From: a virus | Direction: 5' to 3' (one strand) | Length of the DNA stretch: 64,000 nt | Virus record (IMG/VR): IMGVR_UViG_3300045988_051354 | Location: 35,058 to 99,057 of that record | Shown: piece by piece, positions 1-64,000 of the stretch | Layout: each line of letters begins with the position of its first letter | Numbering within the stretch: the stretch's first letter is position 1 | Made by a program: the position numbers and the translations under genes | Notes under the pieces: generated by a model | The model's database searches: none | Told to the model about the DNA's origin: nothing | The model's input: the letters and a program-made list of their open reading frames with translations, nothing else

Positions 1-246
1 ATTCCTGGAATCAAAGGTCTTTATATAGTACCTCTCTAATTCCCCAAGCTTCTTAAAGTCGTCAGTATTATCTATCTCTTCTATAGTAAAGTTCTCAAGA
101 CCGTATTTACGCATAGACCTATATAAGTGTCTATCACACACTCTACTGTCTCTTATGTGACCTCTCCATCTTGCTTCTAGTGTAACTGTAGTTAAACCTA
201 TATACACCTTGCCGTTAATACTGTTAGTAATTTTATAGATAATCAT
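1..246 (-). CDS. GIY-YIG homing endonuclease (N-terminal part; the gene continues past the window start)
   Basis: Reverse complement from 246 gives MIIYKITNSINGKVYIGLTTVTLEARWRGHIRDSRVCDRHLYRSMRKYGLENF..., with GIY and YIG motifs and the conserved R/E/N. In frame to position 1 with no stop. Not in the ORF track because it runs off the window. Confidence 0.7.
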   Translation of the reverse strand, partial: MIIYKITNSINGKVYIGLTTVTLEARWRGHIRDSRVCDRHLYRSMRKYGLENFTIEEIDNTDDFKKLGELERYYIKTFDSRN

Positions 247-384
247 TATATTGATAATTTCTACAAATTTACTAATTTAAATGGAGATGTGCAACTCATA
301 CATCATAATTAATTTCCCACGGGATTACCATACATCTAGTCTCACGACTCAAGCTTCAGGCTTCCCCGTTAGCATAGTTAATTA

Positions 385-1188
385 CTATACCCGTCTGGTT
401 AGACGCAAAGATATAACAGGCGATTGTTCACCATCGAGATACTTGATATAATCTTTACCATGTAGTTTAAATTTATCAAGTATAGTCAAGGAAGTATCTT
501 CTACAGCATAAAAGTAACTATTGTAGCAATCTCTTGGTACAAAGTAACCTGCCTTCCTGTCCCACATAGCATGTTTAACTCCCAGGTTCTCCGCTGGGAC
601 GAACTCACAGTTAAACATCAACTCCTTAGTTCTAGCTTTACGATTTTCATCGCTAATAGTTTTAAGGATAGATTGCATAAATTCTCTGTAAGTAGGGTTA
701 TCATTAACTGGAATTCCTAAGAACTCAGCAGCTTCGATAACTCCATTAACACCTACAGTTAAATACTGTTTCTTCATATGAATGAATCCAGCAGAATAGA
801 CAGTTAGTAAACCATCATTTAAATAGTCTTTGAGTAATTCATTATATGCAGTTTGATATTTATGAACTTTCTGAACGTTTTCACGTAAATACTCAATCAT
901 ATCGTATCCGTTATTAACTGCATCTTGAACTAATCTATTAATATTTAAAGTCATTACAGATTTACTACCAGTAGCAATACCACCAGCTCCAAGAGAATAA
1001 CTAAATTGATTATCAGTTACTTCATTGCGAAGTCTACAACAACTTGACAGACTATCTGCTGAATCAGACATATAAGTAAAGAATGAGTGTCCCTTACTAT
1101 ACATCTCTGCTGTAAAGTCTGCCCATTCTTTATCTACTACATCCTCTCCATCAGTAAGAAGTGCTACAGTTTCCCACATATGTTCCAT
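385..1188 (-). CDS. nrdD: Anaerobic ribonucleoside-triphosphate reductase NrdD, internal exon (catalytic core with CC-R-L-R cysteine motif)
   Basis: The LSSCCRLRNE motif is typical of the class III RNR active site. The ORF ends ...LTRRV at a TAG-TAA double stop, exactly where the glycyl-radical motif RVCGY would continue. The last exon must therefore lie beyond the window. Exon borders are approximate. Confidence 0.7.
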   Translation of the reverse strand: MEHMWETVALLTDGEDVVDKEWADFTAEMYSKGHSFFTYMSDSADSLSSCCRLRNEVTDNQFSYSLGAGGIATGSKSVMTLNINRLVQDAVNNGYDMIEYLRENVQKVHKYQTAYNELLKDYLNDGLLTVYSAGFIHMKKQYLTVGVNGVIEAAEFLGIPVNDNPTYREFMQSILKTISDENRKARTKELMFNCEFVPAENLGVKHAMWDRKAGYFVPRDCYNSYFYAVEDTSLTILDKFKLHGKDYIKYLDGEQSPVISLRLTRRV

Positions 1189-1297
1189 ATAGTTCGCTAC
1201 ACTATATGCGTTCTCTTATGAACTGCTGTATGTCACCATACAGGTCAGACTATATCACAATCCTATTAGGATTCTCCCCATTTCCACTGTCAATAGC

Positions 1298-1873
1298 TTA
1301 CAGTGTACTCTCTTTCGAGATAGTCGTTGAACTTTCATTACAGAACTCAAATGTATATCCATGATACAACCTATTAGCATTGATAGCTTTATGTAACCCT
1401 TCCACACAAGATGGCTTACCTATAAGGCGTACTGCTTCACTCATAGATTTATATATAGTATCATTCTCTATACATCTGACTGCCTTTGGAGCAGTCTTCC
1501 CCTTCATAGACTTACCAAGTACATCTACAGAGTGTCTTTCATTCTCTGACTGTGTGCACCATTCTAGGTTCTCTACACAGTTATTAGAACGATTGCCATC
1601 TATATGATTAACGTAAGGTTTGTTGTCAGGATTTGGTATGTACGTCTCAGCTACAAGCCTATGACACATATATCTTTTCTTAACACCTTCTTTCATTAAC
1701 ACAATCCTACTGTAACCATCTTGCATAACCTCTACTTTAAGTGATTTGCCAGGATAATTACGAGTTCCAGATTGCTTATACTTGATAATTCTATCTTTAC
1801 TTCTAAAGTTACCTAAAGTACTTACTTCAAAGTACCCTTCATAGTTAGGGATTTCTTTCCAAATTTCTTCCAT
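1298..1873 (-). CDS. HNH homing endonuclease (NUMOD4-like N-terminus) inside the nrdD intervening sequence
   Basis: EIWKEIPNYEGYFEVSTLGNFRS is a NUMOD4-like motif. HIDGNRSNNCVENLEWCTQSEN is an HNH motif. The gene sits between two nrdD coding blocks. Confidence 0.8.
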   Translation of the reverse strand: MEEIWKEIPNYEGYFEVSTLGNFRSKDRIIKYKQSGTRNYPGKSLKVEVMQDGYSRIVLMKEGVKKRYMCHRLVAETYIPNPDNKPYVNHIDGNRSNNCVENLEWCTQSENERHSVDVLGKSMKGKTAPKAVRCIENDTIYKSMSEAVRLIGKPSCVEGLHKAINANRLYHGYTFEFCNESSTTISKESTL

Positions 1874-2014
1874 AATGCTTAGCTGCTGATTGTCTTAATA
1901 CTAATTATTAAGTGCAAAGATAATGTAATTTACTTACATTTCCTAACTTTCTACCATTAATTAATGTTAAGATGTCCCAGCAATTAGAGGAGTTGTTCGA
2001 GATAGATTACTCTA

Positions 2015-3064
2015 TCAAGCTGCGAAATTCACAGGGAACGTTAATATGCACTTAGTCCTCTCCTCGTTAAACCAAGTCATAAACTTCTTCTGTAACCAGT
2101 TCAAAGAATCCCATATGGGCTTAGTTCCATCTGGGAATACAAACTCACCAAATAAACCTTCAAAGTAATTCTTATCAAAATAACTGATATTCCAGAATAC
2201 TGATTGGAAGTTACGAGCAGCTGCTGGTTGATTGATTGAATATACAATCTGTTGGAACTTCTGTTCAATAGTCTTATCAATATTTCTATGTTTATCAACC
2301 ATCTCTTCTGGACGTTTCCAATAATCATCACCCCATTCTTTACGAGCGAAGTAATCGAAATACATTAGGAACTCACCAGTAGCTACTGCTCCAGCGAATT
2401 GTGAGCTGATAGCAAATACCAGATTAACAAACATACCGCAGAAGGAGTCCAGATTCTTAGGCTTGGCAGACAAACCTCCAATTGGCTGTAGCCCTTCAAG
2501 TAGGAACGGATACATAGTGATAGCCACGCAGTAGGGCATAATTGATGTTTCATCATGCTTGTAAAGTTCATGAGATTCCAGTTGTCTAATATACTCCTTA
2601 GCTAAATCTTCACCATATAACTGCCTAATTTTATCTGTAAGGATTGCTCTATTAACTTTAATTACATCACCCTTAAACAACTCTCCATTTAAAGTTACTA
2701 TATTCTTCTCAGTAACATTGGCATTAGCATCATATTTACTACCTGTAGCAGCATTAGATGCTTTGGCATAATCTTTAATAAACTGCTTCTTCCCAGCTAA
2801 TGCTCTGAGTTCAGCTTGTTTATGTCGATACAAAATGAATGCTTTAGCGACATCATAGTAATCACAAGCCATCAAAGCCTTTTCAATTTGATCTTGAAGC
2901 TCTTCTACTGATACTATGTTGTTAATATACAATTCATCTTTAATATCATCCAAAATATCGGAATCAATTGGTTCGTTAACAGCATTGAACGCCTTAGTAA
3001 TAGCCGCGTCAATCTTATTAATATCGAAAGGTTCTACTCTCTTATTTCTTTTAATTACTAACAT
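2015..3064 (-). CDS. nrdD: Anaerobic ribonucleotide reductase NrdD, N-terminal exon (ATP-cone + start of catalytic domain)
   Basis: MLVIKRNKRVEPFDINKIDAAI is ATP-cone-like. It ends ...KCILTFPVNFAA at a TGA and is then interrupted by 826 bp containing the HNH ORF. Confidence 0.7.
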   Translation of the reverse strand: MLVIKRNKRVEPFDINKIDAAITKAFNAVNEPIDSDILDDIKDELYINNIVSVEELQDQIEKALMACDYYDVAKAFILYRHKQAELRALAGKKQFIKDYAKASNAATGSKYDANANVTEKNIVTLNGELFKGDVIKVNRAILTDKIRQLYGEDLAKEYIRQLESHELYKHDETSIMPYCVAITMYPFLLEGLQPIGGLSAKPKNLDSFCGMFVNLVFAISSQFAGAVATGEFLMYFDYFARKEWGDDYWKRPEEMVDKHRNIDKTIEQKFQQIVYSINQPAAARNFQSVFWNISYFDKNYFEGLFGEFVFPDGTKPIWDSLNWLQKKFMTWFNEERTKCILTFPVNFAA

Positions 3065-3069
3065 TCAAT

Positions 3070-3849
3070 TTAGAAGTTTAATATGTTTCTTAGTAATAGA
3101 GTCTTCTCTGCTCTATTCATCAAATCTTTGCCCTTGTCATTACTAATTAACTGAGTAAATGCATTATACACAGTAAACATATCCACCTCATTACCCTCTC
3201 CTATATAATAGCTAGAATCAGGGTCTTCAAACATAGAACCATAAGCCTTAACAACAAGGTCTGTTCCTATCTTTACGTCTCCATACCCACCATTATAGGT
3301 CATAGATATAGCGTTTCTAACCCATCTACCTAGATTAGAGTCTATATTACTTGGAGTTCCTTCCCATGTAGTATTATGTAAGGTGTCCAACATCAATTTA
3401 ATATCACTGGTTTGTGATAAAAGGTGTTCAACAGCTTTATAATTGATGGGCTTCTCAGACTCTAAGTTCTGAACTTGCAAGAACTCTGGGTCAAAGACAC
3501 ATAAGTTTGTACATGCTCTATTAAGAGCGCCTCTATAAATCTTAGCTACTGGTTTACGGACATCTAATCCATATACCATACCAATAACTTCATCGTGATT
3601 ATCTATTCTGCAATTCTCTGGCATTACAGCTTGAATAAGTACACGATTATAAGTGATATCATCTGCATTAACCTCTCCATCTGCTGTTCTAGTAACTTGC
3701 TTAGGGAGTTCTGCTTCCACTATAAAGTTACTAGTAAACTTATACATTCTTTCTAGAAAGGGTTCTACATAAGCAGCCGTAGGGAAGTAATTACGCTTCC
3801 CTATTCTGGTTGCTTTACCATTTAACAGTTGATCAATCGTCAGTTGCAT
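3070..3849 (-). CDS. hypothetical protein
   Basis: 259-aa ORF. Starts right after the nrdD exon. Fits the minus-strand gene array. Confidence 0.55.
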   Translation of the reverse strand: MQLTIDQLLNGKATRIGKRNYFPTAAYVEPFLERMYKFTSNFIVEAELPKQVTRTADGEVNADDITYNRVLIQAVMPENCRIDNHDEVIGMVYGLDVRKPVAKIYRGALNRACTNLCVFDPEFLQVQNLESEKPINYKAVEHLLSQTSDIKLMLDTLHNTTWEGTPSNIDSNLGRWVRNAISMTYNGGYGDVKIGTDLVVKAYGSMFEDPDSSYYIGEGNEVDMFTVYNAFTQLISNDKGKDLMNRAEKTLLLRNILNF

Positions 3850-4502
3850 TATACACAGTACAATATCGGCTTTGGTAATTCTAGTAATCTAGCAGCATAA
3901 TATACAGCTCTTAATGGATTTGCACCATTACCGTCAATAGGCATAGTGTTAGAACTAAAATAACCAACACCATACCTTTTGGCAATATTGTACAACCTCA
4001 CTAATAACTCAGTAGATTGGCCCTTTGTTGGATCAATTTCATTTGACAAGAGCTGATTTAGCAAATACTTCAGAGCTTCTCTGCAAGTAGCTCTGGTATC
4101 ATCACCATTAAATGTATGATTGTCTATCATAATTGTTCGCACAGTAACTCCACAAAATGCCTTCTCAGCATACTTTACCTCACCATTCTCCATTTCAATA
4201 GGAGTTCCTATTAATCCCTGCACAGGATGAACAGGCTTCTCTACATCTCTATCATTAATGGTTATCTTACCGGAATTTAGTTGCTTTGAGGCTTTAGAAA
4301 TCATACTATCTTTAACAATAGTAGGAAGATCATCTATGTTAGTTTGGCCAGTTACTCTGAATCCAACAGCTGGTAAATTACTCATAAGATTATCCTCTGC
4401 TCGTCGAAAGTCTAGTTTACTTTGTTCTAACGCCTTAAAAGCATTTACATAGTCATCACAATTAGCTCTAAGAGCTATTACATCATCAATAGTTAAAGTC
4501 AT
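3849..4502 (-). CDS. hypothetical protein
   Basis: 217-aa ORF. Its ATG overlaps the stop of the next gene. Confidence 0.55.
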   Translation of the reverse strand: MTLTIDDVIALRANCDDYVNAFKALEQSKLDFRRAEDNLMSNLPAVGFRVTGQTNIDDLPTIVKDSMISKASKQLNSGKITINDRDVEKPVHPVQGLIGTPIEMENGEVKYAEKAFCGVTVRTIMIDNHTFNGDDTRATCREALKYLLNQLLSNEIDPTKGQSTELLVRLYNIAKRYGVGYFSSNTMPIDGNGANPLRAVYYAARLLELPKPILYCV

Positions 4503-4510
4503 TGTTTACA

Positions 4511-6073
4511 TTATTGTAAGATAATTCGTCCATCTAACGTGTTCTTACCATCTACAATACTATAATCACAGGATGCAAGAGTATTACCGAAGTTCTTGTG
4601 TATCCACTCAGAACTTCCAAATAATGAGCCTACAGACTTATAAGTAAATCTTCTACCATAGGTAGTAGCGGACTGATGCAAGTCTCCTTTTACAAAGACT
4701 ACATTACTGGAGATTCCCCTATTATCTAGATACTCATTAATAAAATTCTCAGTCTTTACATCTAAGGTTAGCGGTAAATTCTTGAACATATCCTTGTTAT
4801 CTTTACCATGACACATTACATAAGTAACGTCACCAAGTTTGAACTCTCCGATAAATTTATCAAATACTTGACACTTAATATCGAACTGTTCAAGTATAGC
4901 AGCCAATGCTATATTAGCAGCATATCCAAAATCACCGTCATGGTTGGATTCCCCAACGCAGTAATAATATAAATTGGAATGCTTAATCTCTTCCTGTATA
5001 GACTTAATAAAACTAGTCATTAGTTTTATATAAGTATGCAGTTGTTCCTTATTGCTCATATTTTGAGCTAGGTCATGTCCACCTCTAGTAGTCTGGCCAT
5101 TATATCCATCTAGAGAGTCTCCAAGATTACAGATAACAATATTCTCAAATCCTCCACCTATATGATAGGCTTCTGTATATACTCTTTTAAGAATCATATC
5201 AAATCTTCTCTTCATCTCTTCCTCATTATAAGGATTTTGATAAATAGATTGTGGAGATACAGCTGCTCCAGTATGAATATCAGATAGCCAAATGATTAAG
5301 TCTTTACCATTGGTTATCATAGGTGCTTTGCCCCAATCATACAAATTATTAATGTCTAAACCTTCTAGAATATGTTTACCATCTTCAATCTTAGACTTTA
5401 ATTCTGCATTCTCTAATGCATATTTCTTTAATAAGGATTCATTCTGTTTTATCCTTTGAGTTTCTATGCCTCTAAGAAAGTCATTCTCCTTCTCTCTTAG
5501 TTGCATAACTTGAAGCTGTTCAGGAGTATTCTCCTCTATGATATGAGGAGCAAATGGAGCTGAAGCCTTAGTAATATTAAACACTCTCAGAATCTTCTTG
5601 AAATCTTCCAATGAATATTCTGGGAAGCTACGGCTAACTTCTCTTTGCGTGATAGAAGAGCCATAATATGAATACAATCTATAAATCATATTCATTTCAT
5701 CACGTGTAAGTCTTCCGGCTAAAGGAGCTTTATCACGCAAAGGCACAGTAAATTCATAGGCAATAATCCTACCTTCCGTGTCTCTTATATACTGAATGGT
5801 TCCAGTACTAGTCTTTTCAGAGGTCTTCTTAGCCTTGGATTTAGTAGTTCCAACATAACCTCGTTCTTTAATCTGTTTAAACAAATCCATGACAGTAGAA
5901 TACTGTTCATTAGATACCTTGTTAGCCTCATAGTCAAACTCCAGTTGCTTACGCTTATTGCAGAAATAATTCTGAGGAAGACCTGTCTTCTCAGCATAAG
6001 CATTCATACTAACATTATCTTTAATTACGTTATGTAAGTGACTGATCAATTTGACTAGAGTTTCGTTTCTCAT
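4511..6073 (-). CDS. Calcineurin-like metallophosphoesterase with an unknown N-terminal domain of about 250 aa
   Basis: Phosphoesterase motifs IIWLSDIHTG (DxH), GDSLDG (GDxxD) and GESNHDG (GNHD), as in Mre11/SbcD and lambda phosphatase. Confidence 0.65.
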   Translation of the reverse strand: MRNETLVKLISHLHNVIKDNVSMNAYAEKTGLPQNYFCNKRKQLEFDYEANKVSNEQYSTVMDLFKQIKERGYVGTTKSKAKKTSEKTSTGTIQYIRDTEGRIIAYEFTVPLRDKAPLAGRLTRDEMNMIYRLYSYYGSSITQREVSRSFPEYSLEDFKKILRVFNITKASAPFAPHIIEENTPEQLQVMQLREKENDFLRGIETQRIKQNESLLKKYALENAELKSKIEDGKHILEGLDINNLYDWGKAPMITNGKDLIIWLSDIHTGAAVSPQSIYQNPYNEEEMKRRFDMILKRVYTEAYHIGGGFENIVICNLGDSLDGYNGQTTRGGHDLAQNMSNKEQLHTYIKLMTSFIKSIQEEIKHSNLYYYCVGESNHDGDFGYAANIALAAILEQFDIKCQVFDKFIGEFKLGDVTYVMCHGKDNKDMFKNLPLTLDVKTENFINEYLDNRGISSNVVFVKGDLHQSATTYGRRFTYKSVGSLFGSSEWIHKNFGNTLASCDYSIVDGKNTLDGRIILQ

Positions 6074-6218
6074 ATTACTGATGTAAATTAGATAGCCTTT
6101 CGGCCTTAATATAAAATTTCTAATCTCTTTGCTACTAAGTATCTATAAAGAATAAGGGGACTACCTTATTAAACATAAGATAATCCCCTTGATATTTAAG
6201 GTCAATAGAAGTTATAAC

Positions 6219-6776
6219 TTATCCTTCAACCCCAAAGCAGATATATGTACCCATCTTAGCTGACTTAGACGGAGTGTACTTAACTTCAAAAGCACCATCC
6301 TCACCTTCAACTACTGCCTTAATATACTTGCAATATACGTCACCAGTGTAGTCTTTCTTAGTGTACAGCTCCTTAGCTACTTCTTTAGCCTTAGTCTTAG
6401 TCTCGAAATTGATAAACAGTACTTCACCAGTTGCAGGATTAATACCTTGATAACCAGTCTTATACTTTCTCTTACCCTTCTCATTCTTAATGTCAATCAT
6501 AGTGTACGGACGCTCGCGAGTGTCAGCAGAACCTGCCTCAAACGTAATGGAACATCCAACACCAGCAGCCATCTTAGTATGTTTAGTAAGATATTCAGCG
6601 CAGAATTCCTTCAATGCTTTGTCAGTGATGGGCTTACCAGCAGCTTTCCATGCCTGAGTAGCATCACGAATTACTTGGAATGGGGCTTGTGCAACTGCTT
6701 CTTGTTTAGTGTAACCTTTAACTTCTACTTTCTTAAAATTTACTTGATTAGTCATAATTAATTGAGTTTTAAACAT
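6219..6776 (-). CDS. hypothetical protein (two TAnnTTTG promoter motifs upstream)
   Basis: 185-aa ORF. Two copies of GTACCTTTG lie just upstream on the coding strand. Confidence 0.6.
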   Translation of the reverse strand: MFKTQLIMTNQVNFKKVEVKGYTKQEAVAQAPFQVIRDATQAWKAAGKPITDKALKEFCAEYLTKHTKMAAGVGCSITFEAGSADTRERPYTMIDIKNEKGKRKYKTGYQGINPATGEVLFINFETKTKAKEVAKELYTKKDYTGDVYCKYIKAVVEGEDGAFEVKYTPSKSAKMGTYICFGVEG

Positions 6777-6799
6777 TATTCCATTGAGTGTAATCTCTT

Positions 6800-6930
6800 T
6801 GTTATTGTATTACAAAGGTACTGCTTTAATATTGGATTACCAAGCAATACTGATGTAAAATAATCTTAATGTTGTATTCTCAATCTGACCTCTTCTTTCA
6901 GGGAGGATGCTGCAAAGGTACTACTTTATC
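6800..6930 (-). promoter_or_regulatory. two Bacteroidetes-type -7 promoter motifs (TAnnTTTG) upstream of gene 6219..6776
   Basis: Plus-strand caaaggtactgcttta and caaaggtactacttta read GTACCTTTG on the coding strand, an exact TAnnTTTG. Confidence 0.4.
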
Positions 6931-6975
6931 TCCAATTGGACAAGTAATGACTAATAAATAATACGATAAATTATT

Positions 6976-7197
6976 TTAACTATTATCATTAGGTGGAAAG
7001 CAAAATGTATTATTGCACATTCCACGCCATGTAGCTTCACTCTCTTCATAGAATTTATCTATTATGCCATTCTCATCATTAGCAATTATCCCAGTAGCCC
7101 ATAACAGTTGATTAAATCTCATGTCTGGATACTTGTCTATTAAATCGGATAGCTTACTAAGAATAGCTTTGTTGTTTACATATCTAGTGTTATTCAT
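6976..7197 (-). CDS. hypothetical small protein
   Basis: 73-aa ORF in the minus-strand array. Confidence 0.4.
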   Translation of the reverse strand: MNNTRYVNNKAILSKLSDLIDKYPDMRFNQLLWATGIIANDENGIIDKFYEESEATWRGMCNNTFCFPPNDNS

Positions 7198-7202
7198 ACA
7201 CT

Positions 7203-7595
7203 TTAAAATGGTAAATCTGGAGTTGAATCTTCCCAGGGTAATTCTTTATCGAGAATCTCATTGATTTTATCAACCATTTCCTTAGAAGACTTCATATCGA
7301 ATGTAAGGAACTCTGTAGTATTTCTCATAAAATCGTCACAAATAACTGCAAGACCTCTAAGAATCCTTTCAGAGTTATGAGACTCTTTACCCTTACGAAC
7401 TTTCTGAATTACTTGCCAAGTAGTAGCATTAGGAGTCTTATTTCTGGCTTGCTTAGTAAGGAAGCATATTAGTGAGATTAAGGCAAACTTAGTTCCTATA
7501 TCACAAGCTAAACACCCCAAACTGAAGTAATCCTTATAATACTCCCTTAAGTCATTCAGAGTTGGTTCATAGTATTCCATCAGCATCGTATCCAT
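7203..7595 (-). CDS. hypothetical protein
   Basis: 130-aa ORF. Confidence 0.5.
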   Translation of the reverse strand: MDTMLMEYYEPTLNDLREYYKDYFSLGCLACDIGTKFALISLICFLTKQARNKTPNATTWQVIQKVRKGKESHNSERILRGLAVICDDFMRNTTEFLTFDMKSSKEMVDKINEILDKELPWEDSTPDLPF

Positions 7596-8604
7596 ACAAT
7601 TCGTAGTATGCTACCATACGTAACAACTTAGTAAACTCTAAGAATCCTTCTTTCATATGGCCATTAGTAACTGGGTATACTCCAGACCTGAAATCAGGAA
7701 CTGTAGATACTACCAGCATATTAGCCTTTAAAGAAGGTTTGACCTTATATGTGTTCTCAATATACAGTTTAAGCATCCACATATACATAGCCATTTGTCT
7801 AGCATAATGATACTTATCAAAACTCTCGCCAAACTTAGTAAGATAATGCCCACTTGTCTTTAAGTCATTGAGTGTTAACTCATCGCTATCAGGACAGTAT
7901 GTGAAATTATCAAGTTTAGCTTTAAGTTTTAATACTTTATTCTTGCCACCATGTTCTACTAACACAGACATTAATAAGGCTGCTTCATTAGCTATAACAG
8001 GTTCTGCAAATAAACCTTCTGGTTTTAGTAATGACTGTATTTGCTTATTGCATTCAACTGATGTGAGACATTCTCGTAGCTTGTCTCTAGACTTGGGATC
8101 TAAATAAATAGGAACCTTATCGGCAACATATTTACTTCCCCATTCATAGGCTGTACGCTGAGCATAGTAGTCTTCGCATTTAATACGTAGAGCTTCCATC
8201 TTATCAGCATCCATTTTACCCTTATAATAGCTAATTTTATTTGATGCTGCTATAATTTCGTCAGCAGTAACAACATGAGTAGCTACAAATGTAGGATATA
8301 ATTCATCCGCCATGAATCCAGCTTTAGCTGTAGGTCTATTAACTGTTTCTACAAGAATAAATGATTCTGGTTGCAGTATTAATTCATGCACTGCTGAACC
8401 AAAATACAGTGAGTCAGAATACCTAGAGTCCGCTTCTAAACCAGCTTTATACAAAGCAGGACTTCCACCCTGCTCTGGATTTATTAGCTTCAATCTAGAG
8501 TTACTGATGTAATCAGAATAAGCATCCCCGAAGTATTCTTCATCACTTATGTCTAAATATTCTATGGTTTCAATTAGTGGTGTTATTTTAATTTCCTCAA
8601 GCAT
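7567..8604 (-). CDS. PD-(D/E)xK-family nuclease-like protein (recombination-exonuclease-like)
   Basis: 345 aa. GSAVHELIL ... ANMLVVSTV...K resembles the RecB/Cas4/YqaJ core. Assigned by motif only. Confidence 0.4.
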   Translation of the reverse strand: MLEEIKITPLIETIEYLDISDEEYFGDAYSDYISNSRLKLINPEQGGSPALYKAGLEADSRYSDSLYFGSAVHELILQPESFILVETVNRPTAKAGFMADELYPTFVATHVVTADEIIAASNKISYYKGKMDADKMEALRIKCEDYYAQRTAYEWGSKYVADKVPIYLDPKSRDKLRECLTSVECNKQIQSLLKPEGLFAEPVIANEAALLMSVLVEHGGKNKVLKLKAKLDNFTYCPDSDELTLNDLKTSGHYLTKFGESFDKYHYARQMAMYMWMLKLYIENTYKVKPSLKANMLVVSTVPDFRSGVYPVTNGHMKEGFLEFTKLLRMVAYYELYGYDADGIL

Positions 8605-9100
8605 ATTGCTTCATAAATAGATAAGCATCGATTATCTCAGTTCTATTTAGTGAGAATACCTTGAACATAGGGAAGTCAACAGTTCTGTCTGTATGATACA
8701 GTAGTGCTGGCACCCCAGAACGTTGACATTTGATTACATTACTTAAAGAATCATCAATAAAGACATCCACTTTACCTTTAATCATATCAGCTTTGTTACC
8801 ATGCTGGTATACCATTTGATAAATTGGTCTGTCAGGAAATCCATTCCTCCTGAGCCATTCTCTAGTCCATGCCTTATTATTGACTCTCTTAGTACAATAC
8901 AGCTCTGGAATAAAGTCAGGTCTATTAATAACTGGGAGATTTAACCAGAAATCTCTCTCCTTACTAAGGATCTGTTGTACATTCCTAGTAATTATATGGT
9001 CTTTAAGCATGTGAGGATTATTAGCTGTATCAAAACGCTCACAATAAGCATCCCAAAACCCAGCCAAACAATCATCTATATCTAATCCTATTCTGAACAT
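8597..9100 (-). CDS. 5'(3')-deoxyribonucleotidase, HAD superfamily
   Basis: N-terminal GLDIDDCL is the DxDxT/V HAD motif I. Size and layout match NT5C-type phage dNMP nucleotidases. Confidence 0.65.
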   Translation of the reverse strand: MFRIGLDIDDCLAGFWDAYCERFDTANNPHMLKDHIITRNVQQILSKERDFWLNLPVINRPDFIPELYCTKRVNNKAWTREWLRRNGFPDRPIYQMVYQHGNKADMIKGKVDVFIDDSLSNVIKCQRSGVPALLYHTDRTVDFPMFKVFSLNRTEIIDAYLFMKQYA

Positions 9101-9122
9101 TCAATAGCATCTTGTTATGATT

Positions 9123-9344
9123 CTAGAATTCTTCTATATCATAGATGTCACCAATAATTATCTCTCTGTCTCTTGACATGATTACCCCTAGTTCTTCATA
9201 ATCTCCAGGTAGATCAATATCATAATCTTCAACGAACAAGTTTATGAACTTGTCTTCAGCTTCTGTGAAGCTTCTAGCTCTCACTTTCTCTAACCACAAG
9301 TCTCCATTATTAAGACCATAACATGGTAGAATGTAAGTACTCAT
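9123..9344 (-). CDS. hypothetical small protein
   Basis: 73-aa ORF. Confidence 0.4.
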   Translation of the reverse strand: MSTYILPCYGLNNGDLWLEKVRARSFTEAEDKFINLFVEDYDIDLPGDYEELGVIMSRDREIIIGDIYDIEEF

Positions 9345-9453
9345 TTATTTAGTTTAAAATTTTAAGGCAATATAGAACTTCATAAGACAAATCAAAGCCG
9401 TAGGTAAGTCTTACTTCAGTTAAAGTGTCTTCATAAATTTCAACCATCTCTTA

Positions 9454-9843
9454 CTAAGACTTCTTAATAAGTTCGTAAAAGAAATCTTTACTCATCATAA
9501 CGTATTCTCCATCAGAGCCCATATTCACACCTTTATCAACTTGTTTATTCCAGACTATTACTAATGGTCTGTCTTTACGTCCACAAGTTTTGATGATTTC
9601 AGCAATAGATGGAGTATTCTTAGTACATTTGCATTGAACATAACAAGGTAATTTGTCCTCGGTTTCTGCAATATCAATCTTAGCATCATCCAAATTCTTA
9701 GATTCACTACGAGACGATTTCAATCCTTTATAACCGAGTTCAATTAATTCCTTAATAATTTTAAGTTCATAATTATTACCCTTACGTTTAGCATAAGCAC
9801 CGTTACGTTTCTTCTTTGGTTTTACTTCTTCAGTACCTTCCAT
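9454..9843 (-). CDS. small PD-(D/E)xK-like (Hjc/VSR-like) nuclease; same family as ORFs 40022 and 46740
   Basis: GNNYELKIIKELIELGY...DDAKIDI...YVQCK fits the shared pattern G..E......L...G...D.I....QxK seen in the three paralogues. Confidence 0.45.
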   Translation of the reverse strand: MEGTEEVKPKKKRNGAYAKRKGNNYELKIIKELIELGYKGLKSSRSESKNLDDAKIDIAETEDKLPCYVQCKCTKNTPSIAEIIKTCGRKDRPLVIVWNKQVDKGVNMGSDGEYVMMSKDFFYELIKKS

Positions 9844-10823
9844 GCTTCGTTAATTAAGTTAAGTGTTGCATCTCTACCATATTTAGCATGAAAGTCGGAT
9901 ATATCCTTAGCTCCATAAGATCTAGGAATCCATAGGCATTCTACTCCAAATTGCTTCCTTATCCGATTCATATTATGAATTCCAGCTAAGTCATTGTCAT
10001 AGAACACTACTATCTTCTTAAATCTCTTGCTGAGTTTCTCAAACTGAGATTCAGTTATGAATAGATTCTCAGAATTAGGAGCTATTGCAGTAATCCCTAA
10101 AGAATATAAGCACATTACATCCTTCATACTTTTAGTAATTACTAACAAATTACCTTCTGCTGGGAGTTGATGAGCTCCTTGCAACATGATAGCCTTCCAA
10201 TTAGAAAGGAATCTTGTAGTTCCTTTGTCCCTAAATGGAAAGTATATACGCCATAACTCAATGCCTTTATCGTTTTTACCTCGATAATAGCCGAATATGG
10301 GGTTCTGAGAACCAGTAGTAGCATAATAATTCCCATTCAGGAATACAGTTTTACATGAGTACACTCTAAATTTCTTTAGAATATCCTTAGTAATTCCATA
10401 TCTATGCCACCATTCCAGCTCTTTATCAGTGAATTCCTGTATTTCAGCCCGTATAACAGCAGGTCCCTTGTCTTTAAACTCAGTACTACTAATTACTGGC
10501 TTACTACCTTTAGGCAACGTCTTGTGTTTGATATAACCAAAATCATTAGCAATGATTTGTAAAGCCTTATAATAAGAGCAGCTATACTTATACATTACTA
10601 CACTGATAAAATTGCCATAAAATTGTCCACTGAAATCATTGAAGATGATATCCCCAGACGCATTCCTATAAAAGGAACACGTAGGAGAGTTATCATTTCT
10701 CAACGGAGATTTAAACAGTCCCTTCTTTACTGGGATACCAAGATAATACTCAAGATATGTCTCCTGAGATTGCCTTTCAAGTAAATACTTCTTAGTAATT
10801 TTAGGTTCATACTCTAATACCAT
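9822..10823 (-). CDS. DnaG-like DNA primase (zinc-binding domain + TOPRIM)
   Basis: SPLRNDNSPTCSF resembles the DnaG zinc-ribbon motif CPFHxExTPSF. VVFYDNDLAG is the TOPRIM DxD motif. Confidence 0.7.
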   Translation of the reverse strand: MVLEYEPKITKKYLLERQSQETYLEYYLGIPVKKGLFKSPLRNDNSPTCSFYRNASGDIIFNDFSGQFYGNFISVVMYKYSCSYYKALQIIANDFGYIKHKTLPKGSKPVISSTEFKDKGPAVIRAEIQEFTDKELEWWHRYGITKDILKKFRVYSCKTVFLNGNYYATTGSQNPIFGYYRGKNDKGIELWRIYFPFRDKGTTRFLSNWKAIMLQGAHQLPAEGNLLVITKSMKDVMCLYSLGITAIAPNSENLFITESQFEKLSKRFKKIVVFYDNDLAGIHNMNRIRKQFGVECLWIPRSYGAKDISDFHAKYGRDATLNLINEAWKVLKK

Positions 10824-10870
10824 ATTGATTCGATACTTAATGTTAGAACCTTAAAGTTACTAATTATTTC

Positions 10871-11554
10871 TTATACATCAAAGTCAAGGTCTGAATTAGC
10901 TGATGCAGCGTCTCCTGCTACCCCAAAATCATCAGAACTTGTTCCCGGCATATCTGTAGGACCGTTACTCTTCTGTTTATTCATCTGATTAGTTTCGTAA
11001 TCAGAGAAGAAGACCTTATCACCCAACCAGTTATTAGAGATATAAGCATCACCTGCTTTACTAATATTAACGAAGTATGGCAAACAAGGTTCACCCTTCT
11101 TATTAGCAATCAGTTTCAGTTTAGTCTGCTTATTAACAGCGTCCTTGGTAATCTCAATAAAAGTCTTAGCTAGCTTCTCAAATTCATCGGGAAGCGCAAA
11201 GGTCATAGATTTAAACTTCTCATATTTCTTAGGAGATAGTTGTTCTCCAACATGAGCTAACATAAACTTAAACTTCTCCAAATTAGACGGATTCTCACGT
11301 TCTACCCCACCATTAGAGGTTACTGGTCTCACATCATCACCTTCTTTAGGACAGAATATAGTCTCTTCATATACTCCATTCTCATTCTCAAACGAAATCT
11401 TCATGGTCTTCCAAGTAGTACTTGGGTCTTTCTTACCAGCGAATTCGCTATAAGTTACACCCTTAAAGAGTACAGTATGGATTTCCCAAGGTTTCAGTCT
11501 AGGTTTGATTGATGATGTACCGTTAGTGTTGGATAAGTTGAAATTCATTGACAT
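10871..11554 (-). CDS. hypothetical protein with acidic C-terminal tail (possible single-strand DNA-binding protein)
   Basis: Ends ...SDLDFDV. Sits between the primase and the Sak4-like ATPase. The SSB assignment is weak. Confidence 0.35.
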   Translation of the reverse strand: MSMNFNLSNTNGTSSIKPRLKPWEIHTVLFKGVTYSEFAGKKDPSTTWKTMKISFENENGVYEETIFCPKEGDDVRPVTSNGGVERENPSNLEKFKFMLAHVGEQLSPKKYEKFKSMTFALPDEFEKLAKTFIEITKDAVNKQTKLKLIANKKGEPCLPYFVNISKAGDAYISNNWLGDKVFFSDYETNQMNKQKSNGPTDMPGTSSDDFGVAGDAASANSDLDFDV

Positions 11555-11569
11555 AGTTCTAATAGAATA

Positions 11570-12124
11570 TTAAAGTTCGAAAGTTAATGGGTCAATCTCT
11601 TTAGCTGACTCATCTTCAATCTCTGTGTCTAGTGGCAAATCTACATTGTCAAAATCTTCCTTAACTTCTATGTTATCTACTTCAGGTTCTATAGGTCTGT
11701 CAGCATTACCAACTAATACAAACAAATCATCATAGCCCTTCATTTTAGTTACTGTAAATGTATCTCCATACTGTCTTAATAACTCATTGGATTTACCTCT
11801 ACAGCTTACAGATAGACCTTTAGTAAGCTTATTACCACCTTTGGTACCAAAAGCTTCATCAGTACCAATAATTGGGAATGTTACTCCTTCAATCTTCTGG
11901 TAATTAATACTAATTCTATCTCCCCAGGCAGCACCTATCATAGCAGCAGCTGCCTTATTAAGTATATACTTATTGGAATCTAATGTTACTTGAGGTTCCG
12001 CTGTATCTTCAACCTCTACCGCAACCTTCTTGGTAGGTTCCTCCTTGACTATCTCCTGCTTCAGAGATTTATATTCTCCAGTAGCAGGATCAAAGTCTAG
12101 GGTTAATAGCATTTTAACTATCAT
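11570..12124 (-). CDS. hypothetical acidic protein
   Basis: 184 aa. Acidic C-terminus EIDPLTFEL. Confidence 0.45.
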   Translation of the reverse strand: MIVKMLLTLDFDPATGEYKSLKQEIVKEEPTKKVAVEVEDTAEPQVTLDSNKYILNKAAAAMIGAAWGDRISINYQKIEGVTFPIIGTDEAFGTKGGNKLTKGLSVSCRGKSNELLRQYGDTFTVTKMKGYDDLFVLVGNADRPIEPEVDNIEVKEDFDNVDLPLDTEIEDESAKEIDPLTFEL

Positions 12125-12813
12125 TCTCCTAATTCAAACTTATTAATTGTATCAATAACCATCTTCATATTAGGTTCGATATATAAGTCAGAGAAACATC
12201 CAGCAGTACTTCTACAAGTATCAGGACCTAAGGATTTAGTTCTGAATTTATACGTAACTTCCTCATCATTAACTATCTTCTCCGCATAGAGCAAATAATT
12301 AAACAGTCCATCAATATTAACACTTCTGTCCAACATCTTACCGGTGGTGAAGAGTTTGTATTTAGGATCATAATCGTTACCATCATTCACAATATGTGAT
12401 ATGAAGATTACGATTAAATCGTCTCGAAGAGTCATTGCCTTAAGAATTAAGTCATAATAATGCTTTGCAAAGTCAATATGCTTATCATATCCTTTCTCGG
12501 CACTTCTAGACATTACTTCTTGAGAGAGAAGATAATTACTATCATCAATAGCTAAGACTTTAATCTCCGGCAGTTTAACATTAACTACGTTCATAATATT
12601 CATTACCTTAGCAAATTCATTACTAAAATACCAGTTACCAACGTAATTCTTGTCCTTATCCTGAGTTAACTTCTTATAATTCTTTCTAAATCCTGGAATA
12701 GATAATTGTTTTGGAGTACAACTAATAATAAACGTTTCTTTAGGATTCAGATATTGCAGCGAACTAGACTTACCACTACCTGAAAATCCTCCAAGTCCTA
12801 TAATTTGGCTCAT
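12121..12813 (-). CDS. Sak4-like / RecA-fold ssDNA-annealing ATPase (AAA_24-like)
   Basis: Walker A GLGGFSGSGKSS near the N-terminus. About 230 aa, in a replication/recombination module. Confidence 0.6.
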   Translation of the reverse strand: MSQIIGLGGFSGSGKSSSLQYLNPKETFIISCTPKQLSIPGFRKNYKKLTQDKDKNYVGNWYFSNEFAKVMNIMNVVNVKLPEIKVLAIDDSNYLLSQEVMSRSAEKGYDKHIDFAKHYYDLILKAMTLRDDLIVIFISHIVNDGNDYDPKYKLFTTGKMLDRSVNIDGLFNYLLYAEKIVNDEEVTYKFRTKSLGPDTCRSTAGCFSDLYIEPNMKMVIDTINKFELGE

Positions 12814-12817
12814 TAAG

Positions 12818-13900
12818 TTATAATGTTATGGTTACGCGTAAATCATCTCGTTTAGCTTTAGCTTCATCTTCTGGAAAGTCGATGATAGTCCAATCTGGAT
12901 GTTTATACCTCTCATAGTCATTGATTTCAGATGGAATAGGTAATTCTTTAAAGATACCACATCTACCATAAAATCCTGTACCAATAGCTATGTCAGACGA
13001 ACCAAATCTATTCTTAAGAACCAGTAATGACCTGAATCCATCCTTTAGTTCCTTTATGTCATATCCTCTATAAGAAGACAATTTGTTCCTAAATGGATTA
13101 TACAATACTAATACAACATTAGCATCCTCGCTAGGAGAACCACTTTCCTTCAAATCGGACAAATCTGGCTCCTGTAACCCTTGCTTTAGTCTTTCAGAAT
13201 TATTAGAATTTCTATTAAACTGCATAATATTAATTGGAGATACTTTACATTTATTTCTAAATGATACCCCATATGCAGAAATAGTATCAATCTCTTCTTT
13301 CTTACTACGACCTGGCAACGGTCTTACTAAGCCCAAATGGTCAGTAATTATAGCTATGATCTGATTAGGATTATTAAGTACATAAGTGTCTTCATCAACA
13401 AAGGTTCCAAACTTCTTCAAGTCTGCTATAACCATTTCTTTATACTTCTCTGAATTTAAAGTTCCATCATGTATTATAAGTCTGTCTTCTATTGATTCCA
13501 GCCATGGAATACATTCCTGAACTAAATCATAATCCTCATCAGATAATGTCACCCCCTTACCTCTAGAAAGCAATTCTTTAAAAGATATCTGTTTACCATA
13601 AGTCTCATAAATGTGAATAGAAAGCAGTTTAGCTAATAATTGCTCTGCACTCATTTCTAATGAGAATATAATAAACTGTAAATCTCTATCTTGACTTGTA
13701 TCAAGAAGTGCTTTATAAATAAAAGAGTGAAGTACTAAACTGGTTTTACCATTACCAGTTCCTGCTGCTACTAAGTAATATGTTTCTTGAGTTAATCCAT
13801 CAATAATCTGTTCTAATTTGGGCAGACCTAGTGATAATCCTTGATTGTCACCTCTTCTACCTCTTTCGATTAGATTTAACAAGCTACTAGTATGTGTCAT
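12818..13900 (-). CDS. DnaB-family replicative helicase
   Basis: Walker A AAGTGNGKTS. DnaB H4-like motif LSDLKESGSPSEDANVVLVLYNP. Ends ...RFGSS. Confidence 0.75.
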   Translation of the reverse strand: MTHTSSLLNLIERGRRGDNQGLSLGLPKLEQIIDGLTQETYYLVAAGTGNGKTSLVLHSFIYKALLDTSQDRDLQFIIFSLEMSAEQLLAKLLSIHIYETYGKQISFKELLSRGKGVTLSDEDYDLVQECIPWLESIEDRLIIHDGTLNSEKYKEMVIADLKKFGTFVDEDTYVLNNPNQIIAIITDHLGLVRPLPGRSKKEEIDTISAYGVSFRNKCKVSPINIMQFNRNSNNSERLKQGLQEPDLSDLKESGSPSEDANVVLVLYNPFRNKLSSYRGYDIKELKDGFRSLLVLKNRFGSSDIAIGTGFYGRCGIFKELPIPSEINDYERYKHPDWTIIDFPEDEAKAKRDDLRVTITL

Positions 13901-14520
13901 AATTCTGTTATAGTATCAAATACCATTTCATCAAAGTGACCTTCCTTAAATGCTTTAATGGATTCCCAAGATTTGGATATAATGAAATCAGCTATATTCT
14001 TATTAAGCAGATTACATTTATTCTTTTTAGCCCAGTCGATTAACTCTAGTACTTCTTTATGCTTATCTTTACTCCATCCGATATTCTTACCATATCGGAA
14101 GAACATTTCATCTTCAGTAAAGAATCGTTTGGCGAAATTCCGCATATCATATTCTTTACCGTTAATAATACCTATTGGAGGATAAGCATCCCATAATTCT
14201 TGACCCAGTTCTCCTGAGTACTTTCTGTAATTTCTCATGAAATTCTCATTAAAGATTACAGTTTCGGGGTCAAACTTCTGACCCGCTTCAGGGACTTTAT
14301 ACTTCTTAGTAATAATTCCCTTAGTTTGAAGACTCAGTAAGATAGTCCTCAATCCAGTTTTAGTAATAGGCAATCCAAGATATTTAGTAAGGAATTCTCC
14401 ATGACCTTCTTCTGGTTGCGCTATAAATAATAACTCAATCATTAACAACTCCTCAGCAGTAAGTCTATACTGCTCCATCATTAACAATTGATTGTCCAAA
14501 GACGTCTTTAATTTATCCAA
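13897..14520 (-). CDS. hypothetical protein (possible helicase loader / replication accessory)
   Basis: 207 aa. Translationally coupled, just upstream of the DnaB-like gene. Confidence 0.45.
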   Translation of the reverse strand: MDKLKTSLDNQLLMMEQYRLTAEELLMIELLFIAQPEEGHGEFLTKYLGLPITKTGLRTILLSLQTKGIITKKYKVPEAGQKFDPETVIFNENFMRNYRKYSGELGQELWDAYPPIGIINGKEYDMRNFAKRFFTEDEMFFRYGKNIGWSKDKHKEVLELIDWAKKNKCNLLNKNIADFIISKSWESIKAFKEGHFDEMVFDTITEL

Positions 14521-14571
14521 GCTAATGATTAATAAGTTAGTAACTTACCAATCTATTATGCTGCAATAGTG

Positions 14572-14793
14572 TTATTCTGATTTCTCAGTGTCCTCAATTA
14601 CATAAGCATCCTCAGCTACTTCAAATGGAGATAAGAAATCCTCAATGAGTTCTTCCTGTCTTTTAGCCATAGCCTTAGAATCATATACTTTACCATTAAA
14701 GGTAAATTCTCCCTTCCTATTTATGCCATTAGTAGCAACAGCATCAAATACAGAAGTAAGAGTAAATAGTTCAACTATACGTTCAACTGTCAT
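14572..14793 (-). CDS. hypothetical small protein
   Basis: 73 aa. Confidence 0.4.
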   Translation of the reverse strand: MTVERIVELFTLTSVFDAVATNGINRKGEFTFNGKVYDSKAMAKRQEELIEDFLSPFEVAEDAYVIEDTEKSE

Positions 14794-15052
14794 TTCAAAT
14801 TCTCGATATGAGTTACAAAGATAATCAAATCTATTTATACTACCAACTGAATCTACCTAAATTTGAGGCTTCTCATAAGGCTTGGTACATCTAACATCTT
14901 ATTCCCTATAGAAGCAGAGACAATGCAAATGCTAGCCTTAGAATGTCTCTCTAATAGGTGTAACAGACCAAATATGTCTACATTCGCAGTAGTATCTGGC
15001 AAAGGTAACACAACTTCTTGGTCTATTACGTCATAATAGTTTACGGTATACA

Positions 15053-16327
15053 TCAGAATCTAAATATCATTTTAGTTTCTTTGTTCTTCTTAGGAGTAAA
15101 TTCTCTTCCTTCTAAGACATCTAGCAGATTAGAGCTGTCTATGGTTATGAAATCTTTACCACTAGTACTTTTACGAAACCATTCTTCTTCAACAGTTCCT
15201 TTAATTACAAAGGTAAATACTTCTGCCACTTTGTTCTCCGCCTTCCTAATAACTCTGCCAATTCTTTGTGTCTTAGTAGTAGGACTAGAATCAAATCCAA
15301 GAATAACAGCTACAGACAATCCCGGAATGTCAGCACCTTCGTCCAACATTTTAGAGGTATTAAGTACTCCCACTTTAGCTTCCTTGAATTCCTCCAAGGT
15401 CATACGCCCTTTCTTCTTAGTTTCCTTACTAGATAACACTTTACCATATCCAATCTTCTCCGCGACCTTAATTGTCTTACTAAACGTAATACATTTCTTG
15501 TCTTGACGGTGCTTCAATATTAAATCAGTAAGTTCTATCTTCTTAGGATGGTTATATATAAACTGCTTCCTTCCTTGCAGGGCTCTGTTAAACCCCATTG
15601 CATGTATTAGAATCTGTTTATTAATAGCCTTAAATTCGTCAGGCTTATTAGCATAATCAGGACACATTCTCTTAGCTAATTCAATGCGTTTCTGCCATTT
15701 AGAAGCACATGCCATAGCTAAGGTAAAATCATGGTTAAAGAAAGAGAAATGATCGTAAAACTCTCTATTTAATTCTAGATACTTGCTTAGATCATCTACT
15801 TCTATTAAGACTTTGTACTCCCTATAAGGAGACAACCAGCCTCTGGCAGTAGCTTCACTAACATCTACTCTATCAACTACAGGACAATACTTCTTGATGT
15901 AACTGTCTTTACCATCAAGCCTTTCCATAGTTGCTGTTAAGCCTAGAATTATTTTATACTTAACTACTTCGAACACCTTTCCAAATAAATCGGAGGCATA
16001 TTTATGACACTCATCAAGTATTAATAGATCACAATTCCATTCCTTTCTTACTACAGTATTAATGATAAGCACCTGATAAACTTTAGGTACTTTTTGCTCA
16101 GCTAAATCTGCTAACCATTGTCTTTGCAAAGCATCTGTAGGTACTACTATTATAACACTCTTTCCAGGATTCTTAGCCAAGAATCTCTTCATACACATAA
16201 TGGCAGTTCTAGTCTTACCGAAACCAGTACAATAGACTAGACTTCCACATAATCTGTTATTAACCCATCGTTGAACACCTAAAGCTTGACGTTCACTTCT
16301 GGTAATATTTCCAAATAAGTCTGCCAT
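15053..16327 (-). CDS. Superfamily II DEAD/DExH-box helicase
   Basis: Motifs CTGFGKT (I), ILDECH (II), LTAT (III) and QRIGRVIR (VI). Confidence 0.8.
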   Translation of the reverse strand: MADLFGNITRSERQALGVQRWVNNRLCGSLVYCTGFGKTRTAIMCMKRFLAKNPGKSVIIVVPTDALQRQWLADLAEQKVPKVYQVLIINTVVRKEWNCDLLILDECHKYASDLFGKVFEVVKYKIILGLTATMERLDGKDSYIKKYCPVVDRVDVSEATARGWLSPYREYKVLIEVDDLSKYLELNREFYDHFSFFNHDFTLAMACASKWQKRIELAKRMCPDYANKPDEFKAINKQILIHAMGFNRALQGRKQFIYNHPKKIELTDLILKHRQDKKCITFSKTIKVAEKIGYGKVLSSKETKKKGRMTLEEFKEAKVGVLNTSKMLDEGADIPGLSVAVILGFDSSPTTKTQRIGRVIRKAENKVAEVFTFVIKGTVEEEWFRKSTSGKDFITIDSSNLLDVLEGREFTPKKNKETKMIFRF

Positions 16328-16478
16328 TTGTTATGTAAAGAGCTATTACACCTTATATTAAATCATCTATCCCTTAAGTCTTGTGATATGACTATAATGA
16401 AATTAAATTAAGTAATGCATAGCTATTACATAATAATCTGGATTAATAACTGTCAACCAATTACAATTCAGATATAAT

Positions 16479-17306
16479 TTACAGAGTAAATCCTTTAGCA
16501 TCACATACCATTTTAATTTGTTCCTTACGAGTTTCCCATTGAGAGATGTGGAACTTAACTTCTTCAGCCAAAGAATAGAGTATTCTATTTCTGAGAACCT
16601 TAAGTTGGTCTGTAGTTAACTCTGTATATTTCTTACTCTTCAGATTAACCATAGCTCTTAATTGAGTATAATTCAATCCTTTGGGAGTAATATAGATGGG
16701 AGCGGTAGGTTTAAGACCTAATCTCTCTCTAGCCACTACAAGCTTGTCTCTCAGCTGACCATCAGAGTCTTTCTCTACCAAGTCCTTGCTCTCTTGAGCA
16801 GTAAACCAGAGACCTTGCTTGAGAATGAATGTGAGTGTAATATGTTGCTTGTTGAACTTTCCCAGTCTGTCCAAACAACCTTCACGAACAAGTTCAGTAG
16901 GAATATCTTTGAATTCCTCCGGACAATTATTCATGGTTCCGTCAATCGGATAATCCTTAGGGTCTATAGCATCCTTATTAATGTCTAGGAAAGATACTAG
17001 GGCCTCTAAGAATTTAAATCTAGGCAGATGTTGCTCTTGCTCTAGCCATCTTAAGAATAGCTCAGCATTACAACGCTGCTTCTGGTCATTAATAATGTCC
17101 AATAAAACATAACGACCAGGATACTCCTTGCTAGTATTGTGAAGCATAGATTCACAATGGGCGTAGAAACTACGAAGTTCTTCCTCAGTACAATCAACCA
17201 AACGCTTCTCCTCTTGTACTAATTCTCCATTAACTTCTTGTTTACGACCCTTCCATACGAAGGAGTTAATATTATTCATAGCAGCTGCCAATTTCTCTTT
17301 AAACAT
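16479..17306 (-). CDS. hypothetical protein
   Basis: 275 aa. Confidence 0.5.
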   Translation of the reverse strand: MFKEKLAAAMNNINSFVWKGRKQEVNGELVQEEKRLVDCTEEELRSFYAHCESMLHNTSKEYPGRYVLLDIINDQKQRCNAELFLRWLEQEQHLPRFKFLEALVSFLDINKDAIDPKDYPIDGTMNNCPEEFKDIPTELVREGCLDRLGKFNKQHITLTFILKQGLWFTAQESKDLVEKDSDGQLRDKLVVARERLGLKPTAPIYITPKGLNYTQLRAMVNLKSKKYTELTTDQLKVLRNRILYSLAEEVKFHISQWETRKEQIKMVCDAKGFTL

Positions 17307-17364
17307 ACAGATATATCATATTAATTTGATGTAATGGTCTAATCTCTTTAATTTAGATAATCTT

Positions 17365-17667
17365 TTACAGTACAATCTCACCTTCTGGTGGCTTCTCGTA
17401 AATAAAAGTCTCAAAATAAAAGTCAGTATTCTTATAAGGAACTTGAATATTATTCTCAGAATCGTACCAAGTATCCTTACCAGCTACTACTTCCCTATAT
17501 TTTAAGAATCCGATGTCCCCAACTACTAGGAATGGGCTATCCCAATTAGGACATCGCGTACACGCTTTATATGCACCAGTTTTTAAGTCTTCAAACACAT
17601 ATTGAATATAGCCACCTACGTTCTCTTGTGCAGCTACAAGCCGCACACGTAAGGTCTCTATTATCAT
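17365..17667 (-). CDS. hypothetical protein
   Basis: 100 aa. Confidence 0.45.
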   Translation of the reverse strand: MIIETLRVRLVAAQENVGGYIQYVFEDLKTGAYKACTRCPNWDSPFLVVGDIGFLKYREVVAGKDTWYDSENNIQVPYKNTDFYFETFIYEKPPEGEIVL

Positions 17668-17885
17668 AGATATCTTGAGCCTACACGCATATCTTCAGGA
17701 ATGTTATCTTCTTCAAATGGAACTGCTTTCCATTCTAGATCGTCTGGATTCCATCCAAATGCTTCTGCATCTGCGTGGGCAATATCTCTACCTCTATCTA
17801 GAGCTTCTTGTTGTGTTTCGAATTCTTCTGTTTCTTGATAGGTAATATTACCCTTCAACCCTGCATAAATGTTGTACTCAGTCAT
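17664..17885 (-). CDS. hypothetical small protein
   Basis: 73 aa. Start and stop overlap the neighbouring genes. Confidence 0.45.
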   Translation of the reverse strand: MTEYNIYAGLKGNITYQETEEFETQQEALDRGRDIAHADAEAFGWNPDDLEWKAVPFEEDNIPEDMRVGSRYL

Positions 17886-18076
17886 TCTTCTGATTCGTTA
17901 GTGTTAATTTTACCATCTTTATAAGTTACACAACCGTATTTAGCGAAGTCACATACACTCTTCTCAATACCACTGAAACAGGGATATTTAGCACATTCTT
18001 TACAGGTGCGCTCAGGATACTTGTATTTAACTCCATCTCTGTCTTTGTCACAGTCTTCGGATTGCTTCTTAGCCAT
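17882..18076 (-). CDS. hypothetical Cys-rich small protein
   Basis: 64 aa with 8 Cys. Confidence 0.4.
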   Translation of the reverse strand: MAKKQSEDCDKDRDGVKYKYPERTCKECAKYPCFSGIEKSVCDFAKYGCVTYKDGKINTNESEE

Positions 18077-18106
18077 GCGCCTCTGAGTTAGTTGTGTCTT
18101 AGTAAA

Positions 18107-18520
18107 TTACTTGAATAATAAGGCCATTATTACTCCTACAGTAACTACTCCTAGACTTGTTGATAAAGTGGTTAATCTTTTATTCTTCTTAGTTATTTTA
18201 CGTAACTGCTCTTGCTGTGTTTGAATAGCTGTATCTTGCAACTTAATGTGCATGTTAGCTCTTTCCAGTTGAAGTTTACGTAGACTATCAGCTTTAGCCA
18301 AGTTTGCAGTTAGTAAGGCATAAGAATCTACTTGCTTTATAAGTTCTACCTTCTCAAGTTTTAACTTCTTATGCTCCAGGAATATAAGATTAGTCGACTT
18401 TAGCTGTTTAGGAGTTATAACTATTAATGAGTCATTTACCAACTTCGGATAGATATTCTGTGAAGAACACCACATCGTTGGCAATAGGCTGATTAGTAAT
18501 ATTAATAAACTCCTTCTCAT
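18107..18520 (-). CDS. hypothetical membrane/secreted coiled-coil protein
   Basis: N-terminal hydrophobic segment RRSLLILLISLLPTMW. C-terminal TM helix. Confidence 0.45.
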   Translation of the reverse strand: MRRSLLILLISLLPTMWCSSQNIYPKLVNDSLIVITPKQLKSTNLIFLEHKKLKLEKVELIKQVDSYALLTANLAKADSLRKLQLERANMHIKLQDTAIQTQQEQLRKITKKNKRLTTLSTSLGVVTVGVIMALLFK

Positions 18521-18740
18521 ATGTATACTTTATAGTATCTATTTTACCGTTACTAGTAGCGATAACACTAAGAATACTATCATTAGTATTTGCTAAATCT
18601 CTTATTTCCTTATTAAGCGAATCAATAGTCATTTCATATTTGTTGGTATCTGGCATTACTACAGGATCTTCCTTTAGTAATAAACCAACTACAACTATTA
18701 TAATGGCTATAGTAGCTCCTATTATAAATGGTTTACTCAT
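18432..18740 (-). CDS. hypothetical membrane protein
   Basis: 102 aa with a TM segment. Overlaps the previous ORF, so one of the two starts is probably internal. Confidence 0.4.
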   Translation of the reverse strand: MSKPFIIGATIAIIIVVVGLLLKEDPVVMPDTNKYEMTIDSLNKEIRDLANTNDSILSVIATSNGKIDTIKYTYEKEFINITNQPIANDVVFFTEYLSEVGK

Positions 18741-19258
18741 TGCAGATAGTAATGATTATACAAATCTACAATATCATTCACTTTCTCTGGTGAGGCTGTG
18801 AGCAATGTGTCTAAACATTCTCTTTCCTTGTCATTCAGATTAAGTTCAACTTCTACCATTCGGGAATCTAATTCATATACCTCTTTTGCTGTATTATAAC
18901 CAGCAATATACTTCCCTGGGCATTGTTTAAAGAATGCAACTTCTTGATCTAAGAGTGCATTTACCACACCACGATTGATTAAACCTGGATCTGTACTGTA
19001 GAAAGCATGTTTGTTTCCTTTGCGAGCTTTACCTAAGGCAATTGTTTTACCTACTTCCTCGTTAAACTCATCTTCCGGGTTACATATCGCAACCCCTATT
19101 GATAGTTTCTTTACACCATCACAATGAACTGCATCAGAATCACTATAATCAGTAATAACAGCATCTACTTCTTGTGATACTGCTGCCATAATGAATTTAC
19201 GTTCAATGTTTGCGTAATCAGTAAAGGAATCAATTCTATATTCTACTCTCTCTTTCAT
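18737..19258 (-). CDS. hypothetical protein
   Basis: 173 aa. Confidence 0.5.
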   Translation of the reverse strand: MKERVEYRIDSFTDYANIERKFIMAAVSQEVDAVITDYSDSDAVHCDGVKKLSIGVAICNPEDEFNEEVGKTIALGKARKGNKHAFYSTDPGLINRGVVNALLDQEVAFFKQCPGKYIAGYNTAKEVYELDSRMVEVELNLNDKERECLDTLLTASPEKVNDIVDLYNHYYLQ

Positions 19259-19321
19259 AAGATTAACTTTATAAGATAATAAGTCTTATCTCTTTAGATG
19301 GTCTAATCTTCTATTTAGATA

Positions 19322-19963
19322 TTATTTCCTACCTAAACCATTATAGAAGTCAAGTATGGCGTTCTCTTTACGAAGCCATGTGGCTTGTTCTCTAGCCATA
19401 TCAAGAATAGTTCTACTAATGGACTCTTCTTCTACCTGTTCTTTAACTAGCATACCAGTATCTTCATCATCTCCGTTTAGCCACTGGAATGTAGCCCAAT
19501 CTCCTTCTTTCTGAGCCTGGTCTACAATCTTGTTGATACTCATAGTAGTCTCAATTTCCCTGTCTACCGTAGCAGCAAAAGGCATGATTCTATCTACGAT
19601 ATCTACTTTAATAGGAGGAACTGGGGGATACTGGAACAAGGCATCATTCTCGGTTAGATATTCAAATATCCACGAATGATGTAGGTACTCTTCTTTAGCT
19701 CTACCTCTCCAGTAGATGCCAAGTTTAGGAAGTCCTTCTACTTCAAAGTAATTAGCGAATGTCATATACAAAGCATGATTAGCTAGTTCAGCAGACATCT
19801 GCTTTACTAACATTTCAATCATTACCGACGATAAAGGACATTTACGTCTTGTAGTATCAATAACTCTCTCAGTATATTTCATAGTAGGTTCTGCACCCAC
19901 TGTTTGAACTCCATCACTTGTTACTTCTTGTATTGGATTTCCGTCTTTGTCTAGCTTTCTCAC
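19322..19963 (-). CDS. Ferritin-like protein
   Basis: MSAELANHALYMTFANYFEVEGLPKLGIYWRGRAKEEYLHHSWIFEYL lines up with the ferritin iron-site pattern E..(A/S)Y.Y...YF......G...F.....EE..H...L..Y. Confidence 0.55.
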   Translation of the reverse strand: MRKLDKDGNPIQEVTSDGVQTVGAEPTMKYTERVIDTTRRKCPLSSVMIEMLVKQMSAELANHALYMTFANYFEVEGLPKLGIYWRGRAKEEYLHHSWIFEYLTENDALFQYPPVPPIKVDIVDRIMPFAATVDREIETTMSINKIVDQAQKEGDWATFQWLNGDDEDTGMLVKEQVEEESISRTILDMAREQATWLRKENAILDFYNGLGRK

Positions 19964-20234
19964 TGTTAAATACTTTAAAGTTATTATTTCGCAAATAATC
20001 TAATGGTGCTCCTATCCAAGTAATGTACTTAGCACAGGTAATCTCCTTATCCATCTTGATGAACTGCGACTCTTTAACTCTTAAAGGTTTATCAGAAGAG
20101 AAGAATTTGGTACCTACACATTCTGCCCCATCCTTTCTAATGAGATATAATTGCACTTCATATAGAAAGGTGGGATATTCTGTTAGTTTAACGTCCCCAG
20201 AATGGTAGATTGTCTGGGCTGTACGTTTTACCAT
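19914..20234 (-). CDS. hypothetical protein
   Basis: 106 aa. Confidence 0.4.
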   Translation of the reverse strand: MVKRTAQTIYHSGDVKLTEYPTFLYEVQLYLIRKDGAECVGTKFFSSDKPLRVKESQFIKMDKEITCAKYITWIGAPLDYLRNNNFKVFNSEKARQRRKSNTRSNK

Positions 20235-20652
20235 TCCAGGAATACTTTAGTACTTCCGATTTGGGCGTCTTATACTTCCCTAAAATATAAGGAATGTCAG
20301 ACTGGATACACTTATGACTAAACGTAGTCTTAGGTATAGGTTTCTTGGTCTTCGGGTTAAGCTTACCTGTAGTAAAATTACCACCCTTTACATAGACTAC
20401 CAAAGTTCCAGGTATGTCTATGATTTTAACCGGCTCAGACCAATTGTAATTAGGAGCAGGAACTCTTCTAAATTTCTTCCACAGCTTACGCTCCTTTGGA
20501 GTTTTAGTCCAAACATTAGGGTCGCGAGGTTTAACACTAGGCTGTCTCAGATGCTCAGCTACTAGGAAAGCATCATCATTCCAGTCTCTAATTCTAAGTC
20601 TCTTAACTCTGTCCTCTGGACTTTCTTTCTCCTTAAAAGTCTTCTTCTCCAT
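20188..20652 (-). CDS. hypothetical highly basic protein
   Basis: 154 aa, Lys/Arg/Pro-rich. Confidence 0.45.
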   Translation of the reverse strand: MEKKTFKEKESPEDRVKRLRIRDWNDDAFLVAEHLRQPSVKPRDPNVWTKTPKERKLWKKFRRVPAPNYNWSEPVKIIDIPGTLVVYVKGGNFTTGKLNPKTKKPIPKTTFSHKCIQSDIPYILGKYKTPKSEVLKYSWNGKTYSPDNLPFWGR

Positions 20653-20846
20653 TTTACTGATAAGATTAAATGTTAATTACTTCGTATGAATAGTACCACA
20701 AGTATTACACTTATAGATACCTTTCTCATAATCATACAGCGTGTGATTAGTAAGTCTACCACACCTAGTACAATTCATAACTTTTACAGATTCATATACT
20801 CTCCTTGACCTTTTCTTGGGAGTCACCCCTACAGTTGAAGTCATAG

Positions 20847-21122
20847 TTAAATACCTTTAGTCAGTTCTTCTAATCTCTGTATTGCTTCTCTATAATCTGC
20901 AATATAAGTTGCCAAAGACATGGATTCTGGATGTTTCATTTCAACACGATAATTGGCAATAATCTTAAGACATGTAAGCAACGGCACCCCATACGCTGCT
21001 ATCTTTAATTCTTGCCGTTCTCCTTCCTTGGATTTGACAGTTCTTAGCACTGACAAATCCCAGAAGTGTGAACTATCACCTACAGATTCCATTCTGAAAT
21101 CAGCTTCTTCTATTACCATCAA
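20847..21122 (-). CDS. hypothetical protein
   Basis: 91 aa. Confidence 0.4.
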   Translation of the reverse strand: MMVIEEADFRMESVGDSSHFWDLSVLRTVKSKEGERQELKIAAYGVPLLTCLKIIANYRVEMKHPESMSLATYIADYREAIQRLEELTKGI

Positions 21123-21144
21123 CTTTGTAATGTTAATTTATAAA

Positions 21145-21360
21145 TTAGTTAATCTCCATTTCCTTGAGTATCTTATGGATTAGCCAAATAAATACAAACG
21201 GTGATATGAATGGACACAGAGACATAGTATAAAACTCATCACTTAGAGATTCATAAAAGGTATCTGGGTCTTCACAGTGACTATTTATTAAGTAATCAGC
21301 CAATGTAGACAATAGGAAAGATACTCCATACATTACCAATGCTATAATTACGACTGTCAT
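21145..21360 (-). CDS. hypothetical small membrane protein
   Basis: 71 aa with two hydrophobic helices. Confidence 0.4.
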   Translation of the reverse strand: MTVVIIALVMYGVSFLLSTLADYLINSHCEDPDTFYESLSDEFYTMSLCPFISPFVFIWLIHKILKEMEIN

Positions 21361-21824
21361 TTCTCTCTGTTTAATATATTACAGAGTCTCTGTAAGTCTG
21401 CTATAATGGGGACTAACGTACCAGCGCCTTTAACAAGGGCTGCTCTCTGGTCGGCTATTTTACTAGCATATTCTAATTTAACTGCATTAACAGAATCATC
21501 ATAACCCTTCTTCATAGAAGCTCTATTAGCTAGAAAGGTCGGAATGGTAATATATAAATGTAATAATGCATCCAGAGTTTTAGTGAGTTCCTTATAAGTC
21601 ATAGCTTTAGTAACTCTGTCATATACAAATATATATGTGTCAACTCCATCTGGTATTATATTTACATATTTATCAGTCTCCGTACCCTTTCTCCCTACAT
21701 GGTCAGAGATTCTTATTACAGGCGGAAATCCTTCAATAGTAAAATATTCTGAGGTTCCTACATAATCAGTAGAAGTAAATCCCTTTCTCCTCAACCATGC
21801 TCTTAGCTTGCTCACCCCTCTCAT
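21357..21824 (-). CDS. hypothetical protein
   Basis: 155 aa. Confidence 0.5.
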   Translation of the reverse strand: MRGVSKLRAWLRRKGFTSTDYVGTSEYFTIEGFPPVIRISDHVGRKGTETDKYVNIIPDGVDTYIFVYDRVTKAMTYKELTKTLDALLHLYITIPTFLANRASMKKGYDDSVNAVKLEYASKIADQRAALVKGAGTLVPIIADLQRLCNILNREK

Positions 21825-22074
21825 CTTGTTTATTATTCTTCAATGTCTTCAGAAATACCTGAGCACCAGTTAATGGACAACAATATAACTTACATTCGTT
21901 GTGCTCACCTCTAAAGTAGCAATGTTTACACGAAGTATTAGAATTAACTGGTTCAGCTATTTCAAAGTAACTACCGTCCACCTCAATGATGTCTCCTGTA
22001 CTTAAAACAGGTGATATATAACCATCAACAAATTTAAATGTAATCATAATTAGATTCAAAAAAATAAGGGTCAA
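21766..22074 (-). CDS. hypothetical Cys-rich protein
   Basis: CKHCYFRGEHNECKLYCCPLTG. Confidence 0.4.
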   Translation of the reverse strand: MTLIFLNLIMITFKFVDGYISPVLSTGDIIEVDGSYFEIAEPVNSNTSCKHCYFRGEHNECKLYCCPLTGAQVFLKTLKNNKQDERGEQAKSMVEEKGIYFY

Positions 22075-22286
22075 ACTCAGACAGCTATATAGGTTAGACC
22101 TTACCTCTGTTAAAGATAAAGCATAATCTAAATAAACTAATCTAAATCTGACCCAATACGGCAGTACAAGTATGCACTACTCGATAAATGCCGCTAATCG
22201 GCTAGGTTTCATCGCACATAATTGCGATAATAGCAATATTTATTACTAGGTGTACTACATATTAGTAGTGGGAAGGAGACTAAACC

Positions 22287-22297
22287 CCCCCCCCTCA
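22287..22297. repeat. C11 homopolymer tract inside a 260-bp intergenic region
   Basis: aaaccccccccccctcat. Very unusual for this AT-rich genome. Confidence 0.8.
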
Positions 22298-22332
22298 TAG
22301 CAATTGGCTGGTAAATACCATGACCTGCTATG

Positions 22333-22686
22333 TTATTCGAAATAATCAGGAAATTTGTTTCGGAAGGAATCATCAATTTTAAGTCCATCCAAATCCTCAC
22401 AAACCGCCAGTTCCTCCAGAAGTGCGTCCTCTGAATCGTCCACTGCACCATTATCGGAGTTAATCAATTCAATAAGAAGGTTTGCTTTCTGGGAAGTTAA
22501 ATCAGTACCAATCCAGCTGACTATAACTTCTACAAAGAAATCATCGAACTCAAGAGAAGTACCTACATCAGAGGCAGCAATCTCATTCTTCTTATCGAAT
22601 AACTCTTTGATAACATCATCACTGATAGGTTCTTTAAATTTATCCCTAAGTACAGTGACCAATTGTGATTGTTCTTTAAAGTTCAT
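22333..22686 (-). CDS. hypothetical acidic protein
   Basis: 117 aa, D/E-rich. Confidence 0.5.
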   Translation of the reverse strand: MNFKEQSQLVTVLRDKFKEPISDDVIKELFDKKNEIAASDVGTSLEFDDFFVEVIVSWIGTDLTSQKANLLIELINSDNGAVDDSEDALLEELAVCEDLDGLKIDDSFRNKFPDYFE

Positions 22687-22857
22687 ATGCGTATATGATA
22701 ATTACAAATGCTAGCAACAGCTAACACGCACTTCGTAAGAAGTTATTACTAATACGTAATGATATAATTCAATAGTATTGAATTTCACGGCATTCGTAAT
22801 GCCTAAAGTAGATATATCCTCTCATATACATCCACTAGTTATATTAGAATAAAGAAT

Positions 22858-23181
22858 TTACCTCTTCCAGGATATAAACAAGTAATTACCTACCAATCCG
22901 GGATAACCTTCCTTATTAATTACTTTTACAAAGAATTGCTTCTCTTCGTAATATTTAAGAATGTCATCAATAGATTTTAGTTCGTCATCATTTAAATCCA
23001 TTACTAGACTAAAGTAATTATTCTCACTTTTAGCCTTAATAAAGCTGTCAGTAGTACTAATGAACCTCTTAAGTATAATTTCTTGAGTTACTACTTCATT
23101 GTACGTTGCAACCGAATATGCTTCCTCCGCATTCATTGAACTTCCTTCTAACAGTTTGCTGAAATCAAATAACTTTCTCAT
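22858..23181 (-). CDS. hypothetical protein
   Basis: 107 aa. Confidence 0.45.
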   Translation of the reverse strand: MRKLFDFSKLLEGSSMNAEEAYSVATYNEVVTQEIILKRFISTTDSFIKAKSENNYFSLVMDLNDDELKSIDDILKYYEEKQFFVKVINKEGYPGLVGNYLFISWKR

Positions 23182-23209
23182 AATCTAATTAATTTAAGCC
23201 TCCTTTTAG

Positions 23210-23283
23210 TGACTTGAGTGGGACTCTAACCCACAACCTGCTCCTTAGGACGGAGATGCTCTATACTATTGAGCTATCAAGCC
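23210..23283 (-). tRNA. tRNA-Arg(CCU)
   Basis: Acceptor GGCTTGA/TCAAGTC. D-arm GCTC/GAGC. Anticodon loop GTCCTAA. Divergent T-loop TTAGAGT between GTGGG/CCCAC. Confidence 0.6.
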
Positions 23284-23290
23284 TTGACGG

Positions 23291-23640
23291 TTACATACTA
23301 ATAGATCCGGTATGTTTACCTCTTACTTTAACAGAGTTAGCAGTAATATCTCCCTCTACATCACCACCTACTTCGATGCTGTTAGCTTCTATACTACCTC
23401 CTACATTACCTTTAACTTTGACACTATTACCATGTACAGTAAGAGCGTTTCCATCAATGTCACATGTGTTACAGTTAAGCTCCTTTACATTACCAGTAAA
23501 ACTGATATGTACACTATCATTATTGACTTCGGATATTAATTTACCATTCACATAAATTCTATTCTTTATTTGTGACATGGTAATATCATCTTCATCAATA
23601 TCAAACGATTCATTGTCAATAAACAGTTTATTCATGATTC
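23291..23640 (-). CDS. Bactofilin-like repeat protein (probable start at internal Met, MNKLFIDNES...)
   Basis: C-terminal repeats GNSVKVKGNVGGSIEANSIEVGGDVEGDITANSVKV resemble the bactofilin (DUF583) beta-helix. The tracked ORF 23291..23758 is probably over-extended at its 5' end. Confidence 0.4.
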
Positions 23641-23936
23641 TTCTTATCCAGTTCATAATACTTAATAAGTTTATCAAATGCTTTAACTCTAGCATTATGT
23701 CCTTCCTCACTATCAGGGGTCCACCAATAAGCTTTACCATACCTATCTTTAGGAGCATTTAGAAACTTCCTGTTAAATTCTGGAATCATGGTAATTATAT
23801 CACGTTGGCTATAAATAGTGATTCCACGTTCGGTTCCTGCCATAGCGTGTTCTATACAGAAACACATTCCCCAGTATTCAGGGTGGGTTACAAATAATTC
23901 TTTAGCTTTTTTAAGAACACTTACAACATCTGTCAT
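23628..23936 (-). CDS. hypothetical protein
   Basis: 102 aa. Confidence 0.45.
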   Translation of the reverse strand: MTDVVSVLKKAKELFVTHPEYWGMCFCIEHAMAGTERGITIYSQRDIITMIPEFNRKFLNAPKDRYGKAYWWTPDSEEGHNARVKAFDKLIKYYELDKKNHE

Positions 23937-24110
23937 TTCACTTTAGATTTAGTTAGTTGGCCAATCATTTGATTTCTAAAGCCCTCAACTTGATGGGGAC
24001 ATATATTAGTAATCCATTCTTTAAAATATCTATGATATTTAGTGTGATTACTTTTATAGAACTCTCTTTCCAACCAGTTATACAATTCTCTTTCCATGTT
24101 TATTAAATTA

Positions 24111-24183
24111 GTAGTCTTATTCAGAATCGAACTGAAACCTCCATATCCGTAGTATGGTATTCTATCCGTTAAACTATAAGACT
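24111..24183 (-). tRNA. tRNA-Arg(ACG)
   Basis: Acceptor AGTCTTA/TAAGACT. Anticodon stem CCATA/TATGG with loop CTACGGA. T-arm TTCAG-TTCGATT-CTGAA. The D-arm is weak. Confidence 0.55.
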
Positions 24184-24415
24184 AAAGAATAGAGGGTGTG
24201 CTGTTACGCCAAATGCTCTGACTGAGTTTCACTCTTATCTCGTTTACCTTCCTCCGTCTATATAGGCAGTTTCAACATGAGTATTCTAAACGACATTATT
24301 ACATTCTTGATTCGAGGCTATCAGTAAGGATGCTGCCTAATTATACTTCAATAGAAACCTACTCGCAACTCTTTAAATGATGGCCGCTTTTAAGCCTACA
24401 TCCCCTCTATTATAA

Positions 24416-24676
24416 TTATTCTATACCATAGTACATTAAGTACAATACTTGCTGCCTTAAACCGTATCTACGTGTAACAACATTGGCATTAAACCTTCCA
24501 GTTATGGCTGCATTAATGCTTCTTTTCAATTTGTCGGCAGTAAATGATTTACCAGTAGTACCAATTAATCCATTAGGTTCATCAGCGCAAATAAAATCTA
24601 CAGCTTCAAATAACTGTTCTTTGGTCTCTGCACTGTTTACCTTTTGCCACTTCTCTAATTCTCTCTCAGAATTCAT
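24416..24676 (-). CDS. hypothetical protein
   Basis: 86 aa. Confidence 0.4.
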   Translation of the reverse strand: MNSERELEKWQKVNSAETKEQLFEAVDFICADEPNGLIGTTGKSFTADKLKRSINAAITGRFNANVVTRRYGLRQQVLYLMYYGIE

Positions 24677-24679
24677 AAC

Positions 24680-25054
24680 TTAAGACAATGCTTCAAGCTC
24701 TTTAGCCAATTCTTCATAAGATTTACTCTCAAGCTCTGCATCCTGTTTCTTAGCCATGAGATCAAGAATCTTTTGACGCTTAGCTTTCTTCTCAGCAGCT
24801 ACAATGCGTTCTTCCTGTTCCTGTAACTTAACGTCAATAATGTGTTTTACAATATTGAATTTCAGTTCAAGTTCAGTGGCGTCTTTAGTACGAGTCTTAA
24901 TGAAACTTTCGGTTTGTGATTCCTTTAGCCTCTTATTAAGATTAATAGCAATAGGATCAAGTTGTTCCAGAGATAAATCCCACAAATCTTCAACAGATAA
25001 TACTCCACGGTTAGTGGAATAACGTAATTTTACCCTTGATGCTTTCTCAAACAT
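24680..25054 (-). CDS. hypothetical coiled-coil protein
   Basis: 124 aa. Confidence 0.45.
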   Translation of the reverse strand: MFEKASRVKLRYSTNRGVLSVEDLWDLSLEQLDPIAINLNKRLKESQTESFIKTRTKDATELELKFNIVKHIIDVKLQEQEERIVAAEKKAKRQKILDLMAKKQDAELESKSYEELAKELEALS

Positions 25055-25065
25055 AACATTTTCAT

Positions 25066-27078
25066 TTAAAAGTTAACTTTAATGGTTCTTGTAAAGCTGC
25101 CAGTAACTTTACAGATAACACTATTGCGGATGGTAGATGAGAATCCTAAACCACTCAACTGATTATCAGAATAAGGAGCCTTCATCTTATTAGCTAACAT
25201 CTCAAACGTCTTACGATCCTGAGATAGTTCACTCCTAAGATATTCGTTAAAGAATCCTCTTACTGGAGATGGATTCTTGCACCCATCTAAGATAAAGAAA
25301 TAGTGTTTATTGCCTACTTCTGCACCGTTCCAATAATTTGGAGACAGAGTGAGTAACGATACCTTATGGAATTTGTTAGTAGACAAGTTCCACGTCTCTT
25401 TATCACTTGAATTACTCGGAAGGACATCATGTATGACAATTCCCTTGGCCTTAGAATACTCAAATCTGGCTACTGTCACTTTATCACGACCTCGAAGATC
25501 TGTTGTGTAGGTATACTCACGTACTTCTCCGTTACATTCAATTTCAACAGTAAATCCAACATCGTGATAATCTCTTTTGCAGAAATTGTGTACATATACG
25601 GTATACATACCTTCCATACGCGGTTCATCCTCCCAGATAACGTTCTCTACTGGTTTACGAGAATGTATACCACCAGCATTCATGTCAACATCTAGCACCC
25701 CACCAGAAGTTCCAGTTCTATGTGAATAATAGATTTCATTATCACGTGGTTGTATGATATGGATGTCTAAATCATCACCATTATACCATGCAAGAGAACA
25801 CCTTAGATATCCATTCACCTTACCTCCAGCAGCCTGCACCTTATCCTTAATAGAAGAATCTGCAAGGTCTCCATTGTATGTCCAAGCGAAATTGTTTGGC
25901 CATTTAAATAGATTCTTTGCATCTTTATTAGATGGAGCTGTTAGAGTCATAAGGTTGTTTATATGTCTACTTTCTAATAGAACTTCTATACTGGTAGCAT
26001 TGGGAACAACATCCTTAATAAAGTCCTCAATTGATATTTCAGCAACAGTACCTAATTTCTTAGGATTAACTGGAATATCTTCCGCTAAATCTTGGAATAC
26101 ACTATTCCCAAGCATTGACTTCTTAGCATTTCTATCAGCAAAGATTACATCATTAACTGTAATGTCAGTAATTTCTGCATGTCGCCTTGGAAGTGCATCC
26201 ATTAGCCCTAGTTCAATAACCCTAGCTTCAGCAGCTTGAATCATCTTCTTAGTAGCTATTGTCTTAGGTCTTTGATAATTAGCAGGAGCTACTATTCTCT
26301 CGTAAGCTCTTACACTTTCATCAAGTTCACGTCCATTGGAGATGTCTACAAGCAAAGTGCCTATAGCAGTATTCCTAATACGTCCTACATATCCAACTTT
26401 AGCAGATTCAACCCAGCAGAAATTATCACGTTCCTCACGGGGTACTACTTCATATTTCTTCTTAAGTGCAACAAATGCCTCTAGATCGGATTTGTACTGG
26501 TCTCCACGATACAAAGAACCTTGTGAAATCAAATCCAGAACAATGTCAAAAGCATCCATGGATAACTCATCCAAAGCTCGCTTCAATACTGTTTTATTGG
26601 TACGAAGTGCTCCTCTTACTGCTTCTTCAGAATCAGATACTGCACAAAGTAAATGATTAGGAAGCTTGTAAAATAAATGATTCCATGTATGTACGTGTCT
26701 CGTAGGAGTTTCTATCCACACATTGTTCTTATCTGTACCCAGTTTAACCACCTTACTAACAAATACGTCACATACTGGTTTAGATTTAACAAGTTGGGCT
26801 AAGTTTCTGGCTACTGTAGCATAAGGTTCATCTAACACTAAGGAATCCCAAATACTTACTAACTTGTTATTAACTATTGCAACTACATTGCCATAAGGTT
26901 TGATAAATTGACGACAGCAATTACATGTATGTGATTGTCTCTCGTCTTCTGGATAAGAATCTATGTAACAATCCCACAGCTCATCCTTATTAACATTAGT
27001 TAAATACAATCTATCAGCATTATTAGCTAAGGCATCAAATTGCTTATAAACTGCTCGTTTAAAATCAATAAATTCCAC
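25066..27078 (-). CDS. hypothetical large protein (670 aa)
   Basis: Long uninterrupted ORF. No family recognised by eye. Confidence 0.6.
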   Translation of the reverse strand: MEFIDFKRAVYKQFDALANNADRLYLTNVNKDELWDCYIDSYPEDERQSHTCNCCRQFIKPYGNVVAIVNNKLVSIWDSLVLDEPYATVARNLAQLVKSKPVCDVFVSKVVKLGTDKNNVWIETPTRHVHTWNHLFYKLPNHLLCAVSDSEEAVRGALRTNKTVLKRALDELSMDAFDIVLDLISQGSLYRGDQYKSDLEAFVALKKKYEVVPREERDNFCWVESAKVGYVGRIRNTAIGTLLVDISNGRELDESVRAYERIVAPANYQRPKTIATKKMIQAAEARVIELGLMDALPRRHAEITDITVNDVIFADRNAKKSMLGNSVFQDLAEDIPVNPKKLGTVAEISIEDFIKDVVPNATSIEVLLESRHINNLMTLTAPSNKDAKNLFKWPNNFAWTYNGDLADSSIKDKVQAAGGKVNGYLRCSLAWYNGDDLDIHIIQPRDNEIYYSHRTGTSGGVLDVDMNAGGIHSRKPVENVIWEDEPRMEGMYTVYVHNFCKRDYHDVGFTVEIECNGEVREYTYTTDLRGRDKVTVARFEYSKAKGIVIHDVLPSNSSDKETWNLSTNKFHKVSLLTLSPNYWNGAEVGNKHYFFILDGCKNPSPVRGFFNEYLRSELSQDRKTFEMLANKMKAPYSDNQLSGLGFSSTIRNSVICKVTGSFTRTIKVNF

Positions 27079-27090
27079 GATAATTAAATT

Positions 27091-27912
27091 TTATAAAGGT
27101 TTTACATTATCAAAGATAGCATCACTGGCTTCTTCTCCCCATTTAGAATAGATAACAACACCTATTGGGGTCACTTGGAATACAAACGGATCAATACTTC
27201 GTGGTATTACTCTTATCTCAGTTTCAGTAAAAGATACCAGTTGTTGCATATCGTCTACTGGTGCAGCTATAAATAAGTCTGTAGATTTACAGGCAGTATG
27301 AGACATAGTTACTCCCTCAGTTCTTCCATTCCAATACTTGGCAAATGGATACGCTAGAAGTTCTTTCTTGTGGTATTGTAAGAATGTTAGACCTTTGGAA
27401 ACAGGCTCTTCATGATAAAAGTTATAGCGAGAGTATGGATTTGGGGTACTAATCCTTCTGACATTGACTTCTACGTTAGTAATAAGAGCATTATTACGAT
27501 TAGAGTATTTATTATCCGTTAACGAGTCTAGTGTAGTCTTAGTAGCCAAGATTTCATCCAGATTATCTTCTGGTATATCACCTTTATAATACGATAGTGG
27601 CCCGGATACCAATCCATACTTAACATTCAGATTAATAAAATCTTCCTCTTTGAGTATAATGCATCCAGGGAAGTTCTGCGAGAAGAAGTTATAGCATTTA
27701 AAAGTCTCTAAGTTATTCATATACTTCTCAGCATCTGTAATAACTGAAGAGTGATCAAATCCTAGTAACTTAGCTTTCTCAGCTTTCTCAATTGCAACAT
27801 GATTCATCTCTAAGCTTCTGGTTTGTTGCAACCAGTTTAAGCTGGCTAATATATAAGCTTGATGAATCTCTAGAGCTCCTATTTGGGGTCTAGTACCAAT
27901 TTGTGTGTCCAT
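27091..27912 (-). CDS. hypothetical protein, paralogue of ORF 31571..32374
   Basis: Shares KYGLVSGPLSYYKGDIPEDNLDEI, ..IAAPVDDM.. and C-terminus ...GEEASDAIFDNVKPL with ORF 31571 (KYNLACGPISTYKGVIPEENIEAI, IAAPYDTM, ...DTEATDSIFDKYR). Confidence 0.55.
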   Translation of the reverse strand: MDTQIGTRPQIGALEIHQAYILASLNWLQQTRSLEMNHVAIEKAEKAKLLGFDHSSVITDAEKYMNNLETFKCYNFFSQNFPGCIILKEEDFINLNVKYGLVSGPLSYYKGDIPEDNLDEILATKTTLDSLTDNKYSNRNNALITNVEVNVRRISTPNPYSRYNFYHEEPVSKGLTFLQYHKKELLAYPFAKYWNGRTEGVTMSHTACKSTDLFIAAPVDDMQQLVSFTETEIRVIPRSIDPFVFQVTPIGVVIYSKWGEEASDAIFDNVKPL

Positions 27913-28002
27913 AATCTTTATGCTTTCTTTTTAATAGAACCTGGTCTTGTAGTAGCCCTTTTGAATGTATCAGACTGCTTATCCCACCATGCTTGACGGT
28001 CT

Positions 28003-28464
28003 CTAAGACGTTGTTGTTTCTTCTTGTATTTCATACATATTTAAGTTTAATTCATTGCTAGCATTATAAGCAAGCTTATCAGCTTTCTCATTATACTCAG
28101 AACCATTATGTCCTTTGACCCATCTCACGTCTATAAGCTTATGACGTTCAATAGCCCTATCAAGTCTAGCCCATAAGTCAGTATTAGCTTTCCTTTTCCA
28201 GTTCTTAGTAAGAGTACCTACTATATACATGGAATCAGTAACTATAATGACTTCTGAGCTAGTTTTAATGGATTCTAATGCGACTATAACTGCCATTAGT
28301 TCCATTCTTTGATTAGTACTATTTACATACATTTTACTGTAGGAGAATACTTCCTTTCCATCTTCCACGATAACGAATCCTATTCCACCTTGATTTCTAG
28401 CAGGAGAGTATGCTCCATCAGTAAATATTGTATACTTATGCATCAGCTGTAGGATCTTCAACAA
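28003..28464 (-). CDS. rnhA: Ribonuclease H (RNase HI)
   Basis: IFTDGAYS...GGIGFVI...NQRMELMAVIVALE...IIVTDSMYIV...KGHNG..NEKADKLA carries the RNase H catalytic motifs. Confidence 0.75.
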   Translation of the reverse strand: MLKILQLMHKYTIFTDGAYSPARNQGGIGFVIVEDGKEVFSYSKMYVNSTNQRMELMAVIVALESIKTSSEVIIVTDSMYIVGTLTKNWKRKANTDLWARLDRAIERHKLIDVRWVKGHNGSEYNEKADKLAYNASNELNLNMYEIQEETTTS

Positions 28465-29014
28465 AATCTTCGTCGGAATCTGTTTCAGCTTCTGTTGCTT
28501 TGTGAAGTAAATGTAATGTCCACATTCCTAATACGAATGCAACATACAGTTCATCCTCAGGCTCTTCATATGTAAGCTGATCTAATACAGCATTACATAC
28601 TTCCATCAATGAGAAATCATCCTTAGACATTTCTTCATCAGATATCTTAGTCATATCATTTACATAAGGTCTAACTTTCTGTATAGCCATATCAAATGAC
28701 TTAGATAGTCGCAAACCCTTATCACCAGCATCTATAGCTGCATGAAGAGGTTCTTGTAACTCATCTCTAAGATATCCTAATGCAAAGGCTCTAGTTATGT
28801 CTCCTTTAGCTAAATCTAAGAAAGACTCAGCATTAAGAAACTCGTCTAATTCAAATTCGATGTCTTTAATGTCTATTAATTTACCCATTTGATTATTGAA
28901 GTAAACTTCCAATCTTATCGGCCATGGAAGTTGCTTTATTAGAGACTTCGCTAAGATTAGCTGTCTCAGTTTGTAATAAAATAATCTCTTGTTCTTTAGC
29001 TGCTTTCTCATCAT
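28436..29014 (-). CDS. hypothetical protein
   Basis: 192 aa. Confidence 0.45.
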   Translation of the reverse strand: MMRKQLKNKRLFYYKLRQLILAKSLIKQLPWPIRLEVYFNNQMGKLIDIKDIEFELDEFLNAESFLDLAKGDITRAFALGYLRDELQEPLHAAIDAGDKGLRLSKSFDMAIQKVRPYVNDMTKISDEEMSKDDFSLMEVCNAVLDQLTYEEPEDELYVAFVLGMWTLHLLHKATEAETDSDEDFVEDPTADA

Positions 29015-29135
29015 CTGCTCTTTTAGCTACATCACGTAACTTATTAACAGTAGACTGAAATGCATCAATAATCTTGGAGGATTCTTCTGCCAGAGAAGAA
29101 CTAGTAATCTTATTTACTTTCTTACCTATTATCAT
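28893..29135 (-). CDS. hypothetical small coiled-coil protein
   Basis: 80 aa. Overlaps the previous ORF in another frame. Confidence 0.3.
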   Translation of the reverse strand: MIIGKKVNKITSSSLAEESSKIIDAFQSTVNKLRDVAKRADDEKAAKEQEIILLQTETANLSEVSNKATSMADKIGSLLQ

Positions 29136-29166
29136 AAGAGTTATTTAGTTACAAGACTTAAGGGAT

Positions 29167-29238
29167 GTCGCCATCAGAGGATTCGAACCCCCTGCCACTA
29201 CGCGTACTGTGGACCCGATCAAAACGATTGTTAATGGC
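29167..29238 (-). tRNA. tRNA-like element with a good acceptor stem and T-arm but a non-canonical anticodon arm (possible pseudo-tRNA)
   Basis: Acceptor CGCCATT/GATGGCG. T-arm GGGGG-TTCGAAT-CCTCT. The middle (CCAC-AGTACGCGTA-GTGG) does not form a 5-bp/7-nt anticodon arm. Confidence 0.35.
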
Positions 29239-29552
29239 GTTGGAGCAGTGATTAAGACTTATGTCCCTAAAGAGGTATGCTGCAACCACCCCACTCCTTG
29301 TACTTCGGAGCACATCTTATTCCATATGCTAGACTCTGCTTTAGTCTTCATCGCCAGAGTTAATTATAATCCAGTCTCTAGCCTGGTTTCATTTTCACTT
29401 GCTTAAACTTACCACACTTAGTGCATACCAAAAGGTATACATGGGAATAAGGAATTTCTTCATCATTCATGTATACATTCATGTGCTTTAATTCCTTCCA
29501 ATTATGCCGACACGTTAGTTTCAGTATCCAATTCTTTAATAGCTCTTTCATA

Positions 29553-29837
29553 TTACAATATTTTAGTCACTTTGCCAAACACGGATTTAGTCCATCCATT
29601 AATCTTACCATGATTGTTGCCTATAAGGACTCCTCTATCTCCCTTAGCTTTGACTAAGTGAGTATAGTATCTACCTTTGACTTTACAAAAGACAATATCT
29701 CCCACTTCTACTTTATCTAGGGTTACTGGACTTAAGACATGCTTTTGTCCCGATTTGATTAGAGGAGTCATGGAATTTCCCTTCTCTGAAGTTACGAAGG
29801 AGTTTCCTTCTGCCAACATCTTTACCTTGTATAGCAT
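29553..29837 (-). CDS. S24/S26-like peptidase-domain small protein (LexA/UmuD/signal-peptidase fold)
   Basis: GNSMTPLI resembles GDSMxP. A VGDIV...G..V..K..GDRGVLIGNNHG beta-barrel pattern follows. Weak. Confidence 0.35.
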   Translation of the reverse strand: MLYKVKMLAEGNSFVTSEKGNSMTPLIKSGQKHVLSPVTLDKVEVGDIVFCKVKGRYYTHLVKAKGDRGVLIGNNHGKINGWTKSVFGKVTKIL

Positions 29838-30210
29838 TAGCCATTAATTGCATTTCGTAAATAAAGTTTAATCTCTGTTCCATTCTAGAACCGTTAGTTA
29901 TTCTCTCAAACATAGATAAATGTCCTCCATTGCCACATAAACAATATTCCATTAAAGTGTCATATCGTTGTTTCTTAGCCTCTAGCTCGGCTTCTGGAAT
30001 GGGATATCTCTTAAGTTCAAGACCTCTATATAAATCAACAAGTTCGCCCAATGTAGATGACAGTTTTAATAATGCCATTACATTGGGCGCACGATGCCTT
30101 TCACATTTATTGACGTATTCCTCTAAAGCTAAATCCCAGTCACCGAATACATATTTGACTTGTGACAATTCAATTTCAGTAACCTTTCTTAGAAATTCAT
30201 AAATCTTCAT
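29713..30210 (-). CDS. hypothetical protein
   Basis: 165 aa. Confidence 0.45.
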   Translation of the reverse strand: MKIYEFLRKVTEIELSQVKYVFGDWDLALEEYVNKCERHRAPNVMALLKLSSTLGELVDLYRGLELKRYPIPEAELEAKKQRYDTLMEYCLCGNGGHLSMFERITNGSRMEQRLNFIYEMQLMANAIQGKDVGRRKLLRNFREGKFHDSSNQIGTKACLKSSNPR

Positions 30211-30374
30211 TATTAACTGCTTTAGACGTTACTACCTTATTTTCAGTCCTTTCTTTAGTCTTGATAGCAGACTTACAAGCCTTCTTTCTCATTACTAACG
30301 GACAATCACAATACCCTGCTGGATTATACCAACAACAATAATCACACTGATGCATACAACATAATTTTAATTGT

Positions 30375-30460
30375 AGCCAGAACGGGAGTCGAACCCGCAC
30401 GAGCACTTCTGCCCACCAGATTTTAAGTCTGACGCGTCTACCAGTTCCGCCATCTGGCCA
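30375..30460 (-). tRNA. tRNA-Leu(UAA), class II
   Basis: Acceptor GGCCAGA/TCTGGCT. Anticodon stem CAGA/TCTG with loop CTTAAAA. Long variable arm. T-arm GCGGG-TTCGACT-CCCGT. Confidence 0.75.
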
Positions 30461-30686
30461 TCCTTGTTACACAATACATGCAAGAAGTAACATTACTGTA
30501 GTTACTATTGATATGGAGAACATCACTTTAGTAAATTTATCATTGACATTCCATGTCATTCCTAGAGCTGCACTTCCTAAGGACATTGCAGCTAGAGTTA
30601 CCAACACATACTTTAAAACCATCATATTTCACACTGCTCTTCATTTAATCTATCAATCCAATTGATTAATAGACGATACAACCATT

Positions 30687-30956
30687 TCATTTCCTTAATA
30701 CTTTCTTTGCATATTCACCATAGGAACCATGTCTCTTCATAAACGGAGTTAGAAACCTATAATCGAATTTATAATCACATACATCATAATCGTTCACAAT
30801 CTCCCTACTAGAAGAAATCTCATAGTCTAGGATATCTTTAAGTGTTAGAATATCTCTAGTCTGTTGCCTTTGGTGTCTCTTAACCCTTCGGTTATACCAA
30901 TTGCGTTTAACTTTAGGTCCTTTAACAATAGGAATTTTACGTCTACTTCTAGTCAT
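30687..30956 (-). CDS. hypothetical basic protein
   Basis: 89 aa, Arg/Lys-rich. Confidence 0.45.
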   Translation of the reverse strand: MTRSRRKIPIVKGPKVKRNWYNRRVKRHQRQQTRDILTLKDILDYEISSSREIVNDYDVCDYKFDYRFLTPFMKRHGSYGEYAKKVLRK

Positions 30957-31350
30957 TTAATACATAATCACAATAAGTATCAACAAAATCTTTGGCTTCT
31001 TTCAAACCACATTTGGCAGATTCTTTTACATGCTTAACTGTTTGTAGTTTGGTACCCCTCTGCACAAGCTGCTTCATCTTAAAAAAGTCTTCACATGACA
31101 AATCAATTGTATTATTCCAACGCTTCTTGTATGCAAGCATTGCATCATTATACTCTTGAGGATGTTCTGTCCAAGTGATTTGCTGGTCCAGGATAACTGT
31201 ACAAGTTCCATCAAGTATATCATACTCTCTGGATTCTACAGTAAATTTGCCAGCTTCTAGCACCACTGTGTCTGTAGGGAATGGAATCATCTCTGATGAG
31301 ATTGATACTTCCTCTATTGTCTTATCGTCTTTTACAAACTTTACGTACAT
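30949..31350 (-). CDS. Protein with ribosomal bL12 (L7/L12) C-terminal-domain-like region
   Basis: C-terminus KLQTVKHVKESAKCGLKEAKDFVD matches the bL12 CTD signature K..VIK.VR..TGLGLKEAKDLVE. Confidence 0.45.
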   Translation of the reverse strand: MYVKFVKDDKTIEEVSISSEMIPFPTDTVVLEAGKFTVESREYDILDGTCTVILDQQITWTEHPQEYNDAMLAYKKRWNNTIDLSCEDFFKMKQLVQRGTKLQTVKHVKESAKCGLKEAKDFVDTYCDYVLND

Positions 31351-31375
31351 AATCTTTAAGTATTAATTAGTAATG

Positions 31376-31449
31376 TGGCGAGAAGGTGACTCGAACACCC
31401 AACCTTGATATTATGAGTATCACGCTCTAACCAGTTGAGCTATCTCGCC
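31376..31449 (-). tRNA. tRNA-Met(CAU) (first of three CAU tRNAs)
   Basis: GGCGAGATAGCTCAACTGGTTAGAGCGTGATACTCATAATATCAAGGTTGGGTGTTCGAGTCACCTTCTCGCCA, a clean cloverleaf. Confidence 0.8.
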
Positions 31450-31570
31450 ATTAATAAGAACATAAAGCTCGTCGTGTTTACATCGTCACCAATGTAACCT
31501 TAATACCTCCCGTTTGCTTCACTGCCGGCTAGTTTGGCTTTGTCTCCTTATGTTCTTATGGATTTATAAG

Positions 31571-32374
31571 TTAACGATATTTATCGAATATGCTATCCGT
31601 AGCTTCAGTATCCCACATAGTAGCAATAATTGCTCCTATTTCATTTGCCTTAAAGACAATTGGATCCTCAAGCTGACGTTTTCTAGCCTCTTCTTTACCT
31701 GAATACATTCTGATAGTTATATTATCTGTCATAGTATCATAGGGAGCTGCTATACACCAGTCACTGTCATTTAAGGTAAGTGGACTGAAGCTTACACTGT
31801 CCTCAACTTCTGGGTGTCCTATAGCACGCATATATTGCCATCCAGAAGAGATATCGTCCACTACAAACGGGAATCTTGAGAAGTATTCAACGATTTCATT
31901 TACTATACTCTTTGGCATATCGGAATCTATATCTATTCTAGGAACCCATTGCATGTTATTAATATTCCTTATTTTACGCAATTCCTCTCCGGCCTTTACA
32001 ATAGCTTCAATGTTCTCTTCAGGGATAACTCCCTTATAAGTTGAAATGGGACCACAAGCTAAGTTGTACTTCTTCAATACTTTAAAGAAATCATCATAAG
32101 GAACTATCATACAAGAGGGACTAACTTTCTTGATTCTGTCAATAAGAGAGGCAATTTCATCTCTAGATTTACTAGAACCTTTAGCAGTTAATAGAGTACG
32201 AAGTACTTCAGCATTCTTAGTTCTACCTAATCCATTAGCTTCCAGCTTAGCAATCTGAGCTTTAATATCTTCTGTCTTATCGACATTCTGCCCTTCCAAG
32301 TATTTCTTACAATACTCCATAGAAGCAACTACTAGGGCATTACGTAGAGCTTCTGCATTCAAATTATTTACCAT
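31571..32374 (-). CDS. hypothetical protein, paralogue of ORF 27091..27912
   Basis: See ORF 27091. Confidence 0.55.
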   Translation of the reverse strand: MVNNLNAEALRNALVVASMEYCKKYLEGQNVDKTEDIKAQIAKLEANGLGRTKNAEVLRTLLTAKGSSKSRDEIASLIDRIKKVSPSCMIVPYDDFFKVLKKYNLACGPISTYKGVIPEENIEAIVKAGEELRKIRNINNMQWVPRIDIDSDMPKSIVNEIVEYFSRFPFVVDDISSGWQYMRAIGHPEVEDSVSFSPLTLNDSDWCIAAPYDTMTDNITIRMYSGKEEARKRQLEDPIVFKANEIGAIIATMWDTEATDSIFDKYR

Positions 32375-32837
32375 TGTTATGACTTATTATACTAGTTATA
32401 TAACGCACACTATACACTATGAACGAACAGCCACTACTTCCAGTTACTAAGAGTAAGAGTACACATATAAGCTGATTGTGCCAAGGTCCGTACTCGGTTC
32501 TAGATATATTAAAATAGAATGTATTCTTAACACCATTAATAATAGCCCTATTCCAGGTTGGGGTGTCTACGGCTAGCTTAAATGTGTTATTAAACCCTTC
32601 AGCTTGTAATACAAGTTTATTTACCTTCTTAGTAGTAGAATTACCATCTTGTGTAATAGTTTCATCCTCTACTATTCTGTCTATGACTTTGCATTTAACT
32701 CTGTGGTCAACATTCATATCATGCCAGAACTGAGTAGTATATACTTTAATACATAAACATAGTATTAACAAAGCTACTATTGCAATCCTTCCTGAAACCT
32801 TTTCAATTTCAGGTCTTAAGTCAATTATTGTTGGCAT
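32364..32837 (-). CDS. hypothetical membrane protein
   Basis: 157 aa with N-terminal and C-terminal TM segments. Confidence 0.45.
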   Translation of the reverse strand: MPTIIDLRPEIEKVSGRIAIVALLILCLCIKVYTTQFWHDMNVDHRVKCKVIDRIVEDETITQDGNSTTKKVNKLVLQAEGFNNTFKLAVDTPTWNRAIINGVKNTFYFNISRTEYGPWHNQLICVLLLLVTGSSGCSFIVYSVRYITSIISHNNGK

Positions 32838-33019
32838 CTTTTACACTTAATAATTGCGTTGCTGTATTCAGTCCTAATTCATATGCTTCAGCAATCAATA
32901 CCACTGCATCGGCTAATGTAAGCTTGTTATTATTTGCTTCAGCAAACTCACCTGCTTCTTCAAAGATTTCTTTCAAATTATCTGCCATAATTAAATAAGT
33001 TTTAAAGTTACTACTCTAG

Positions 33020-33100
33020 TAGGGTAGGAGAGACTCGAACTCTCACACCCGAAGGCATCAGTGCCTAAAACTGACGTGTCTACCATTCCACCACTACCCC
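33020..33100 (-). tRNA. tRNA-Leu(UAG), class II
   Basis: Acceptor GGGGTAG/CTACCCT. Anticodon stem TCAGT/ACTGA with loop TTTAGGC. Variable arm TGCCTTCGGGTGTG. T-arm GAGAG-TTCGAGT-CTCTC. Confidence 0.7.
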
Positions 33101-33101
33101 A

Positions 33102-33344
33102 TTACCGTTTTAATAATTTAATGAACTCATCTTCATTCCCCTTGTAGTATTGCTGAAGATATGCTATATATACAGCTTCATTCTTAACTATTTGAGGGAA
33201 TTTATTCTCAAACTCAATTACTCTCTCTTCTCCAACTACGCTAACATGAAAGCCTCTAGCATCATTACTAGGACTGCATAGCAACATAAATAAAATAACT
33301 ATTAGATACTTCATTATAAATAAAAGAAAGAGGAGTGTTGCCAC
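33102..33344 (-). CDS. hypothetical secreted/membrane small protein
   Basis: 80 aa. N-terminal signal-like MATLLFLLFIMKYLIVILFMLLC. Confidence 0.4.
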   Translation of the reverse strand: MATLLFLLFIMKYLIVILFMLLCSPSNDARGFHVSVVGEERVIEFENKFPQIVKNEAVYIAYLQQYYKGNEDEFIKLLKR

Positions 33345-33374
33345 TCCCTTTCTAGTTTTAACCCAAAGTCAGTG

Positions 33375-34814
33375 TTAATCTTTAAAGTCGTTACGACTAT
33401 ATTCGAAATAAGTTTCACACATCTTTAAAGTCGTTTCAATCTTATCGGCTCCAAGCAATCCTATTAACCCAGCGGCTAATTTATCAGCAGGAGTTTCGAT
33501 AATAGCTTTCTTAGAAGCGAGACCAACTTGACGTTGATAGGATTCAACACTGGTCTTAATATGGAACGATGTTACATGGGTCTCCTCAGTAAAGATAAGC
33601 TTAGACTTAGTAGATTCTACAATTTCAGCCATAAATGCCGGAGCAATCTGTGCCTTAGCAATGTAGTTACATACATCTGACAAGTCGTCGTCTACGCTAT
33701 AACCTTCAGCTTCGGAGAATGTTTCACGAATAAACCTTTCAGCTGTCTCAGCATCAAGACAATCCATAGTAATCACAGAACCAATTCTTTTACCTCTTAA
33801 GAAGGTAGGTTCAATCAGCTCAATATGATTAGTAGTAAATAAAGTGATTACGTTCATATCTTTGGTATCGCCACCATCCAAAGTATTCAGAATATCCTGC
33901 ATTGCAGAATCTCTGTTACCTCTAGTTACCTGGTCAATATCCTCTACAAAGACAATAACACCATGACCTGAACGGTCTACCACTTTACACATACGGAGAG
34001 TTTCAGCCAACAGAGAAGGGTCTTTTAGATATACGAATGACCATCCGTTGTTTACCGCATCTTTGGCCAGTTTAAATGCCAGTAGGGTCTTACCAGTACC
34101 ATATTTACCTTCCAGTAAGCAGCCATACTTCAAAGGAATACCCTTTGCAATACATTTCTCTGGGTACAAGATTCTTGAACGAAGCGGTTGCAGCTCAAAT
34201 TCTGTCTTCTTTGACAGAACCATAAACTGCTTATCGATACCGGCTAGAGTCATAATCTTCGGTTCACTCAGATTGGTAATTTCAAGTGCCTGGTTCTTAT
34301 AGATAGATTCAGTTGCGAGCAATTCTTTAGTTCTTTCAACAATATCATCAATAAGAGATTGGTACTTGAATTGGCACTGACCTTTAACCAATAGTAAATG
34401 ACGGTCGTTGTCATAGTTAATATTGATTTCAGAATCCTCACCAAGTTCTTCCAAAGAGATTTTACCAAAAGGTACTTTAGTACGAGAGCCATCAGCTAAG
34501 ATAACATCTACGGTGTCAATATTACTGTTGCCGGAAGGACTCTTATCCTCCTTACTAACAGCAGAACCAAACACTTCATTGATAGCTCTATTCAGCTGAT
34601 ACACGCCATCTGGTTTCCAACATAGGAGTGTGTACTTGAATGATGCCATCTTCTTAGACTGCTTGATTTCGCCTTCAATGAAGCCCAGAACGTCTGCATA
34701 CTTCATATTACTTTGGCACACTTCGATGATTCTCTGTTTCTGAGATTCCTCGTACTTGTTAACTCTAGCTGCTATAGCAGCGGTGGTTCCTTGCGGAATA
34801 ATGTTCTTCGCCAT
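33375..34814 (-). CDS. AAA+ ATPase
   Basis: Walker A LLEGKYGTGKTLLAF. Walker B VIVFVEDIDQ. Sensor-1 TTNH. An arginine-finger-like R follows. Confidence 0.7.
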   Translation of the reverse strand: MAKNIIPQGTTAAIAARVNKYEESQKQRIIEVCQSNMKYADVLGFIEGEIKQSKKMASFKYTLLCWKPDGVYQLNRAINEVFGSAVSKEDKSPSGNSNIDTVDVILADGSRTKVPFGKISLEELGEDSEININYDNDRHLLLVKGQCQFKYQSLIDDIVERTKELLATESIYKNQALEITNLSEPKIMTLAGIDKQFMVLSKKTEFELQPLRSRILYPEKCIAKGIPLKYGCLLEGKYGTGKTLLAFKLAKDAVNNGWSFVYLKDPSLLAETLRMCKVVDRSGHGVIVFVEDIDQVTRGNRDSAMQDILNTLDGGDTKDMNVITLFTTNHIELIEPTFLRGKRIGSVITMDCLDAETAERFIRETFSEAEGYSVDDDLSDVCNYIAKAQIAPAFMAEIVESTKSKLIFTEETHVTSFHIKTSVESYQRQVGLASKKAIIETPADKLAAGLIGLLGADKIETTLKMCETYFEYSRNDFKD

Positions 34815-35080
34815 TACTTGTTAGGTTTATTAATCTTATTTACTTCCTTAATAATTGCCTCGCAATTCTCTCTGGTTGTAGTTAAACAACCTAATTGAAT
34901 GATTGAACCATCTTGAGTGACGGTAAGATTCTTATCATCAATTGTGGTTCTACATTCACTTCCCCTAATAATACTTTTAATCAATGGGTAGGGTAATGCA
35001 GTATTCTTACAGAATATTACATTCTTGCCTTCCACATAAATGACATCGTAGCCGTCAATGCTACCTACTACCTTCCTCAT
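34814..35080 (-). CDS. hypothetical protein
   Basis: 88 aa. Confidence 0.4.
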   Translation of the reverse strand: MRKVVGSIDGYDVIYVEGKNVIFCKNTALPYPLIKSIIRGSECRTTIDDKNLTVTQDGSIIQLGCLTTTRENCEAIIKEVNKINKPNK

Positions 35081-35102
35081 AAAAGATTCTTATCATCAAT
35101 TG

Positions 35103-35176
35103 TGTGGGCCCAGCCAGACTTGAACTGACAACCTCAACATTATGAGTGTTTTGCTCTAACCAATTGAGCTATGAGC
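35103..35176 (-). tRNA. tRNA-Met/Ile2(CAU) (second CAU tRNA)
   Basis: GGGCTCATAGCTCAATTGGTTAGAGCAAAACACTCATAATGTTGAGGTTGTCAGTTCAAGTCTGGCTGGGCCCA. Confidence 0.75.
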
Positions 35177-35260
35177 CCTTAATTCTTTAAGACTAACACA
35201 ATTAATAGTAAGGTCTTATTAATAACAAACTCATTAACATATTAAAATCATAATTAGTAG

Positions 35261-35330
35261 TTGGACCACCAGGATTCGAACCTGGACAAACAGAACCAAA
35301 ACCTGTTGTGCTGCCGTTACACCATAGTCC
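35261..35330 (-). tRNA. tRNA-Gln(UUG)
   Basis: Acceptor TGGACTA/TGGTCCA. Anticodon stem ACAGG/TCTGT with loop TTTTGGT. T-arm CCAGG-TTCGAAT-CCTGG. Confidence 0.7.
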
Positions 35331-35346
35331 AATTACTAAGGGAATA

Positions 35347-36393
35347 CTATGACTCCCTTACATACTCTTCATAAATATACAGTTCAAAGTTAGGTCTTAT
35401 AAACATATCTTTGTCTGTAGCTTCGTCCCAATGAGTAACTATAACCTTCTTGCGAACGTTATGGCTAAACATAGAATCAATATTGAGACTATGCCTAAAC
35501 AAAACTGGATCAAACTCTATAGCCCGGAAAGATTTCTGAAAGTCGTTAAATTGGTTGTTGGGGTCTACAACAGATCTAACTGGCTTATCAGAAGGAAACG
35601 GACCGTTACCATGACGCGTTATGTATGGTCTAGTAACGTAATTAACCGTAACGGTGTCATTACATCCAATTTGTTTTAGTATTCGATGAGCATTCTGTGA
35701 TGTTGTATTAGATGGAGTGCAATGGGGCATTATTCCGAATCTTTGGTCTAGTAATATACCTTGGGAACCTTCAAAGATAAGATTGTCGTAATCTTCCCAT
35801 ATAGCTTCTAAGGTACTTACTTGGACAGTGTTGAAATATGCATTCACAGTTCTGCACCAATTATCCAAGTCAATTGATGGATATACACTATTCATGTGAT
35901 AATAGTTGTCTGCTATTGCATTAACTTTCTCCCTAAGAATATGTATATTCAAGCAATCTATAACCATAAGATTATACCCCGACTTCACTCGGTCTAAACA
36001 CGTTTTAAAACCAGTCCCTACAGTACCATGACGTAGATTTACTACGTCACTTACTTGGGAATAGACGTCGAATGGTACTATGACTTGACATAATGGATTA
36101 TAAATAATTTTAGGAGTAATACCTAATTTCTTTAAATCCATTGCTTCAAGTGTAGAGGTTACTGGGTCTACAGTACAGTATTCAGACCAATATGTAGGCA
36201 CTCCTAGCAAGGTTCCACTTCCAAAGTTACTAAATGTGTGCATAAGGTCTCCGTATTTAACAGTATGGCCAACTTGATGTCCACCACTAAACCTTATTAC
36301 AAGTGAGTTCTCTGGATTCTTAGCACATATATTATGTACCGTCTGTCCCTTACCTTCATCGCCCATAAATGAGCCTAACACTATACTAATCAT
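35347..36393 (-). CDS. purA: Adenylosuccinate synthetase (PurA)-like
   Basis: The PurA N-terminal GDEGKG P-loop is present, followed by RFSGGHQVGHTV (compare GGxNAGHT). Start placed at the internal Met (MISIVLGSFMGDEGKG) because the tracked ORF's 5' extension overlaps the vWA gene. Confidence 0.6.
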   Translation of the reverse strand: MISIVLGSFMGDEGKGQTVHNICAKNPENSLVIRFSGGHQVGHTVKYGDLMHTFSNFGSGTLLGVPTYWSEYCTVDPVTSTLEAMDLKKLGITPKIIYNPLCQVIVPFDVYSQVSDVVNLRHGTVGTGFKTCLDRVKSGYNLMVIDCLNIHILREKVNAIADNYYHMNSVYPSIDLDNWCRTVNAYFNTVQVSTLEAIWEDYDNLIFEGSQGILLDQRFGIMPHCTPSNTTSQNAHRILKQIGCNDTVTVNYVTRPYITRHGNGPFPSDKPVRSVVDPNNQFNDFQKSFRAIEFDPVLFRHSLNIDSMFSHNVRKKVIVTHWDEATDKDMFIRPNFELYIYEEYVRES

Positions 36394-36397
36394 GATT

Positions 36398-37318
36398 TTA
36401 ATAGAAATTTTGTTTGTCTTCGGTAGTTGTACTACTAGAAGCATCACTAGGAGTTTCTGCATACACAGGCTCCTCGTAATTGTCTTTAATTGCTTTAGCA
36501 ATTACTTTATCCACTTCATCAGATTTGCACATTAGTACATTCTGTCCAAGTAGATTCTTCCAAGATTCAGCCACCCTTGTGCCATAACTGGCATTAGTAA
36601 TGTGAATGTGGAATACATGGTACTGCTCTTGTGCTTTCAGAATTGCTTCATTAGCACTAATAGAACCAGCACCTTTTTGATACCCTAGAATTTCAGTCAA
36701 ACTGTTACCTGGGATTCCTTGTAGATTAGGTTCATCACCAATAGTAAACAAGAATCCTTTAGTGTGTCTTTTGAACCAAGAATCGGTTTCAGTGTGATAT
36801 CCTGCAACTATGTGAGCTAATAAATAGCTCTCACCTGCATTACCACCACCTCCACCTTCTATTACTAAGGACTCTAATGAATTTAGAATCTTCTCAGTAT
36901 CAGATTCAAACTGTCCAACCTGAATAGGATATCTATCGTATTCGTGGTCTCCAACTGCCATAAACAACAATTGAGGATCACGTACTCCCATTTGCATGAC
37001 AGAATCCATAATCTTAGGTAAATGGTTCTTAATCATTTCATAAGGAGTATTCATCATTGAACCAGTAACATCCAGTGCAATGATTATCGGAGTAGAGTAT
37101 GGATGTTCTTGGGAGTCACGACACTCACGAACTCCAACATTGACCATTTCAGCTTTAACTTGAGTATTAAAGCTACGTGCATTTACATTAAATGACGCTG
37201 CTGTATTACTAGCATTTACTGAAATGTTCTTAAAGAGCTGGTCACGCGATGCTTTAGCATATCCTCTATCATCGGATAAAGTGCTATAAGCAATACTACT
37301 GTAAACACCACTTCCCAT
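36398..37318 (-). CDS. von Willebrand factor type A (vWA) domain protein
   Basis: MIDAS motif IIIALDVTGSM (DxSxS), then downstream T and D residues. Ser/Thr-rich C-terminus. Confidence 0.6.
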   Translation of the reverse strand: MGSGVYSSIAYSTLSDDRGYAKASRDQLFKNISVNASNTAASFNVNARSFNTQVKAEMVNVGVRECRDSQEHPYSTPIIIALDVTGSMMNTPYEMIKNHLPKIMDSVMQMGVRDPQLLFMAVGDHEYDRYPIQVGQFESDTEKILNSLESLVIEGGGGGNAGESYLLAHIVAGYHTETDSWFKRHTKGFLFTIGDEPNLQGIPGNSLTEILGYQKGAGSISANEAILKAQEQYHVFHIHITNASYGTRVAESWKNLLGQNVLMCKSDEVDKVIAKAIKDNYEEPVYAETPSDASSSTTTEDKQNFY

Positions 37319-37320
37319 GA

Positions 37321-37701
37321 TTAATTATCTAATGGGTTAGTAATGTCTCCTTTTACATCATCCAAATTAATGGATTCTGTTGCATCAGCAGGAAATTCTT
37401 CTTCGTCTACCTGCATGGCTAGAGCAAGTTCAATCTTTGCAACACGCAGTTTACGTGCCAATTCATGTCTTGTTTTTACCCATTCAGCCGGATTCAGATT
37501 CTCTCCCGGATTCAAAGAGTCTCTTGATTTAACGGCAAGATCATTATGCTTATTGATTTCTCCCTGAATACGGAGTACTTTCAACTTGCAGTCCTGAACG
37601 AATCTGTCTTCTTCAATTTTAGTCAATTCATACAGATTCTGTGCTCTTGCATCAAGTACACTCTGACCACTCTTACTCAATTTCTCTTTAAAACTGCTCA
37701 T
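37321..37701 (-). CDS. hypothetical coiled-coil protein
   Basis: 126 aa. Confidence 0.45.
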   Translation of the reverse strand: MSSFKEKLSKSGQSVLDARAQNLYELTKIEEDRFVQDCKLKVLRIQGEINKHNDLAVKSRDSLNPGENLNPAEWVKTRHELARKLRVAKIELALAMQVDEEEFPADATESINLDDVKGDITNPLDN

Positions 37702-37783
37702 TTACATTTCACATTAACATGTTAACTTCATAAGCATCTCTGTGTGTTAAAAATAATCTAACAATAGCCTAAGACTATCATCG

Positions 37784-37856
37784 AGCCTCCTACCGGGATC
37801 GAACCGATAACCTATCGCTTACAAGACGATTGCTCTGCCAGTTGAGCTAAGGAGGC
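37784..37856 (-). tRNA. tRNA-Thr(UGU)
   Basis: GCCTCCTTAGCTCAACTGGCAGAGCAATCGTCTTGTAAGCGATAGGTTATCGGTTCGATCCCGGTAGGAGGCT. Confidence 0.8.
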
Positions 37857-37861
37857 AATTT

Positions 37862-37903
37862 CAGAAGACTTTGATATAAAACTATACTGCTGTAGTCTTC
37901 TTA
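37862..37903 (-). promoter_or_regulatory. conserved inverted-repeat element (AGAAGAC...GCTGTAGTCTTCT) between tRNA-Asp and tRNA-Thr
   Basis: Fourth copy of the element also seen at 45525, 48238 and 48723. Confidence 0.45.
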
Positions 37904-37919
37904 TGCAAATCAAAGATTG

Positions 37920-37991
37920 CGGTGCATACGGGAATCGAACCCGTACCCCAAGATAGACAGTCTAGTATCCTAACCTTTAGACCAATGCACC
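37920..37991 (-). tRNA. tRNA-Asp(GUC)
   Basis: Acceptor GGTGCAT/ATGCACC. Anticodon loop CTGTCTA, with one stem mismatch. T-arm ACGGG-TTCGATT-CCCGT. Confidence 0.6.
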
Positions 37992-38318
37992 ATAGAGCTA
38001 GCTTACCTACACTTAACTTCCGTTCCCGGACACAGGATTCAACTTCCGTTCCTAAGTGTATTGTCTCTTCCCGCCAGCTGAGGTATTCCCAATGTTATTG
38101 ATAGGTGTCCATCTCTTCAAATAACTTGGTATGCTAATGAGACTGGGCATATTTTAACTTAATTAAGTCTACAGAGGGTGGGTGTTAGCCGTTTCTATCC
38201 CACCATTGCGTACTACAGTGCTAACTACCGTCTAAGCTTCCATCCCTTACGTCGCCTTAGAGTGTACATGATTATTATTGCCTAATCAGTTACTTGATTG
38301 GAAGGATTATGTACAAGG

Positions 38319-38391
38319 TATTCCCAACGGGGCTCGAACCCGTATTTCCACCGTGAAAGGGTGATTACCTAACCAGTTAGTAGATGGGAAT
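38319..38391 (-). tRNA. tRNA-Glu(UUC)
   Basis: Acceptor ATTCCCA/TGGGAAT. Anticodon stem TCACC/GGTGG with loop CTTTCAC. T-arm ACGGG-TTCGAGC-CCCGT. Confidence 0.7.
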
Positions 38392-38632
38392 ATAAGAGTC
38401 ATGAATAGGAGGTATAAGCATAGTCTAAAACTAACTCAAAGGCTAAGACCAGCTGCATGAGCAAAGACAAAGATAACGACCTTTAAGGGATTCGTTTTTA
38501 TATGCAGCTGTCAGTACATTTTATAAGTTAATATGCCAAGATCTGTGGAAACAGATCTTAAAATTGCTATAAACTTTTATACCTTTCCTATTCATGTAAA
38601 GAGAGATTAGAATCTAAAGCGATTCAGGTTCT

Positions 38633-39520
38633 CTACACCTCAGTAGTGAGAGCTTTCAGCTTCTCATATGTTTTAGCAAGAGCTTCTGGAATAACAATCT
38701 TAAGAGCGGCAATCTTACTACGCTCTTCAATTTGCCAAGTTCTGAACTCAGTTCCTTTGGCTTGCATTGTCATACTATAGACTTCACTTGCATCCTTATA
38801 CTTACGTTCAAGTTCCAGATTGTGTTCCTCAACAAGCTTCTTGATTCTATATTTGTACTTATTCAATGCTCCTTCAACATTTCTATGTTTCTGTTGTAGT
38901 TGCATATAACAATCCTCTACTAAATCAGAGCTAATTGATGGGACGAAATGATACATCATTGCATTGACGCCTTCTCCTATTAGCTTATTAGGCTGTACCA
39001 TACGTTTCATCATATCAGTACGTGCCATAGAGAACGGTTTGTCTGGATGGATAAACTTACCTAGAGTAGCTGCTTCAGCTTCTAAGTTATAGTATTCCAT
39101 TCTTTCTGCAATAGAGAATGTAGCAATGGCATCCTTCTCATTCCACATAATACCTCTTTCAGGAACTTCGGGCATTTCGGAAAGATTCTCAAGGTAATCA
39201 CATAAGTCAGCATTATCAATGAGGCTTAGTTCCTCATCCTTAGCCTTAATAGCTTCACGCATCCAAGCACAGAAAGTATTCATTTCAGCGATTTCTTTAA
39301 GAAGTTCTGGTACAGAAGACAGGTATTGTTCGTTTCTACCTTCAGTTAAAATGGCAGCTTCACCTCCATTTAACAATCTTACAGTACTTGTAATAAATCC
39401 CACACCCTCTAAGGCTCTGCGATTAGATTCCATACATTCTTTAGCCAAATTAGCTAAATGATTAGCGGAAGTAGAAGTAATTCCCTTCTCGCCAAAGAAT
39501 ACACGATTAATTTCCTTCAT
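38633..39520 (-). CDS. hypothetical protein
   Basis: 295 aa. Confidence 0.55.
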   Translation of the reverse strand: MKEINRVFFGEKGITSTSANHLANLAKECMESNRRALEGVGFITSTVRLLNGGEAAILTEGRNEQYLSSVPELLKEIAEMNTFCAWMREAIKAKDEELSLIDNADLCDYLENLSEMPEVPERGIMWNEKDAIATFSIAERMEYYNLEAEAATLGKFIHPDKPFSMARTDMMKRMVQPNKLIGEGVNAMMYHFVPSISSDLVEDCYMQLQQKHRNVEGALNKYKYRIKKLVEEHNLELERKYKDASEVYSMTMQAKGTEFRTWQIEERSKIAALKIVIPEALAKTYEKLKALTTEV

Positions 39521-39544
39521 ATAAATCCTTATTAATTAAGTTAG

Positions 39545-39617
39545 TACCGGGTACGGGATTTGAACCCGTGTTACATGTGTGAGAGACATGCGTCCTATCC
39601 AATTAGACGAACCCGAC
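39545..39617 (-). tRNA. tRNA with anticodon CUC (Glu-type anticodon; identity uncertain)
   Basis: Acceptor GTCGGGT/ACCCGGT, with G-U pairs. Anticodon stem CATGT/ACATG with loop CTCTCAC. T-arm ACGGG-TTCAAAT-CCCGT. Confidence 0.55.
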
Positions 39618-39622
39618 ATCCG

Positions 39623-39910
39623 TTATGCCTTCCAGAAAGTGAATTCTGCATCACTTCCTCTTCCTACGTACTTTACTCCGAATCCATTGGCTCTATAAAT
39701 AGGTTCTACGTCTAACCAATGATTCTTAATAGCTTCTTCCTCTGTTATATTATCAGATGCTATATAGGCAATCACATCTGATTGTTTAAACGCGGAAGCC
39801 AGACCATTCCAATTCTTAACTATTAAAGTATTAAAAGCTAAGATAACCGCATCGGGTATAGACTTAAAGTCTCTACTCATCAATTCCCTTGAATTTAACA
39901 CTTTCACCAT
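39623..39910 (-). CDS. hypothetical protein
   Basis: 95 aa. Confidence 0.45.
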   Translation of the reverse strand: MVKVLNSRELMSRDFKSIPDAVILAFNTLIVKNWNGLASAFKQSDVIAYIASDNITEEEAIKNHWLDVEPIYRANGFGVKYVGRGSDAEFTFWKA

Positions 39911-39960
39911 AATTTTAGTAATTAGGTTAATAATAATTTCACAACTCTTATTAATCAGCG

Positions 39961-40013
39961 CGGAGGCAGCTGGATTCGAACCAGCGGAACCCTTTCAGAG
40001 CTCGGCACGTTAG
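39961..40013 (-). tRNA. split tRNA-Ser(GCU), 3' half (anticodon-loop 3' part, class-II variable arm, T-arm, acceptor 3')
   Basis: CTAA-CGTGC-C-GAGCTCTGAAAGGGTTC-C-GCTGG-TTCGAAT-CCAGC-TGCCTCC-G. Pairs with the 5' half at 40460..40494. Together with TTG from the 5' half it forms the loop TTGCTAA. Confidence 0.6.
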
Positions 40014-40021
40014 TGACAATA

Positions 40022-40038
40022 TTAGGAATCGAACCTAA
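40022..40038 (-). other. T-arm-like hairpin TTAGG-TTCGATT-CCTAA, 8 nt upstream of the tRNA-Ser(GCU) 3' half (shared insertion-end motif)
   Basis: Near-identical to 44749..44765 and structurally equivalent to 46655..46671. Overlaps the last codons of ORF 40022. Confidence 0.5.
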
Positions 40039-40447
40039 TATTATCTAAAACTGTATCATATAAATAGTCTTCATAATTTAATGGAGTGTTCTGATTAGTC
40101 TTCCTATATGGGATAGGGACATTGATACTCTTTCTGCCATTAATTATTTCAACTGGAACTAGTAACAGAATTTTAGATTCTATATTATATAAAGAGAAGT
40201 AATCAATTTCTGATTTATCATATACATGCACTCCAGTACTAGTAGATGATGTTAATCTCCATACAATAACGTTATCTTCAAATCTCTCTGAGGTTTTACA
40301 TTGTATCTTATTTAGTTTGCCATTGAATTCAGCTATCAAGTCAGCACGTTCATTCTCTCCGAATGAAGTATAGACTGGTATACCTCTCCTAACAAACTCG
40401 GCTATCGTAATAGCCTCTCCAATGTTTCCAATTACTTTACTATTCAT
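40022..40447 (-). CDS. small PD-(D/E)xK-like nuclease inside the insertion that splits tRNA-Ser(GCU)
   Basis: SKVIGNIGEAITIAEFVRRGIPV...ERADLIAEF...KIQCK is the same pattern as ORFs 9454 and 46740. Start moved to the internal ATG because the tracked GTG start overlaps the tRNA 5' half. Confidence 0.5.
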   Translation of the reverse strand: MNSKVIGNIGEAITIAEFVRRGIPVYTSFGENERADLIAEFNGKLNKIQCKTSERFEDNVIVWRLTSSTSTGVHVYDKSEIDYFSLYNIESKILLLVPVEIINGRKSINVPIPYRKTNQNTPLNYEDYLYDTVLDNIRFDS

Positions 40448-40459
40448 ACATACATTATG

Positions 40460-40494
40460 CAATGTGCTGGTATAGACCACTCACCCATACCTCC
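40460..40494 (-). tRNA. split tRNA-Ser(GCU), 5' half (acceptor, D-arm, anticodon stem 5' strand)
   Basis: GGAGGTA-TG-GGTG-AGTGGTCTA-TACC-A-GCACA-TTG. Its acceptor pairs perfectly with TGCCTCC 480 nt away, allowing G-U. Canonical T8, A14, G18G19 and A21. Confidence 0.6.
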
Positions 40495-40558
40495 AATTAC
40501 AGAAGACCTTGCTGTATCATTATTAATGCTGTTCGTCTTCTTAAGCTGTAAAAGATTG

Positions 40559-42547
40559 TTACTTCACAGCTTCAAAGTTGTCTTCGGTTGGATTATCCTT
40601 TTTATCCTCGACAAACATTTCTTTAAATGTCTTCTTAAAAGGAATACTCTTAAGAAGTTCAAATGCTGGGTTGAGATTCTCAGCTGTTTTAGCCATGAAA
40701 CTACCAGCAGTATTTTCATTACCATAAACAGTCACTTGTCCAAGATGGATATGTTCATACATCTCTGCGGATGCTTCAGCAATACCTTTAAGCTGATCCA
40801 CTGTCTTGTATTGAACAATCATTTGTGGAGTCATACCACATTCAATCATCTTCTCTACTGCCTTTGCAGGAGCCATTTCAACAGCAGTAATCTTGTCTGC
40901 TTCTGCCATCAAAGATGCTCTCTTACCTTCAGCCTCTGCAAGCAACTTTCTCTTAGTACCTTCAGCTTCAGCTTCAAGTTGCATCTGAGTTGCATTTGCC
41001 TTAGCTTCTGCCTCCTTAAGAATTTCAGCAGCTTTAGCTTCTGCCTTAAGAATAGCTTCTTGCTTTACAGCTTCAGCATCAATAATGGCTTTCTCCTTAG
41101 CTTTATTAGCAGGCACAATTACCGTTGCATTTAATTCAGCTTCTTTAGCTTTGGCTTCAGCTTCTTTAATTTCTGCAATCTTCTCTTGCTCGGTTCTAGC
41201 AATAGTAGTTTCTGCATCCACTTTAGAAATACCTGCAACCTTATCGGCATCAGCAGCAGCCTTTGCAGCTTCTCCTTTAGCCTTAGACACTTCAATTGTA
41301 GCCATATGCTCGGCTACTCCAGCCTGCTTATTAGCTTCAGCTGTCTTCTTACGAGCTTCAGACTCATATTCAGCAGTCCTAGCCTCCTTCTCTTGAACAG
41401 CTTTAATTGTCTCAGCCTCCTGATTCTGTTGAGCAGCAGCAATACGAATTTGCTTAGCTGATTCAGCTTCTTGTTCTTTAGCAGCTGCTTCCGCTTTAGA
41501 TTTAGCCATATTAGCTTTAGCTTGTGCATCCCATTCAGTCTGTTGAGAAATTGCAATAGACTCCTGCTCTGCTACCTTAGAAAGCTTCTCAGCGTTAGCT
41601 TTAGCTACTCCTACTTCCTGCTCTTTCTGTTGATCTGCAATAGCAATACGTTGTTCCTTCTGCTGCTCTGACAGTTTAACTTCCTGCTCCTTAGTAGTTT
41701 CGGCTAATCTAATTGCTTTATCCTTATTAGTTTCAGCAATAGTAGTCTCTTGGTCCTTAAGAGTAATAGCAATGGCTACTTTCTGGTCTCTAGTCGTTTC
41801 AGCTACTTTAGTCTCCCTTTCCTTAGTAGTAAGGGCAATTTGAATTGCTCCTTTCTTCTCTTCTTCAGCAATAGCAGCTTCTGCCTGTGCTCTAGCCTTA
41901 GTAGTTTCTTTCTGACCTAGATTCTCAATATAATTAGCAGCATCTCTGATGTCACTAATATTGATATTAATCAGATACAAACCCAATTTGTTTAATTCAG
42001 TGTTAATATTGTCTCTGGCTTGAGTTAAGAACTTATCTCTGTTAGAATTAAGTTCCTCAATTTCCATAGAAGCTACAATAAGCCTCATTTGGCCATATAC
42101 GATGTCTGAAATTAAACTCTCTTTATCTGTATCATCAACTCCAAGTAATCTATTAGCAGCATTCTGCATAATTAATGGGTCTTGGCTGATTGCTACAGTG
42201 ACTGTAGTAGGAACAGTAACACGAATATTCTGGGCTGATAATGCATCCTTGAGAGTTAAATTCAACTGAATAGGACGCATTGACATTACTTCATATCCCT
42301 GAATGATAGGCCATACAAATGCAGCTCCACCGTGATACACTCTAGCAGTTTTAATTTCTACTTCCCTGCTGACTTGGTTCCCTTTGGCATCAAGTTCATT
42401 TACCTTCTCTTTGTGAGAACCAGTTTTACCATAAACTACTAATAGTTCATCAGATTTACATTTACGATAACGAGATAAAATCCCAATGATAGTAATAATT
42501 GCTATTAATACAATTACTCCTACGATAATTAATGTTGTCATTTCCAT
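40559..42547 (-). CDS. Flotillin-like SPFH/band-7 protein
   Basis: N-terminal TM helix, then an SPFH core (ARVYHGGAAFVWPIIQGYEVMSMRPIQLNL...IRVTVPTTVTVAI). A flotillin-like Ala/Glu-rich coiled-coil region of about 350 aa follows. Confidence 0.7.
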   Translation of the reverse strand: MEMTTLIIVGVIVLIAIITIIGILSRYRKCKSDELLVVYGKTGSHKEKVNELDAKGNQVSREVEIKTARVYHGGAAFVWPIIQGYEVMSMRPIQLNLTLKDALSAQNIRVTVPTTVTVAISQDPLIMQNAANRLLGVDDTDKESLISDIVYGQMRLIVASMEIEELNSNRDKFLTQARDNINTELNKLGLYLININISDIRDAANYIENLGQKETTKARAQAEAAIAEEEKKGAIQIALTTKERETKVAETTRDQKVAIAITLKDQETTIAETNKDKAIRLAETTKEQEVKLSEQQKEQRIAIADQQKEQEVGVAKANAEKLSKVAEQESIAISQQTEWDAQAKANMAKSKAEAAAKEQEAESAKQIRIAAAQQNQEAETIKAVQEKEARTAEYESEARKKTAEANKQAGVAEHMATIEVSKAKGEAAKAAADADKVAGISKVDAETTIARTEQEKIAEIKEAEAKAKEAELNATVIVPANKAKEKAIIDAEAVKQEAILKAEAKAAEILKEAEAKANATQMQLEAEAEGTKRKLLAEAEGKRASLMAEADKITAVEMAPAKAVEKMIECGMTPQMIVQYKTVDQLKGIAEASAEMYEHIHLGQVTVYGNENTAGSFMAKTAENLNPAFELLKSIPFKKTFKEMFVEDKKDNPTEDNFEAVK

Positions 42548-42558
42548 CTTATGAGTCT

Positions 42559-43077
42559 TTAATCTATGTACAATGTGTTATCCATAACCTCACGAATTGT
42601 AACCACTTGATTAACCGCATATGAAGTACCTGAAATAGAAACGAGTTCTACTTCTCTAGATGCTCCACTTATATTTATAAAAGCTAAATAGCGTTTATCA
42701 TCTAAGCGAACATATATTCTAGCTGGTCTTCCTGCTAAGTATACAAGAGGTTCGTCGGTTGGAAAGTTCTGTAATTTCATACAGAATTTATATAAATGAT
42801 ACAGCATAAACACAAATACAAGACCTATAAAGAATCCTATTAACCAATCAATCCAGGTTATCTCATAACCTAGTAGTTGTTTAATAGAAGTCCATCCTCC
42901 AAATCCCATCAGGAAGTGAATAAGACCTTTAAATGAAACAACATCACCAATGTCGAAATCGGCATCTCCATCGAAGTCCACATCAACATCAAGTTCACCT
43001 GCAACCCATGATATTATGAATTGCAAGATAAAGATACCATAGGCAACGCCACCTATGATATAATACACATCACTCAT
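42559..43077 (-). CDS. NfeD-like membrane protein (flotillin partner; TM helices + C-terminal OB-fold)
   Basis: Three hydrophobic helices. A C-terminal beta-rich domain (RIYVRLDDKRYLAFINISGASREVELVSISG). Sits immediately upstream of the flotillin gene, as in nfeD-floT (yuaF-yuaG) operons. Confidence 0.55.
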   Translation of the reverse strand: MSDVYYIIGGVAYGIFILQFIISWVAGELDVDVDFDGDADFDIGDVVSFKGLIHFLMGFGGWTSIKQLLGYEITWIDWLIGFFIGLVFVFMLYHLYKFCMKLQNFPTDEPLVYLAGRPARIYVRLDDKRYLAFINISGASREVELVSISGTSYAVNQVVTIREVMDNTLYID

Positions 43078-43108
43078 CTTGTTAATAATTTAATCTGTTA
43101 ATAAATAG

Positions 43109-43183
43109 TGGGACAGGATGGAGTCGAACCATCATCTCTGAATTTTCAGTCCAGCGCGAACTGACCACCTGCGCTACTGCCCC
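43109..43183 (-). tRNA. tRNA-Phe(GAA)
   Basis: Acceptor GGGGCAG/CTGTCCC. Anticodon stem CTGGA/TTCAG with loop CTGAAAA. T-arm GATGG-TTCGACT-CCATC. Confidence 0.7.
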
Positions 43184-43459
43184 ATATTGCCTACACATAC
43201 GTCTTCACTGGATTTTATGCTTTATTACGCCAGTTGCTTTGGACAACCTAAATCCTTCAGTGCTGTACAATCTTAAAGGCGCCATACAGACTGCCATCGC
43301 ACCTACTCCCATTATCGTGTCACGCAACGTATCCACATCCACCTCTAGGACTTTCACCTAGACCACATCCTCGGCATTATAGTATCTTAGTGAATAATAA
43401 ACAATGAAACAAACTGGAAATTAATTTTAAAGTTAATATTATGTCTATAAGATACTAAG

Positions 43460-43533
43460 GGTGTTATGTCAGAATCGAACTGACGACCTATTGAACCACA
43501 ATCAAGTGCTCTAACCAACTGAGCTAATAACAC
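43460..43533 (-). tRNA. tRNA-His(GUG) with genomically encoded G-1
   Basis: G-GTGTTAT-TA-GCTC-AGTTGGTTA-GAGC...loop TTGTGGT...GTCAG-TTCGATT-CTGAC-ATAACAC-C. The extra 5' G pairs with discriminator C. Confidence 0.75.
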
Positions 43534-43542
43534 CATATATAG

Positions 43543-44049
43543 TTACTCATTCTCGTAACCTTCGCGCACTGCATTTGCAAATACTTGTTTACACATCTCG
43601 TATTCTAGAATGGCTAGTGCTAAGTCTTCTCCTACGTCTTCTACAAACTTGTCTCGGTTATCAGTCTCGTCAAGTTCGTTTAATACCGCTATCAAGTATT
43701 CTAGTAGTTCAAGACATCTATTGTAGCTTTCCCCAACTTTATTGATAATGGCTATCCTATCATTGCTTCTCTTATAGTACTTATGGGTTGAATAATTACA
43801 GTATAACACTACTAATGCACATATAAGTGTAGTAGTAGTGAATGCTTCATTTATATAACATAAGATACTGTGAGTTACAGTAGCAATTAATACAACTGTA
43901 TTAGCATAAAACATCCAATTTAAAGACTTGAGAGCTTTACGGTGTGATAATAAATTATCAACCTCTTCTTTTACCTCGTTAAGCGATTCTAATTCTTTTT
44001 CATACTGTTCACATGATACTTCAAGTAGTTCTTCACTCATATTATTCAA
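43543..44049 (-). CDS. hypothetical membrane protein
   Basis: 168 aa with a central TM region. Confidence 0.45.
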   Translation of the reverse strand: MNNMSEELLEVSCEQYEKELESLNEVKEEVDNLLSHRKALKSLNWMFYANTVVLIATVTHSILCYINEAFTTTTLICALVVLYCNYSTHKYYKRSNDRIAIINKVGESYNRCLELLEYLIAVLNELDETDNRDKFVEDVGEDLALAILEYEMCKQVFANAVREGYENE

Positions 44050-44062
44050 TTTAGTTTAATAG

Positions 44063-44135
44063 TGGACCGTGTGAGATTTGAACTCCTCCTTCATCTTGCA
44101 AGGATGATGTGCTCCCGGATTACACTACACAGCCC
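44063..44135 (-). tRNA. degenerate tRNA-like, anticodon UGC (Ala-like)
   Basis: Acceptor GGGCTGT/ACGGTCC. Anticodon stem TCATC/GATGA with loop CTTGCAA. The T-stem is only 3 bp (AGGAG/CTCAC) and the variable loop is 3 nt. Confidence 0.4.
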
Positions 44136-44238
44136 AGATTTAGTCTCACTATCGTAGGACTATAAGCTTCCAACGTCCGACTGGCTACGGAAGGTTATTT
44201 ACCGGTCTAATAACCTATTATTCATTTTATATGCTTTG

Positions 44239-44466
44239 TTACTTCTTAGTTAAGTACCTGTACACATCTTCGCTACTACTAGATACTACGATCATTACAC
44301 CTATCCAGGAGCTAATTACAAACAGTGCCAGAACTAGTAACATTCCATAGTCGAACTCGTAACGTTCTTTATTTCTTTGCCTTACTTTGTACTCAATAAT
44401 TAATCCGATTATGGTACGTAATAAAGCAGCAATGCATCCAGCCGAATAAATCCATAAGAACAACAT
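44239..44466 (-). CDS. small membrane protein (tandem paralogue of 44468..44677)
   Basis: Two TM helices. Shares SWIGV with its neighbour. Confidence 0.4.
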   Translation of the reverse strand: MLFLWIYSAGCIAALLRTIIGLIIEYKVRQRNKERYEFDYGMLLVLALFVISSWIGVMIVVSSSSEDVYRYLTKK

Positions 44467-44467
44467 A

Positions 44468-44677
44468 CTACTTCTTTCTAAACATCACTATACCTGGAGA
44501 TACAAATACTATAACTGCAACAACACCAATCCATGAAGTTATTACAAGAGTTAATTCCATTAATAAGTCACACAAGTTGTAAGTGTAATTAGAATTTCTC
44601 TTATAGTCACGATATTCATAGAAACACACAGCCATCAAAGCAACTACACATCCGATAATATAAATAATCAGCATCAT
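44468..44677 (-). CDS. small membrane protein (tandem paralogue of 44239..44466)
   Basis: Two TM helices. SWIGVVAV. Confidence 0.4.
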   Translation of the reverse strand: MMLIIYIIGCVVALMAVCFYEYRDYKRNSNYTYNLCDLLMELTLVITSWIGVVAVIVFVSPGIVMFRKK

Positions 44678-44702
44678 ACATTTTTAATTATTAGTTAATA
44701 AG

Positions 44703-44740
44703 TACCCCGACTGCGATTCGAACGCAGATATGTGGCTTAG
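44703..44740 (-). tRNA. split tRNA-Arg(UCU), 3' half
   Basis: CTAA-GCCAC-ATAT-CTGCG-TTCGAAT-CGCAG-TCGGGGT-A. Confidence 0.65.
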
Positions 44741-44748
44741 TATAAGAA

Positions 44749-44765
44749 CTAGGAGTCGAACCTAA
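44749..44765 (-). other. T-arm-like hairpin TTAGG-TTCGACT-CCTAG, 8 nt upstream of the tRNA-Arg(UCU) 3' half (shared insertion-end motif)
   Basis: See 40022..40038. Overlaps the stop codon of the HNH ORF. Confidence 0.5.
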
Positions 44766-45370
44766 TTCTTATTGTTATTAATTTCATTTTTATGGTAACG
44801 GTAATAGGAACGTTCTCCACACTTGTTCTTAGACTTATAAGTATCAAGCTGTGAATCACAGTTAGGACATATGCATCGTAAATTATCTCTACGATTGTTA
44901 GATGCATGTCCGTCTATATGGTCAATGATAAAGACCAGCTCTTTACCATTCCAGATAGGCTTCATACCACATATAGCACATACTCCACCTTGCTCTTTTA
45001 GAATATCTTTCTTGAAGGCCTTAGGAGAGTAGTTAGCTCTCATTATACTTTCATCACCGTCCAAAAGCTTCTTGTAAGCAAGCATATGAGCATGTTCAAA
45101 TTGACATTTAGGACCACAGTACTTGCCATAACTTCCGTTATAACTAATAAGTTCTGCACCACAGTTTAAACAGTATTTGTACTTCCTATTGAATGTTTCT
45201 TTAGGATTAATTTTACGTTTAATTGGTAACTCTATGCCAAGTCTACGCGCTACATTCTTAATATTAGCACCTGAACAACCATATCTTCTTCCTATTTCCT
45301 CATAACTGAGCTTATCTATCAAAATTAAATGCTCAAGTTGAGCTTTCTCGTTAATCCATTTACTTGTCAT
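44762..45370 (-). CDS. HNH homing endonuclease with N-terminal HTH, inside the insertion that splits tRNA-Arg(UCU)
   Basis: HTH LSYEEIGRRYGCSGANIKNVARRLGI. HNH motif VCAICG...FIIDHIDGHASNNRRDNLRCICPNCDSQ. Confidence 0.75.
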   Translation of the reverse strand: MTSKWINEKAQLEHLILIDKLSYEEIGRRYGCSGANIKNVARRLGIELPIKRKINPKETFNRKYKYCLNCGAELISYNGSYGKYCGPKCQFEHAHMLAYKKLLDGDESIMRANYSPKAFKKDILKEQGGVCAICGMKPIWNGKELVFIIDHIDGHASNNRRDNLRCICPNCDSQLDTYKSKNKCGERSYYRYHKNEINNNKN

Positions 45371-45486
45371 ATTCGTCTAAATTAGAAATTCGTACCTCAA
45401 AGATACGAATCTTTTACGAATTAAACAAGTAAATGGATGTTTTGTTGAAATTAATAACAGTGAGTTACGGACTCACCAGCCGTATG

Positions 45487-45520
45487 AAGGCCACTGTTCT
45501 ATCCCTTGAACTATCGAGGC
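45487..45520 (-). tRNA. split tRNA-Arg(UCU), 5' half
   Basis: GCCTCGA-TA-GTTC-AAGGGATA-GAAC-A-GTGGC-CTT. The D-arm is perfect. The acceptor pairs with TCGGGGT, and anticodon stem GTGGC pairs with GCCAC in the 3' half 746 nt away. The reconstituted loop is CTTCTAA. Confidence 0.65.
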
Positions 45521-45524
45521 ATTA

Positions 45525-45576
45525 ACAGAAGACATTGTAATCATATGTAACATGACACCTGCTGTATGTCTTCTTA
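45525..45576 (-). promoter_or_regulatory. conserved inverted-repeat element immediately upstream of the tRNA-Arg(UCU) 5' half
   Basis: acagaagac-[34 nt]-gctgtatgtcttctta. Confidence 0.45.
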
Positions 45577-45588
45577 GGCGATACTATT

Positions 45589-45936
45589 TTATGAACATAA
45601 AGCTATCAGTTCTTTAGTAGTCCTTTTATATTGCAATCTGTTATATCTTTCTCCCTTACATATTGCACAACTACAGGGAGTACTCATGGTTTTAAACCTA
45701 AAGGTATTCTTAGCATTATAAAGTTCAGTCCAGCTTATTGCTTTACGCCACTTATTACTGCTACAGATATACCAATGCGGAAATGACCGTTTAATCCTAG
45801 TAATATACTTCTGGTCTTTCTTTAGGTTCCTCCACAATTTGTTTCTGTGAATTCTTGATTCTTTCATGTTTAGTTCTTCCATCGTCTCGTCCACTAATAT
45901 TAACAATGTCCTGACTTGGATTGTAACCAGTACCAA
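45589..45936 (-). CDS. hypothetical basic Cys-containing protein
   Basis: 115 aa. Partly overlaps ORF 45797..45979. Confidence 0.35.
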   Translation of the reverse strand: MVLVTIQVRTLLILVDETMEELNMKESRIHRNKLWRNLKKDQKYITRIKRSFPHWYICSSNKWRKAISWTELYNAKNTFRFKTMSTPCSCAICKGERYNRLQYKRTTKELIALCS

Positions 45937-45993
45937 TGAATTTCTTCATATCTAGTCCCGATAAATTGATTGTCTTCATACGATAATTAAATT

Positions 45994-46281
45994 TTAATAG
46001 TTAAATACACTGTGATACTTTAGCCAATCTCTATAAGCTTTAGCATCCATGTTATAGGAATAATTCCAGTGAAACCTTCTCAGCTCCTTAATAAGTTCTG
46101 TTCGTATTTCATACGTGAGACGCACACCAGGTGCTGTATTAGATATATAGAATTGTTCTTTAACAAATGAGAAATACCCGTATAATATAGGTGTGCGCTT
46201 TCCCTTAAACTTATTAAGTAGAATAGCATGCAAACGGCTGTTATCCTTGCTGTACTTCGTTGGATATAGTGTCACGTTCAT
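45994..46281 (-). CDS. hypothetical protein
   Basis: 95 aa. Confidence 0.4.
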   Translation of the reverse strand: MNVTLYPTKYSKDNSRLHAILLNKFKGKRTPILYGYFSFVKEQFYISNTAPGVRLTYEIRTELIKELRRFHWNYSYNMDAKAYRDWLKYHSVFNY

Positions 46282-46567
46282 TGTCTAATATAGCAACAGC
46301 TAGACTATAACCATTATATAATGTCCCAATAAGACGTTTAAGTTTCTTCTTTATCTTCCTAGGAAGTTTTGGAAGATTAACATTCATAAGCTCTTCAGCT
46401 TCTTTATGTCTGGCTCTAACAGCAAGTTCTAAGTTCTTAGGGACATCTTCGGAATCAAAGAATGCGTTCAATACCGGCTCCTCTGGTAACAATCTTATGA
46501 CTCTGTAAGCTACTCTTGCTTTCTTATTGTTACTGAGCTGATCAACGTGTTTAAATTTCAATTTCAT
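46241..46567 (-). CDS. hypothetical protein
   Basis: 108 aa. Confidence 0.4.
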   Translation of the reverse strand: MKLKFKHVDQLSNNKKARVAYRVIRLLPEEPVLNAFFDSEDVPKNLELAVRARHKEAEELMNVNLPKLPRKIKKKLKRLIGTLYNGYSLAVAILDNERDTISNEVQQG

Positions 46568-46592
46568 AATCTTTCATTAATAAATTAATAAG

Positions 46593-46646
46593 AGGAAGGA
46601 CAGGGATTCGAACCCTGGGATCGCTGTTACACGACCAACAGTTTTG
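46593..46646 (-). tRNA. orphan tRNA 3' half (stem, class-II variable arm, T-arm, acceptor 3') directly after tRNA-Ser(UGA)
   Basis: CAAAA-CTGTT-GGTCGTGTAACAGCGATCC-CAGGG-TTCGAAT-CCCTG-TCCTTCC-T. No 5' half lies within 100 nt. A possible 5' partner is at 47143..47200. Confidence 0.45.
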
Positions 46647-46738
46647 AGGAAGCAGTGGGACTCCAACCCACACATCACTGTTACATGATTACTGGTGCTT
46701 TTCAAGAGCACTGCCTTAGCAATTAGGCTTATACTTCC
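46647..46738 (-). tRNA. tRNA-Ser(UGA), class II (non-canonical T-loop TTGGAGT)
   Basis: GGAAGTA-TA-AGCC..GGC-A-GTGCT-CTTGAAA-AGCAC-[23-nt variable arm]-GTGGG-TTGGAGT-CCCAC-TGCTTCC-T. Confidence 0.6.
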
Positions 46739-46739
46739 A

Positions 46740-47132
46740 TTACAATGAAACTTTATATTTGTCCCATTTATCCGTAAGAGTTAGAGTACTTTTAACTGTA
46801 ATCTCACTTGAAGGAATCTCGTACATATCGCCATTGACTACTACAATAAATAATATATCACATGTAGAATTATCAAAGTGTCTAATCTTTGATTGTCCAG
46901 AGGAGCCTCCACAATTCTTTAATAGAACTTCATAGTTGCCACTCTTTGATAGGTATTGAGTAGTTTTAACAGAAACTCTCTTCAGCCCATCTCTATCTAT
47001 TGCTATATCATATTTTTGAGTATCATTTAAAGGAATCAGGACAGGAATACAATTAGTTGTATAATAAGCTATAGCTCTACCCAGCCCTAAATTGCCTTGA
47101 TGTGATTTGTAGTCGCTTTCCCAAGCGTTCAT
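46740..47132 (-). CDS. small PD-(D/E)xK-like nuclease (third paralogue) immediately upstream of tRNA-Ser(UGA)
   Basis: LGLGRAIAYYTTNCIPVLIPL...YDIAIDRDGLKRVSVK is the same pattern as ORFs 9454 and 40022. Confidence 0.5.
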   Translation of the reverse strand: MNAWESDYKSHQGNLGLGRAIAYYTTNCIPVLIPLNDTQKYDIAIDRDGLKRVSVKTTQYLSKSGNYEVLLKNCGGSSGQSKIRHFDNSTCDILFIVVVNGDMYEIPSSEITVKSTLTLTDKWDKYKVSL

Positions 47133-47142
47133 TTACATAACA

Positions 47143-47200
47143 TTAAAAATTTCTAACTGTTTATCTAACCGTTGCATTAAGCCAACTCTGCCACCCTTCC
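47143..47200 (-). tRNA. tRNA 5'-fragment-like element (Ser-like acceptor + 3-bp D-stem, long D-loop + anticodon-arm-like hairpin)
   Basis: GGAAGGG-TG-GCA-GAGTTGGCTTAA-TGC-A-ACGGT-TAGATAA-ACAGT resembles a tRNA-Ser 5' portion. The acceptor is complementary to TCCTTCC of the orphan 3' half at 46593. Confidence 0.3.
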
Positions 47201-47324
47201 ATTAATAAGAGAGCATCTATCTTTCGATTACATACTCAATGACACTCTCCGAATTACTCCGGTCCTCGACAGTAGACCTTTACTGTTTAGCTAAAGCTGT
47301 CGACACTTTAGGTTATCAGTTTCG

Positions 47325-47399
47325 CACGCCCTGCACGACTCGAACATGCAACACACCCAGTTTTGGAGACAGGGGCTCTACCGATTGAGCTAAGGACGC
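47325..47399 (-). tRNA. tRNA-Trp(CCA)
   Basis: GCGTCCT-TA-GCTC-AATCGGTA-GAGC-C-CCTGT-CTCCAAA-ACTGG-[7-nt variable]-GCATG-TTCGAGT-CGTGC-AGGGCGT-G. Confidence 0.65.
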
Positions 47400-47661
47400 A
47401 TTTTAGTTACCAATCCTGAATGATTGTAAGGAACATTACTATAAAACCCGCTGTACCTACAGCAACTCTGCCATCTTCATTTAGTGGAGAATACACTGCT
47501 ATTAGAATTAATACAAATCCTAATAATAGTTGTAATATAAACTTAACATTTCTCATAATCACGCATCTCCAGAATTAGCAATCCACATGATGTATATAAT
47601 CATAATCACACCTACGACAAATTCTGTTAACATAATCAAATACATTTAAAATTAAACATTG

Positions 47662-47733
47662 CGGCGAGTGCAGGATTCGAACCTGCGACCAATTGGTTAA
47701 CGGCCAACTGCTCTACCACTGAGCTAACTCGCC
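47662..47733 (-). tRNA. tRNA-Asn(GUU)
   Basis: GGCGAGTTAGCTCAGTGGTAGAGCAGTTGGCCGTTAACCAATTGGTCGCAGGTTCGAATCCTGCACTCGCCG. Confidence 0.8.
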
Positions 47734-47742
47734 ATTTAAATA

Positions 47743-47940
47743 CTAAACACCATCTAGCATTATTAAGAAACCTATAATGGCTATCATAGAACCAATTATG
47801 ATTGGAACTCCTATAATATCTCCTAAGTTTACTAGTATTGGCAACAATAGAATCATGCATCCAATTAGAAACATGATAAGTCCTTTAATAAATCTGTGTG
47901 TCATAAAATCTATATATTTCCTACTGACAGGCGGCAGCAT
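47743..47940 (-). CDS. hypothetical small membrane protein
   Basis: 65 aa, two TM helices. The overlapping tracked ORFs are probably spurious. Confidence 0.35.
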   Translation of the reverse strand: MLPPVSRKYIDFMTHRFIKGLIMFLIGCMILLLPILVNLGDIIGVPIIIGSMIAIIGFLIMLDGV

Positions 47941-48160
47941 GATTATCCATGCGGAATTATCATGCCTGTGGGAGTCATTACATAAGTCTTAGAGACTTGA
48001 ATGAAATACCACTTAACTGCTTTCTTAATTAACTTAAATAGTTTCATAATAACTCAGTTTTAGTCAGTAAATTAATAATCTAAAAGGAAACCACTCTATC
48101 TTCACAGACCGAGTGGTCGAATACAATTTGCACTTCAAGTTGCTTAATTAAAGCATTCCT

Positions 48161-48232
48161 AGTGACTCCGCAGGGACTTGAACCCTGTTCTATAGATTAA
48201 AAGTCTATAGCATATCCATACATGCTCCGGAG
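48161..48232 (-). tRNA. tRNA-Lys(UUU)
   Basis: GACTCCG-GA-GCAT..ATGC-T-ATAGA-CTTTTAA-TCTAT-AGAA-CAGGG-TTCAAGT-CCCTG-CGGAGTC-A. Confidence 0.8.
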
Positions 48233-48237
48233 TCATC

Positions 48238-48307
48238 CTACAGAAGACAGAATTAAATCACACGAATAAATTGGCGGTTGCCAAGTCATGAAGTGCTGAC
48301 GTCTTCT
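48238..48307 (-). promoter_or_regulatory. conserved inverted-repeat element immediately upstream of tRNA-Lys
   Basis: acagaagac-[52 nt]-gctgacgtcttctta. Confidence 0.45.
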
Positions 48308-48325
48308 TATATTTCACTAAATCGA

Positions 48326-48399
48326 AGAGTGGGCGCTCGGATTCGAACCGAGGAATACAGATTTTGCAGACCTGCCTATTAAGCCACTCTAGCACGCCC
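48326..48399 (-). tRNA. tRNA-Cys(GCA)
   Basis: Acceptor GTGGGCG/CGCCCAC. Anticodon stem CAGGT/ATCTG with loop CTGCAAA. T-arm CTCGG-TTCGAAT-CCGAG. Confidence 0.7.
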
Positions 48400-48499
48400 A
48401 CATGTCAATGGACTAATGTGAGGCGAAAGTGAAACGGTTTAATCATTAAGGTCTTAATGATTGGATCTAGTGAAACTAAATAAACATACAAATAAATCG

Positions 48500-48573
48500 T
48501 CTGGGTAGCCGGGTACGATCCGACACTCTCTAGCTCCCAAAGCTAGCGGATTAACCTATTCTCCTATACCCAG
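48500..48573 (-). tRNA. tRNA-Pro(UGG) with atypical T-loop ATCGTAC
   Basis: Acceptor CTGGGTA/TACCCAG. Anticodon stem CTAGC/GCTAG with loop TTTGGGA. T-stem GTCGG/CCGGC. Confidence 0.55.
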
Positions 48574-48578
48574 AGTGC

Positions 48579-48622
48579 GGAAGTCTAAATATGCTTGACA
48601 TGGGTTATGCTGTAAGACTTCC
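48579..48622 (-). promoter_or_regulatory. covarying variant of the inverted-repeat element upstream of tRNA-Pro
   Basis: ggaagtct-[28 nt]-gctgtaagacttcc. The arms have changed in a complementary way compared with agaagac/gtcttct. Confidence 0.4.
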
Positions 48623-48643
48623 TATTAATTCGAAATCAAGACG

Positions 48644-48718
48644 TGGGCAAGATAGGACTTGAACCTATGACCCCTACTTTATCAGAGTAGTGCTCTAGAC
48701 CTACTGAGCTACTTGCCC
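48644..48718 (-). tRNA. tRNA-Ile(GAU)
   Basis: GGGCAAGTAGCTCAGTAGGTCTAGAGCACTACTCTGATAAAGTAGGGGTCATAGGTTCAAGTCCTATCTTGCCCA. Confidence 0.8.
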
Positions 48719-48722
48719 ATCC

Positions 48723-48788
48723 ACAGAAGACGCTACCAATACTAATCATATAAGAGGCGTGTGCTGTACGTCTTCTTAAATAAAATAA
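48723..48788 (-). promoter_or_regulatory. conserved inverted-repeat element immediately upstream of tRNA-Ile
   Basis: acagaagac-[48 nt]-gctgtacgtcttctta. Confidence 0.45.
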
Positions 48789-48807
48789 TCATTTATGGAT
48801 TATATGG

Positions 48808-48822
48808 TTGCGGAGATGGGAG
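48808..48822. repeat. 15-nt direct repeat ttgcggagatgggag (copy of the tRNA(CAU) 49535 3' end) flanking the GIY-YIG gene; second copy at 49534..49548
   Basis: Exact 15-mer at both ends of the 48823..49473 cassette. The distal copy lies inside a 9-bp palindrome, AGATGGGAG...CTCCCATCT. Confidence 0.6.
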
Positions 48823-49473
48823 CTATTGTGCATACTCCCATCTATATCCGTATGCTGTCTTAGTCTTGTGCTTAGCTGCATTAGAGATATGGCTTCTAAC
48901 ACCTCCGTTATATGTCTTAGCATAACCATTATCAACACACCAATGTGCTGCGTCAGCCACGCTATTAAACACTTGCACAAGTATATCTTCGTTGTACTGT
49001 TCTATCTTTACTGGAGGTTTACAGGAGCCACAATGTGACTCGCTATTACTGTGGGATCTCTTGATATCCTTCACTACTTTGGACACTGTATCTGGATGAC
49101 ATCCTACTATTTTAGCAGTCTCTTTCATCGAATGTCTAGCAGCGTAGAGCTCACGAATTTCATCATAGTTCCAAATAATAGAACCATCTCCACCGGTAGT
49201 GGCATTATAACCATTACCATAGGTTTTAAATTCATTTATCCAGTAAGTTTCTCTTCCGCTAGATTCCTTTGACGAGCACTCTTCTAGCATTTCTATGCTA
49301 AATGAATCAATTCCATATTTATTCATGGCTCTATACAAAGGTCTATCTTTGCATCTCTCCTTCTTATAATCTCTACAGTGTTCTTTCCATCTCTTACTAA
49401 CGGACGAAGTAGTTTTACCTATATACTTCTTTCCATTTACATGGTTAGTTATGCAGTAAATATAAGACATCAA
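48823..49473 (-). CDS. GIY-YIG homing endonuclease (I-TevI/Seg-like)
   Basis: YIYCITNHVNGKKYIGKT (GIY and YIG), conserved R/E/N, and a C-terminal DNA-binding region. Flanked by a 15-nt direct repeat of a tRNA 3' end. Confidence 0.8.
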   Translation of the reverse strand: MMSYIYCITNHVNGKKYIGKTTSSVSKRWKEHCRDYKKERCKDRPLYRAMNKYGIDSFSIEMLEECSSKESSGRETYWINEFKTYGNGYNATTGGDGSIIWNYDEIRELYAARHSMKETAKIVGCHPDTVSKVVKDIKRSHSNSESHCGSCKPPVKIEQYNEDILVQVFNSVADAAHWCVDNGYAKTYNGGVRSHISNAAKHKTKTAYGYRWEYAQ

Positions 49474-49534
49474 GCTTTAGTCGAATTAGCGTTACCCGAA
49501 TCTCACCACGTGGAGGTTTCGACTATGAGATTCT

Positions 49535-49612
49535 TGCGGAGATGGGAGTCGAACCCAATATAACTAGCTTATGAGACTAGTATGATTTATATATCCGTTT
49601 CATTCCTCCGCA
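49535..49612 (-). tRNA. tRNA(CAU) (third CAU tRNA; extended D-arm)
   Basis: Acceptor TGCGGAG/CTCCGCA. Anticodon stem CTAGT/GCTAG with loop CTCATAA. T-arm TTGGG-TTCGACT-CCCAT. The D-loop is unusually long, at about 13 nt. Confidence 0.5.
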
Positions 49613-49615
49613 AAG

Positions 49616-49687
49616 TGCTCCATACAGGATTCAAACCTGTGACACGTAGGTTTAGGGTCTACTGTTCTATCGCTGAACTAATGGAGC
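49616..49687 (-). tRNA. candidate suppressor tRNA, anticodon CUA (reads UAG), with C33 and an A31-C39 mismatch
   Basis: GCTCCAT-TA-GTTC-AGCGATA-GAAC-A-GTAGA-CCCTAAA-CCTAC-GTGTC-ACAGG-TTTGAAT-CCTGT-ATGGAGC-A. The acceptor, D-arm and T-arm are perfect. The anticodon triplet CUA sits at 34-36 of a 7-nt loop. Confidence 0.5.
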
Positions 49688-49788
49688 GTGTGGCAATGCT
49701 TTTAAGGTGCACCGCCAATTCATCCTACTACTTACTTCTTACCCCCGTAAGACCAGTTGCAACATGCTAACTGCTATGGAGCCTTGTT

Positions 49789-50094
49789 TCAGTAATTTCC
49801 TACTAATTTAAGTTTCTTGAACATACGACCATCATCTTGTAATGCGATTGCTGTTAATTGGTTATTAAGGTCTGGTTCACGGAACATAGAGTAATCCTTA
49901 TTAGTAAGGTCTAATCTAACTCTCCATTTATCCAAGTCAGCATATAAGTAGATTAAGTAGTTATTGTTCCAATTCTGATTAGGGTGTTCCAATAACCACT
50001 GTGCTACTGCATGACCACCTTGTACACAACCATAAACTACATCAAGCTTCTGGTCTATCAGCACATACAGTCTCTTCATCAGAATATGCATCAA
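49789..50094 (-). CDS. hypothetical protein
   Basis: 101 aa. Confidence 0.4.
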   Translation of the reverse strand: MMHILMKRLYVLIDQKLDVVYGCVQGGHAVAQWLLEHPNQNWNNNYLIYLYADLDKWRVRLDLTNKDYSMFREPDLNNQLTAIALQDDGRMFKKLKLVGNY

Positions 50095-50389
50095 TTAGTG
50101 AATCAACTCTACTCACAAAGTATTTCCATGTTTCCTTTGAGTAATCTCCACCGGAGCAACCGTACCAGCCGTTGAATTTTAATTTCTTCCAAGAATCTAA
50201 TACTTGCTTGTAATAAGCTTCTTGCGCATCCCCAACCAGTTTATGTTTTAGAATGTAATAAGCTACATACATTGCATGTAATAAACCTCTGTTACGATAT
50301 ACTTCTGATTGATGATTAATTCTTTTAGCGACCTTCTGTGCTTTTACTAATTCGCTAATTTCTCTTTTAAAATCGTTAATTGTTGCCAT
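50042..50389 (-). CDS. hypothetical protein
   Basis: 115 aa. Confidence 0.45.
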   Translation of the reverse strand: MATINDFKREISELVKAQKVAKRINHQSEVYRNRGLLHAMYVAYYILKHKLVGDAQEAYYKQVLDSWKKLKFNGWYGCSGGDYSKETWKYFVSRVDSLIDAYSDEETVCADRPEA

Positions 50390-50478
50390 AATAATTAGTT
50401 GTTAATAAGTTAATAAAATTGTAATTTCTAAATAACAGACTAACTGTTATGGTGGTTTGTAAGAAATCTACCGCATAA

Positions 50479-50763
50479 TCATTTCCTTTTAAATTGTTTG
50501 CACATGTTAATAAACTCATCTTCCGATTCGCATATAATCGGATTTATTTCCTTAATAAAATCCTCCTGATAAGCTTCTTTGGACAAATCATCTATCCCAT
50601 CAGGGTAAACACCATGCACGTCATAAGCCATATTGGATTCCCAACAACAGAGCCAATCAGCTTCTTTAAACGATGAACATATACATACACTTATTCCAGA
50701 TTGCTCTAACCTTTGTCTAAGTTCTGGAGTATTACTTTTAATAATACAGCATTTACTCATCAC
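50479..50763 (-). CDS. hypothetical Cys-rich protein
   Basis: 94 aa. Confidence 0.4.
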   Translation of the reverse strand: MMSKCCIIKSNTPELRQRLEQSGISVCICSSFKEADWLCCWESNMAYDVHGVYPDGIDDLSKEAYQEDFIKEINPIICESEDEFINMCKQFKRK

Positions 50764-51137
50764 TCACTTTCACTGACGAATGGAGTCCAACTAAGACTAA
50801 GTGACTCTACTGTGTTATCGTCACTAATGGCAGTAGCTCTAGCAGTAAAACCTCCATGACCGACATTATATGCAAATACATCAGAAGTGTCATCTAAATG
50901 TTTATAAAATTCCGGATCAAGTAATGTGTCAATAACCCTCTCTGCTGTCTCTCTCAACAATTTAGCAGTCAGGAATTTACCATTCCATGATACTGAAGCT
51001 GCTATAGGCGAGGAGGCCAACTTATGGAAATCACAAGGCTGATTGACATCTATGTATAGATTATATATTTCCAATATCCTCTCGAAATCCATACCGTCTA
51101 AACATTCATTTTTAATCTTTTCACTTACACTGTTCAT
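50760..51137 (-). CDS. hypothetical protein
   Basis: 125 aa. Confidence 0.45.
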   Translation of the reverse strand: MNSVSEKIKNECLDGMDFERILEIYNLYIDVNQPCDFHKLASSPIAASVSWNGKFLTAKLLRETAERVIDTLLDPEFYKHLDDTSDVFAYNVGHGGFTARATAISDDNTVESLSLSWTPFVSESE

Positions 51138-51158
51138 AATACTTCAAATTTAAAACGA

Positions 51159-51230
51159 GAGCGGGATAACAGAATCGAACTGTCATCTTCAGCTTGGAAG
51201 GCTGTTATAATAACCATTATACGAATCCCG
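51159..51230 (-). tRNA. tRNA-Gly(UCC)
   Basis: Acceptor GCGGGAT/ATCCCGC. Anticodon stem CAGC/GCTG with loop CTTCCAA. T-arm GACAG-TTCGATT-CTGTT. Confidence 0.7.
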
Positions 51231-51319
51231 CAGTTTACTTCTACTATTCTCACGAACCATAGAAGGGTTTGCTGAGCGAATGCTCAACAGATGTTGTATT
51301 TAATTATCGCAGTGTGGGG

Positions 51320-51403
51320 TGGGCCCGGGAGGACTCGAACCTCCAGTCCAATTAAGGAGTAGATTTACAGTCTACGCGGCTACCAATTACCGGTTACGTG
51401 CCC
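51320..51403 (-). tRNA. tRNA-Tyr(GUA), class II
   Basis: Anticodon stem GTAGA/TCTAC with loop CTGTAAA. Long variable arm. T-arm GGAGG-TTCGAGT-CCTCC. Acceptor GGGCACG/CGGGCCC has one A-G mismatch. Confidence 0.6.
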
Positions 51404-51651
51404 AAATCACACAATCCATATTAACTGATGAATTGTGAGTGCAAAGATAAGTAATCCTTCTCACATATAAAAGTTAATATGTATTAAATACAACATGGGG
51501 AAATTTAATTGGATATAGACTTACTATCTTCACAGACTGTAAGCCTTTATGACCATTTCCAATAGTTGCTGTTTTAAGTAGTAATGGCAATGACACAGAT
51601 GCAACTATCGGAAATTCTTTATGAGTAATTTAAAACTACAGTAATAATAGT

Positions 51652-51719
51652 CAGCTAGGTGGGATTCGAACCCACACCACTTACAAATTATGTAAGTCTT
51701 CTAACTTAAATTACTAGCC
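51652..51719 (-). tRNA. degenerate tRNA-like element (no D-arm; odd anticodon hairpin CTTAC-ATAATTT-GTAAG)
   Basis: Acceptor GGCTAG(T)/CTAGCTG is imperfect. T-arm GTGGG-TTCGAAT-CCCAC is perfect. Probably a pseudogene or a non-canonical tRNA. Confidence 0.3.
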
Positions 51720-51828
51720 TTACCGCTCACAGGCATCATTCAAATAAATCCCATCTAATAGATTAGATATGTAATTAGACTGTCTTTGATTTGTAATGCA
51801 CTTCTAATTACATAAGGAATTTAATCTT

Positions 51829-53547
51829 CTAGCCTTGTTGAGTGGACACAGTGCGCTTATTATAAATTGGCTTCTCAGACTTTGCAGGCTTACTCTGCAC
51901 GCTTGCATTCTTTCTCGGTGTGTCCTTCTCTAACACCATCATATTCAAGAGTTCTTGATTCATCATGTAATCGAACAACTCTTTAGGCGTACTAGGATTC
52001 TGGAATCTCTTCTCTCCGGTTATAAATCCAGCAGTGGACTGACTTAATCCGTTAACAAAGAAACAGTTAGAAACATTGCGAATCAATTCAACTTTAGGCT
52101 TAGTCTGTTTAGAGGCTAAATGCCAAATAATTAATTTAAACTGTTTAACAAACTCTTTGCTAAATCCAGCTTTTAAGAGTTTAGATTTAAATTCAATGAA
52201 TTGTTCACTGGTGTTTCTTAAATGTCCCAATGCTCCGCTAATTACCAAACAGCCATTTGGAAATTCACCTTCCCGAATTCCTCCAGATTTAATAGATATA
52301 AGCATATCTGCAATCATAGACAGAGTTGGACTAGTTACTAAGGCTTCCTCAGTATCTGAAATCCACTTACTAGTAGGAGTTGTACCTTCCCACTTACGTA
52401 AATCACATCTATTGTTGGCAAATACACCATACATGCCAGAGAACGCTACAGGCATTAATTCGGAATGATACATAGCATAAGCCTTACCAACACTATAAGC
52501 AGAAGTTTCAGTAGCTTCTATCTCAGAATAAGCAGAATTACTAATGTCTCTAATTACTAATAGTGGTGATACTTTCTTTAGCTTAGCATTCTTCACGAAT
52601 GTATTAAAACTAACATCTATAGAAGAACCCATGAATTCTGGTACGAACTCTGCAATTTTATCAAGCCCAAATGGCTTAAATAAATTATGCACAAATCCGT
52701 CATTACAGGGCTTTCTACGAGTCTTCAGCCATCTCTGATACTTCTCTGCAAGACCTTGTTGTTTGAGGAATTTAGAGCCTACTAGCAGTGCTAGAGCCTT
52801 TCCTGGAACTGTATCAAAGTCAATGTCGAGTAATTTCTTATGGCTTATTAATTGCTGCCATTTCATAACTGTACCGCTGTTCTTCATCTTTCTATACTTA
52901 CGATAAGATGAATAGTCTCCTTCCTCTTTCGGTTTACCATAAAGGCCTTCAGCTAGATATTTAGCAACTATGTTACGGGCTTTCGCCTCGTCTGTCTTAC
53001 ATATAGTATTAGCTCGAACTCTAGGAAGATACTTCTTTACTAAGTCACATGTTTGCCCTTCTACTAAACCAGCATAAATAGTCTTTCTAAAGAAATCCCA
53101 ATCTAGTCTATGCTTGTATCCATGTAATTGAGCATCCATTACTAACATATTAATAAAGTCCTTCCAGCATCCTGCTGCCGCAAAGTAAGGCATATTGGCA
53201 TGGAATGTAGATTTATGATATGTTGCCAACCACATCATTCTTAATAAACCTTCATTCTTTAGACCACCTCCTCGCTGTGTGTCTAAGTAAATAACTCCAT
53301 TAGGAGTAACTACTCTACATTTACGTGTAATAAGTCTTACATAGGCAGTAAATTTGACACACAGCTTTGGATTGGCCTTCCACAGTTCATACATATCTTG
53401 ACTAACGTCTTCATAAGAACGTGGTTCAAGATAGTGCGCAAGGTTTACGAATTGGTCCACAAATACTTTAGTAGGATTTGTATACCTTCGTCCCCCACCT
53501 TGAGAGGGCTTAGAGCAAGCCTTTTTAGGCCTTTCATTCATTTCCAT
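51829..53547 (-). CDS. hypothetical large protein (572 aa)
   Basis: Long ORF. No family recognised by eye. Confidence 0.6.
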   Translation of the reverse strand: MEMNERPKKACSKPSQGGGRRYTNPTKVFVDQFVNLAHYLEPRSYEDVSQDMYELWKANPKLCVKFTAYVRLITRKCRVVTPNGVIYLDTQRGGGLKNEGLLRMMWLATYHKSTFHANMPYFAAAGCWKDFINMLVMDAQLHGYKHRLDWDFFRKTIYAGLVEGQTCDLVKKYLPRVRANTICKTDEAKARNIVAKYLAEGLYGKPKEEGDYSSYRKYRKMKNSGTVMKWQQLISHKKLLDIDFDTVPGKALALLVGSKFLKQQGLAEKYQRWLKTRRKPCNDGFVHNLFKPFGLDKIAEFVPEFMGSSIDVSFNTFVKNAKLKKVSPLLVIRDISNSAYSEIEATETSAYSVGKAYAMYHSELMPVAFSGMYGVFANNRCDLRKWEGTTPTSKWISDTEEALVTSPTLSMIADMLISIKSGGIREGEFPNGCLVISGALGHLRNTSEQFIEFKSKLLKAGFSKEFVKQFKLIIWHLASKQTKPKVELIRNVSNCFFVNGLSQSTAGFITGEKRFQNPSTPKELFDYMMNQELLNMMVLEKDTPRKNASVQSKPAKSEKPIYNKRTVSTQQG

Positions 53548-53908
53548 CTTGTAAAATTAAATTAGCAGGTTAATCTGAGAGTTCTTTATTCTAATTGATA
53601 AAATGGGACACATAGACATTGAGCCAGCTTAATACAACTCGCTACTTACACACTACATGCCCCATATCAAATGAGGAAAGAGGTTCACTTGATGACCTAT
53701 CTACGTGCTGATTATAACGTAGACCGTGCAGATTCTCTCTCACACAATACTATGATGGACTCAAACCATCTCCACCCCTAGGTGAACTTTCCGTTATTCG
53801 AATAGTACAGGTTTCAACTCTTTATAACGCCTTTAAGTCAAAGTATACTCCGGAATATACTCTTAGTTCATCAGACCAAGTTTGCGCTTAGAATTATCTA
53901 AGATTAAG

Positions 53909-54607
53909 TTACCCTATTAAATATGCAATTTGTAAATCTACGGATGTCCCGTTGTCTTCTAGAGTAACCGTTGTGGATATTGTTTCCAGTTGACCATTAT
54001 TAACGATAGCACTTCTAATCTCATGTGGAGACTCAATGTGCAAATAGCCTTTACCGTCCCAAGCAGGTATATAACCTCCTCTCAAGATATTCTTGGAGGG
54101 AATGCTCTTATAGTAGAAGTCAGCTGTTCTATAATGTGCGAATGATACAGTGATTGGAACATCAGAAAGGTTGCCTATAGTAAAACCTCCCAATACAGTT
54201 GCCAATTTAGTAACCTTCTCAACATAAGAAGTTCTGCCAACTACTTGCAAAGAAATCTTCAAGCCTGGAGCGTAAAACTGCTTAACTCTGGAATTAATAT
54301 CCTTTAGTGTTTGAAGTGATTGCAGTTCTGAGATGTCAATATAATCCTTCTCAGATTCTTCATCGCCAAATACACAAGCTACCGAGATTGGCAGGCTTTC
54401 ATTTATAAAGTCTGTAATCCTAGCAATTGCTTTGGTTGTGATTGGCTCATTTCCCATTCTAATTCTATTCGTAGCATATAAGATATGCGCTACAATATCT
54501 TGTAAGGGAAGTGATTGATTCTCTTTAGCGAAATTGCTGTCCATATCATATAGATACTGACAGATGTGCACCCCAAATTGGGATTGACTACTAATTGTTA
54601 ATTTCAT
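53909..54607 (-). CDS. hypothetical protein
   Basis: 232 aa. Confidence 0.5.
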   Translation of the reverse strand: MKLTISSQSQFGVHICQYLYDMDSNFAKENQSLPLQDIVAHILYATNRIRMGNEPITTKAIARITDFINESLPISVACVFGDEESEKDYIDISELQSLQTLKDINSRVKQFYAPGLKISLQVVGRTSYVEKVTKLATVLGGFTIGNLSDVPITVSFAHYRTADFYYKSIPSKNILRGGYIPAWDGKGYLHIESPHEIRSAIVNNGQLETISTTVTLEDNGTSVDLQIAYLIG

Positions 54608-55404
54608 AAACTTGCTATCTTCATATACATATTAAACCATGCTTCAGTAGTGTCCTTGGGCTCTTCCCAAGTTGCAGCTCTTCTTTTAAGTCTTACTATG
54701 AACTTAGTAAAAGGAATACCAAGTCTTGTACGTGCTTTCATCCAACCAGTACTGTGGTCTCTAGCATATACAGATTGAGTTCCTAATACTTCCGAGATTA
54801 ATGACAATTCATCCATCATAGCCTCTCCTAATTCTAACTGGGTTTCGTTAATTAATAACTTACCGTTAGAGAATGCAGTATTTAAAGATGCTCTTGTCCT
54901 ACCTCCAGAAAGAAGACTTAAGCCAGCTTGTACCATATACTCACCATTACGAATAAATATAGATGGATATTTATCCATAAACTGTTTTAGTATCATATAC
55001 GGTTCTTTCTTCTCATATACATAAGACATAAGTTTGTCATGTGCCTTCCATCTATTCTGAGTATTATTAATGAGACGGGCAGTTTCTAATGCAGATTCGT
55101 CGGCATAGAAGTATACTCTTAACGTAAATGGAATATTCCTTTTAAGACATTCCAAAGCAGCTGCAAGTCTGTGATTACCTTCAGTTACAAACCTGAAAGG
55201 AGTTGATACTAGAATAGGAGGAATATAATCCTTGTTTTGATAAGCTTTTACTAAGTCCTCAACCTTCTTAGGTTTGATTTCTCTGTTTCCGGGTAAGAAC
55301 CTCAAAGCCTCGATAACCTTTCGGTTATCATTAGTAAGAACATAAACGTTCTCTGTGGTAACTCCATTTAGAAGTTTACCAAAATCAATGTTACCTCTTT
55401 CCAT
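54604..55404 (-). CDS. ParB-like nuclease-domain protein
   Basis: ILVSTPFRFVTEGNHRLAAAL matches the ParB N-terminal catalytic core (..dG.HRl.AA..). Confidence 0.55.
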   Translation of the reverse strand: MERGNIDFGKLLNGVTTENVYVLTNDNRKVIEALRFLPGNREIKPKKVEDLVKAYQNKDYIPPILVSTPFRFVTEGNHRLAAALECLKRNIPFTLRVYFYADESALETARLINNTQNRWKAHDKLMSYVYEKKEPYMILKQFMDKYPSIFIRNGEYMVQAGLSLLSGGRTRASLNTAFSNGKLLINETQLELGEAMMDELSLISEVLGTQSVYARDHSTGWMKARTRLGIPFTKFIVRLKRRAATWEEPKDTTEAWFNMYMKIASL

Positions 55405-55431
55405 GTCAAAGTGATTTAATTAGTTAATAAG

Positions 55432-55470
55432 TGGACCATCGCGGACTCGAACCGCGGTCTTCACAACTCT
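55432..55470 (-). tRNA. orphan tRNA 3' fragment (T-arm CGCGG-TTCGAGT-CCGCG + acceptor 3' ATGGTCC-A)
   Basis: No complementary 5' acceptor lies within 100 nt. The nearest candidate is GGGCCAT at 56039, beyond about 600 nt of ORF-free sequence. Confidence 0.35.
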
Positions 55471-56166
55471 AAATAATAAGATTACGTGTGTCTCTATTTT
55501 ATTACATCAGCTGTTGAGTTCAGCATGTAGACAGTTTTATTAGTCTTATCCTGGAACCAGGTAATTAGGCTGTAATAGCCAAACCAGTACGCCAAAAGCT
55601 AATTTACAAACTACCAAACTTAAAGGTTCAGAAGCTGACGCTTCCAAACCTGGACTGACCGAAGTCGTCCCTCCACCACTCCATTTACGTTGGAGAACGT
55701 TTCTATTTGTAACCCATAGATAGGCAGTGGAGATTTCAGCTCTACTAACCTTTGGCTTTCAAGTTAATGCATCTAAGCTTCACTGTAACCTATAGGTACT
55801 ATGATTCTTCCCCGAAGGTCTCGTTATAACACTTAGATACAAACCTCTTCTGTTTCTAGGTCTCCCCATTAACCCGACTTAATCAATATGATATCGATAA
55901 GCCACAGCTTAAGCTGCCATTCTTACTTCAGTGTTGCCACTTGAAATTTGTGTATCATTTTATAAGAGTTGGTACGAACTCTACACGTCTTACTACCCAG
56001 TCATCATGAATCAATTCCATGTATGGCCCATAGTAGCATGATTATACTCTCATGCCAGGAGTGGGAAACAACCCAAAGCTTTCAGTATCCTCCTGTGCCA
56101 CTGGCGTACCCATTTCAGACTTAAAAGCTTATCAATGAATGAAAAAATGAATAGCACTGCAGAATG

Positions 56167-56403
56167 TTAACGGAAGAACTCTTTAAGCAACTCACATTGC
56201 TCATTCATGAACTTCCGTCTAACACTAGCACTATTAAAAGAAATAAAATGATAATCGAATCGAGATGTTATTGGAATTATATTGTTACCACATCTAGTGA
56301 CGCAGTATTTATAAGTTCCATCCTCCCAGTCAGGTTTCCAACCTTCGTTGTACATATCAAGAGCAGTCATTACTGCATTGAATATTTCGGCATGTGACAT
56401 CAA
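56167..56403 (-). CDS. hypothetical small protein
   Basis: 78 aa. Confidence 0.4.
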   Translation of the reverse strand: MMSHAEIFNAVMTALDMYNEGWKPDWEDGTYKYCVTRCGNNIIPITSRFDYHFISFNSASVRRKFMNEQCELLKEFFR

Positions 56404-56741
56404 AACGGGTATTGTACGTTAGATTGTTTACGCATCCAGCTATATACTATAATCTCTGGTTGTATATCCTTAATAAGTTCAATGCAGGATTCATAAGACA
56501 TCGAAGTGGTTATTACAGAAGGATACTTAGAAGTATATACCCATTCCTCAATAACTTGTTTCATGTCTATATGCTCATCATAAGGCCATTTAAGCTCTGC
56601 TTCAATATTGTCTCTAATACGTTCTAGAGACACATAGAGCCTAATACCATACACATTAGTAATAAGGAACTTAAGCAGCTCCTTGTTAAATTTGTCTACA
56701 TCACATATAAGGATGTGAGAACCTTCTATAACTTTATGCAT
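56400..56741 (-). CDS. hypothetical protein
   Basis: 113 aa. Confidence 0.45.
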   Translation of the reverse strand: MHKVIEGSHILICDVDKFNKELLKFLITNVYGIRLYVSLERIRDNIEAELKWPYDEHIDMKQVIEEWVYTSKYPSVITTSMSYESCIELIKDIQPEIIVYSWMRKQSNVQYPF

Positions 56742-56817
56742 AGTTAATAAATAAGAGAGGCAGAGTGTTTCACAACATGTCTGCCTTAGATTTGTAACAT
56801 ATTATTCAGTCATTAGA

Positions 56818-57423
56818 TTAGAGTCCATGTTTAGCCTTGAATAAAGTATCAAATACTTCTCTTAGTTCGGATACCGCTTCTGGAGCTTCAATACCGAGTT
56901 CTTTCATCTTATTCTTAATGACGTCCTCACGGAAGTTCTTGGTCTCATCCATTGCCTTCTCCAAAGCTTTGTCAAACGTATCCGGATCCAATTTCTTTAA
57001 GAGTTTAAGTATATCAATGCCTGATTTCTCAGTAATATCATTCATTCCAAAGTGTTCCTTATAGGCATCTATACTTGCATCCAGTCTGTCAAATGCCTTT
57101 ACTAACATGGCAGCGTCTTCTTCAGTAATATCAAAACCGCCATTCTTGTCAGTAAGTTCAGGGCTTTGGATACAAGGAGGCTCACTCATTTCCAGACAGA
57201 ATACAGGCTCGTTATCCTCTCTAAGGATATATACCGTATGTTTGGTATCTTTTGTGATACCTTCTCCTACTCCCCATGAAATACCTTCCTTGAATGATTC
57301 TACTTCATCAAGAGCTCTAGCCATATGAGATTTAATTTCTCCTATAACTTCCTCATAGTTGCGTTTAGGAGTTTCATCCACTTGAGGTCTTTCTGACGCT
57401 AAAATTTCTTCTAATGTTCTCAT
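56818..57423 (-). CDS. hypothetical acidic protein
   Basis: 201 aa, D/E-rich. Confidence 0.5.
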   Translation of the reverse strand: MRTLEEILASERPQVDETPKRNYEEVIGEIKSHMARALDEVESFKEGISWGVGEGITKDTKHTVYILREDNEPVFCLEMSEPPCIQSPELTDKNGGFDITEEDAAMLVKAFDRLDASIDAYKEHFGMNDITEKSGIDILKLLKKLDPDTFDKALEKAMDETKNFREDVIKNKMKELGIEAPEAVSELREVFDTLFKAKHGL

Positions 57424-57702
57424 TTCTTGTTAAATTTATTAATTGATTTACTATCTGGCATATACCAGATACCTACGGCTGTCACAATCATAATGGTTGC
57501 TGTGATTAATGTAAAATCATCAGAAGCCATACATAACATAAATATAACACCTAATGCTAGTATTATATCTATAATAATATTATCCACCTTCATAATTATT
57601 AGTATTGATTAAGAGTGACACTCCACCGCCTGCCCTCGGTGAAGTGTTTCGTCGCAATTTCCAGCGACTCATCAGACTCTCTTTAGATGGAAAGAATGCT
57701 GA

Positions 57703-57930
57703 TCAGATAGTTGTAATTAGAGATATCTTGTCACAGGCTATCTCTACAGCTATCATAGGTTTATGATGTACTTTGTGAGTAACATCAATTAAAGCATTCT
57801 CTACGTGTTTTAACTGGTCTCTATTACTACCAAGACCTAATAGAACTGCATCATCCTTGAATGAAATGGATTGGTGATTTACATTAACCACCTGTCCATC
57901 ATTAAATTGTATTCTAGATAACATCGCCAA
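57703..57930 (-). CDS. hypothetical small protein
   Basis: 75 aa. Confidence 0.4.
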   Translation of the reverse strand: MAMLSRIQFNDGQVVNVNHQSISFKDDAVLLGLGSNRDQLKHVENALIDVTHKVHHKPMIAVEIACDKISLITTI

Positions 57931-58255
57931 TCAGTTTAAACAGTCCTTTCCAGAAATATCTAGGAAAGTCACCAGTGAATTTTACATACGTAGCCTTATC
58001 ATCAGACTTATAGTAGATTCTGACTCTATGGTGATCAATGAATGCGTAGTGAGCAGAACCGTCAGCTAATTCAAACATAGCTTTGCCGAATTGGGCCATA
58101 TTGACAGGTCTCCACTCACTGCTGGTCTCCTTATTATAAGAATTGAGAACTGCGTCAGCTGTAGCATCAGTAGGAATACCAGTTCGCATATCAATGATAA
58201 CACCGTTATGTTTAGCTACTATGTAATTACCTTTAAAGTTAAAGTATAATTTCAT
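57914..58255 (-). CDS. hypothetical protein
   Basis: 113 aa. Confidence 0.45.
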   Translation of the reverse strand: MKLYFNFKGNYIVAKHNGVIIDMRTGIPTDATADAVLNSYNKETSSEWRPVNMAQFGKAMFELADGSAHYAFIDHHRVRIYYKSDDKATYVKFTGDFPRYFWKGLFKLIGDVI

Positions 58256-58259
58256 ATTT

Positions 58260-58913
58260 TTATTTGGTTACATGAACATCATATGAAGGATATCCGTGAG
58301 ATTCTAAGACTTCAATAATATCACCAGATGTAAGTTCCTCATCATACAGATTTGGAACATATTCAAACAGTCTAGCATGTATATCATCCTCGTCTCTGAT
58401 GTTGTCTATAATAGCCTCACGAATGTTCTTAGTAAGTATTTCCTTAAATTCTTGCATCAGTTGCCCTTTAGTACCGTAACGAGTAGTACCTATAAAAGTG
58501 TTGCAAGTATAAGAGAATACATTAAAATTATCAATAAGTTCTCTGAGAGCGTGACGCATCTTATTTGTTGCCTTAGTCCTTAATGAGGCTACTAATTCAG
58601 ATTCCTCTGGAGACAAGTCAACCTCGATACGTCTATTACCTACATAAGCTTTAGTGTAATCCAAACTGAACTCCACTATAAGCCTTCTGCCATTCCTTGC
58701 AACTCCTACTAAGCTGAGACAGTCGGTTATTCTATTACAGCCAATTTCAACCTTATCAAAATGAGCGTTCTCTGGCACCTTTGCATCTGTAAGGTTCATA
58801 ACAGCTAACTCTACCATTTCCTCCAATATCTTTCTGGCTGCATCAGAGTCAGAAGATTTCTCAGCTTGTTCATTCTGCTGCAATAAAGCTTTGTATTTAT
58901 CTACATCTATCAT
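58260..58913 (-). CDS. hypothetical protein
   Basis: 217 aa. Confidence 0.5.
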   Translation of the reverse strand: MIDVDKYKALLQQNEQAEKSSDSDAARKILEEMVELAVMNLTDAKVPENAHFDKVEIGCNRITDCLSLVGVARNGRRLIVEFSLDYTKAYVGNRRIEVDLSPEESELVASLRTKATNKMRHALRELIDNFNVFSYTCNTFIGTTRYGTKGQLMQEFKEILTKNIREAIIDNIRDEDDIHARLFEYVPNLYDEELTSGDIIEVLESHGYPSYDVHVTK

Positions 58914-58921
58914 AACTTGTT

Positions 58922-59770
58922 TTATTTAAATGTCACGGTATATGAAGTAACAGACATGTTACAAGTATTTAATTTGTCCACCTGAGTTCCAGTTCTTTTA
59001 ATATAAACCTTATATGGACCAGTTAGTAATATTTGACCTAAACACTTGGCTTTGAATGTATCTAATGGCATTGACTTATTATCAAACCATACAGTAGCAT
59101 CCTTCATAAGTGAACCAGTCTCTAGGGACATGAGTTTATTTATATAATAATCCTCTTTAGCCTTCTTTATTTCCCATAGGTCTTCATTGGGATCAGTAAT
59201 AAAAGTGTTTAGATTACCGATTTCAGAGATTGGTATTTCTTTGACTACTACAATTCTTCTAGGGCTATTAGGATTAACTACTTCGAAGCGGATAGTACTG
59301 CCAAACGCTGTGGATAAGTCTACTAATGCCTTCTTAGTAAAGCCACTAAGTCCAGCTACTCTAAAGAGTTGATACCGTAAGTCGAGGACATCTGTCTTCC
59401 ATATGCCAGGTTTGTAGTCCTTACTAGCTGCTACTTCAATCATACCTAGCCACAGTAATCCTTTAGCTGCGAGGATTGCATTAGCTTGGGTTACATTAAT
59501 AACAGCATAAAGCTTGTCATTAATAAATAATGCTCTCTGATTAGGTTGTAAGGGCTTTGAAGATCTCACTTCTATGCCATAATTATACTTTAAGAACAAC
59601 TTACTTGCTATCCAAGAATCCATTCTTGTTCTATCAGCTATTTCACAAAGAGCCTCTTTATATGCATCACAAAGGTCTTGCCATAAATCCTTGCGTTTTA
59701 ATACAGTCTTAAGACATTCTAAGTTCTCATTGAAACTATTCATAAATAAATTGGCAGTTAACCTACTCAC
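58922..59770 (-). CDS. hypothetical protein
   Basis: 282 aa. Confidence 0.5.
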   Translation of the reverse strand: MSRLTANLFMNSFNENLECLKTVLKRKDLWQDLCDAYKEALCEIADRTRMDSWIASKLFLKYNYGIEVRSSKPLQPNQRALFINDKLYAVINVTQANAILAAKGLLWLGMIEVAASKDYKPGIWKTDVLDLRYQLFRVAGLSGFTKKALVDLSTAFGSTIRFEVVNPNSPRRIVVVKEIPISEIGNLNTFITDPNEDLWEIKKAKEDYYINKLMSLETGSLMKDATVWFDNKSMPLDTFKAKCLGQILLTGPYKVYIKRTGTQVDKLNTCNMSVTSYTVTFK

Positions 59771-59787
59771 TGCCAGGTTTTAGATAT

Positions 59788-60276
59788 TTATTCTTCTTCG
59801 TCCAAATCAGACATGTCATACTCTTCCCAGTTCTGCTGTTCTAAGAACGGCATTGTCATGTCCATTCCAAATGATGTGTTAATTCCACCGAAAGAAGCAG
59901 GCATTCCACTAATACGCTCTTCAAAGAACCAGAACGTATCATCCACTTTAGCAGCATACATATATTTGCCAGTTTCATCATAATCATGAAATGACTTCTC
60001 TACGTGCTTTGGATAATAAACCTTGATAGTGGACTTAGTGTGCATTGCTTGTGCAACTGAAGATGATGGATATTGCAGTATAACTGCAACCTTATCATTT
60101 ACTCTAGTAAGGTCTACAATCATGCTTTTGAAGGGAGCAGTGTTAACTATAATACTATAGTTTGACTCCCCAACTTCATGCTTATCTGGGTCGAAATCCG
60201 TCTCAATGGAATAGAACCATTCCATAACCTTCATTGCATAATTCTTGTGTTCGATGTTATATTTTTGCTTAGACAT
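59788..60276 (-). CDS. hypothetical protein
   Basis: 162 aa. Confidence 0.5.
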   Translation of the reverse strand: MSKQKYNIEHKNYAMKVMEWFYSIETDFDPDKHEVGESNYSIIVNTAPFKSMIVDLTRVNDKVAVILQYPSSSVAQAMHTKSTIKVYYPKHVEKSFHDYDETGKYMYAAKVDDTFWFFEERISGMPASFGGINTSFGMDMTMPFLEQQNWEEYDMSDLDEEE

Positions 60277-60341
60277 ACTTTATTTAATGAGTTTACCTAT
60301 ACACTCACGAGGTTTTAGTGAAATATTTAATAATAGCTACC

Positions 60342-60647
60342 TCAGCCGTTAATTTTGATTAACATGTCATTGTCAGAAAGGATATCAAGTTGCACTTGTT
60401 CCTCAGCCGTCATGATAGATTCCGATTCCTTTGAGCTCCATGGTTCCAGATGACAAATCCAAGTAACCTTACCACTGTTGGAGATTGGTTGCTTGTAAAG
60501 CGATATCAAAGAATCAGGATGTTTCTTTGCATACGTCCTGCCAAATTTAATAGCATTGTAAGATTGAAGAGTAATTTTAAGTGGTGTTAATTTACCATTT
60601 ACTAATTCAGCTACTAAGAAGAAATACTGTTTCATAATCTTGTACAA
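60342..60647 (-). CDS. hypothetical protein
   Basis: 101 aa. Confidence 0.45.
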   Translation of the reverse strand: MYKIMKQYFFLVAELVNGKLTPLKITLQSYNAIKFGRTYAKKHPDSLISLYKQPISNSGKVTWICHLEPWSSKESESIMTAEEQVQLDILSDNDMLIKING

Positions 60648-60912
60648 CTTACCTATACGTTGTGAGGTTCTAATTGTTAGTGACTAATTAGTTTCAGCTT
60701 GTTTAGCTTACTTATAGCATCGCCACGTAAAGGCTTAGTCATGATGCCGCTCCCATCACGGGAGAATGAATAATTTTAACTTACTGTATTTATTAATTTA
60801 AATTCAAACAATTTCATCTTCCTGTGCCACTATACTTTGAGTTGTTATCACAACAACTACATAGTCTCAGGGCGTACCCATTATGATGATGCTAATAAAG
60901 AAATAAAAATAT

Positions 60913-60987
60913 GTGAACCAGAGTAGATTCGAACTACTAACCTTTCTCTAGATGAGAATGTTCTTCCGGAAATTGAACTACTGGTTC
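60913..60987 (-). tRNA. tRNA-like element with non-canonical anticodon arm
   Basis: GAACCAG-TA-GTTC-[11-nt loop]-GAAC-A-TTCTC-ATCTA-GAGAA-AGGTT-AGTAG-TTCGAAT-CTACT-CTGGTTC-A. The acceptor, D-arm and T-arm are perfect. The anticodon arm is 5 bp with a 5-nt loop, or 4 bp with a 7-nt loop CATCTAG. Confidence 0.4.
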
Positions 60988-62407
60988 TAGCCCAAGCCTA
61001 TTTCACAACAAACTTGGGTTAAAGTAAATAACAACTTTATATATTATGATACACTTATTTGCATTTTACACCTAAAACTTAGAATCTTGCATGCAACTGC
61101 AATCTATTACATTTGTCTGACAAGGACAAACAACTAAGAAACTGGTGCCCTCAATGTCTTGGGATGTTATTGAGTTTTTTAAAAGTCCTTATAATCCTCT
61201 CTTTTAAGATAACTTAGAACTTTAGGTCTAGACTTGTACTTCGTCTATCCAAGTTTGTACTGTGCGAATACTTCGGATTATAGAGTGTATAGCACAATCC
61301 TCTAAAGTTTAGAGTATACACAATCTTTTGGGACTTTGTTATACTATTCTTGCCCAGGGAGTAGCGTAAACCGTCATATTAAACCGACATGTATCAATCC
61401 ACGGCCCCTTGATACTGGATCTACATTATTAGTAACGAATATAGTGCCTGTCTTTCCAGGCTGTCACCAAACTTATAAATCGGAATTGGTTTCCTGTACG
61501 GTTTATCCTTAAACTTTTAAGTGCGTTACTAGTAAACCGCCTAAAAGATACAGCACTACTGGTTTAAACTACCCTACCAGCAAGTAAAGCTCGTCTTTCC
61601 GAGCCGCCATGCTATCCCTTGTGTCACAGTACTCGCAACATACCATAACAGAACGTTCCTTTAGCCGATTACCCACACACCCCTACGTACAATGGTGGAA
61701 CGCAGCTTTCGCTACGATTAACAACTCTAGCTTTCTTCCCCTTCTTGGTTCTCCGTCATTACGGTTTGTATTATTGAAAGCGTGGAGGAATGGTCCTCAC
61801 ATTACTACTTAAAGCAATGTGGTTTTACCATTATTTACTCACAAATACATTTTCTTTGTGAGTCTATCATAGCTCTTGTACGCATTACTCGGCAGAGGAG
61901 CCTTACCGAAACCTACAATGTAGGACGCTGTTTAAAACTTAAAAATTAATATAATTAAAACAATCATGTGGACTCCTGCTTTAACGCATGAAGCAGGAAC
62001 GTTTAACTTTTGGCACTACATACATTATGTCCGTTTTGTGATGTAGGGATTCTAAGTATTTGCAACTACTCAGAAGAGCTAAACCAGGTTGCCTATCCTT
62101 TACAGCGATAGGCGTTCTGTTTATTTATAACTGCATCCAACAATTACCATGCCAAGCAAATTCTGCATCACCGATTCTCATTCTCCACTCAGAACCATCA
62201 TCAGTATAGAATTCATATTGTCTTCTGAAAGCTTCTTCACTTGAAATTGTTGTTGTATGTCCGTCTGACCAAATTATCTTATCCATAATTGTATATGTAA
62301 CTAACCTTTACGTTACGAGGTTTTAAATTGTTAATCAGACTCCTGCATATAGCAGAAGTTTCGTCCAGTCTCATCAGTGATTATTTTATAGACTCCTGGT
62401 TGTCTTA

Positions 62408-62623
62408 TTAACGCTTCTTCTTTAATTCTTGGAAACGCTTGCGAGCTTGTTCACCTTTAGAGAATTTCTGACATGTTGTGATTGTCATATTACCTGTAGA
62501 TTCTTCTACATAGATAGTCCAATCAAATGCATGTGTGCCCATTAATGTAATGGTTCTTCCCCACTTATCTGTGATTTGTGCTCTTACTGAAGATGTGCAA
62601 TTCTGTTTGTTGAAACGTTTCAT
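62408..62623 (-). CDS. hypothetical small protein
   Basis: 71 aa. Confidence 0.35.
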   Translation of the reverse strand: MKRFNKQNCTSSVRAQITDKWGRTITLMGTHAFDWTIYVEESTGNMTITTCQKFSKGEQARKRFQELKKKR

Positions 62624-62673
62624 AACTTTATACTATTTACCTATACATAGCGAGGTTTTAAGTTAATATCTTG

Positions 62674-62877
62674 TTATTTATTTGTCATCTCAGTTGTAGG
62701 AACTAACATATACTTTATTAGCTTATAAATGCCATATCCTACTTTCTGAATGGTAAAGTATCCAGTAGCGTTGTCAATGATAACTGGATTAAGATTATAT
62801 CTTATTCCATTATGACTATATAGTTTATTGCTACGTACTATACCATACACAGTTTTTAATGTGAATTTATTGTTCAT
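62674..62877 (-). CDS. hypothetical small protein
   Basis: 67 aa. Confidence 0.35.
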   Translation of the reverse strand: MNNKFTLKTVYGIVRSNKLYSHNGIRYNLNPVIIDNATGYFTIQKVGYGIYKLIKYMLVPTTEMTNK

Positions 62878-62983
62878 TTATGTAAATTTCTACATACTAT
62901 GATTATGAAAGTAGAACATCAAAGCGTAATAAAAAGTAAGACACACAATACTGATATTGTATGTGTGCCTTACTTATAAAGCA

Positions 62984-63475
62984 TTATCTTTCAATAATTG
63001 CCGTTACGTTAACATTCATGGGTGCACCGTCACGAGTTACGGACTCAAACGTTTCGATACGCTTAACTTCCAACTCTTTGCCTTTGAGTTGTTGCAAACC
63101 ATCATCTACCGTTCCGCCCTCAAAGTGTTTAAACACGGCTTTTGCTTTGTCGGCTTCGTCTAACAAATCAACGGGCGTTGTTCTTGCGCGTGTTTCTCTA
63201 TCCACAAACACACGGTTTAAAGTAGATACAGCAAGGTTGCGGGCTTCTCCGTTAACCGTAACAACAACTTGTAAGAATGGGTTACCGTTAACCATGTTTG
63301 CAGACAAAGAGCCATCTGCCAATGAAATGTTTTCGGGCATCTTAATAATGTCACCTACTTTTAAAGCCTCTGGATTTACACCCATACGGTTAAGAAGTTG
63401 GTTTACTGTTTGAGCTTTGATACCCAAATTTGCAGCCGCTTTGCGATTGATTTCTTTAACTTTACTTTCGTTCAT
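62984..63475 (-). CDS. hypothetical protein in a region of clearly higher GC (~45%) than the rest of the window
   Basis: 163-aa ORF. Different codon and base composition from the other genes in this window. Confidence 0.5.
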   Translation of the reverse strand: MNESKVKEINRKAAANLGIKAQTVNQLLNRMGVNPEALKVGDIIKMPENISLADGSLSANMVNGNPFLQVVVTVNGEARNLAVSTLNRVFVDRETRARTTPVDLLDEADKAKAVFKHFEGGTVDDGLQQLKGKELEVKRIETFESVTRDGAPMNVNVTAIIER

Positions 63476-64000
63476 AGTTGTAATAATTTAGTGAAACAAA
63501 TAATAAATGAAGCGAAACAACAAAGATATAATCTTTTGTTTTCCTCCAAAGATAGGTGAGGGGTGTTAGGGGTAACACGACTGTCGTATTCGAGATATAT
63601 ACCAAACTGTCGTGTTAGCAATATATAATATGATAACCCACCCCGGGGAGTGGGAGGGGTATAAATATAGCACCCCGTACTACAGAGTGCGACATATACA
63701 AGATTTGAAATTTATGTACTAATAATTTACTATCTTTTATCTTGCACTTAGCTCAGTCCTAAGCGAATGCCGATTTCGGCAGCCGCGCCTATTATATATA
63801 CTTATGTGATGGTATTATAGTAATTATATATAGATTTTAGATTGCCAAATTTCAAGTTGGAATATAATTATATTAAATTGGAATATAACTTGCAATCTAT
63901 AGATCTTATTAATTGCAGGCTAGCCCCGCAGGGGCGCAGACTGCCACTACACCTACTACAGTTTCGAGTTGGCAATATAATATTATGGTAATTATAAATT

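Follow-up and report, generated by a model that had tools for sequence, protein, structure and literature searches.

The window, by which we mean the whole 64-kb stretch of phage DNA that was analyzed, very probably carries one functional class III ribonucleotide reductase (RNR) gene, nrdD, that is interrupted by two mobile IA2-type group I introns. An initial annotation, made from the letters of the window alone, had proposed a single nrdD split by two insertions with HNH and GIY-YIG homing endonucleases, and this was borne out by the Pfam domains and by collinearity with the uninterrupted homologue in MT835470.1. The gene belongs to the replication module of a phage from the human gut. IMG/VR contigs of this phage are clustered near 185 kb, and two sister contigs of the window are 362 and 382 kb.

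Architecture of the split nrdD gene

All parts of the gene lie on the minus strand. Exon 1 (2031..3064) covers codons 1-344 and the first two nucleotides of codon 345, encodes the ATP-cone and an N-terminal portion of NRDD (Pfam E-values of 8e-23 and 3e-34, respectively), and ends in ...ILTFPV with a U at position -1. As annotated, the corresponding ORF (2015-3064) holds both domains and terminates in ...TFPVNFAA before a TGA; its "NFAA" (2030-2018) is intron 1 sequence. Exon 2 (430..1174) extends from the last nt of codon 345 to codon 593 (ETVALL...SSCCRLRN...KYLDG), includes the active-site Cys loop (Pfam NRDD, 1.6e-34) and also has a U at -1. The ORF (385-1188) holds the middle of NRDD, including SSCCRLRN, and finishes ...LTRRV before TAG TAA as described, and here too its edges differ from those of the exon, in that the initial "MEHMW" (1188-1175) belongs to intron 1.

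The last exon was expected to lie beyond position 1 and to encode the glycyl-radical domain. It was indeed found in three sister contigs (L004, L006, and L008), which share 99.6-99.7% identity with the window across 11.9 kb; the descriptions of exon 3, the nrdG-like gene and the 3′ half of intron 2 are taken from these near-identical contigs, outside the window. In L006 (99.7% identical), the exons occupy 8810-9843, 10700-11444, and 12502-12789, with intron 2 at 11445-12501. When joined, they give 2067 nt encoding 688 aa, without a frame break or internal stop, and the spliced NrdD is identical to the uninterrupted NrdD of MT835470.1 at 639 of the 688 residues (92.9%). Exon 1 is collinear with that homologue, and the exon ends agree with it to the nucleotide. 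The predicted ligated junctions are ...CCUGU|GGAAAC... (exons 1-2) and ...GAUGGU|GGUAGC... (exons 2-3); in DNA, the predicted junctions are ACGTTCCCTGT-GGAAACTGTAGC for intron 1 and TATCT[C/T]GATGGT-GGTAGCGCCCTC for intron 2. Both insertion sites fall in highly conserved motifs, TFPV|E (intron 1) and LDG|G (intron 2), in keeping with the original proposal that conserved positions are interrupted.

One part of that proposal was wrong, namely that the second break sits exactly at the glycyl-radical motif. Break 2 separates codons 593 and 594 (YLDG|GSALH): homology to MT835470.1 stops at ...KYLDG (window position 430) and restarts at GSALHMNLDE in exon 3, where the radical glycine, G664 (ATRVIGYL, with the RVIGY motif), is found 71 residues downstream of the break. 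The "LTRRV" that had been taken as the lead-in to the radical motif is misleading, since "RRV" is a chance reading of intron 2. It belongs to 14 codons, EQSPVISLRLTRRV (window 429-388), that are intron 2 RNA (the 3′ strand of P1, P3, and the first hairpin) read in frame.

Features of the spliced protein include the ATP-cone, SSCCRLRN, a Zn ribbon (CNDCG...CPKCG), and ATRVIGYL, the last two being encoded by exon 3 of the sister contigs. A search for nrdG beyond the window, which had been recommended, located a 191-aa nrdG-like gene directly downstream of exon 3 in the sister contigs. A CxxxCxxC motif is present in the 193-aa homologue from MT835470.1, whereas the window-type product gives only a weak Fer4_12 match. 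Together, the spliced product and its nrdG-like neighbor fit the catalytic subunit of a class III RNR, NrdD. There is no second copy of nrdD within the 64-kb window (of a genome that is probably near 185 kb).

Group I identity of both introns

On structural grounds, both insertions are assigned to the group I introns and appear IA2-like. In each, the P3-P8 and P4-P6 domains of the conserved core are present, together with the pseudoknot of P3 and P7 and the J8/7-P7 motif. Both introns also have, between P7 and P3′, the covarying hairpins P7.1 and P7.2 that are characteristic of subgroup IA. They share a GACUA...GAUAUAGUC core element; P7 itself is invariant. A U at -1 and a terminal G are found in both introns and, beyond these, in all four intron types in 29 loci. 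The structures behind the covariation counts given below were derived partly from the same sequences; in slid controls, 33-47% of cells were paired. Self-splicing of both introns is a prediction from their structure.

At the gathering threshold, an Rfam search of the whole window gave no intron match, because ORFs of 576 and 783 nt in P6 break the model. The scan with group I covariance models suggested in the initial annotation thus had a mixed outcome: permissive or truncated matches were obtained in both introns, and both scored below the gathering threshold.

Intron 1 and its HNH endonuclease

Intron 1 (type A1; 1175..2030, minus strand) is 856 nt long, starts GAAUUUCGCAG and finishes ...CAUAUGUG, with the omega G at 1175. 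In P1, CUGU|G (2034-2030) pairs with CGCAG (2024-2020), and P10, identified by inspection, joins GGAA (1174-1171) with UUUC (2027-2024). P3 is formed by 1992-1987 with 1279-1274, and P7 by 1325-1321 with 1252-1248. The intron matched Rfam Intron_gpI with 29.2 bits (E 9e-5) in a permissive search, which is under the 50-bit gathering score because the ORF breaks the model; its ORF-less homologues score 87-110 bits, above the threshold. The 3′ core matches 724 phage records, including the orf142 introns of Twort. Compensatory changes were observed in 21 of 39 pairs, a count that was reached by none of 500 shuffles, and the fold of the ORF-deleted intron reproduces P2-P9.2 (z = -3.4). P1 also tracks the exon, being CUGU/GCAG here and CCGU/GCGG in the Lak-B1 megaphage, where intron 1 with a homologous HNH occupies the same TFPV|E codon of nrdD.

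The 191-aa ORF in the P6 loop (1298..1873, minus strand) had been read as an HNH endonuclease. Pfam recognizes NUMOD4 (3.9e-13) and HNH_3 (5.1e-10) in it, and residues 5-175 match I-HmuI (PDB 1U3E) with an E-value of 1e-14, which points to an I-HmuI-like HNH homing endonuclease. The ORF is interwoven with the ribozyme: the AUG is part of the P6 stem (CAUUAUGGAA/UUCUGUAAUG), the final ~17 codons run through P6′, J6/7, P7, and P7.1, and the stop is in the P7.2 loop. In the assembly collection, 1455 indexed blocks contain an identical HNH protein.

Intron 2 and its GIY-YIG endonuclease

Of intron 2 (type C; 1..429, minus strand), the window holds the first 429 nt; the intron runs past position 1 and is 1057 nt long in L006. 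P1 consists of GGU|GA (432-428) with UCGCC (423-419), the 5′ strand of P3 is 414-409, P4 pairs 369-364 with 324-319, and P6 begins at 318. P7-P9 and the omega G lie beyond window position 1, the omega G being L006 12501, and a 3-bp P10 (GGU/AUC) was identified by inspection. Between P3 and P4 are two additional hairpins (405-392 and 391-371), a pair that, to our knowledge, does not feature in standard group I diagrams.

The 3′ half aligns to Rfam Intron_gpI positions 133-253 with 19 bits (E 0.004; threshold 50 bits), and Rfam gave no match for the 5′ half. A blastn search with the 3′ core found no relatives among 50,697 phage records, and relatives were instead located by searching IMG/VR with the GIY-YIG protein. 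In these, intron 2 and GIY-YIG interrupt nrdD at DG|G as well, and the nrdD genes are only 44-52% identical. The structure is a hand model that was tested by pair counts: once L107 and L108, two divergent copies, were included, 99.3% of cells were paired and 23 of 74 pairs were compensatory (0/500 shuffles), P3 being underlain by a single compensatory event. P1 of L108 was misaligned by MAFFT, and P1 covariation was therefore read by eye; it tracks its partner (GGU|GA-UCGCC, GGU|AG-CUGCC, GGU|GG-CCGCC). RNAalifold, applied to the ORF-deleted intron, returned a long helix that is not of group I type (a 13-bp pairing of nt 12-22 with J8/7-P7′). We rejected this fold, as the P3/P7 pseudoknot cannot be modeled by the program.

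Also in the P6 loop are the N-terminal 82 codons of the endonuclease ORF (1..246, minus strand), which encodes 260 aa in the sister contigs. Its reading as a GIY-YIG gene, here truncated at the window edge after the N-terminal part, was confirmed by Pfam (GIY-YIG, 4e-10 for the window part and 5.6e-9 for the full protein). The protein resembles the catalytic domain of I-TevI (PDB 1MK0; E 2e-5), and no recognized domain was found in residues ~95-260.

Selection, polymorphism, and mobility

At a dS of ~1.2, dN/dS is 0.044 for exon 1, 0.045 for exon 2, and 0.036 for exon 3, which indicates that the nrdD exons are under purifying selection and that the gene is functional. Introns occur in 23 of 78 IMG/VR relatives, in eight combinations. 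Four intron types were found, located at CDS nt 1032, 1034, 1614, and 1779, and a relative with introns has either one or two of them; introns A1 and A2, whose positions are 2 nt apart, were never seen together in one allele. One relative with intron C, L038, is 99.8% identical to the intron-less L009 over nt 1-1500, and it has donor-type alleles at ~nt 1590-1803, around the intron C site at nt 1779. This co-conversion tract is biased to the upstream side, and an upstream bias in co-conversion has been described for I-TevI (PMC2988022). The two hallmarks of mobile introns, presence/absence polymorphism at identical sites and flanking co-conversion, were thus both observed, and they indicate that the introns are real and still spreading between phages.

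The same intron/endonuclease cassettes are found at the same codons in the window phage, in Lak megaphages, and in a phage with a 282-kb contig. At least four nrdD sites are used within the window lineage, and further breaks occur elsewhere in the nrdD genes of Lak, a Desulfovibrio phage, and T4. We lean modestly toward the idea that the IA2 introns form an endonuclease-bearing pool that moves among unrelated gut phage lineages with nrdD as a common landing pad, and that intron 2 is a structural variant of IA2 in which P3 and P4 have two additional conserved hairpins between them. Since the same cassettes are present in unrelated phages, these phages presumably co-infect shared hosts.

Alternative explanations for the split gene

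Split yet functional phage RNR genes have been documented (PMC3653736), and nrdD could likewise have been divided by free-standing endonuclease genes into three polypeptides that assemble into an active enzyme, as with nrdA-a/nrdA-b (mobE) of Aeh1, the last piece perhaps serving as a detached glycyl-radical "spare part" domain. Gene callers annotate proteins of 349, 267, and 90 aa, and in all three blocks the ORF has an ATG in frame close to its beginning (at 1188 in block 2, and at L006 12517 in the last, where the product has 90 aa). However, the spacers hold whole group I cores that covary and are accompanied by U(-1), omega G, and P1/P10, and the exon ends fit the uninterrupted homologue to the nucleotide. 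Moreover, the block 2 ATG is inside P9.2 of intron 1, and the first five codons that it opens are not NrdD-homologous, and a start at the ATG of block 3 would remove the conserved GSALH. We therefore consider three separate polypeptides very improbable. We attach scarcely any weight to the idea that the blocks are remnants of an nrdD destroyed by the insertion of endonuclease genes. There are stops after each block, and with 64 kb visible of a genome probably near 185 kb, an intact nrdD could sit outside the window, but dN/dS is ~0.04 in every exon at a dS of ~1.2, no frameshifts or internal stops are left once the introns are removed, and an intact nrdG-like gene follows. The architecture is also constant in six independent assemblies, and the HNH protein recurs in the 1455 collection blocks mentioned above. 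Inteins, spliced at the protein level, have been reported in phage nrdD, nrdA, and nrdE (PMC3653736); they, too, insert at conserved RNR motifs and encode homing endonucleases. Here, they are practically excluded by the reading frames and stops: a TGA follows exon 1 and TAG TAA the exon 2 read-through, the exons are in three frames (+2, +3, and +1 in L006), and each endonuclease ORF has a start and a stop of its own. The Pfam matches are limited to NUMOD4/HNH_3 and GIY-YIG, and neither a Hint nor an intein domain is among them. The initial preference for introns over inteins is upheld by these same observations and by the group I cores in both insertions. Recoding of TAG was rejected as an explanation of the stops, given that exon 1 ends in TGA and the exon 2 read-through in TAG TAA; reading TAG as sense within the window brought no ORF gain.

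A further alternative accepts splicing of intron 1 and supposes that intron 2 is crippled or helper-dependent, so that full-length NrdD is rare or conditional. Several properties of intron 2 are compatible with this, including its weak Rfam match (19 bits for the 3′ half and none for the 5′ half), a 3′ core without blastn relatives among the 50,697 phage records, the additional hairpins between P3 and P4, and the 13-bp alternative pairing of nt 12-22 with J8/7-P7′. In other gut phages, splicing reads were absent before a 91-aa last nrdD fragment (PMC12880540), which may or may not concern the same intron. Against it, all 74 modeled pairs are kept (23 of them compensatory) across copies in nrdD genes only 44-52% identical, and strong purifying selection acts on exon 3 (dN/dS 0.036), which is not expected if exon 3 is rarely joined to the other exons. 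We consider a crippled intron 2 unlikely, and retain the reading in which both introns are spliced.

Proposed splicing and homing

In the pathway that we propose, the nrdD exons and introns would be transcribed as a single precursor, in which each intron would fold into a ribozyme (P1-P9 plus P7.1/P7.2) and excise itself via the usual guanosine-initiated, two-step transesterification. Joining of the exons would create the 688-aa ORF, to which exon 3 would contribute the Zn ribbon and the glycyl-radical loop (RVIGY, G664). Translation of the HNH protein and folding of the ribozyme might be mutually exclusive, because the AUG is buried in P6 and both ORFs read into P7/P7.1. Comparative data point to homing, whereby each enzyme would cut or nick the intron-less nrdD of co-infecting phages at TFPV|E or LDG|G, and recombinational repair would copy the intron together with adjacent exon sequence into the recipient allele.

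What gene callers report as three "NRDD fragments" and two "endonucleases" are very probably one functional gene in a common gut phage, and the exact splice junctions permit nrdD to be annotated correctly. The locus is also a natural data set on homing, with four intron types, four sites, eight combinations, and a visible co-conversion tract. It leaves what is known of group I introns and RNR unchanged.

Comparison with known systems

Introns in phage nrdD have been known since T4, and gut phages with a multiply interrupted nrdD were published in 2025-26. The kind of element is long familiar from T4 nrdD, Twort, crAss-like, and Jug phages, and the window locus adds a member. The nrdD (sunY) intron of T4 resides in the same host gene and is likewise an IA2 intron with P7.1/P7.2, whose J8/7-P7′ element, AAGAUAUAGUC, is near-identical to that of intron 1, UGAUAUAGUC. 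It encodes the GIY-YIG enzyme I-TevII, is mobile, and is variably present among relatives (PMC2988022). However, T4 has one intron and the window nrdD two, and mapping onto the NRDD profile placed the T4 site at Pfam position 145/146, equivalent to residue ~276 here, whereas the window introns are at 345 and 593; identity of either site with the sunY site was therefore rejected. I-TevII is downstream of P9 in T4, in contrast to both window ORFs, which are in the P6 loop, and the window GIY-YIG protein has no detectable similarity to T4 I-TevII and was rejected as its orthologue.

The orf142 introns of Twort (I2/I3) are sequence homologues of the intron 1 core. P7, P7.1, P7.2, P8, and P9 align and covary, and the 5′ half (P2, P3, J3/4, P4, and P6) is also alignable. 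These are experimentally self-splicing IA2 introns, ORF-less and ~250 nt long (97-101 bits in Rfam), that interrupt a structural gene and not nrdD. I-HmuI of the SPO1 DNA polymerase intron is, like the intron 1 ORF product, an HNH enzyme with NUMOD modules in a phage group I intron, but the host gene and target site differ. I-HmuI nicks one strand. The T4 td intron resembles intron 2 in the GIY-YIG catalytic domain of I-TevI and in upstream-exon-biased co-conversion, and the I-TevI ORF is also in the P6 region; the host gene differs, and no match was detected for the C-terminal region (~95-260) of the window-type protein.

The Jug and crAss-like phages share the human gut habitat with the window phage, and the DNA polymerase intron of crAss-like cr53_1 is a homologue of intron 1. 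In the Jug/crAss-like study, nrdD was fragmented in 95 of 104 genomes, and gene fragmentation was attributed to group I introns and HNH/GIY-YIG genes; some junctions were confirmed by metatranscriptome reads, and gut jumbo phages yielded no splicing reads across the junction before the 91-aa last nrdD fragment (PMC12880540). The 362- and 382-kb sister contigs raised the possibility that the window is itself from a "Jug" jumbo phage, but we do not think so. It has ~36% GC and two tRNA(CUA) genes, and its IMG/VR contigs are clustered near 185 kb, whereas Jug phages have 27-30% GC, genomes of 360-402 kb, and no sign of an alternative genetic code (PMC12880540), and the differences in GC and tRNA(CUA) make a different phage lineage probable. 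Finally, nrdA of Aeromonas phage Aeh1 is another RNR gene that is split by a homing endonuclease gene (mobE) and has kept its function. There, no intron is involved and the halves are translated separately, whereas in the window nrdD complete ribozyme cores flank the endonuclease ORFs.

Organization of the split nrdD gene

Four minus-strand ORFs encode, respectively, an ATP-cone with the N-terminal part of NRDD (2015-3064), NUMOD4 and HNH_3 domains (1298-1873), the middle part of NRDD (385-1188), and a GIY-YIG domain running past the window start (1-246). Given this domain content, the nrdD coding blocks and both endonucleases described in the initial annotation are real. The surrounding genes form a replication and repair module, with exonucleases, a primase, and two helicases, one of them DnaB-like.

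A megablast match from human faeces, MT835470.1 (83% identical to the window), spans window positions 448-3728 in just 2.4 kb of its own sequence. Its NrdD is an unbroken reading frame of 688 aa, with a 193-aa nrdG-like radical-SAM gene and then a helicase downstream. This NrdD contains ILTFPVETMALL and, further on, QYLDGGSALHMNLDE...ATRVIGYLKR, and we therefore place the end of homology in the first coding block at TFPV, while the second is homologous from ETVALL through YLDG. The rest of the second insertion, the last exon, and the nrdG-like gene fall beyond the window edge and were taken from three sister contigs (L004, L006, and L008), which are 99.6-99.7% identical to it across 11.9 kb and reach beyond position 1. 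There, the GIY-YIG ORF is completed (260 aa) and, after a non-coding RNA stretch of ~90 nt, comes an exon for GSALHMNLDE...CNDCG...CPKCG...ATRVIGYLKR; beyond it are a 191-aa nrdG-like gene and a helicase. Extension thus supplied the downstream exon predicted in the initial annotation, and an nrdG-like gene.

On the minus strand, exon 1 occupies 3064-2031, intron 1 2030-1175 (856 nt), and exon 2 1174-430, with intron 2 running from 429 to beyond window position 1 (1057 nt in L006). Junction 1 falls within codon 345 and junction 2 between codons 593 and 594. Joining L006 positions 8810-9843, 10700-11444, and 12502-12789 gives 2067 nt encoding 688 aa in an unbroken frame, with 639 of the 688 residues identical to the uninterrupted MT835470.1 protein. 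Within RVIGY, the radical glycine is residue 664 and lies 71 residues beyond junction 2, and so the break "exactly at the glycyl-radical motif", the detail that had made this locus look special, was misplaced; EQSPVISLRLTRRV, read at the time as the end of exon 2, is intron RNA translated in frame.

Identification of the insertions as group I introns

Had nrdD been a decaying pseudogene, its exons would not be expected to be conserved as they are: relative to the intron-less allele L009, dN/dS is 0.044, 0.045, and 0.036 for exons 1, 2, and 3 (dS 0.6-1.4), which rules this explanation out. No second nrdD was found within the 64-kb window. The initial annotation was right to favour introns over inteins. 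Both insertions have U/G splice sites, P1/P10 pairing, and covarying group I cores. We conclude from the sequences that both are group I introns, predicted to be spliced. In each, the 5′ exon ends in U and the intron in G, the same being true of every intron in 29 related loci.

By inspection, P1 of intron 1 pairs CUGU|G with CGCAG, and GGAA of exon 2 pairs with UUUC as P10. In the group I covariance-model scan, intron 1 matched Rfam Intron_gpI (29.2 bits, E 9e-5) at a score under the 50-bit threshold, owing to the 576-nt ORF in P6; homologues without an ORF score 87-110 bits. The 171-nt 3′ core has matches in 724 phage records, among them Twort (its self-splicing orf142 introns), T-even, Staphylococcus, and Bacillus phages, and crAss-like cr53_1, whose DNA polymerase gene it splits. 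The 5′ half is alignable with Twort, C. difficile-phage, and Lak introns, and the minimum free energy fold of the ORF-deleted intron contains P2, P3, P4, P5, P6, P7.1, P7.2, P8, P9, P9.1, and P9.2 (z = -3.4). In an eight-sequence alignment, the 3′-half model (P7/P7.1/P7.2/P8/P9/P9.1/P9.2) has 94% of cells paired, against 33-47% for slid partners, and compensatory changes in 21 of 39 pairs, a level reached by 0 of 500 shuffles; this model, like that of intron 2, was drawn in part from the sequences on which it was tested.

For intron 2, P1 pairs GGU|GA with UCGCC (by inspection), and the 3′ half matches Intron_gpI model positions 133-253 (19 bits, E 0.004). A blastn search of the phage collection with the 3′ core of this intron returned no relatives. 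A search with the GIY-YIG protein identified divergent intron copies, inserted at this same DG|G codon of two loci, L107 and L108, whose nrdD genes are only 52% and 44% identical, respectively. Across eight ORF-deleted sequences, a model with P3, two extra hairpins, P4, P5, P5a, P5b, P6, P7, P7.1, P7.2, P8, and P9 has 99.3% of cells paired (35-47% in slid controls), and 23 of its 74 pairs are compensatory (0 of 500 shuffles). P1 covaries as well, with UCGCC, CUGCC, and CCGCC matching GA, AG, and GG at +1/+2. P7 is invariant in the covariation alignments, and P3 of intron 2 is supported by a single compensatory event. The pair of hairpins separating P3 from P4 matched no element recognised in standard group I diagrams. 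Nucleotides 12-22 (UGUUAUAUCUU; window 418-408) are complementary to J8/7-P7′ (AAGAUAUAGUCA; L006 12462-12474), and RNAalifold favours this 13-bp helix over the catalytic fold; it may trap the RNA in a misfold or serve as a regulatory alternative.

Intron-encoded endonucleases

Over its whole length, the HNH protein of intron 1 matches I-HmuI (1U3E; E 1e-14), and the index of the assembly collection lists this exact protein for 1455 blocks. The GIY-YIG protein has a match to the catalytic domain of I-TevI (E 2e-5), and showed no similarity to T4 I-TevII. A 60% identical GIY-YIG relative occurs in the very distant nrdD (29% identity) of six IMG/VR contigs (L110-L115, 34-167 kb), inserted at a different position, after approximately residue 221 of this NrdD.

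Both ORFs reside inside the P6 loop and continue across P6′, J6/7, P7, and P7.1 before their stop codons. The HNH AUG lies within the P6 stem (CAUUAUGGAA/UUCUGUAAUG), whose pairing covaries with the Lak copy. Endonuclease translation would be expected to compete with ribozyme folding. In the Lak copy, the HNH stop precedes the intron core, suggesting that the C-terminal codons overlapping the core in this phage are probably incidental.

Intron polymorphism and mobility

Among 78 IMG/VR relatives, 23 carry introns and the other 55 show none. There are four types: A2, after CDS nt 1032 (994-1006 nt); A1, after nt 1034 (856 nt; intron 1); B, after nt 1614 at FVP|AE (960-962 nt); and C, after nt 1779 (1056-1059 nt; intron 2). 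Types A2 (L073, L075, L078, L081-L083, L085, and L086) and B (L044-L048, L050, L070, L081, and L084) are absent from the window, and have compact cores with the HNH ORF close to the 3′ end. The combinations observed are C, B, A2, A1+C, A2+C, A2+B, A1+B, and B+C; A2 and A1, whose sites are 2 nt apart with A2 upstream, never occur together in these relatives.

L038, which carries type C, shares 99.8% identity with intron-less L009 across nt 1-1500 and 98.6% across nt 1851-2064, with window-type alleles spanning ~nt 1590 to 1803. This co-conversion tract is biased toward the upstream exon, as reported for I-TevI (PMC2988022).

Upstream of nrdD, a NUMOD1 endonuclease and a DUF723 protein replace a 217-aa ORF in the near-identical contigs L003, L005, and L007 (6070-8034; approximately window 3849-4502), and the dUTPase gene, intact in L004 and L006, is split in L005 (15642-17074) into 122 aa, a 231-aa HNH_3 ORF, and 61 aa. 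Both are further endonuclease or intron polymorphism near nrdD.

Other RNAs in the window

Twenty-five minus-strand tRNA genes lie between 23209 and 60987, two with the amber-suppressor anticodon CUA (49615-49687 and 60913-60987, the latter called by ARAGORN only). Reading TAG as sense gave no gain in ORF length within the 64-kb window, so any recoding would affect genes elsewhere in the genome. Adjoining the tRNA region on the same strand are a RAGATH-34 RNA (53804-53901; 86.9 bits) and a RAGATH-1 hammerhead ribozyme (62333-62406; 82.6 bits), both well over the Rfam thresholds.

Comparison with known systems

The split nrdD is genuine and well supported, and belongs to a known kind. Phage RNR genes with group I introns and homing endonucleases are classical, the prototype being T4 nrdD/I-TevII. 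The T4 intron site corresponds to Pfam NRDD profile position 145/146 (~residue 276 here), whereas both window introns lie elsewhere. In a published survey, no nucleotide-metabolism gene was interrupted more often than RNR, and among RNR genes nrdD was split most often (PMC3653736). Multiply split nrdD genes, with metatranscriptome backing for some junctions, were described in 2025-26 in the gut "Jug" jumbo phages (PMC12880540), a lineage set apart from this one by its GC content and by showing no indication of an alternative genetic code.

In nrdD of the Lak-B1 megaphage, the TFPV|E codon likewise holds intron 1 and its HNH gene, with an 80.5% identical core and a guide sequence that fits the Lak exon. 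In Lak megaphages (Lak-C1, L088; Lak-B1, L089), nrdD has between two and at least four breaks, and contains in-frame TAGs; the gene is broken twice, at SSCC|RL and VP|GE, in Desulfovibrio phage SRB7757 (L090), and once in another faecal phage (L091, MT835492.1). The breaks in these phages fall at SSCC|RL, VP|xE, and other motifs, and some of the sites are shared with the lineage studied here.

Follow-up and report, generated by a model that had tools for sequence, protein, structure and literature searches.

A 133-aa protein encoded in the phage DNA analyzed here is an accessory protein with a widespread L12-like module, and not a phage-encoded ribosomal protein. [quoted passage not shown] Throughout, "the window" denotes the whole stretch of DNA that was analyzed, 64,000 nucleotides from positions 35,058 to 99,057 of IMG/VR record IMGVR_UViG_3300045988_051354. 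The features discussed below are listed in Table 1.

Table 1. Positions in the window of the 133-aa gene, the parts of its product, and two neighboring features
Feature	Position	Strand	Details
133-aa ORF	30949..31350	-	ATG start, TAG stop, complete; acidic product, pI 4.9
N-terminal β domain	31171..31350	-	Residues 1-60; predicted strands 2-7, 10-16, 28-31, 34-44, 49-58; pLDDT ~84-92
Connecting region	31096..31170	-	Residues 61-85; predicted helix 65-78; most variable part among orthologues
C-terminal three-helix "short L12-like" module	30958..31095	-	Residues 86-131; predicted helices 86-97, 101-112, 116-131; AF2 pLDDT 88-96
Core homologous to bL12 CTD helices 4-5	30973..31053	-	Residues 100-126, ~E. 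coli bL12 64-90
tRNA-Met(CAT)	31375..31449	-	24 nt upstream of the 133-aa gene, same strand
89-aa ORF	30687..30956	-	ATG overlaps the stop of the 133-aa ORF (ATGACTAG)

The gene and its phage

The ORF was found as the first-pass annotation had described it, a complete minus-strand frame of 133 codons between an ATG and a TAG, and all long ORFs of the window lie on this same strand. The window holds 25 tRNAs, two of them with a CTA anticodon, and recoding of TAG was examined and set aside for this gene. A second TAG stands two codons past the stop, and read-through would add only one codon before it. Elsewhere in the window, TAG-terminated ORFs mostly have another stop close behind, and recoding barely lengthens them. 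Since the gain from read-through is small across the window, we kept the standard code for the 133-aa ORF.

The order 267-aa gene, tRNA-Met, 133-aa gene, tRNA-Leu(TAA) is conserved, the exceptions being one relative's locus with an HNH endonuclease gene at the position of tRNA-Met and losses of the 89-aa ORF. Synteny of tRNA-Met with the 133-aa gene is kept in orthologous loci down to 53% identity and is missing in relative L002. The 89-aa ORF has a very basic N-terminus, yielded no family match, and looks translationally coupled to the 133-aa gene. It was considered as an obligatory partner of the acidic 133-aa protein and ruled out, as it is missing in locus L031 and, going by a reduced distance to the downstream tRNA, probably in L027 as well. 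Searches of the neighboring genes against Pfam, PHROG, and PADLOC gave no match pointing to a function, and the neighbors in the phages are orphan genes.

Other genes of the window encode DnaB, a superfamily-2 helicase, a Toprim protein, RNase H, an AAA ATPase, adenylosuccinate synthetase, and an SPFH protein. In addition, nrdD is split by a NUMOD4/HNH gene, and further HNH and GIY-YIG endonucleases are present. Among named phages, the DnaB is closest to those of crAss-like phages, at ~29-32% identity. [quoted passage not shown] The gene belongs to an abundant human-gut phage of ~180 kb, and we infer that this phage resembles the Zeta crAss-like phages, with TerL lying outside the window.

The first-pass annotation had taken the position of the gene next to a large tRNA set as a sign that its product manipulates translation. 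This argument proved weak: replication genes, homing endonucleases, and orphan genes lie between the 25 tRNAs, which are spread through ~40 kb, and the synteny with tRNA-Met is absent in at least one relative. A role for the 133-aa protein in the manipulation of translation is thus put forward here as a hypothesis.

Conservation of the protein family

Relatives of the 133-aa protein formed 437 clusters at 90% identity in a collection of 5.8 billion proteins. The best 120 of the 437 were 88-98% identical to it and 131-145 aa long, and came from contigs of up to ~175-185 kb in many human-gut datasets. In IMG/VR, we located 26 loci with tblastn identities from 53% to 98%, the lowest being L031 on a 185-kb contig. 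A more distant homologue, 36% identical (P0148), came from a single Logan contig, and a search with this homologue as query yielded only one extra protein. No match was found by tblastn in 50,697 GenBank phage records, and no relatives were found in 185,579 representative bacterial and archaeal genomes.

Pairwise dN/dS values for six orthologues (Nei-Gojobori) were 0.05-0.24, and the 133-aa ORF is a real conserved gene under purifying selection. Conservation is uneven along the protein. Between L031 and the 133-aa protein, residues 101-131 are ~80% identical, against 42% for the N-terminal domain, and the module is the most strongly constrained part.

Similarity to the bL12 CTD

The first-pass annotation had read the C-terminal 25 residues as a match to the bL12 CTD. 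The peptide itself is present, but as the 24 residues 101-124 (KLQTVKHVKESAKCGLKEAKDFVD) with nine more residues behind it, so that it is not the extreme C-terminus. As for the match, what stood was homology to the factor-contacting helices 4 and 5 of bL12, seen both with PF00542 and by hhalign, and what fell away was the rest of the domain. The profile match on which the reading had been staked was significant: PF00542 (Ribosomal_L12) was the sole Pfam match of the protein, at E 2.8e-5 and 24.8 bits, which is 1.1 bits under the gathering score of 25.9 bits. It spans residues 100-126, equivalent to profile positions 11-37 of 67, and this region takes in helix 4, the turn, and helix 5, which make up under half of the CTD. 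About half of the best 120 close homologues carry a precomputed match to the same profile.

Profile-profile comparison placed the segment in the same way. An hhalign alignment of the family against complete bL12 CTD units had a probability of 97.1% and a pairwise E of 5.6e-11, and covered 30 columns, pairing residues 97-126 with CTD positions 10-39 of 69. Over E. coli bL12 residues 64-88, 11 of 25 positions are identical in the 133-aa protein, including the equivalents of K70, G79, L80, K81, E82, A83, K84, D85, and V87. When the window was translated in all six frames, the motif G[LIVM][KR][ED][AVS]K turned up a single time. Single-sequence and full-length comparisons gave less. With phmmer against the PDB, Thermotoga maritima L7/L12 (1dd3) was matched at E 0.77, which is weak alone, and nothing in the PDB fell below E 0.6; the NCBIfam L12 model TIGR00855 was matched at E 7e-3 and 16.7 bits, with a cut-off of 84.4, over model positions 68-96 of 125 only.

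In the aligned core, K106, L116, E118, and G115 of the phage protein fall on E. coli bL12 K70, L80, E82, and G79, and the equivalents of V66, A67, and V68 are L, Q, and T. The 2007 study by Helgstrand reportedly describes K70, L80, and E82 as strictly conserved contact residues, with V66, A67, V68, and G79 highly conserved. Within the phage family, including its 31-35%-identical members, L116, E118, A119, and K120 are invariant and K106 is nearly so.

The Pfam score below its gathering threshold and the phmmer E of 0.77 could be read as signs of a chance match in a spurious ORF. The probability of this is negligible in our view, and the HMMER matches, dN/dS, and hhalign rule it out: profile-profile probabilities reach 97-99%, hundreds of significant matches all run through the same segment, and purifying selection acts on the ORF, which is conserved across hundreds of contigs. 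Judged by sequence, residues 100-126 are related to bL12 CTD helices 4 and 5, and the similarity goes beyond chance.

Predicted structure

Structure prediction, which the first-pass annotation had proposed as a check, was run with AlphaFold2 on the family alignment and gave a confident model (mean pLDDT 89.1). The model shows a three-helix module plus a β domain, however, and not the α/β fold of the bL12 CTD. The residues that precede the bL12-like core are predicted to be helical, whereas bL12 has strand β1 at that place, and nothing after the core is able to form β2-α6-β3. Residues 1-60 are predicted as a small, possibly SH3-like barrel; this domain obtained no family assignment and has no known relatives. 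For the 36%-identical homologue P0148, the predicted topology was the same (pLDDT 85.2). Fold searches with the 133-aa protein returned no significant match pointing to any function.

The helix 4-turn-helix 5 element of bL12 has long been noted as resembling a helix-turn-helix (HTH), and a paper by Rice & Steitz on the HTH in L7/L12 appears by title in reference lists. The 133-aa protein, with its predicted three helices, a Gly-containing turn between the last two, and a gene in the early gene region, could accordingly be a tri-helical HTH regulator that binds DNA and controls early phage genes. We consider this improbable, because the protein is acidic (pI 4.9) and its third module helix carries four acidic and only two basic residues.

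A further reading is that the phage encodes a bL12 that replaces or joins the host protein in the ribosomal stalk. It draws on the existence of the Ribosomal_L12 match and on reports of viral bL12-domain proteins, one of which was found in ribosome fractions (PMC6375957). In bL12, an N-terminal two-helix domain (residues 1-37) dimerizes and binds helix 8 of uL10, a hinge follows (38-49), and the CTD (50-120) comprises three helices and three strands; contact with the ribosome is made solely through the N-terminal domain and uL10 (PMC3299993). The phage protein differs at each of these levels. In place of the two-helix domain that dimerizes and binds uL10, it has five predicted β strands within residues 1-58, as does P0148. 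There is no flexible hinge, residues 61-85 being predicted to be ordered. Its C-terminal part is predicted to be all-helical rather than α/β, with β1, β2, helix 6, and β3 of the CTD missing, and helices 4 and 5, which in bL12 pack on the β sheet and helix 6, pack here on a different helix. The protein also scores under both curated bL12 cut-offs (PF00542 and TIGR00855), and the latter model is matched over fewer than 30 of its positions.

Because the uL10-binding part is missing, the phage protein could not assemble into the stalk as bL12 does, and bL12 has no other anchor on the ribosome. We therefore regard a stalk bL12 as very improbable, and the description of the protein as a ribosomal-protein homologue, in the sense of one able to sit in the stalk, did not hold: the N-terminal domain, the hinge, and over half of the CTD are missing, and what is left is all-helical. 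A partial, sub-threshold Ribosomal_L12 match of this kind marks a two-helix module and should not be counted as a ribosomal protein in surveys of viral translation genes.

A family of short L12-like modules

Searching 1.84 billion cluster representatives exhaustively with HMMER, we obtained 417 matches at E<=1e-3. Beyond fragments and the protein's own family, these were almost all proteins of 100-400 aa with two to six stretches that match query residues ~90-125. Mapped on the E. coli CTD, the stretches cover positions ~10-40 only, and complete CTD copies were present in only 5 among the 150 proteins listed (P0157, P0205, P0232, P0250, and P0253). Relatives P0139, P0141, and P0146 have a hydrophobic N-terminal segment and then repeats spaced by Pro/Ala-rich linkers, with the repeat consensus ..LLxxGxKIEAIKRVREATGLGLKEAKDYVEAL. 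The module as a whole has the consensus LLxxGxKIxAIKxVRExTGxGLKEAKDxV in a unit of ~35-45 residues, in which the preceding helix ends in LLxxG. Going by the examples read, bacterial tandem arrays of 2-6 copies apparently often have Pro/Ala-rich linkers and stand behind a hydrophobic N-terminal segment.

We compared the 133-aa protein with these short modules directly. An HMM of 242 short-module units scored the 133-aa protein at 45.6 bits over residues 91-126 and E. coli bL12 at 40.2 bits over residues 64-93 only. In hhalign, the family aligned with the units at a probability of 98.9% (E 1.2e-17; 43 columns, residues 85-127), a comparison that is somewhat circular, as the 242 units were collected as matches of the same query, and whose informative part is that the alignment reaches the preceding helix. 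This helix is present in the short-module proteins and in the 133-aa protein and is lacking in bL12. By these profile comparisons, the segment of the 133-aa protein fits the short L12-like modules better than it fits bL12. The conserved positions of the core, among them the equivalents of K106, L116, and E118, are 80-90% conserved across the 242 units. The short-module proteins are mostly bacterial and carry 2-6 copies (in the examples read), whereas the 133-aa protein has one copy behind a β domain.

The closest relatives beyond the protein's own family number in the hundreds and bear one to six copies of the module. Database entries for such proteins carry the label "ribosomal protein L7/L12" (in JGI, and at NCBI for QSW21420.1 of Clostridium gasigenes), which is a mislabelling. 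Existing models capture the module in part. Pfam DUF6793 (PF20593) overlaps it and is matched by 75 of the 113 representative relatives scanned, and the 133-aa protein had no match to this model at E<=10. Its best NCBIfam match was PRK06771/NF005269, "hypothetical protein", at E 1.4e-3 and 19.3 bits over residues 91-125, far under the cut-off of 90 bits. A literature search on DUF6793, PF20593, and PRK06771 found no paper, and we found no known function among the short-module proteins.

Single copies of the module recur in phages. In IMG/VR, loci L032, L033, and L036 encode proteins of 103, 149, and 119 aa with unrelated N-termini and one C-terminal module each; in L037, the module is internal to a 265-aa protein, and in L034 a protein of just 61 aa has a nearly complete CTD. 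The 133-aa protein is also matched, through the module segment only, by five PHROG families of unknown function, and an uncultured myovirus is represented in BFVD by a 144-aa "L7/L12 C-terminal domain-containing protein" with 33% identity over 66 columns. Overall, the partners of the module include apparent membrane anchors, a terpene synthase, MerR, and unrelated phage N-terminal domains, as well as TIR, where the cases examined had complete CTDs. The gene neighborhoods of three bacterial proteins with the module or a complete CTD revealed no link to translation and no recurring theme. The module is a mobile unit carried by many unrelated proteins.

Candidate functions

The best explanation that we can offer is that the segment is a portable docking module bearing the GTPase-binding surface of bL12, with the phage protein as an adaptor or a competitor of the stalk. 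We hold this to be plausible, if somewhat short of probable. The module would keep the surface by which bL12 contacts the translational GTPases EF-Tu, EF-G, IF2, and RF3. Through it, the phage protein would dock on a translation factor of the host, or on some other partner that this surface has in bL12, and the β domain might supply a second, phage-specific contact or a means of oligomerization. Within an early, replication-phase program, the role of the protein would be that of an adaptor or of a ribosomal-stalk competitor.

We favor the docking explanation because K106, L116, E118, and G115 are kept and the same positions are conserved in the short-module units. The module is also portable in phages, and the strongest selection falls on it. 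Other observations tell against docking. The conservation of the motif could reflect the folding needs of a helix-turn-helix hairpin alone, the bacterial contexts are non-translational, the phage neighbors are orphans, and the equivalents of V66, A67, and V68 are changed. Because the hairpin packs on a different helix, the exposed surface may differ from that of bL12. The isolated bL12 CTD is said, again in the work of Helgstrand in 2007, to bind factors weakly, in the millimolar range; a single copy would for this reason be a poor decoy unless the protein oligomerizes. The bL12 CTD holds the interaction sites for IF2, EF-Tu, EF-G, and RF3 (PMC3299993; PMC12548414), and both papers list among their references Kothe 2004, on "helix D of EF-Tu with helices 4 and 5 of L7/12", as well as Helgstrand 2007.

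The main alternative, quite possible though we would not call it likely, is that the module is a generic small helical domain for interaction or stability, descended from bL12 helices 4 and 5 or from a shared ancestor, and without a role in translation. The protein would then have some other partner in the host or the phage, and its activity would lie in the β domain. Such a reading fits the joining of the module to very different partners, the bacterial gene contexts unrelated to translation, the lack of literature on DUF6793 or PRK06771, and the uninformative fold searches. Two circumstantial points weigh against it: conservation in the module is highest at those charged and hydrophobic residues that bL12 keeps strictly, and the tandem arrays, with their flexible linkers, are reminiscent of the stalk and its multiple copies.

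A bolder form of the docking explanation, which we think rather unlikely, is that the short L12-like module is a free-standing docking unit for translational GTPases, or "stalk mimic". Were this so, the 133-aa protein, other phage proteins with the module at the C-terminus, and hundreds of bacterial tandem-repeat proteins would make up an unrecognized extraribosomal class that tethers or sequesters EF-Tu, EF-G, or IF2. The 133-aa protein would couple a host translation factor to a phage-specific partner of its β domain, beside 25 tRNAs that include amber-suppressor tRNAs. Should binding to translational GTPases prove real, the module would offer very abundant human-gut phages and many bacteria a compact, portable handle on the translation apparatus, and the many proteins mislabelled as L7/L12 would gain a function.

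Comparison with known phage bL12-domain proteins

The first-pass annotation had pointed to reports of ribosomal-protein homologues, bL12 among them, in large phages, and bL12 domains have indeed been described in phage proteins (PMC6375957). Mizuno et al. (2019) described phage proteins that carry bL12 domains inside unrelated polypeptides, and argued for repeated acquisition (PMC6375957). The bL12-domain protein of FSL SP-076 was found in ribosome fractions by co-sedimentation and mass spectrometry, and tagged ribosomes could not be purified (PMC6375957). Their examples come from phages under 80 kb that infect Proteobacteria, with HHpred probabilities of 96-99.9% (PMC6375957). These appear to hold a roughly complete CTD, as the coverage given in the Table 1 of that paper, if it is a fraction of protein length, corresponds to ~65 residues (PMC6375957).

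Like those proteins, the 133-aa protein has a bL12-derived segment in an unrelated phage polypeptide, a significant Ribosomal_L12 match, and evidence of purifying selection. Neither its family nor its genomic context is related to theirs, which is consistent with repeated independent acquisition. Unlike them, it holds only ~27-30 CTD residues, and its phage is ~180 kb in size and crAss-like in look. Phage bL12-domain proteins and models of the short module (DUF6793 and PRK06771) were thus already known, and what the 133-aa protein presents is the two-helix core of bL12 in a different structural context.

Sequence variation in the 133-aa protein and its relatives

The orthologue at IMG/VR locus L024 (3001-3399, against 30952-31350 of the window) is identical in DNA over codons 1-60, and dS exceeds 1 across the rest of the gene. 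This change along the gene points to a recombination breakpoint where the N-terminal beta domain meets the helical half. A second IMG/VR orthologue, at L025 (3001-3393), has 93% identity by tblastn over query residues 1-131 and carries a stop in frame after codon 55. This stop could stem from misassembly, mark the copy as a pseudogene, or be a codon that is recoded.

The 133-aa protein has two cysteines, C114 and C127, spaced 13 residues apart within the pattern CGLKEAKDFVxxYC. The same pattern occurs in the unrelated 149-aa viral protein at L033 and is not found in P0148, a homologue with 36% identity. Two metagenomic proteins, P0157 (382 aa, at 2868-4016 of locus L040) and P0205 (686 aa), contain complete bL12 C-terminal domains, three or four copies of which follow an N-terminal TIR domain. 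Among the neighboring genes are ones for a Ser/Thr kinase and a TPR protein. P0157 and P0205 may be defense-type proteins, with the factor-binding domain of bL12 used as a sensor or bait.

Genomic context

Directly downstream of the 133-aa gene lies an 89-aa ORF with an extremely basic N-terminus (MTRSRRKIPIVKGPKVKRNWYNRRVKRHQRQQTR) and no Pfam, PHROG, or PADLOC matches. It is kept in close relatives, missing from relative L031 and, judged by spacing, probably also from L027. The window additionally encodes unusual phage cargo, namely a bactofilin-like protein, an SPFH/Band-7 protein, adenylosuccinate synthetase, and a short S24 peptidase-like protein.

Coordinates of features in the window
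Feature	Position	Strand	Remark
nrdD piece	385-1188	-	NRDD profile positions 223-462
NUMOD4 + HNH homing-endonuclease ORF	1298-1873	-	between both nrdD pieces
nrdD piece	2015-3064	-	ATP-cone + NRDD profile positions 6-170
Bactofilin-like protein	23291-23758	-	
S24 peptidase-like protein	29553-29837	-	short
89-aa ORF	30687-30956	-	start overlaps stop of 133-aa gene
Adenylosuccinate synthetase	35347-36501	-	
SPFH/Band-7 protein	40559-42547	-	662 aa
Homing-type endonuclease ORFs (one HNH/EndoVII-like, one GIY-YIG + HTH)	44762-45370, 48823-49473	-	
tRNA, CTA anticodon (amber suppressor)	49615-49687	-	ARAGORN label Pyl
tRNA, CTA anticodon (amber suppressor)	60913-60987	-	ARAGORN label Pyl

Homing-type endonucleases and tRNA genes

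The gene for anaerobic ribonucleotide reductase, nrdD, comes in two pieces (385-3064, minus strand), apparently split by the insertion of an intron or a homing endonuclease. More homing-type endonucleases are interspersed with the tRNA genes of the window, and in relative L002 a 193-aa HNH ORF (3359-3940) occupies the position of tRNA-Met in the other loci, immediately upstream of the 133-aa gene.

CTA-anticodon tRNAs account for 2 of the 25 tRNAs in the window. As TAG still acts as a stop within these 64 kb, any amber recoding would affect genes beyond the window, probably the late genes. Amber recoding of this kind is on record for Zeta crAss-like phages.

What the first reader, a model, noticed from the sequence alone, without database searches (positions are those of the whole stretch)
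37862..48788. Conserved 45-70-nt inverted-repeat element upstream of at least five tRNA genes, with compensatory arm changes
The form acagaagac-(N34-52)-gctgt(a)(c)gtcttctta occurs at 37862-37903 (upstream of Thr), 45525-45576 (upstream of the Arg(UCU) 5' half), 48238-48307 (upstream of Lys) and 48723-48788 (upstream of Ile). Upstream of Pro (48579-48622) the arms are ggaagtct...agacttcc, complementary on both sides. That points to a conserved stem, either an RNA processing or leader structure, or a promoter or cruciform. The motif GCTGTA also recurs upstream of tRNA-Trp (gctgtacctacagc).
Basis: seen in the sequence. Interest (0 to 1): 0.65.

Follow-up and report, generated by a model that had tools for sequence, protein, structure and literature searches.

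The report
Class I-like hairpin RNAs before tRNAs
The repeats are six copies of a conserved small hairpin RNA in the leaders of phage tRNA genes. The same RNA family lies next to a Ro60-like protein gene in many phages and in bacteria, and it closely resembles the 'Class I' RNAs thought unique to social amoebae, so it probably marks a widespread, undescribed RNA-protein particle.

Summary
On the minus strand, which all tRNAs share, the window holds six copies, not five, of UA-AGAAGNCN(1-2)-(N)ACAGCA-[19-50 variable nt]-N(1-2)GNCUUCU-G, each ending 4-6 nt before a tRNA 5' end. The stem covaries strongly, also when copies are picked without asking for pairing. The GCTGTA palindrome near tRNA-Trp is unrelated.

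The element is more than a leader hairpin. It belongs to a large family, (U)AAG-stem-(U)UACAGCAA-variable-stem-CUG(U), found hundreds of times in related and distant phages, always on the coding strand, usually just before tRNAs or tmRNA. The family travels with one gene, window 51829-53547, a DUF2828+vWA protein whose model matches Ro60. In seven cellular Bacteroidota genomes, 1-4 copies lie 11-440 nt from that gene. Some members carry tRNA-like inserts, as bacterial Y RNAs do.

The only Rfam family that resembles it is the Dictyostelium Class I RNA, and only below threshold. The two share the architecture, the UUACAGCAA motif, and the AAG and CUGU ends.

Best reading: Y-RNA-like partner RNAs of a Ro60-like protein, embedded in tRNA operons so that RNase P sets their 3' ends. 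Protein binding, expression and function are all inferred.

The parts
37862..37901 (-). Element copy 1. 8-bp closing stem AGAAGACU/AGUCUUCU, ACAGCA at 37888-37893, trailing G, then AAAUU and tRNA-Thr(UGU) at 37783-37856. It lies 17 nt downstream of tRNA-Asp.
   Evidence: 46.2 bits; 29.3 bits
40500..40541 (-). Stem AGAAGAC/GUCUUCU with GAACAGCA. It is followed by GUAAUU and the 5' part of a class-II tRNA that is interrupted by a PD-(D/E)XK endonuclease ORF (40022-40480).
   Evidence: 49 bits; 33 bits
45526..45574 (-). Element copy 3. 9-bp stem AGAAGACAU/AUGUCUUCU with ACAGCA. It is followed by GUUAAU and the 5' part of tRNA-Arg(UCU), which is interrupted by a stretch carrying an HNH endonuclease ORF (44762-45370).
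   Evidence: 57 bits; 32.5 bits
48241..48307 (-). Element copy 4. Stem AGAAGACG/UGUCUUCU (one G.U pair), UCAGCA, a 50-nt loop, then GUAGGAU and tRNA-Lys(UUU) at 48162-48234. It lies about 20 nt downstream of tRNA-Cys.
   Evidence: 38.2 bits; 19.1 bits
48578..48622 (-). Element copy 5. Both stem sides are changed (GGAAGUCU/AGACUUCC), with UACAGCA, then GCACU and tRNA-Pro(UGG) at 48499-48573. It lies 20 nt downstream of tRNA-Ile.
   Evidence: 40.7 bits; z -3.4; 20.1 bits
48724..48776 (-). Element copy 6. 9-bp stem AGAAGACGU/GCGUCUUCU (one U.G pair), ACAGCA, then GUGGAU and tRNA-Ile(GAU) at 48643-48718.
   Evidence: 54.6 bits; 33.4 bits
51829..53547 (-). Gene for a 572-aa DUF2828 (PF11443) + DUF7788 (vWA-like, PF25043) protein with a Ro60-like predicted fold. 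It is the proposed protein partner of the elements and lies 3 kb upstream of the nearest element on the same strand.
   Evidence: (phrog_850 'RNA-binding protein')

Best explanation
Each element is a small structured RNA module transcribed in the tRNA direction. A 7-10 bp closing helix has conserved terminal pairs (A-U and G-C at the base, C-G at position 7). An unpaired (U)ACAGCA(A) motif is stacked on its 5' arm, followed by a freely variable loop and a 3' CUG(U) tail.

The modules belong to a family that I propose is the cognate, Y-RNA-like partner of a Ro60-like protein, the DUF2828+vWA protein encoded at 51829-53547. In this phage the modules are embedded in the 5' leaders of six tRNA genes. 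Host RNase P cleavage at the tRNA 5' end would leave the hairpin with a short single-stranded 3' tail of G plus 4-6 nt. This would either release a 45-75-nt RNA that assembles with the protein, or bring the protein onto the tRNA precursor in cis.

Shown: the structure and its covariation, the family and its strand bias, the fixed spacing to tRNA or tmRNA 5' ends, the gene-RNA linkage in phages and in cellular bacteria, and the Ro60-like predicted fold.

Inferred: transcription, RNase P-dependent end formation, physical binding to the protein, and any role in RNA quality control or tRNA maturation.
For: (1) Structure. The six window copies all fold with the closing stem as the minimum-free-energy structure. 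Covariation is documented.

(2) Family. An IMG/VR pattern scan returned 107 stretches, and model R1 then found 160 hits in 100 of those loci. In 56 loci taken around distant homologues of the protein (32-45% identity), R1 found 206 hits, all on the protein's strand. By strict criteria 75 of 80 loci hold at least one copy, with 369 copies on the gene strand and 0 on the other.

(3) RNase P substrates. Of 240 distinct candidates, 107 end 5-8 nt before an ARAGORN tRNA. Others precede intron-containing tRNAs, and three precede tmRNA.

(4) Independent gene-RNA linkage. L104 is an unrelated environmental phage whose protein is 35% identical (E 5e-104). It has a tandem array of these hairpins directly after the gene, behind sigma-70-like promoters. 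In all seven independent cellular genomes examined (one named Lewinella sp. 4G2, one named a Chitinophagales MAG, five unnamed), which have different neighbouring genes, 1-4 canonical copies lie 11-440 nt from the DUF2828 gene on its strand and nowhere else in the loci.

(5) Same family. Model R3 was built from one bacterial copy, L104 and 11 distant phages. It ranks the six window copies first.

(7) Y-RNA parallels. Some members carry a permuted tRNA-like insert (T arm, closed acceptor stem, D arm) in the loop, as in L133, L137, L152, L177, L104, L196 and L199, like YrlA (PMC4201824). One bacterial locus has a WYL regulator and RtcB upstream, echoing the rsr-yrlA-rtcBA operon. D. radiodurans Yrn2 is co-transcribed with a tRNA.
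Against: There are no expression or binding data.

Within the phages the gene-RNA co-occurrence could be shared ancestry. In the window itself the nearest copy is 3 kb from the gene.

The protein is Ro60-like only by predicted fold. TM-scores are low (0.31) and pTM is 0.52. Pfam TROVE is not hit, and phmmer against PDB sequences finds nothing.

The RNA lacks the known Ro60-binding motifs (GGUCCGA, GNCGAA), and no Rfam Y-RNA family appeared among the hits in the phage regions scanned at E<=10.

G.U against A.C counts (15 against 10) do not by themselves prove that the RNA strand is the structured one.

In bacteria the copies could instead be UTR elements of the DUF2828 mRNA.
Confidence: 0.6

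Rival explanations
1. A plain cis-acting leader hairpin with no dedicated protein. It would stabilise the upstream RNA's 3' end after RNase P cleavage, or tune RNase P or 3'-exonuclease processing of the flanking tRNAs.
For: The distance to the tRNA 5' end is fixed. The base at -1 is usually U, and leaders are A/U-rich. Of the 240 candidates, 81 also have a tRNA 3' end within 40 nt upstream, so the hairpin would sit in that tRNA's trailer.
Against: A generic stabiliser needs no conserved loop motif or conserved terminal nucleotides. The same element occurs without any tRNA: in tandem arrays next to the DUF2828 gene in bacteria and in L104, and before an ORF in L011. Only some of the tRNA genes in the loci examined carry it.
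Confidence: 0.2
2. A DNA-level signal: a promoter for the tRNA genes (possibly hairpin- or cruciform-dependent, as for N4 virion RNA polymerase) or a binding site for a DNA-binding regulator.
For: The 5' half is a linear motif with constant spacing, (U)AAG-N6-7-ACAGCA, and it lies upstream of genes. Wobble statistics do not exclude DNA.
Against: The distance from the 5' motif to the gene start varies from about 35 to more than 160 nt, while the 3' arm stays complementary. Loops of 19-140 nt disfavour cruciform extrusion. There is no excess of sigma-70-like sites. In L104 ordinary TTGACT-N17-TAAATT promoters lie upstream of the hairpins, so the hairpins would be transcribed. Copies lie inside tRNA-tRNA spacers only 15-20 nt after the previous tRNA. 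The closest known relatives are expressed RNAs.
Confidence: 0.07
3. A small self-cleaving ribozyme that makes the tRNA 5' end, a 5'-side counterpart of the HDV-like theta ribozymes that flank tRNAs in recoded gut phages.
For: The window holds other ribozymes: a RAGATH-1 hammerhead and a sub-threshold HDV-like hit next to a suppressor tRNA. Theta ribozymes adjoin phage tRNAs (PMC10879173).
Against: Only about 6 unpaired conserved nucleotides and one helix are conserved, and no conserved internal structure exists in the loop. No ribozyme family matches at E<=10. The spacer between hairpin and tRNA varies from 4 to 7 nt and looks like a normal RNase P leader. The element also occurs where nothing needs cutting.
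Confidence: 0.03
4. A mobile or recombination element, such as a MITE-like inverted repeat, an attC-like site or an IS200/IS605-type hairpin, that targets tRNA genes.
For: It has inverted repeats with a variable centre, multiple copies per genome, and homing endonucleases and interrupted tRNAs nearby.
Against: Copies are orthologous. The same tRNA identities carry them in phages whose loops have diverged completely, while the stems keep pairing through compensatory changes. There are no target-site duplications and no transposase or integrase association. All copies are in one orientation. The arm sequence does not fit the attC R-box consensus I recall; this was compared by eye only.
Confidence: 0.03

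Closest known systems
Dictyostelium Class I RNAs (Rfam RF01414; Kjellin et al. 2021, PMC7919456)
   Same: The architecture is the same: a short stem joining the 5' and 3' ends with compensatory changes, a conserved motif directly after the 5' arm, a variable remainder, and a total length of about 42-65 nt (window copies 40-67 nt). The conserved letters are also the same. Dictyostelium has (AA)G-UUGAC-C-UUACAGCAA(AU)...GUCAA-C-UG(U). The phage family has (UA)AG-AAGAC-UUACAGCAA(AU)...GUCUU-C-UG(U). RF01414 is the only non-tRNA Rfam family that aligns full-length to phage copies, at 34.5, 27.9, 27.5, 23.4 and 18.6 bits.
   Different: All scores are below Rfam's gathering threshold of 41.5. A model built only from D. 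discoideum sequences finds none of the six window copies. In other phages it gives only weak hits, at most 20.6 bits, though by my comparison of coordinates most of them coincide with phage elements. The stem-to-motif distance differs by 1 nt. The window copies keep only (N)ACAGCA. There is no DUSE promoter. The phage copies are fused to tRNA genes, whereas Class I RNAs are free-standing, probably Pol III, genes. Class I RNAs are reported as restricted to Dictyostelia and bind the RRM protein Rnp1A.
Y RNAs / YrlA with Ro60 (Rsr) (Chen et al. 2014, PMC4201824)
   Same: These are small RNAs whose ends pair into a helix, encoded next to the gene of a ring-plus-vWA RNA-binding protein, often in several tandem copies. 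Some carry a tRNA-like module (T arm, acceptor, D arm). In one bacterium they are linked to RtcB, and in D. radiodurans they are co-transcribed with a tRNA.
   Different: The protein is DUF2828, not a TROVE-domain Ro60. It resembles Ro60 only by predicted fold. The RNA lacks the Ro60-binding motif GGUCCGA/GNCGAA and has (U)ACAGCA(A) instead. No Rfam Y-RNA family appeared among the hits in the phage regions scanned. The six window copies have no tRNA-like module.
Theta (HDV-like) ribozymes flanking tRNAs in recoded gut phages (Kienbeck et al. 2024, PMC10879173)
   Same: They share the genomic setting: gut phages with suppressor tRNAs and many tRNA genes, and small structured RNAs abutting tRNAs. 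The window has a sub-threshold HDV-like hit.
   Different: Theta ribozymes lie with their cleavage site against the tRNA and are proposed to process tRNA 3' ends. This element lies 5' of the tRNA, shows no match to any ribozyme family, and has too little conserved core for catalysis.
tRNA-linked small RNAs that borrow tRNA-processing enzymes for end formation (for example MALAT1/mascRNA and gammaherpesvirus tRNA-miRNA units; recalled from established knowledge, not tested here)
   Same: A non-tRNA RNA is fused to a tRNA or tRNA-like unit, so that RNase P or RNase Z defines its end.
   Different: Those systems are eukaryotic or viral Pol III and Pol II units. Here the small RNA lies upstream of a genuine phage tRNA, and the processing step is inferred.

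Membership tests
Dictyostelium Class I RNA (RF01414) | A short terminal stem joining the 5' and 3' ends, kept by compensatory changes | tested here: met
   The stem is 7-10 bp, 96.5% paired, and 6 of 8 pairs show double changes.
Dictyostelium Class I RNA (RF01414) | A conserved 11-nt motif (CCUUACAGCAA) directly after the 5' arm | tested here: inconclusive
   The family consensus is cuuACAGCAAau. Of 240 candidates, 85 have the exact TTACAGCAA and 184 have ACAGCAA. The window copies keep only (U/A)CAGCA plus 0-2 further matches. The motif position is shifted by 1 nt relative to Dictyostelium.
Dictyostelium Class I RNA (RF01414) | Conserved ends: start AAG, end CUGU | tested here: met
   The family consensus is tAAG...TCTGnt. 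Five of the six window copies read UAAG...CUG(U/A), and the Pro copy reads UAGG...CCG.
Dictyostelium Class I RNA (RF01414) | A score at or above the curated Rfam threshold (41.5 bits) | tested here: not met
   The best phage score is 34.5 bits. No hit reaches the threshold in 7 loci. No hit at E<=10 falls on the window copies. The D. discoideum-only model misses them too.
Dictyostelium Class I RNA (RF01414) | An upstream DUSE promoter, expression as a free 42-65-nt RNA, and Rnp1A binding | not testable with these tools
   DUSE is a eukaryotic element and is not expected in a phage. Expression and binding need experiments.
Y RNA / YrlA (Ro60 partner RNAs) | Encoded next to a Ro60 orthologue gene | tested here: inconclusive
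Y RNA / YrlA (Ro60 partner RNAs) | A Ro60-binding sequence (GGUCCGA, or GNCGAAN0-1G in bacteria) in the terminal helix | tested here: not met
   The motif is absent from the consensus. The motif definition is taken from PMC4201824.
Y RNA / YrlA (Ro60 partner RNAs) | A tRNA-like module in at least one RNA per genome | tested here: inconclusive
   T-arm, closed-acceptor and D-arm inserts are seen by eye in the loops of some members (L133, L137, L152, L177, L104, L196, L199). They are absent from the six window copies, and no Rfam Y-RNA family was among the hits on L133.
Self-cleaving ribozymes (hammerhead, HDV-like/theta, twister, pistol, hatchet) | A match to the family's conserved core and structure | tested here: not met
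   No ribozyme family hits the elements at E<=10. The loops have no conserved structure.

The most novel reading that the evidence does not exclude
DUF2828+vWA proteins would be a second, unrecognised branch of Ro60-like RNA-binding rings, with their own Y-RNA-like partners: a hairpin with UAAG...CUGU ends and a UUACAGCAA motif. The particle would be conserved from Bacteroidota and their large phages to Amoebozoa. The abundant Dictyostelium 'Class I' RNAs, held to be a dictyostelid invention tied to multicellularity, would be its eukaryotic members.

Four amoebozoan transcriptomes encode close DUF2828 homologues. One is fused to a 2H/LigT-like RNA-end-processing domain. One of the four proteins pulled down with Class I RNA DdR-21, DDB_G0281243, has no known function.
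Probability: 0.35. Interest if true: 0.9.

Novelty: new variant of a known kind. Interest (0 to 1): 0.8.

Why it matters
If the reading holds, three things follow.

First, it gives a candidate RNA ligand and a testable function to DUF2828. In the ten full-text searches I ran on the held library, which is not the whole literature, I found no functional study of this domain. It is common in phages and occurs in Bacteroidota, and papers in that library mention it in plants.

Second, it extends the Ro60/Y-RNA principle to a structurally related but sequence-unrelated protein family, and shows a phage planting such RNAs inside tRNA operons.

[quoted passage not shown] It also offers a concrete biochemical hypothesis for RNAs whose mechanism has been open since their discovery.

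Even on the minimal reading, the element is a new, widespread, strongly covarying RNA motif that annotation pipelines miss.

Tried and rejected
- **Rfam.** At gathering and at E<=10, no family covers the window copies.
- **Phage collection.** Megablast of the region against INPHARED found no relatives.
- **D. discoideum-only covariance model (R2).** It does not recover the window copies.
- **Wobble asymmetry.** G.U against A.C counts, meant to prove an RNA-level structure, were inconclusive at 15 against 10.
- **Promoters.** The sigma-70 promoter scan showed no enrichment. Bacteroidota-type promoters could not be scanned.
- **Pairing of ACAGCA with the downstream tRNA.** By eye, none of the downstream tRNAs I looked at (Thr, Ile, Lys, Arg 5' part) contains the complement UGCUG.
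- **Protein identification by sequence.** phmmer against PDB sequences and Pfam TROVE were both negative. Only fold comparison linked the protein to Ro60.
- **Cellular genomes.** The GTDB species-genome scan with phage-derived peptide patterns returned only 8 mis-binned phage contigs. The cellular homologues surfaced later, through the amoebozoan hit.
- **A DUF2828 protein in D. discoideum, or the identity of DDB_G0281243.** The AlphaFold-database library was unavailable, the paper supplements hold no match, and the literature search was empty.
- **The GCTGTA palindrome near tRNA-Trp.** Rejected as a member.

Full report
**What is in the window**

ARAGORN and Rfam place 25-26 tRNA genes in the 64-kb window, all on the minus strand and interspersed with minus-strand ORFs. 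Two are CUA suppressors. The sequence is a large gut phage genome. Near-identical contigs in IMG/VR reach 182 kb, and megablast finds no relative among deposited phages.

All five reported copies are there. A sixth, at 40500-40541, precedes the 5' part of a class-II tRNA that is interrupted by a PD-(D/E)XK endonuclease ORF.

Model R1, scored over every position of both strands, finds these six at 38-57 bits and nothing else above 13.8 bits. The GCTGTA palindrome near tRNA-Trp is not a member. It fits a terminator-like hairpin.

**Is the stem real?**

An IMG/VR scan with a pattern for the AAGAAGAC form returned 107 stretches. The genuine ones were all followed by tRNAs and had unrelated loop sequences.

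I then looked at every tRNA in those loci without prescribing the arm sequence. Orthologous elements appeared whose arms differ on both sides: AGAAGGCA/UGCCUUCU, AGAAGUCUU/GAGACUUCU, AGGAGAUG/CGUCUCCU and AGAAGCCU/AGGCUUCU.

To avoid circularity I selected contexts by the linear 5' motif alone. Of 64 such contexts, 62 have a perfect 7-bp complement ending 3-10 nt before the tRNA, against 2.7% in the background. I also selected by a 5' AAG..CAGCA anchor plus a 3' CUG anchor, with no pairing demanded. On those 64 distinct stems, 96.5% of cells pair, against about 45% when the partner is slid. Six of 8 pairs carry double changes, and there are 96 compensatory cells against 26.5 in shuffles.

All six window copies fold with this helix as the minimum-free-energy structure. 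The wobble test is not decisive, with 15 G.U against 10 A.C. The case for an RNA rather than a DNA structure therefore rests on other evidence, given below.

**A lead from an unrelated locus**

One pattern hit, L104, comes from a different metagenome. There, after ordinary TTGACT-N17-TAAATT promoters, sits a tandem series of hairpins with quite different stems. Each has (A)CAGCA at the start of the loop. Two enclose what looks like a permuted tRNA: T arm, acceptor 3' strand with CCA, a linker, acceptor 5' strand and D arm.

The ORF just upstream is 35% identical (E 5e-104) to the window ORF at 51829-53547. Both belong to Pfam DUF2828 + DUF7788. PHROGs labels the family 'RNA-binding protein'.

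**The gene and the RNA travel together**

I fetched 80 IMG/VR loci around homologues of the protein, at 32-99% identity. In the 56 most distant loci, R1 found 206 hits, every one on the gene's strand. By strict criteria 75 of 80 loci hold at least one copy, with 369 on the gene strand and none on the other. In 12 loci the nearest copy is within 1 kb of the gene.

The family consensus sharpens to (U)AUAAG-stem-(U/A)ACAGCAA-variable(20-140 nt)-stem-CUG(U/A). Of 240 distinct candidates, 107 end 5-8 nt before an ARAGORN tRNA. Others precede intron-containing tRNAs. Three precede tmRNA, and a few precede an ORF or another copy. Where something follows closely, it is therefore usually an RNase P substrate.

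**Independent confirmation outside phages**

A profile search of 1.8 billion representative proteins turned up an amoebozoan homologue. Its relatives include DUF2828 proteins on large (0.4-8 Mb) contigs of cellular genomes, among them Lewinella sp. 4G2 and a Chitinophagales MAG.

I fetched seven independent cellular loci, which have unrelated neighbouring genes. In all seven, canonical copies of the form (A)AAG-AUUAC-CA-CAGCA(A/C)...GUAAU-CUG(U), with other compensated stems, lie 11-440 nt from the gene on its strand. They occur in 1-4 tandem copies and nowhere else in the loci. One locus also has a WYL regulator, RtcB and a tRNA array upstream, which is reminiscent of the Salmonella rsr-yrlA-rtcBA operon.

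To tie this back to the window, I built model R3 from one bacterial copy, L104 and eleven distant phage copies. None has the AGAAGAC stem and none belongs to the window's clade. Its six best hits in the window are exactly the six elements, at 33.4-19.1 bits, with the next hit at 13.3.

**Comparison with what is known**

The only Rfam family that aligns to the elements is RF01414, the Class I RNA of Dictyostelium. The alignments are full-length and coincide with the element boundaries, but all fall below the gathering score of 41.5. The scores are 34.5 and 23.4 bits in L104, 27.9 in L060, 27.5 in L096 and 18.6 in L133. None reaches threshold in seven further loci.

Published Class I features are a 6-bp stem joining the ends with compensatory changes, an 11-nt motif after the 5' arm, conserved AAG start and CUGU end, a variable remainder, and a length of 42-65 nt. 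The RNAs are reported as unique to Dictyostelia (PMC7919456).

The curated D. discoideum sequences read GUUGAC-C-UUACAGCAA(AU)...GUCAAC-UG. The phage consensus reads (A)AGAAGAC-UUACAGCAA(AU)...GUCUUC-UG(U). The resemblance in architecture and in about 20 conserved letters is striking.

It is weaker for the window's own copies, which keep only (N)ACAGCA. A model built from D. discoideum alone misses them and gives only weak hits elsewhere, at most 20.6 bits. By my comparison of coordinates, most of those hits coincide with phage elements on the gene strand. I therefore treat Class I RNA as the closest known kind, not as an established membership.

Y RNAs are the closest functional analogue. They share the terminal helix, gene adjacency, tandem copies, tRNA-like inserts in some members, and co-transcription with tRNA in Deinococcus. 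However, the Ro60-binding motif is absent and no Rfam Y-RNA family appeared among the hits in the scanned regions.

**Mechanism proposed**

The hairpins would be transcribed with the tRNAs. RNase P cleavage at the tRNA 5' end would leave the hairpin with a short 3' tail. The closing helix, with its conserved end pairs and the unpaired ACAGCA(A), would be the recognition surface for the Ro60-like DUF2828-vWA protein. The RNA would then act either as a released Y-like RNA or in cis on the tRNA precursor.

The first part is shown: structure, family, linkage and fold. The second part is inference: transcription, cleavage, binding and function.

Rival readings are weighed in the rivals section. Each fails to explain the conserved loop motif, the conserved ends, and the tRNA-free copies beside the DUF2828 gene.

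**Open point**

I could not determine whether Dictyostelium encodes a DUF2828 protein. I also could not determine whether DDB_G0281243, a protein of unknown function pulled down with Class I RNA DdR-21, is one.

Four amoebozoan transcriptomes do encode close homologues. One is fused to a 2H/LigT-like domain. Contamination of those transcriptomes by bacterial prey cannot be excluded.

Noticed in passing
window 49470-49533 (-): A sub-threshold HDV-like ribozyme hit (RF02682, 37 bits against a gathering score of 44). It lies just downstream of the suppressor tRNA(CUA) at 49615-49687 and a weak tRNA-like hit at 49540-49607. This is the setting described for theta ribozymes in recoded gut phages.
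   Followed up: partly
window 62333-62406 (-) and 53804-53901 (-): A RAGATH-1 hammerhead ribozyme (82.6 bits) and a RAGATH-34 RNA (86.9 bits). The RAGATH-34 RNA sits about 250 nt upstream of the Ro60-like DUF2828 gene and contains CUGAUGA and GAAAC strings.
   Followed up: partly
window 39950-40495 (-) and 44760-45520 (-): Two tRNA genes (a class-II tRNA, Ser-GCU in orthologous loci, and Arg-UCU) are interrupted by long inserts encoding a PD-(D/E)XK endonuclease (40022-40480) and an HNH endonuclease (44762-45370). Orthologous loci have uninterrupted genes. The group I intron model did not hit here at E<=10, although it hits a related locus (L186 12450-12665).
   Followed up: partly
window 35347-36501 (-): This ORF matches phrog_1211, annotated as an adenylosuccinate-synthetase-like (PurZ-type) enzyme (E 1e-43). 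That hints the phage may replace adenine with 2-aminoadenine in its DNA.
   Followed up: no
window 49615-49687 (-) and 60913-60987 (-): Two tRNAs with anticodon CUA (called tRNA-Pyl by ARAGORN), that is, amber suppressors. This is consistent with TAG recoding in part of the genome.
   Followed up: no
window 31450-31560 (-): A 14-bp hairpin (AUAAGAACAUAAGG/CUUUAUGUUCUUAU) encloses about 78 nt and ends 4 nt before tRNA-Met. It is conserved in L075 and L079, with one U.G change. It starts like the element (AUAAGAA) but has no ACAGCA and no CUG end, and the models do not score it. It may be a distant variant.
   Followed up: no
window 43184-43290 (-) and 24184-24240 (-); L011 3560-3590: Other conserved leaders contain ACAGCAC. 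An approximately 90-nt structured stretch lies before tRNA-Phe (GUACAGCAC-hairpin-GUGAAGAC) and is conserved in at least nine loci. A GGYGUAACAGCAC motif lies before tRNA-Arg(ACG) and in L011. Neither is scored by the family models, and both are unexplained.
   Followed up: no
L133 16559-16702, L137 17828-17986, L145 12601-12668: The Arg(UCU)-linked element exists in a short form (68 nt) and in long forms (144-159 nt). The long forms carry an inserted permuted tRNA-like module bounded by a repeated UUAGCA, which suggests gain or loss of the module by short-repeat recombination.
   Followed up: partly
P0241 (Rhizamoeba saxonica transcript, 843 aa): An amoebozoan DUF2828+vWA protein is fused at its C-terminus to a 2',5'-RNA-ligase/2H-phosphoesterase-type domain (PF13563). 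This fusion points to RNA-end metabolism for the family.
   Followed up: no
window 37904-37918, 48308-48326, 48623-48642 (-): The short trailers after tRNA-Asp, tRNA-Cys and tRNA-Ile, each lying before an element, share a UYGAUUU string 3-5 nt after the tRNA 3' end. It may be a 3'-processing signal or a Bacteroidota-type promoter fragment.
   Followed up: no
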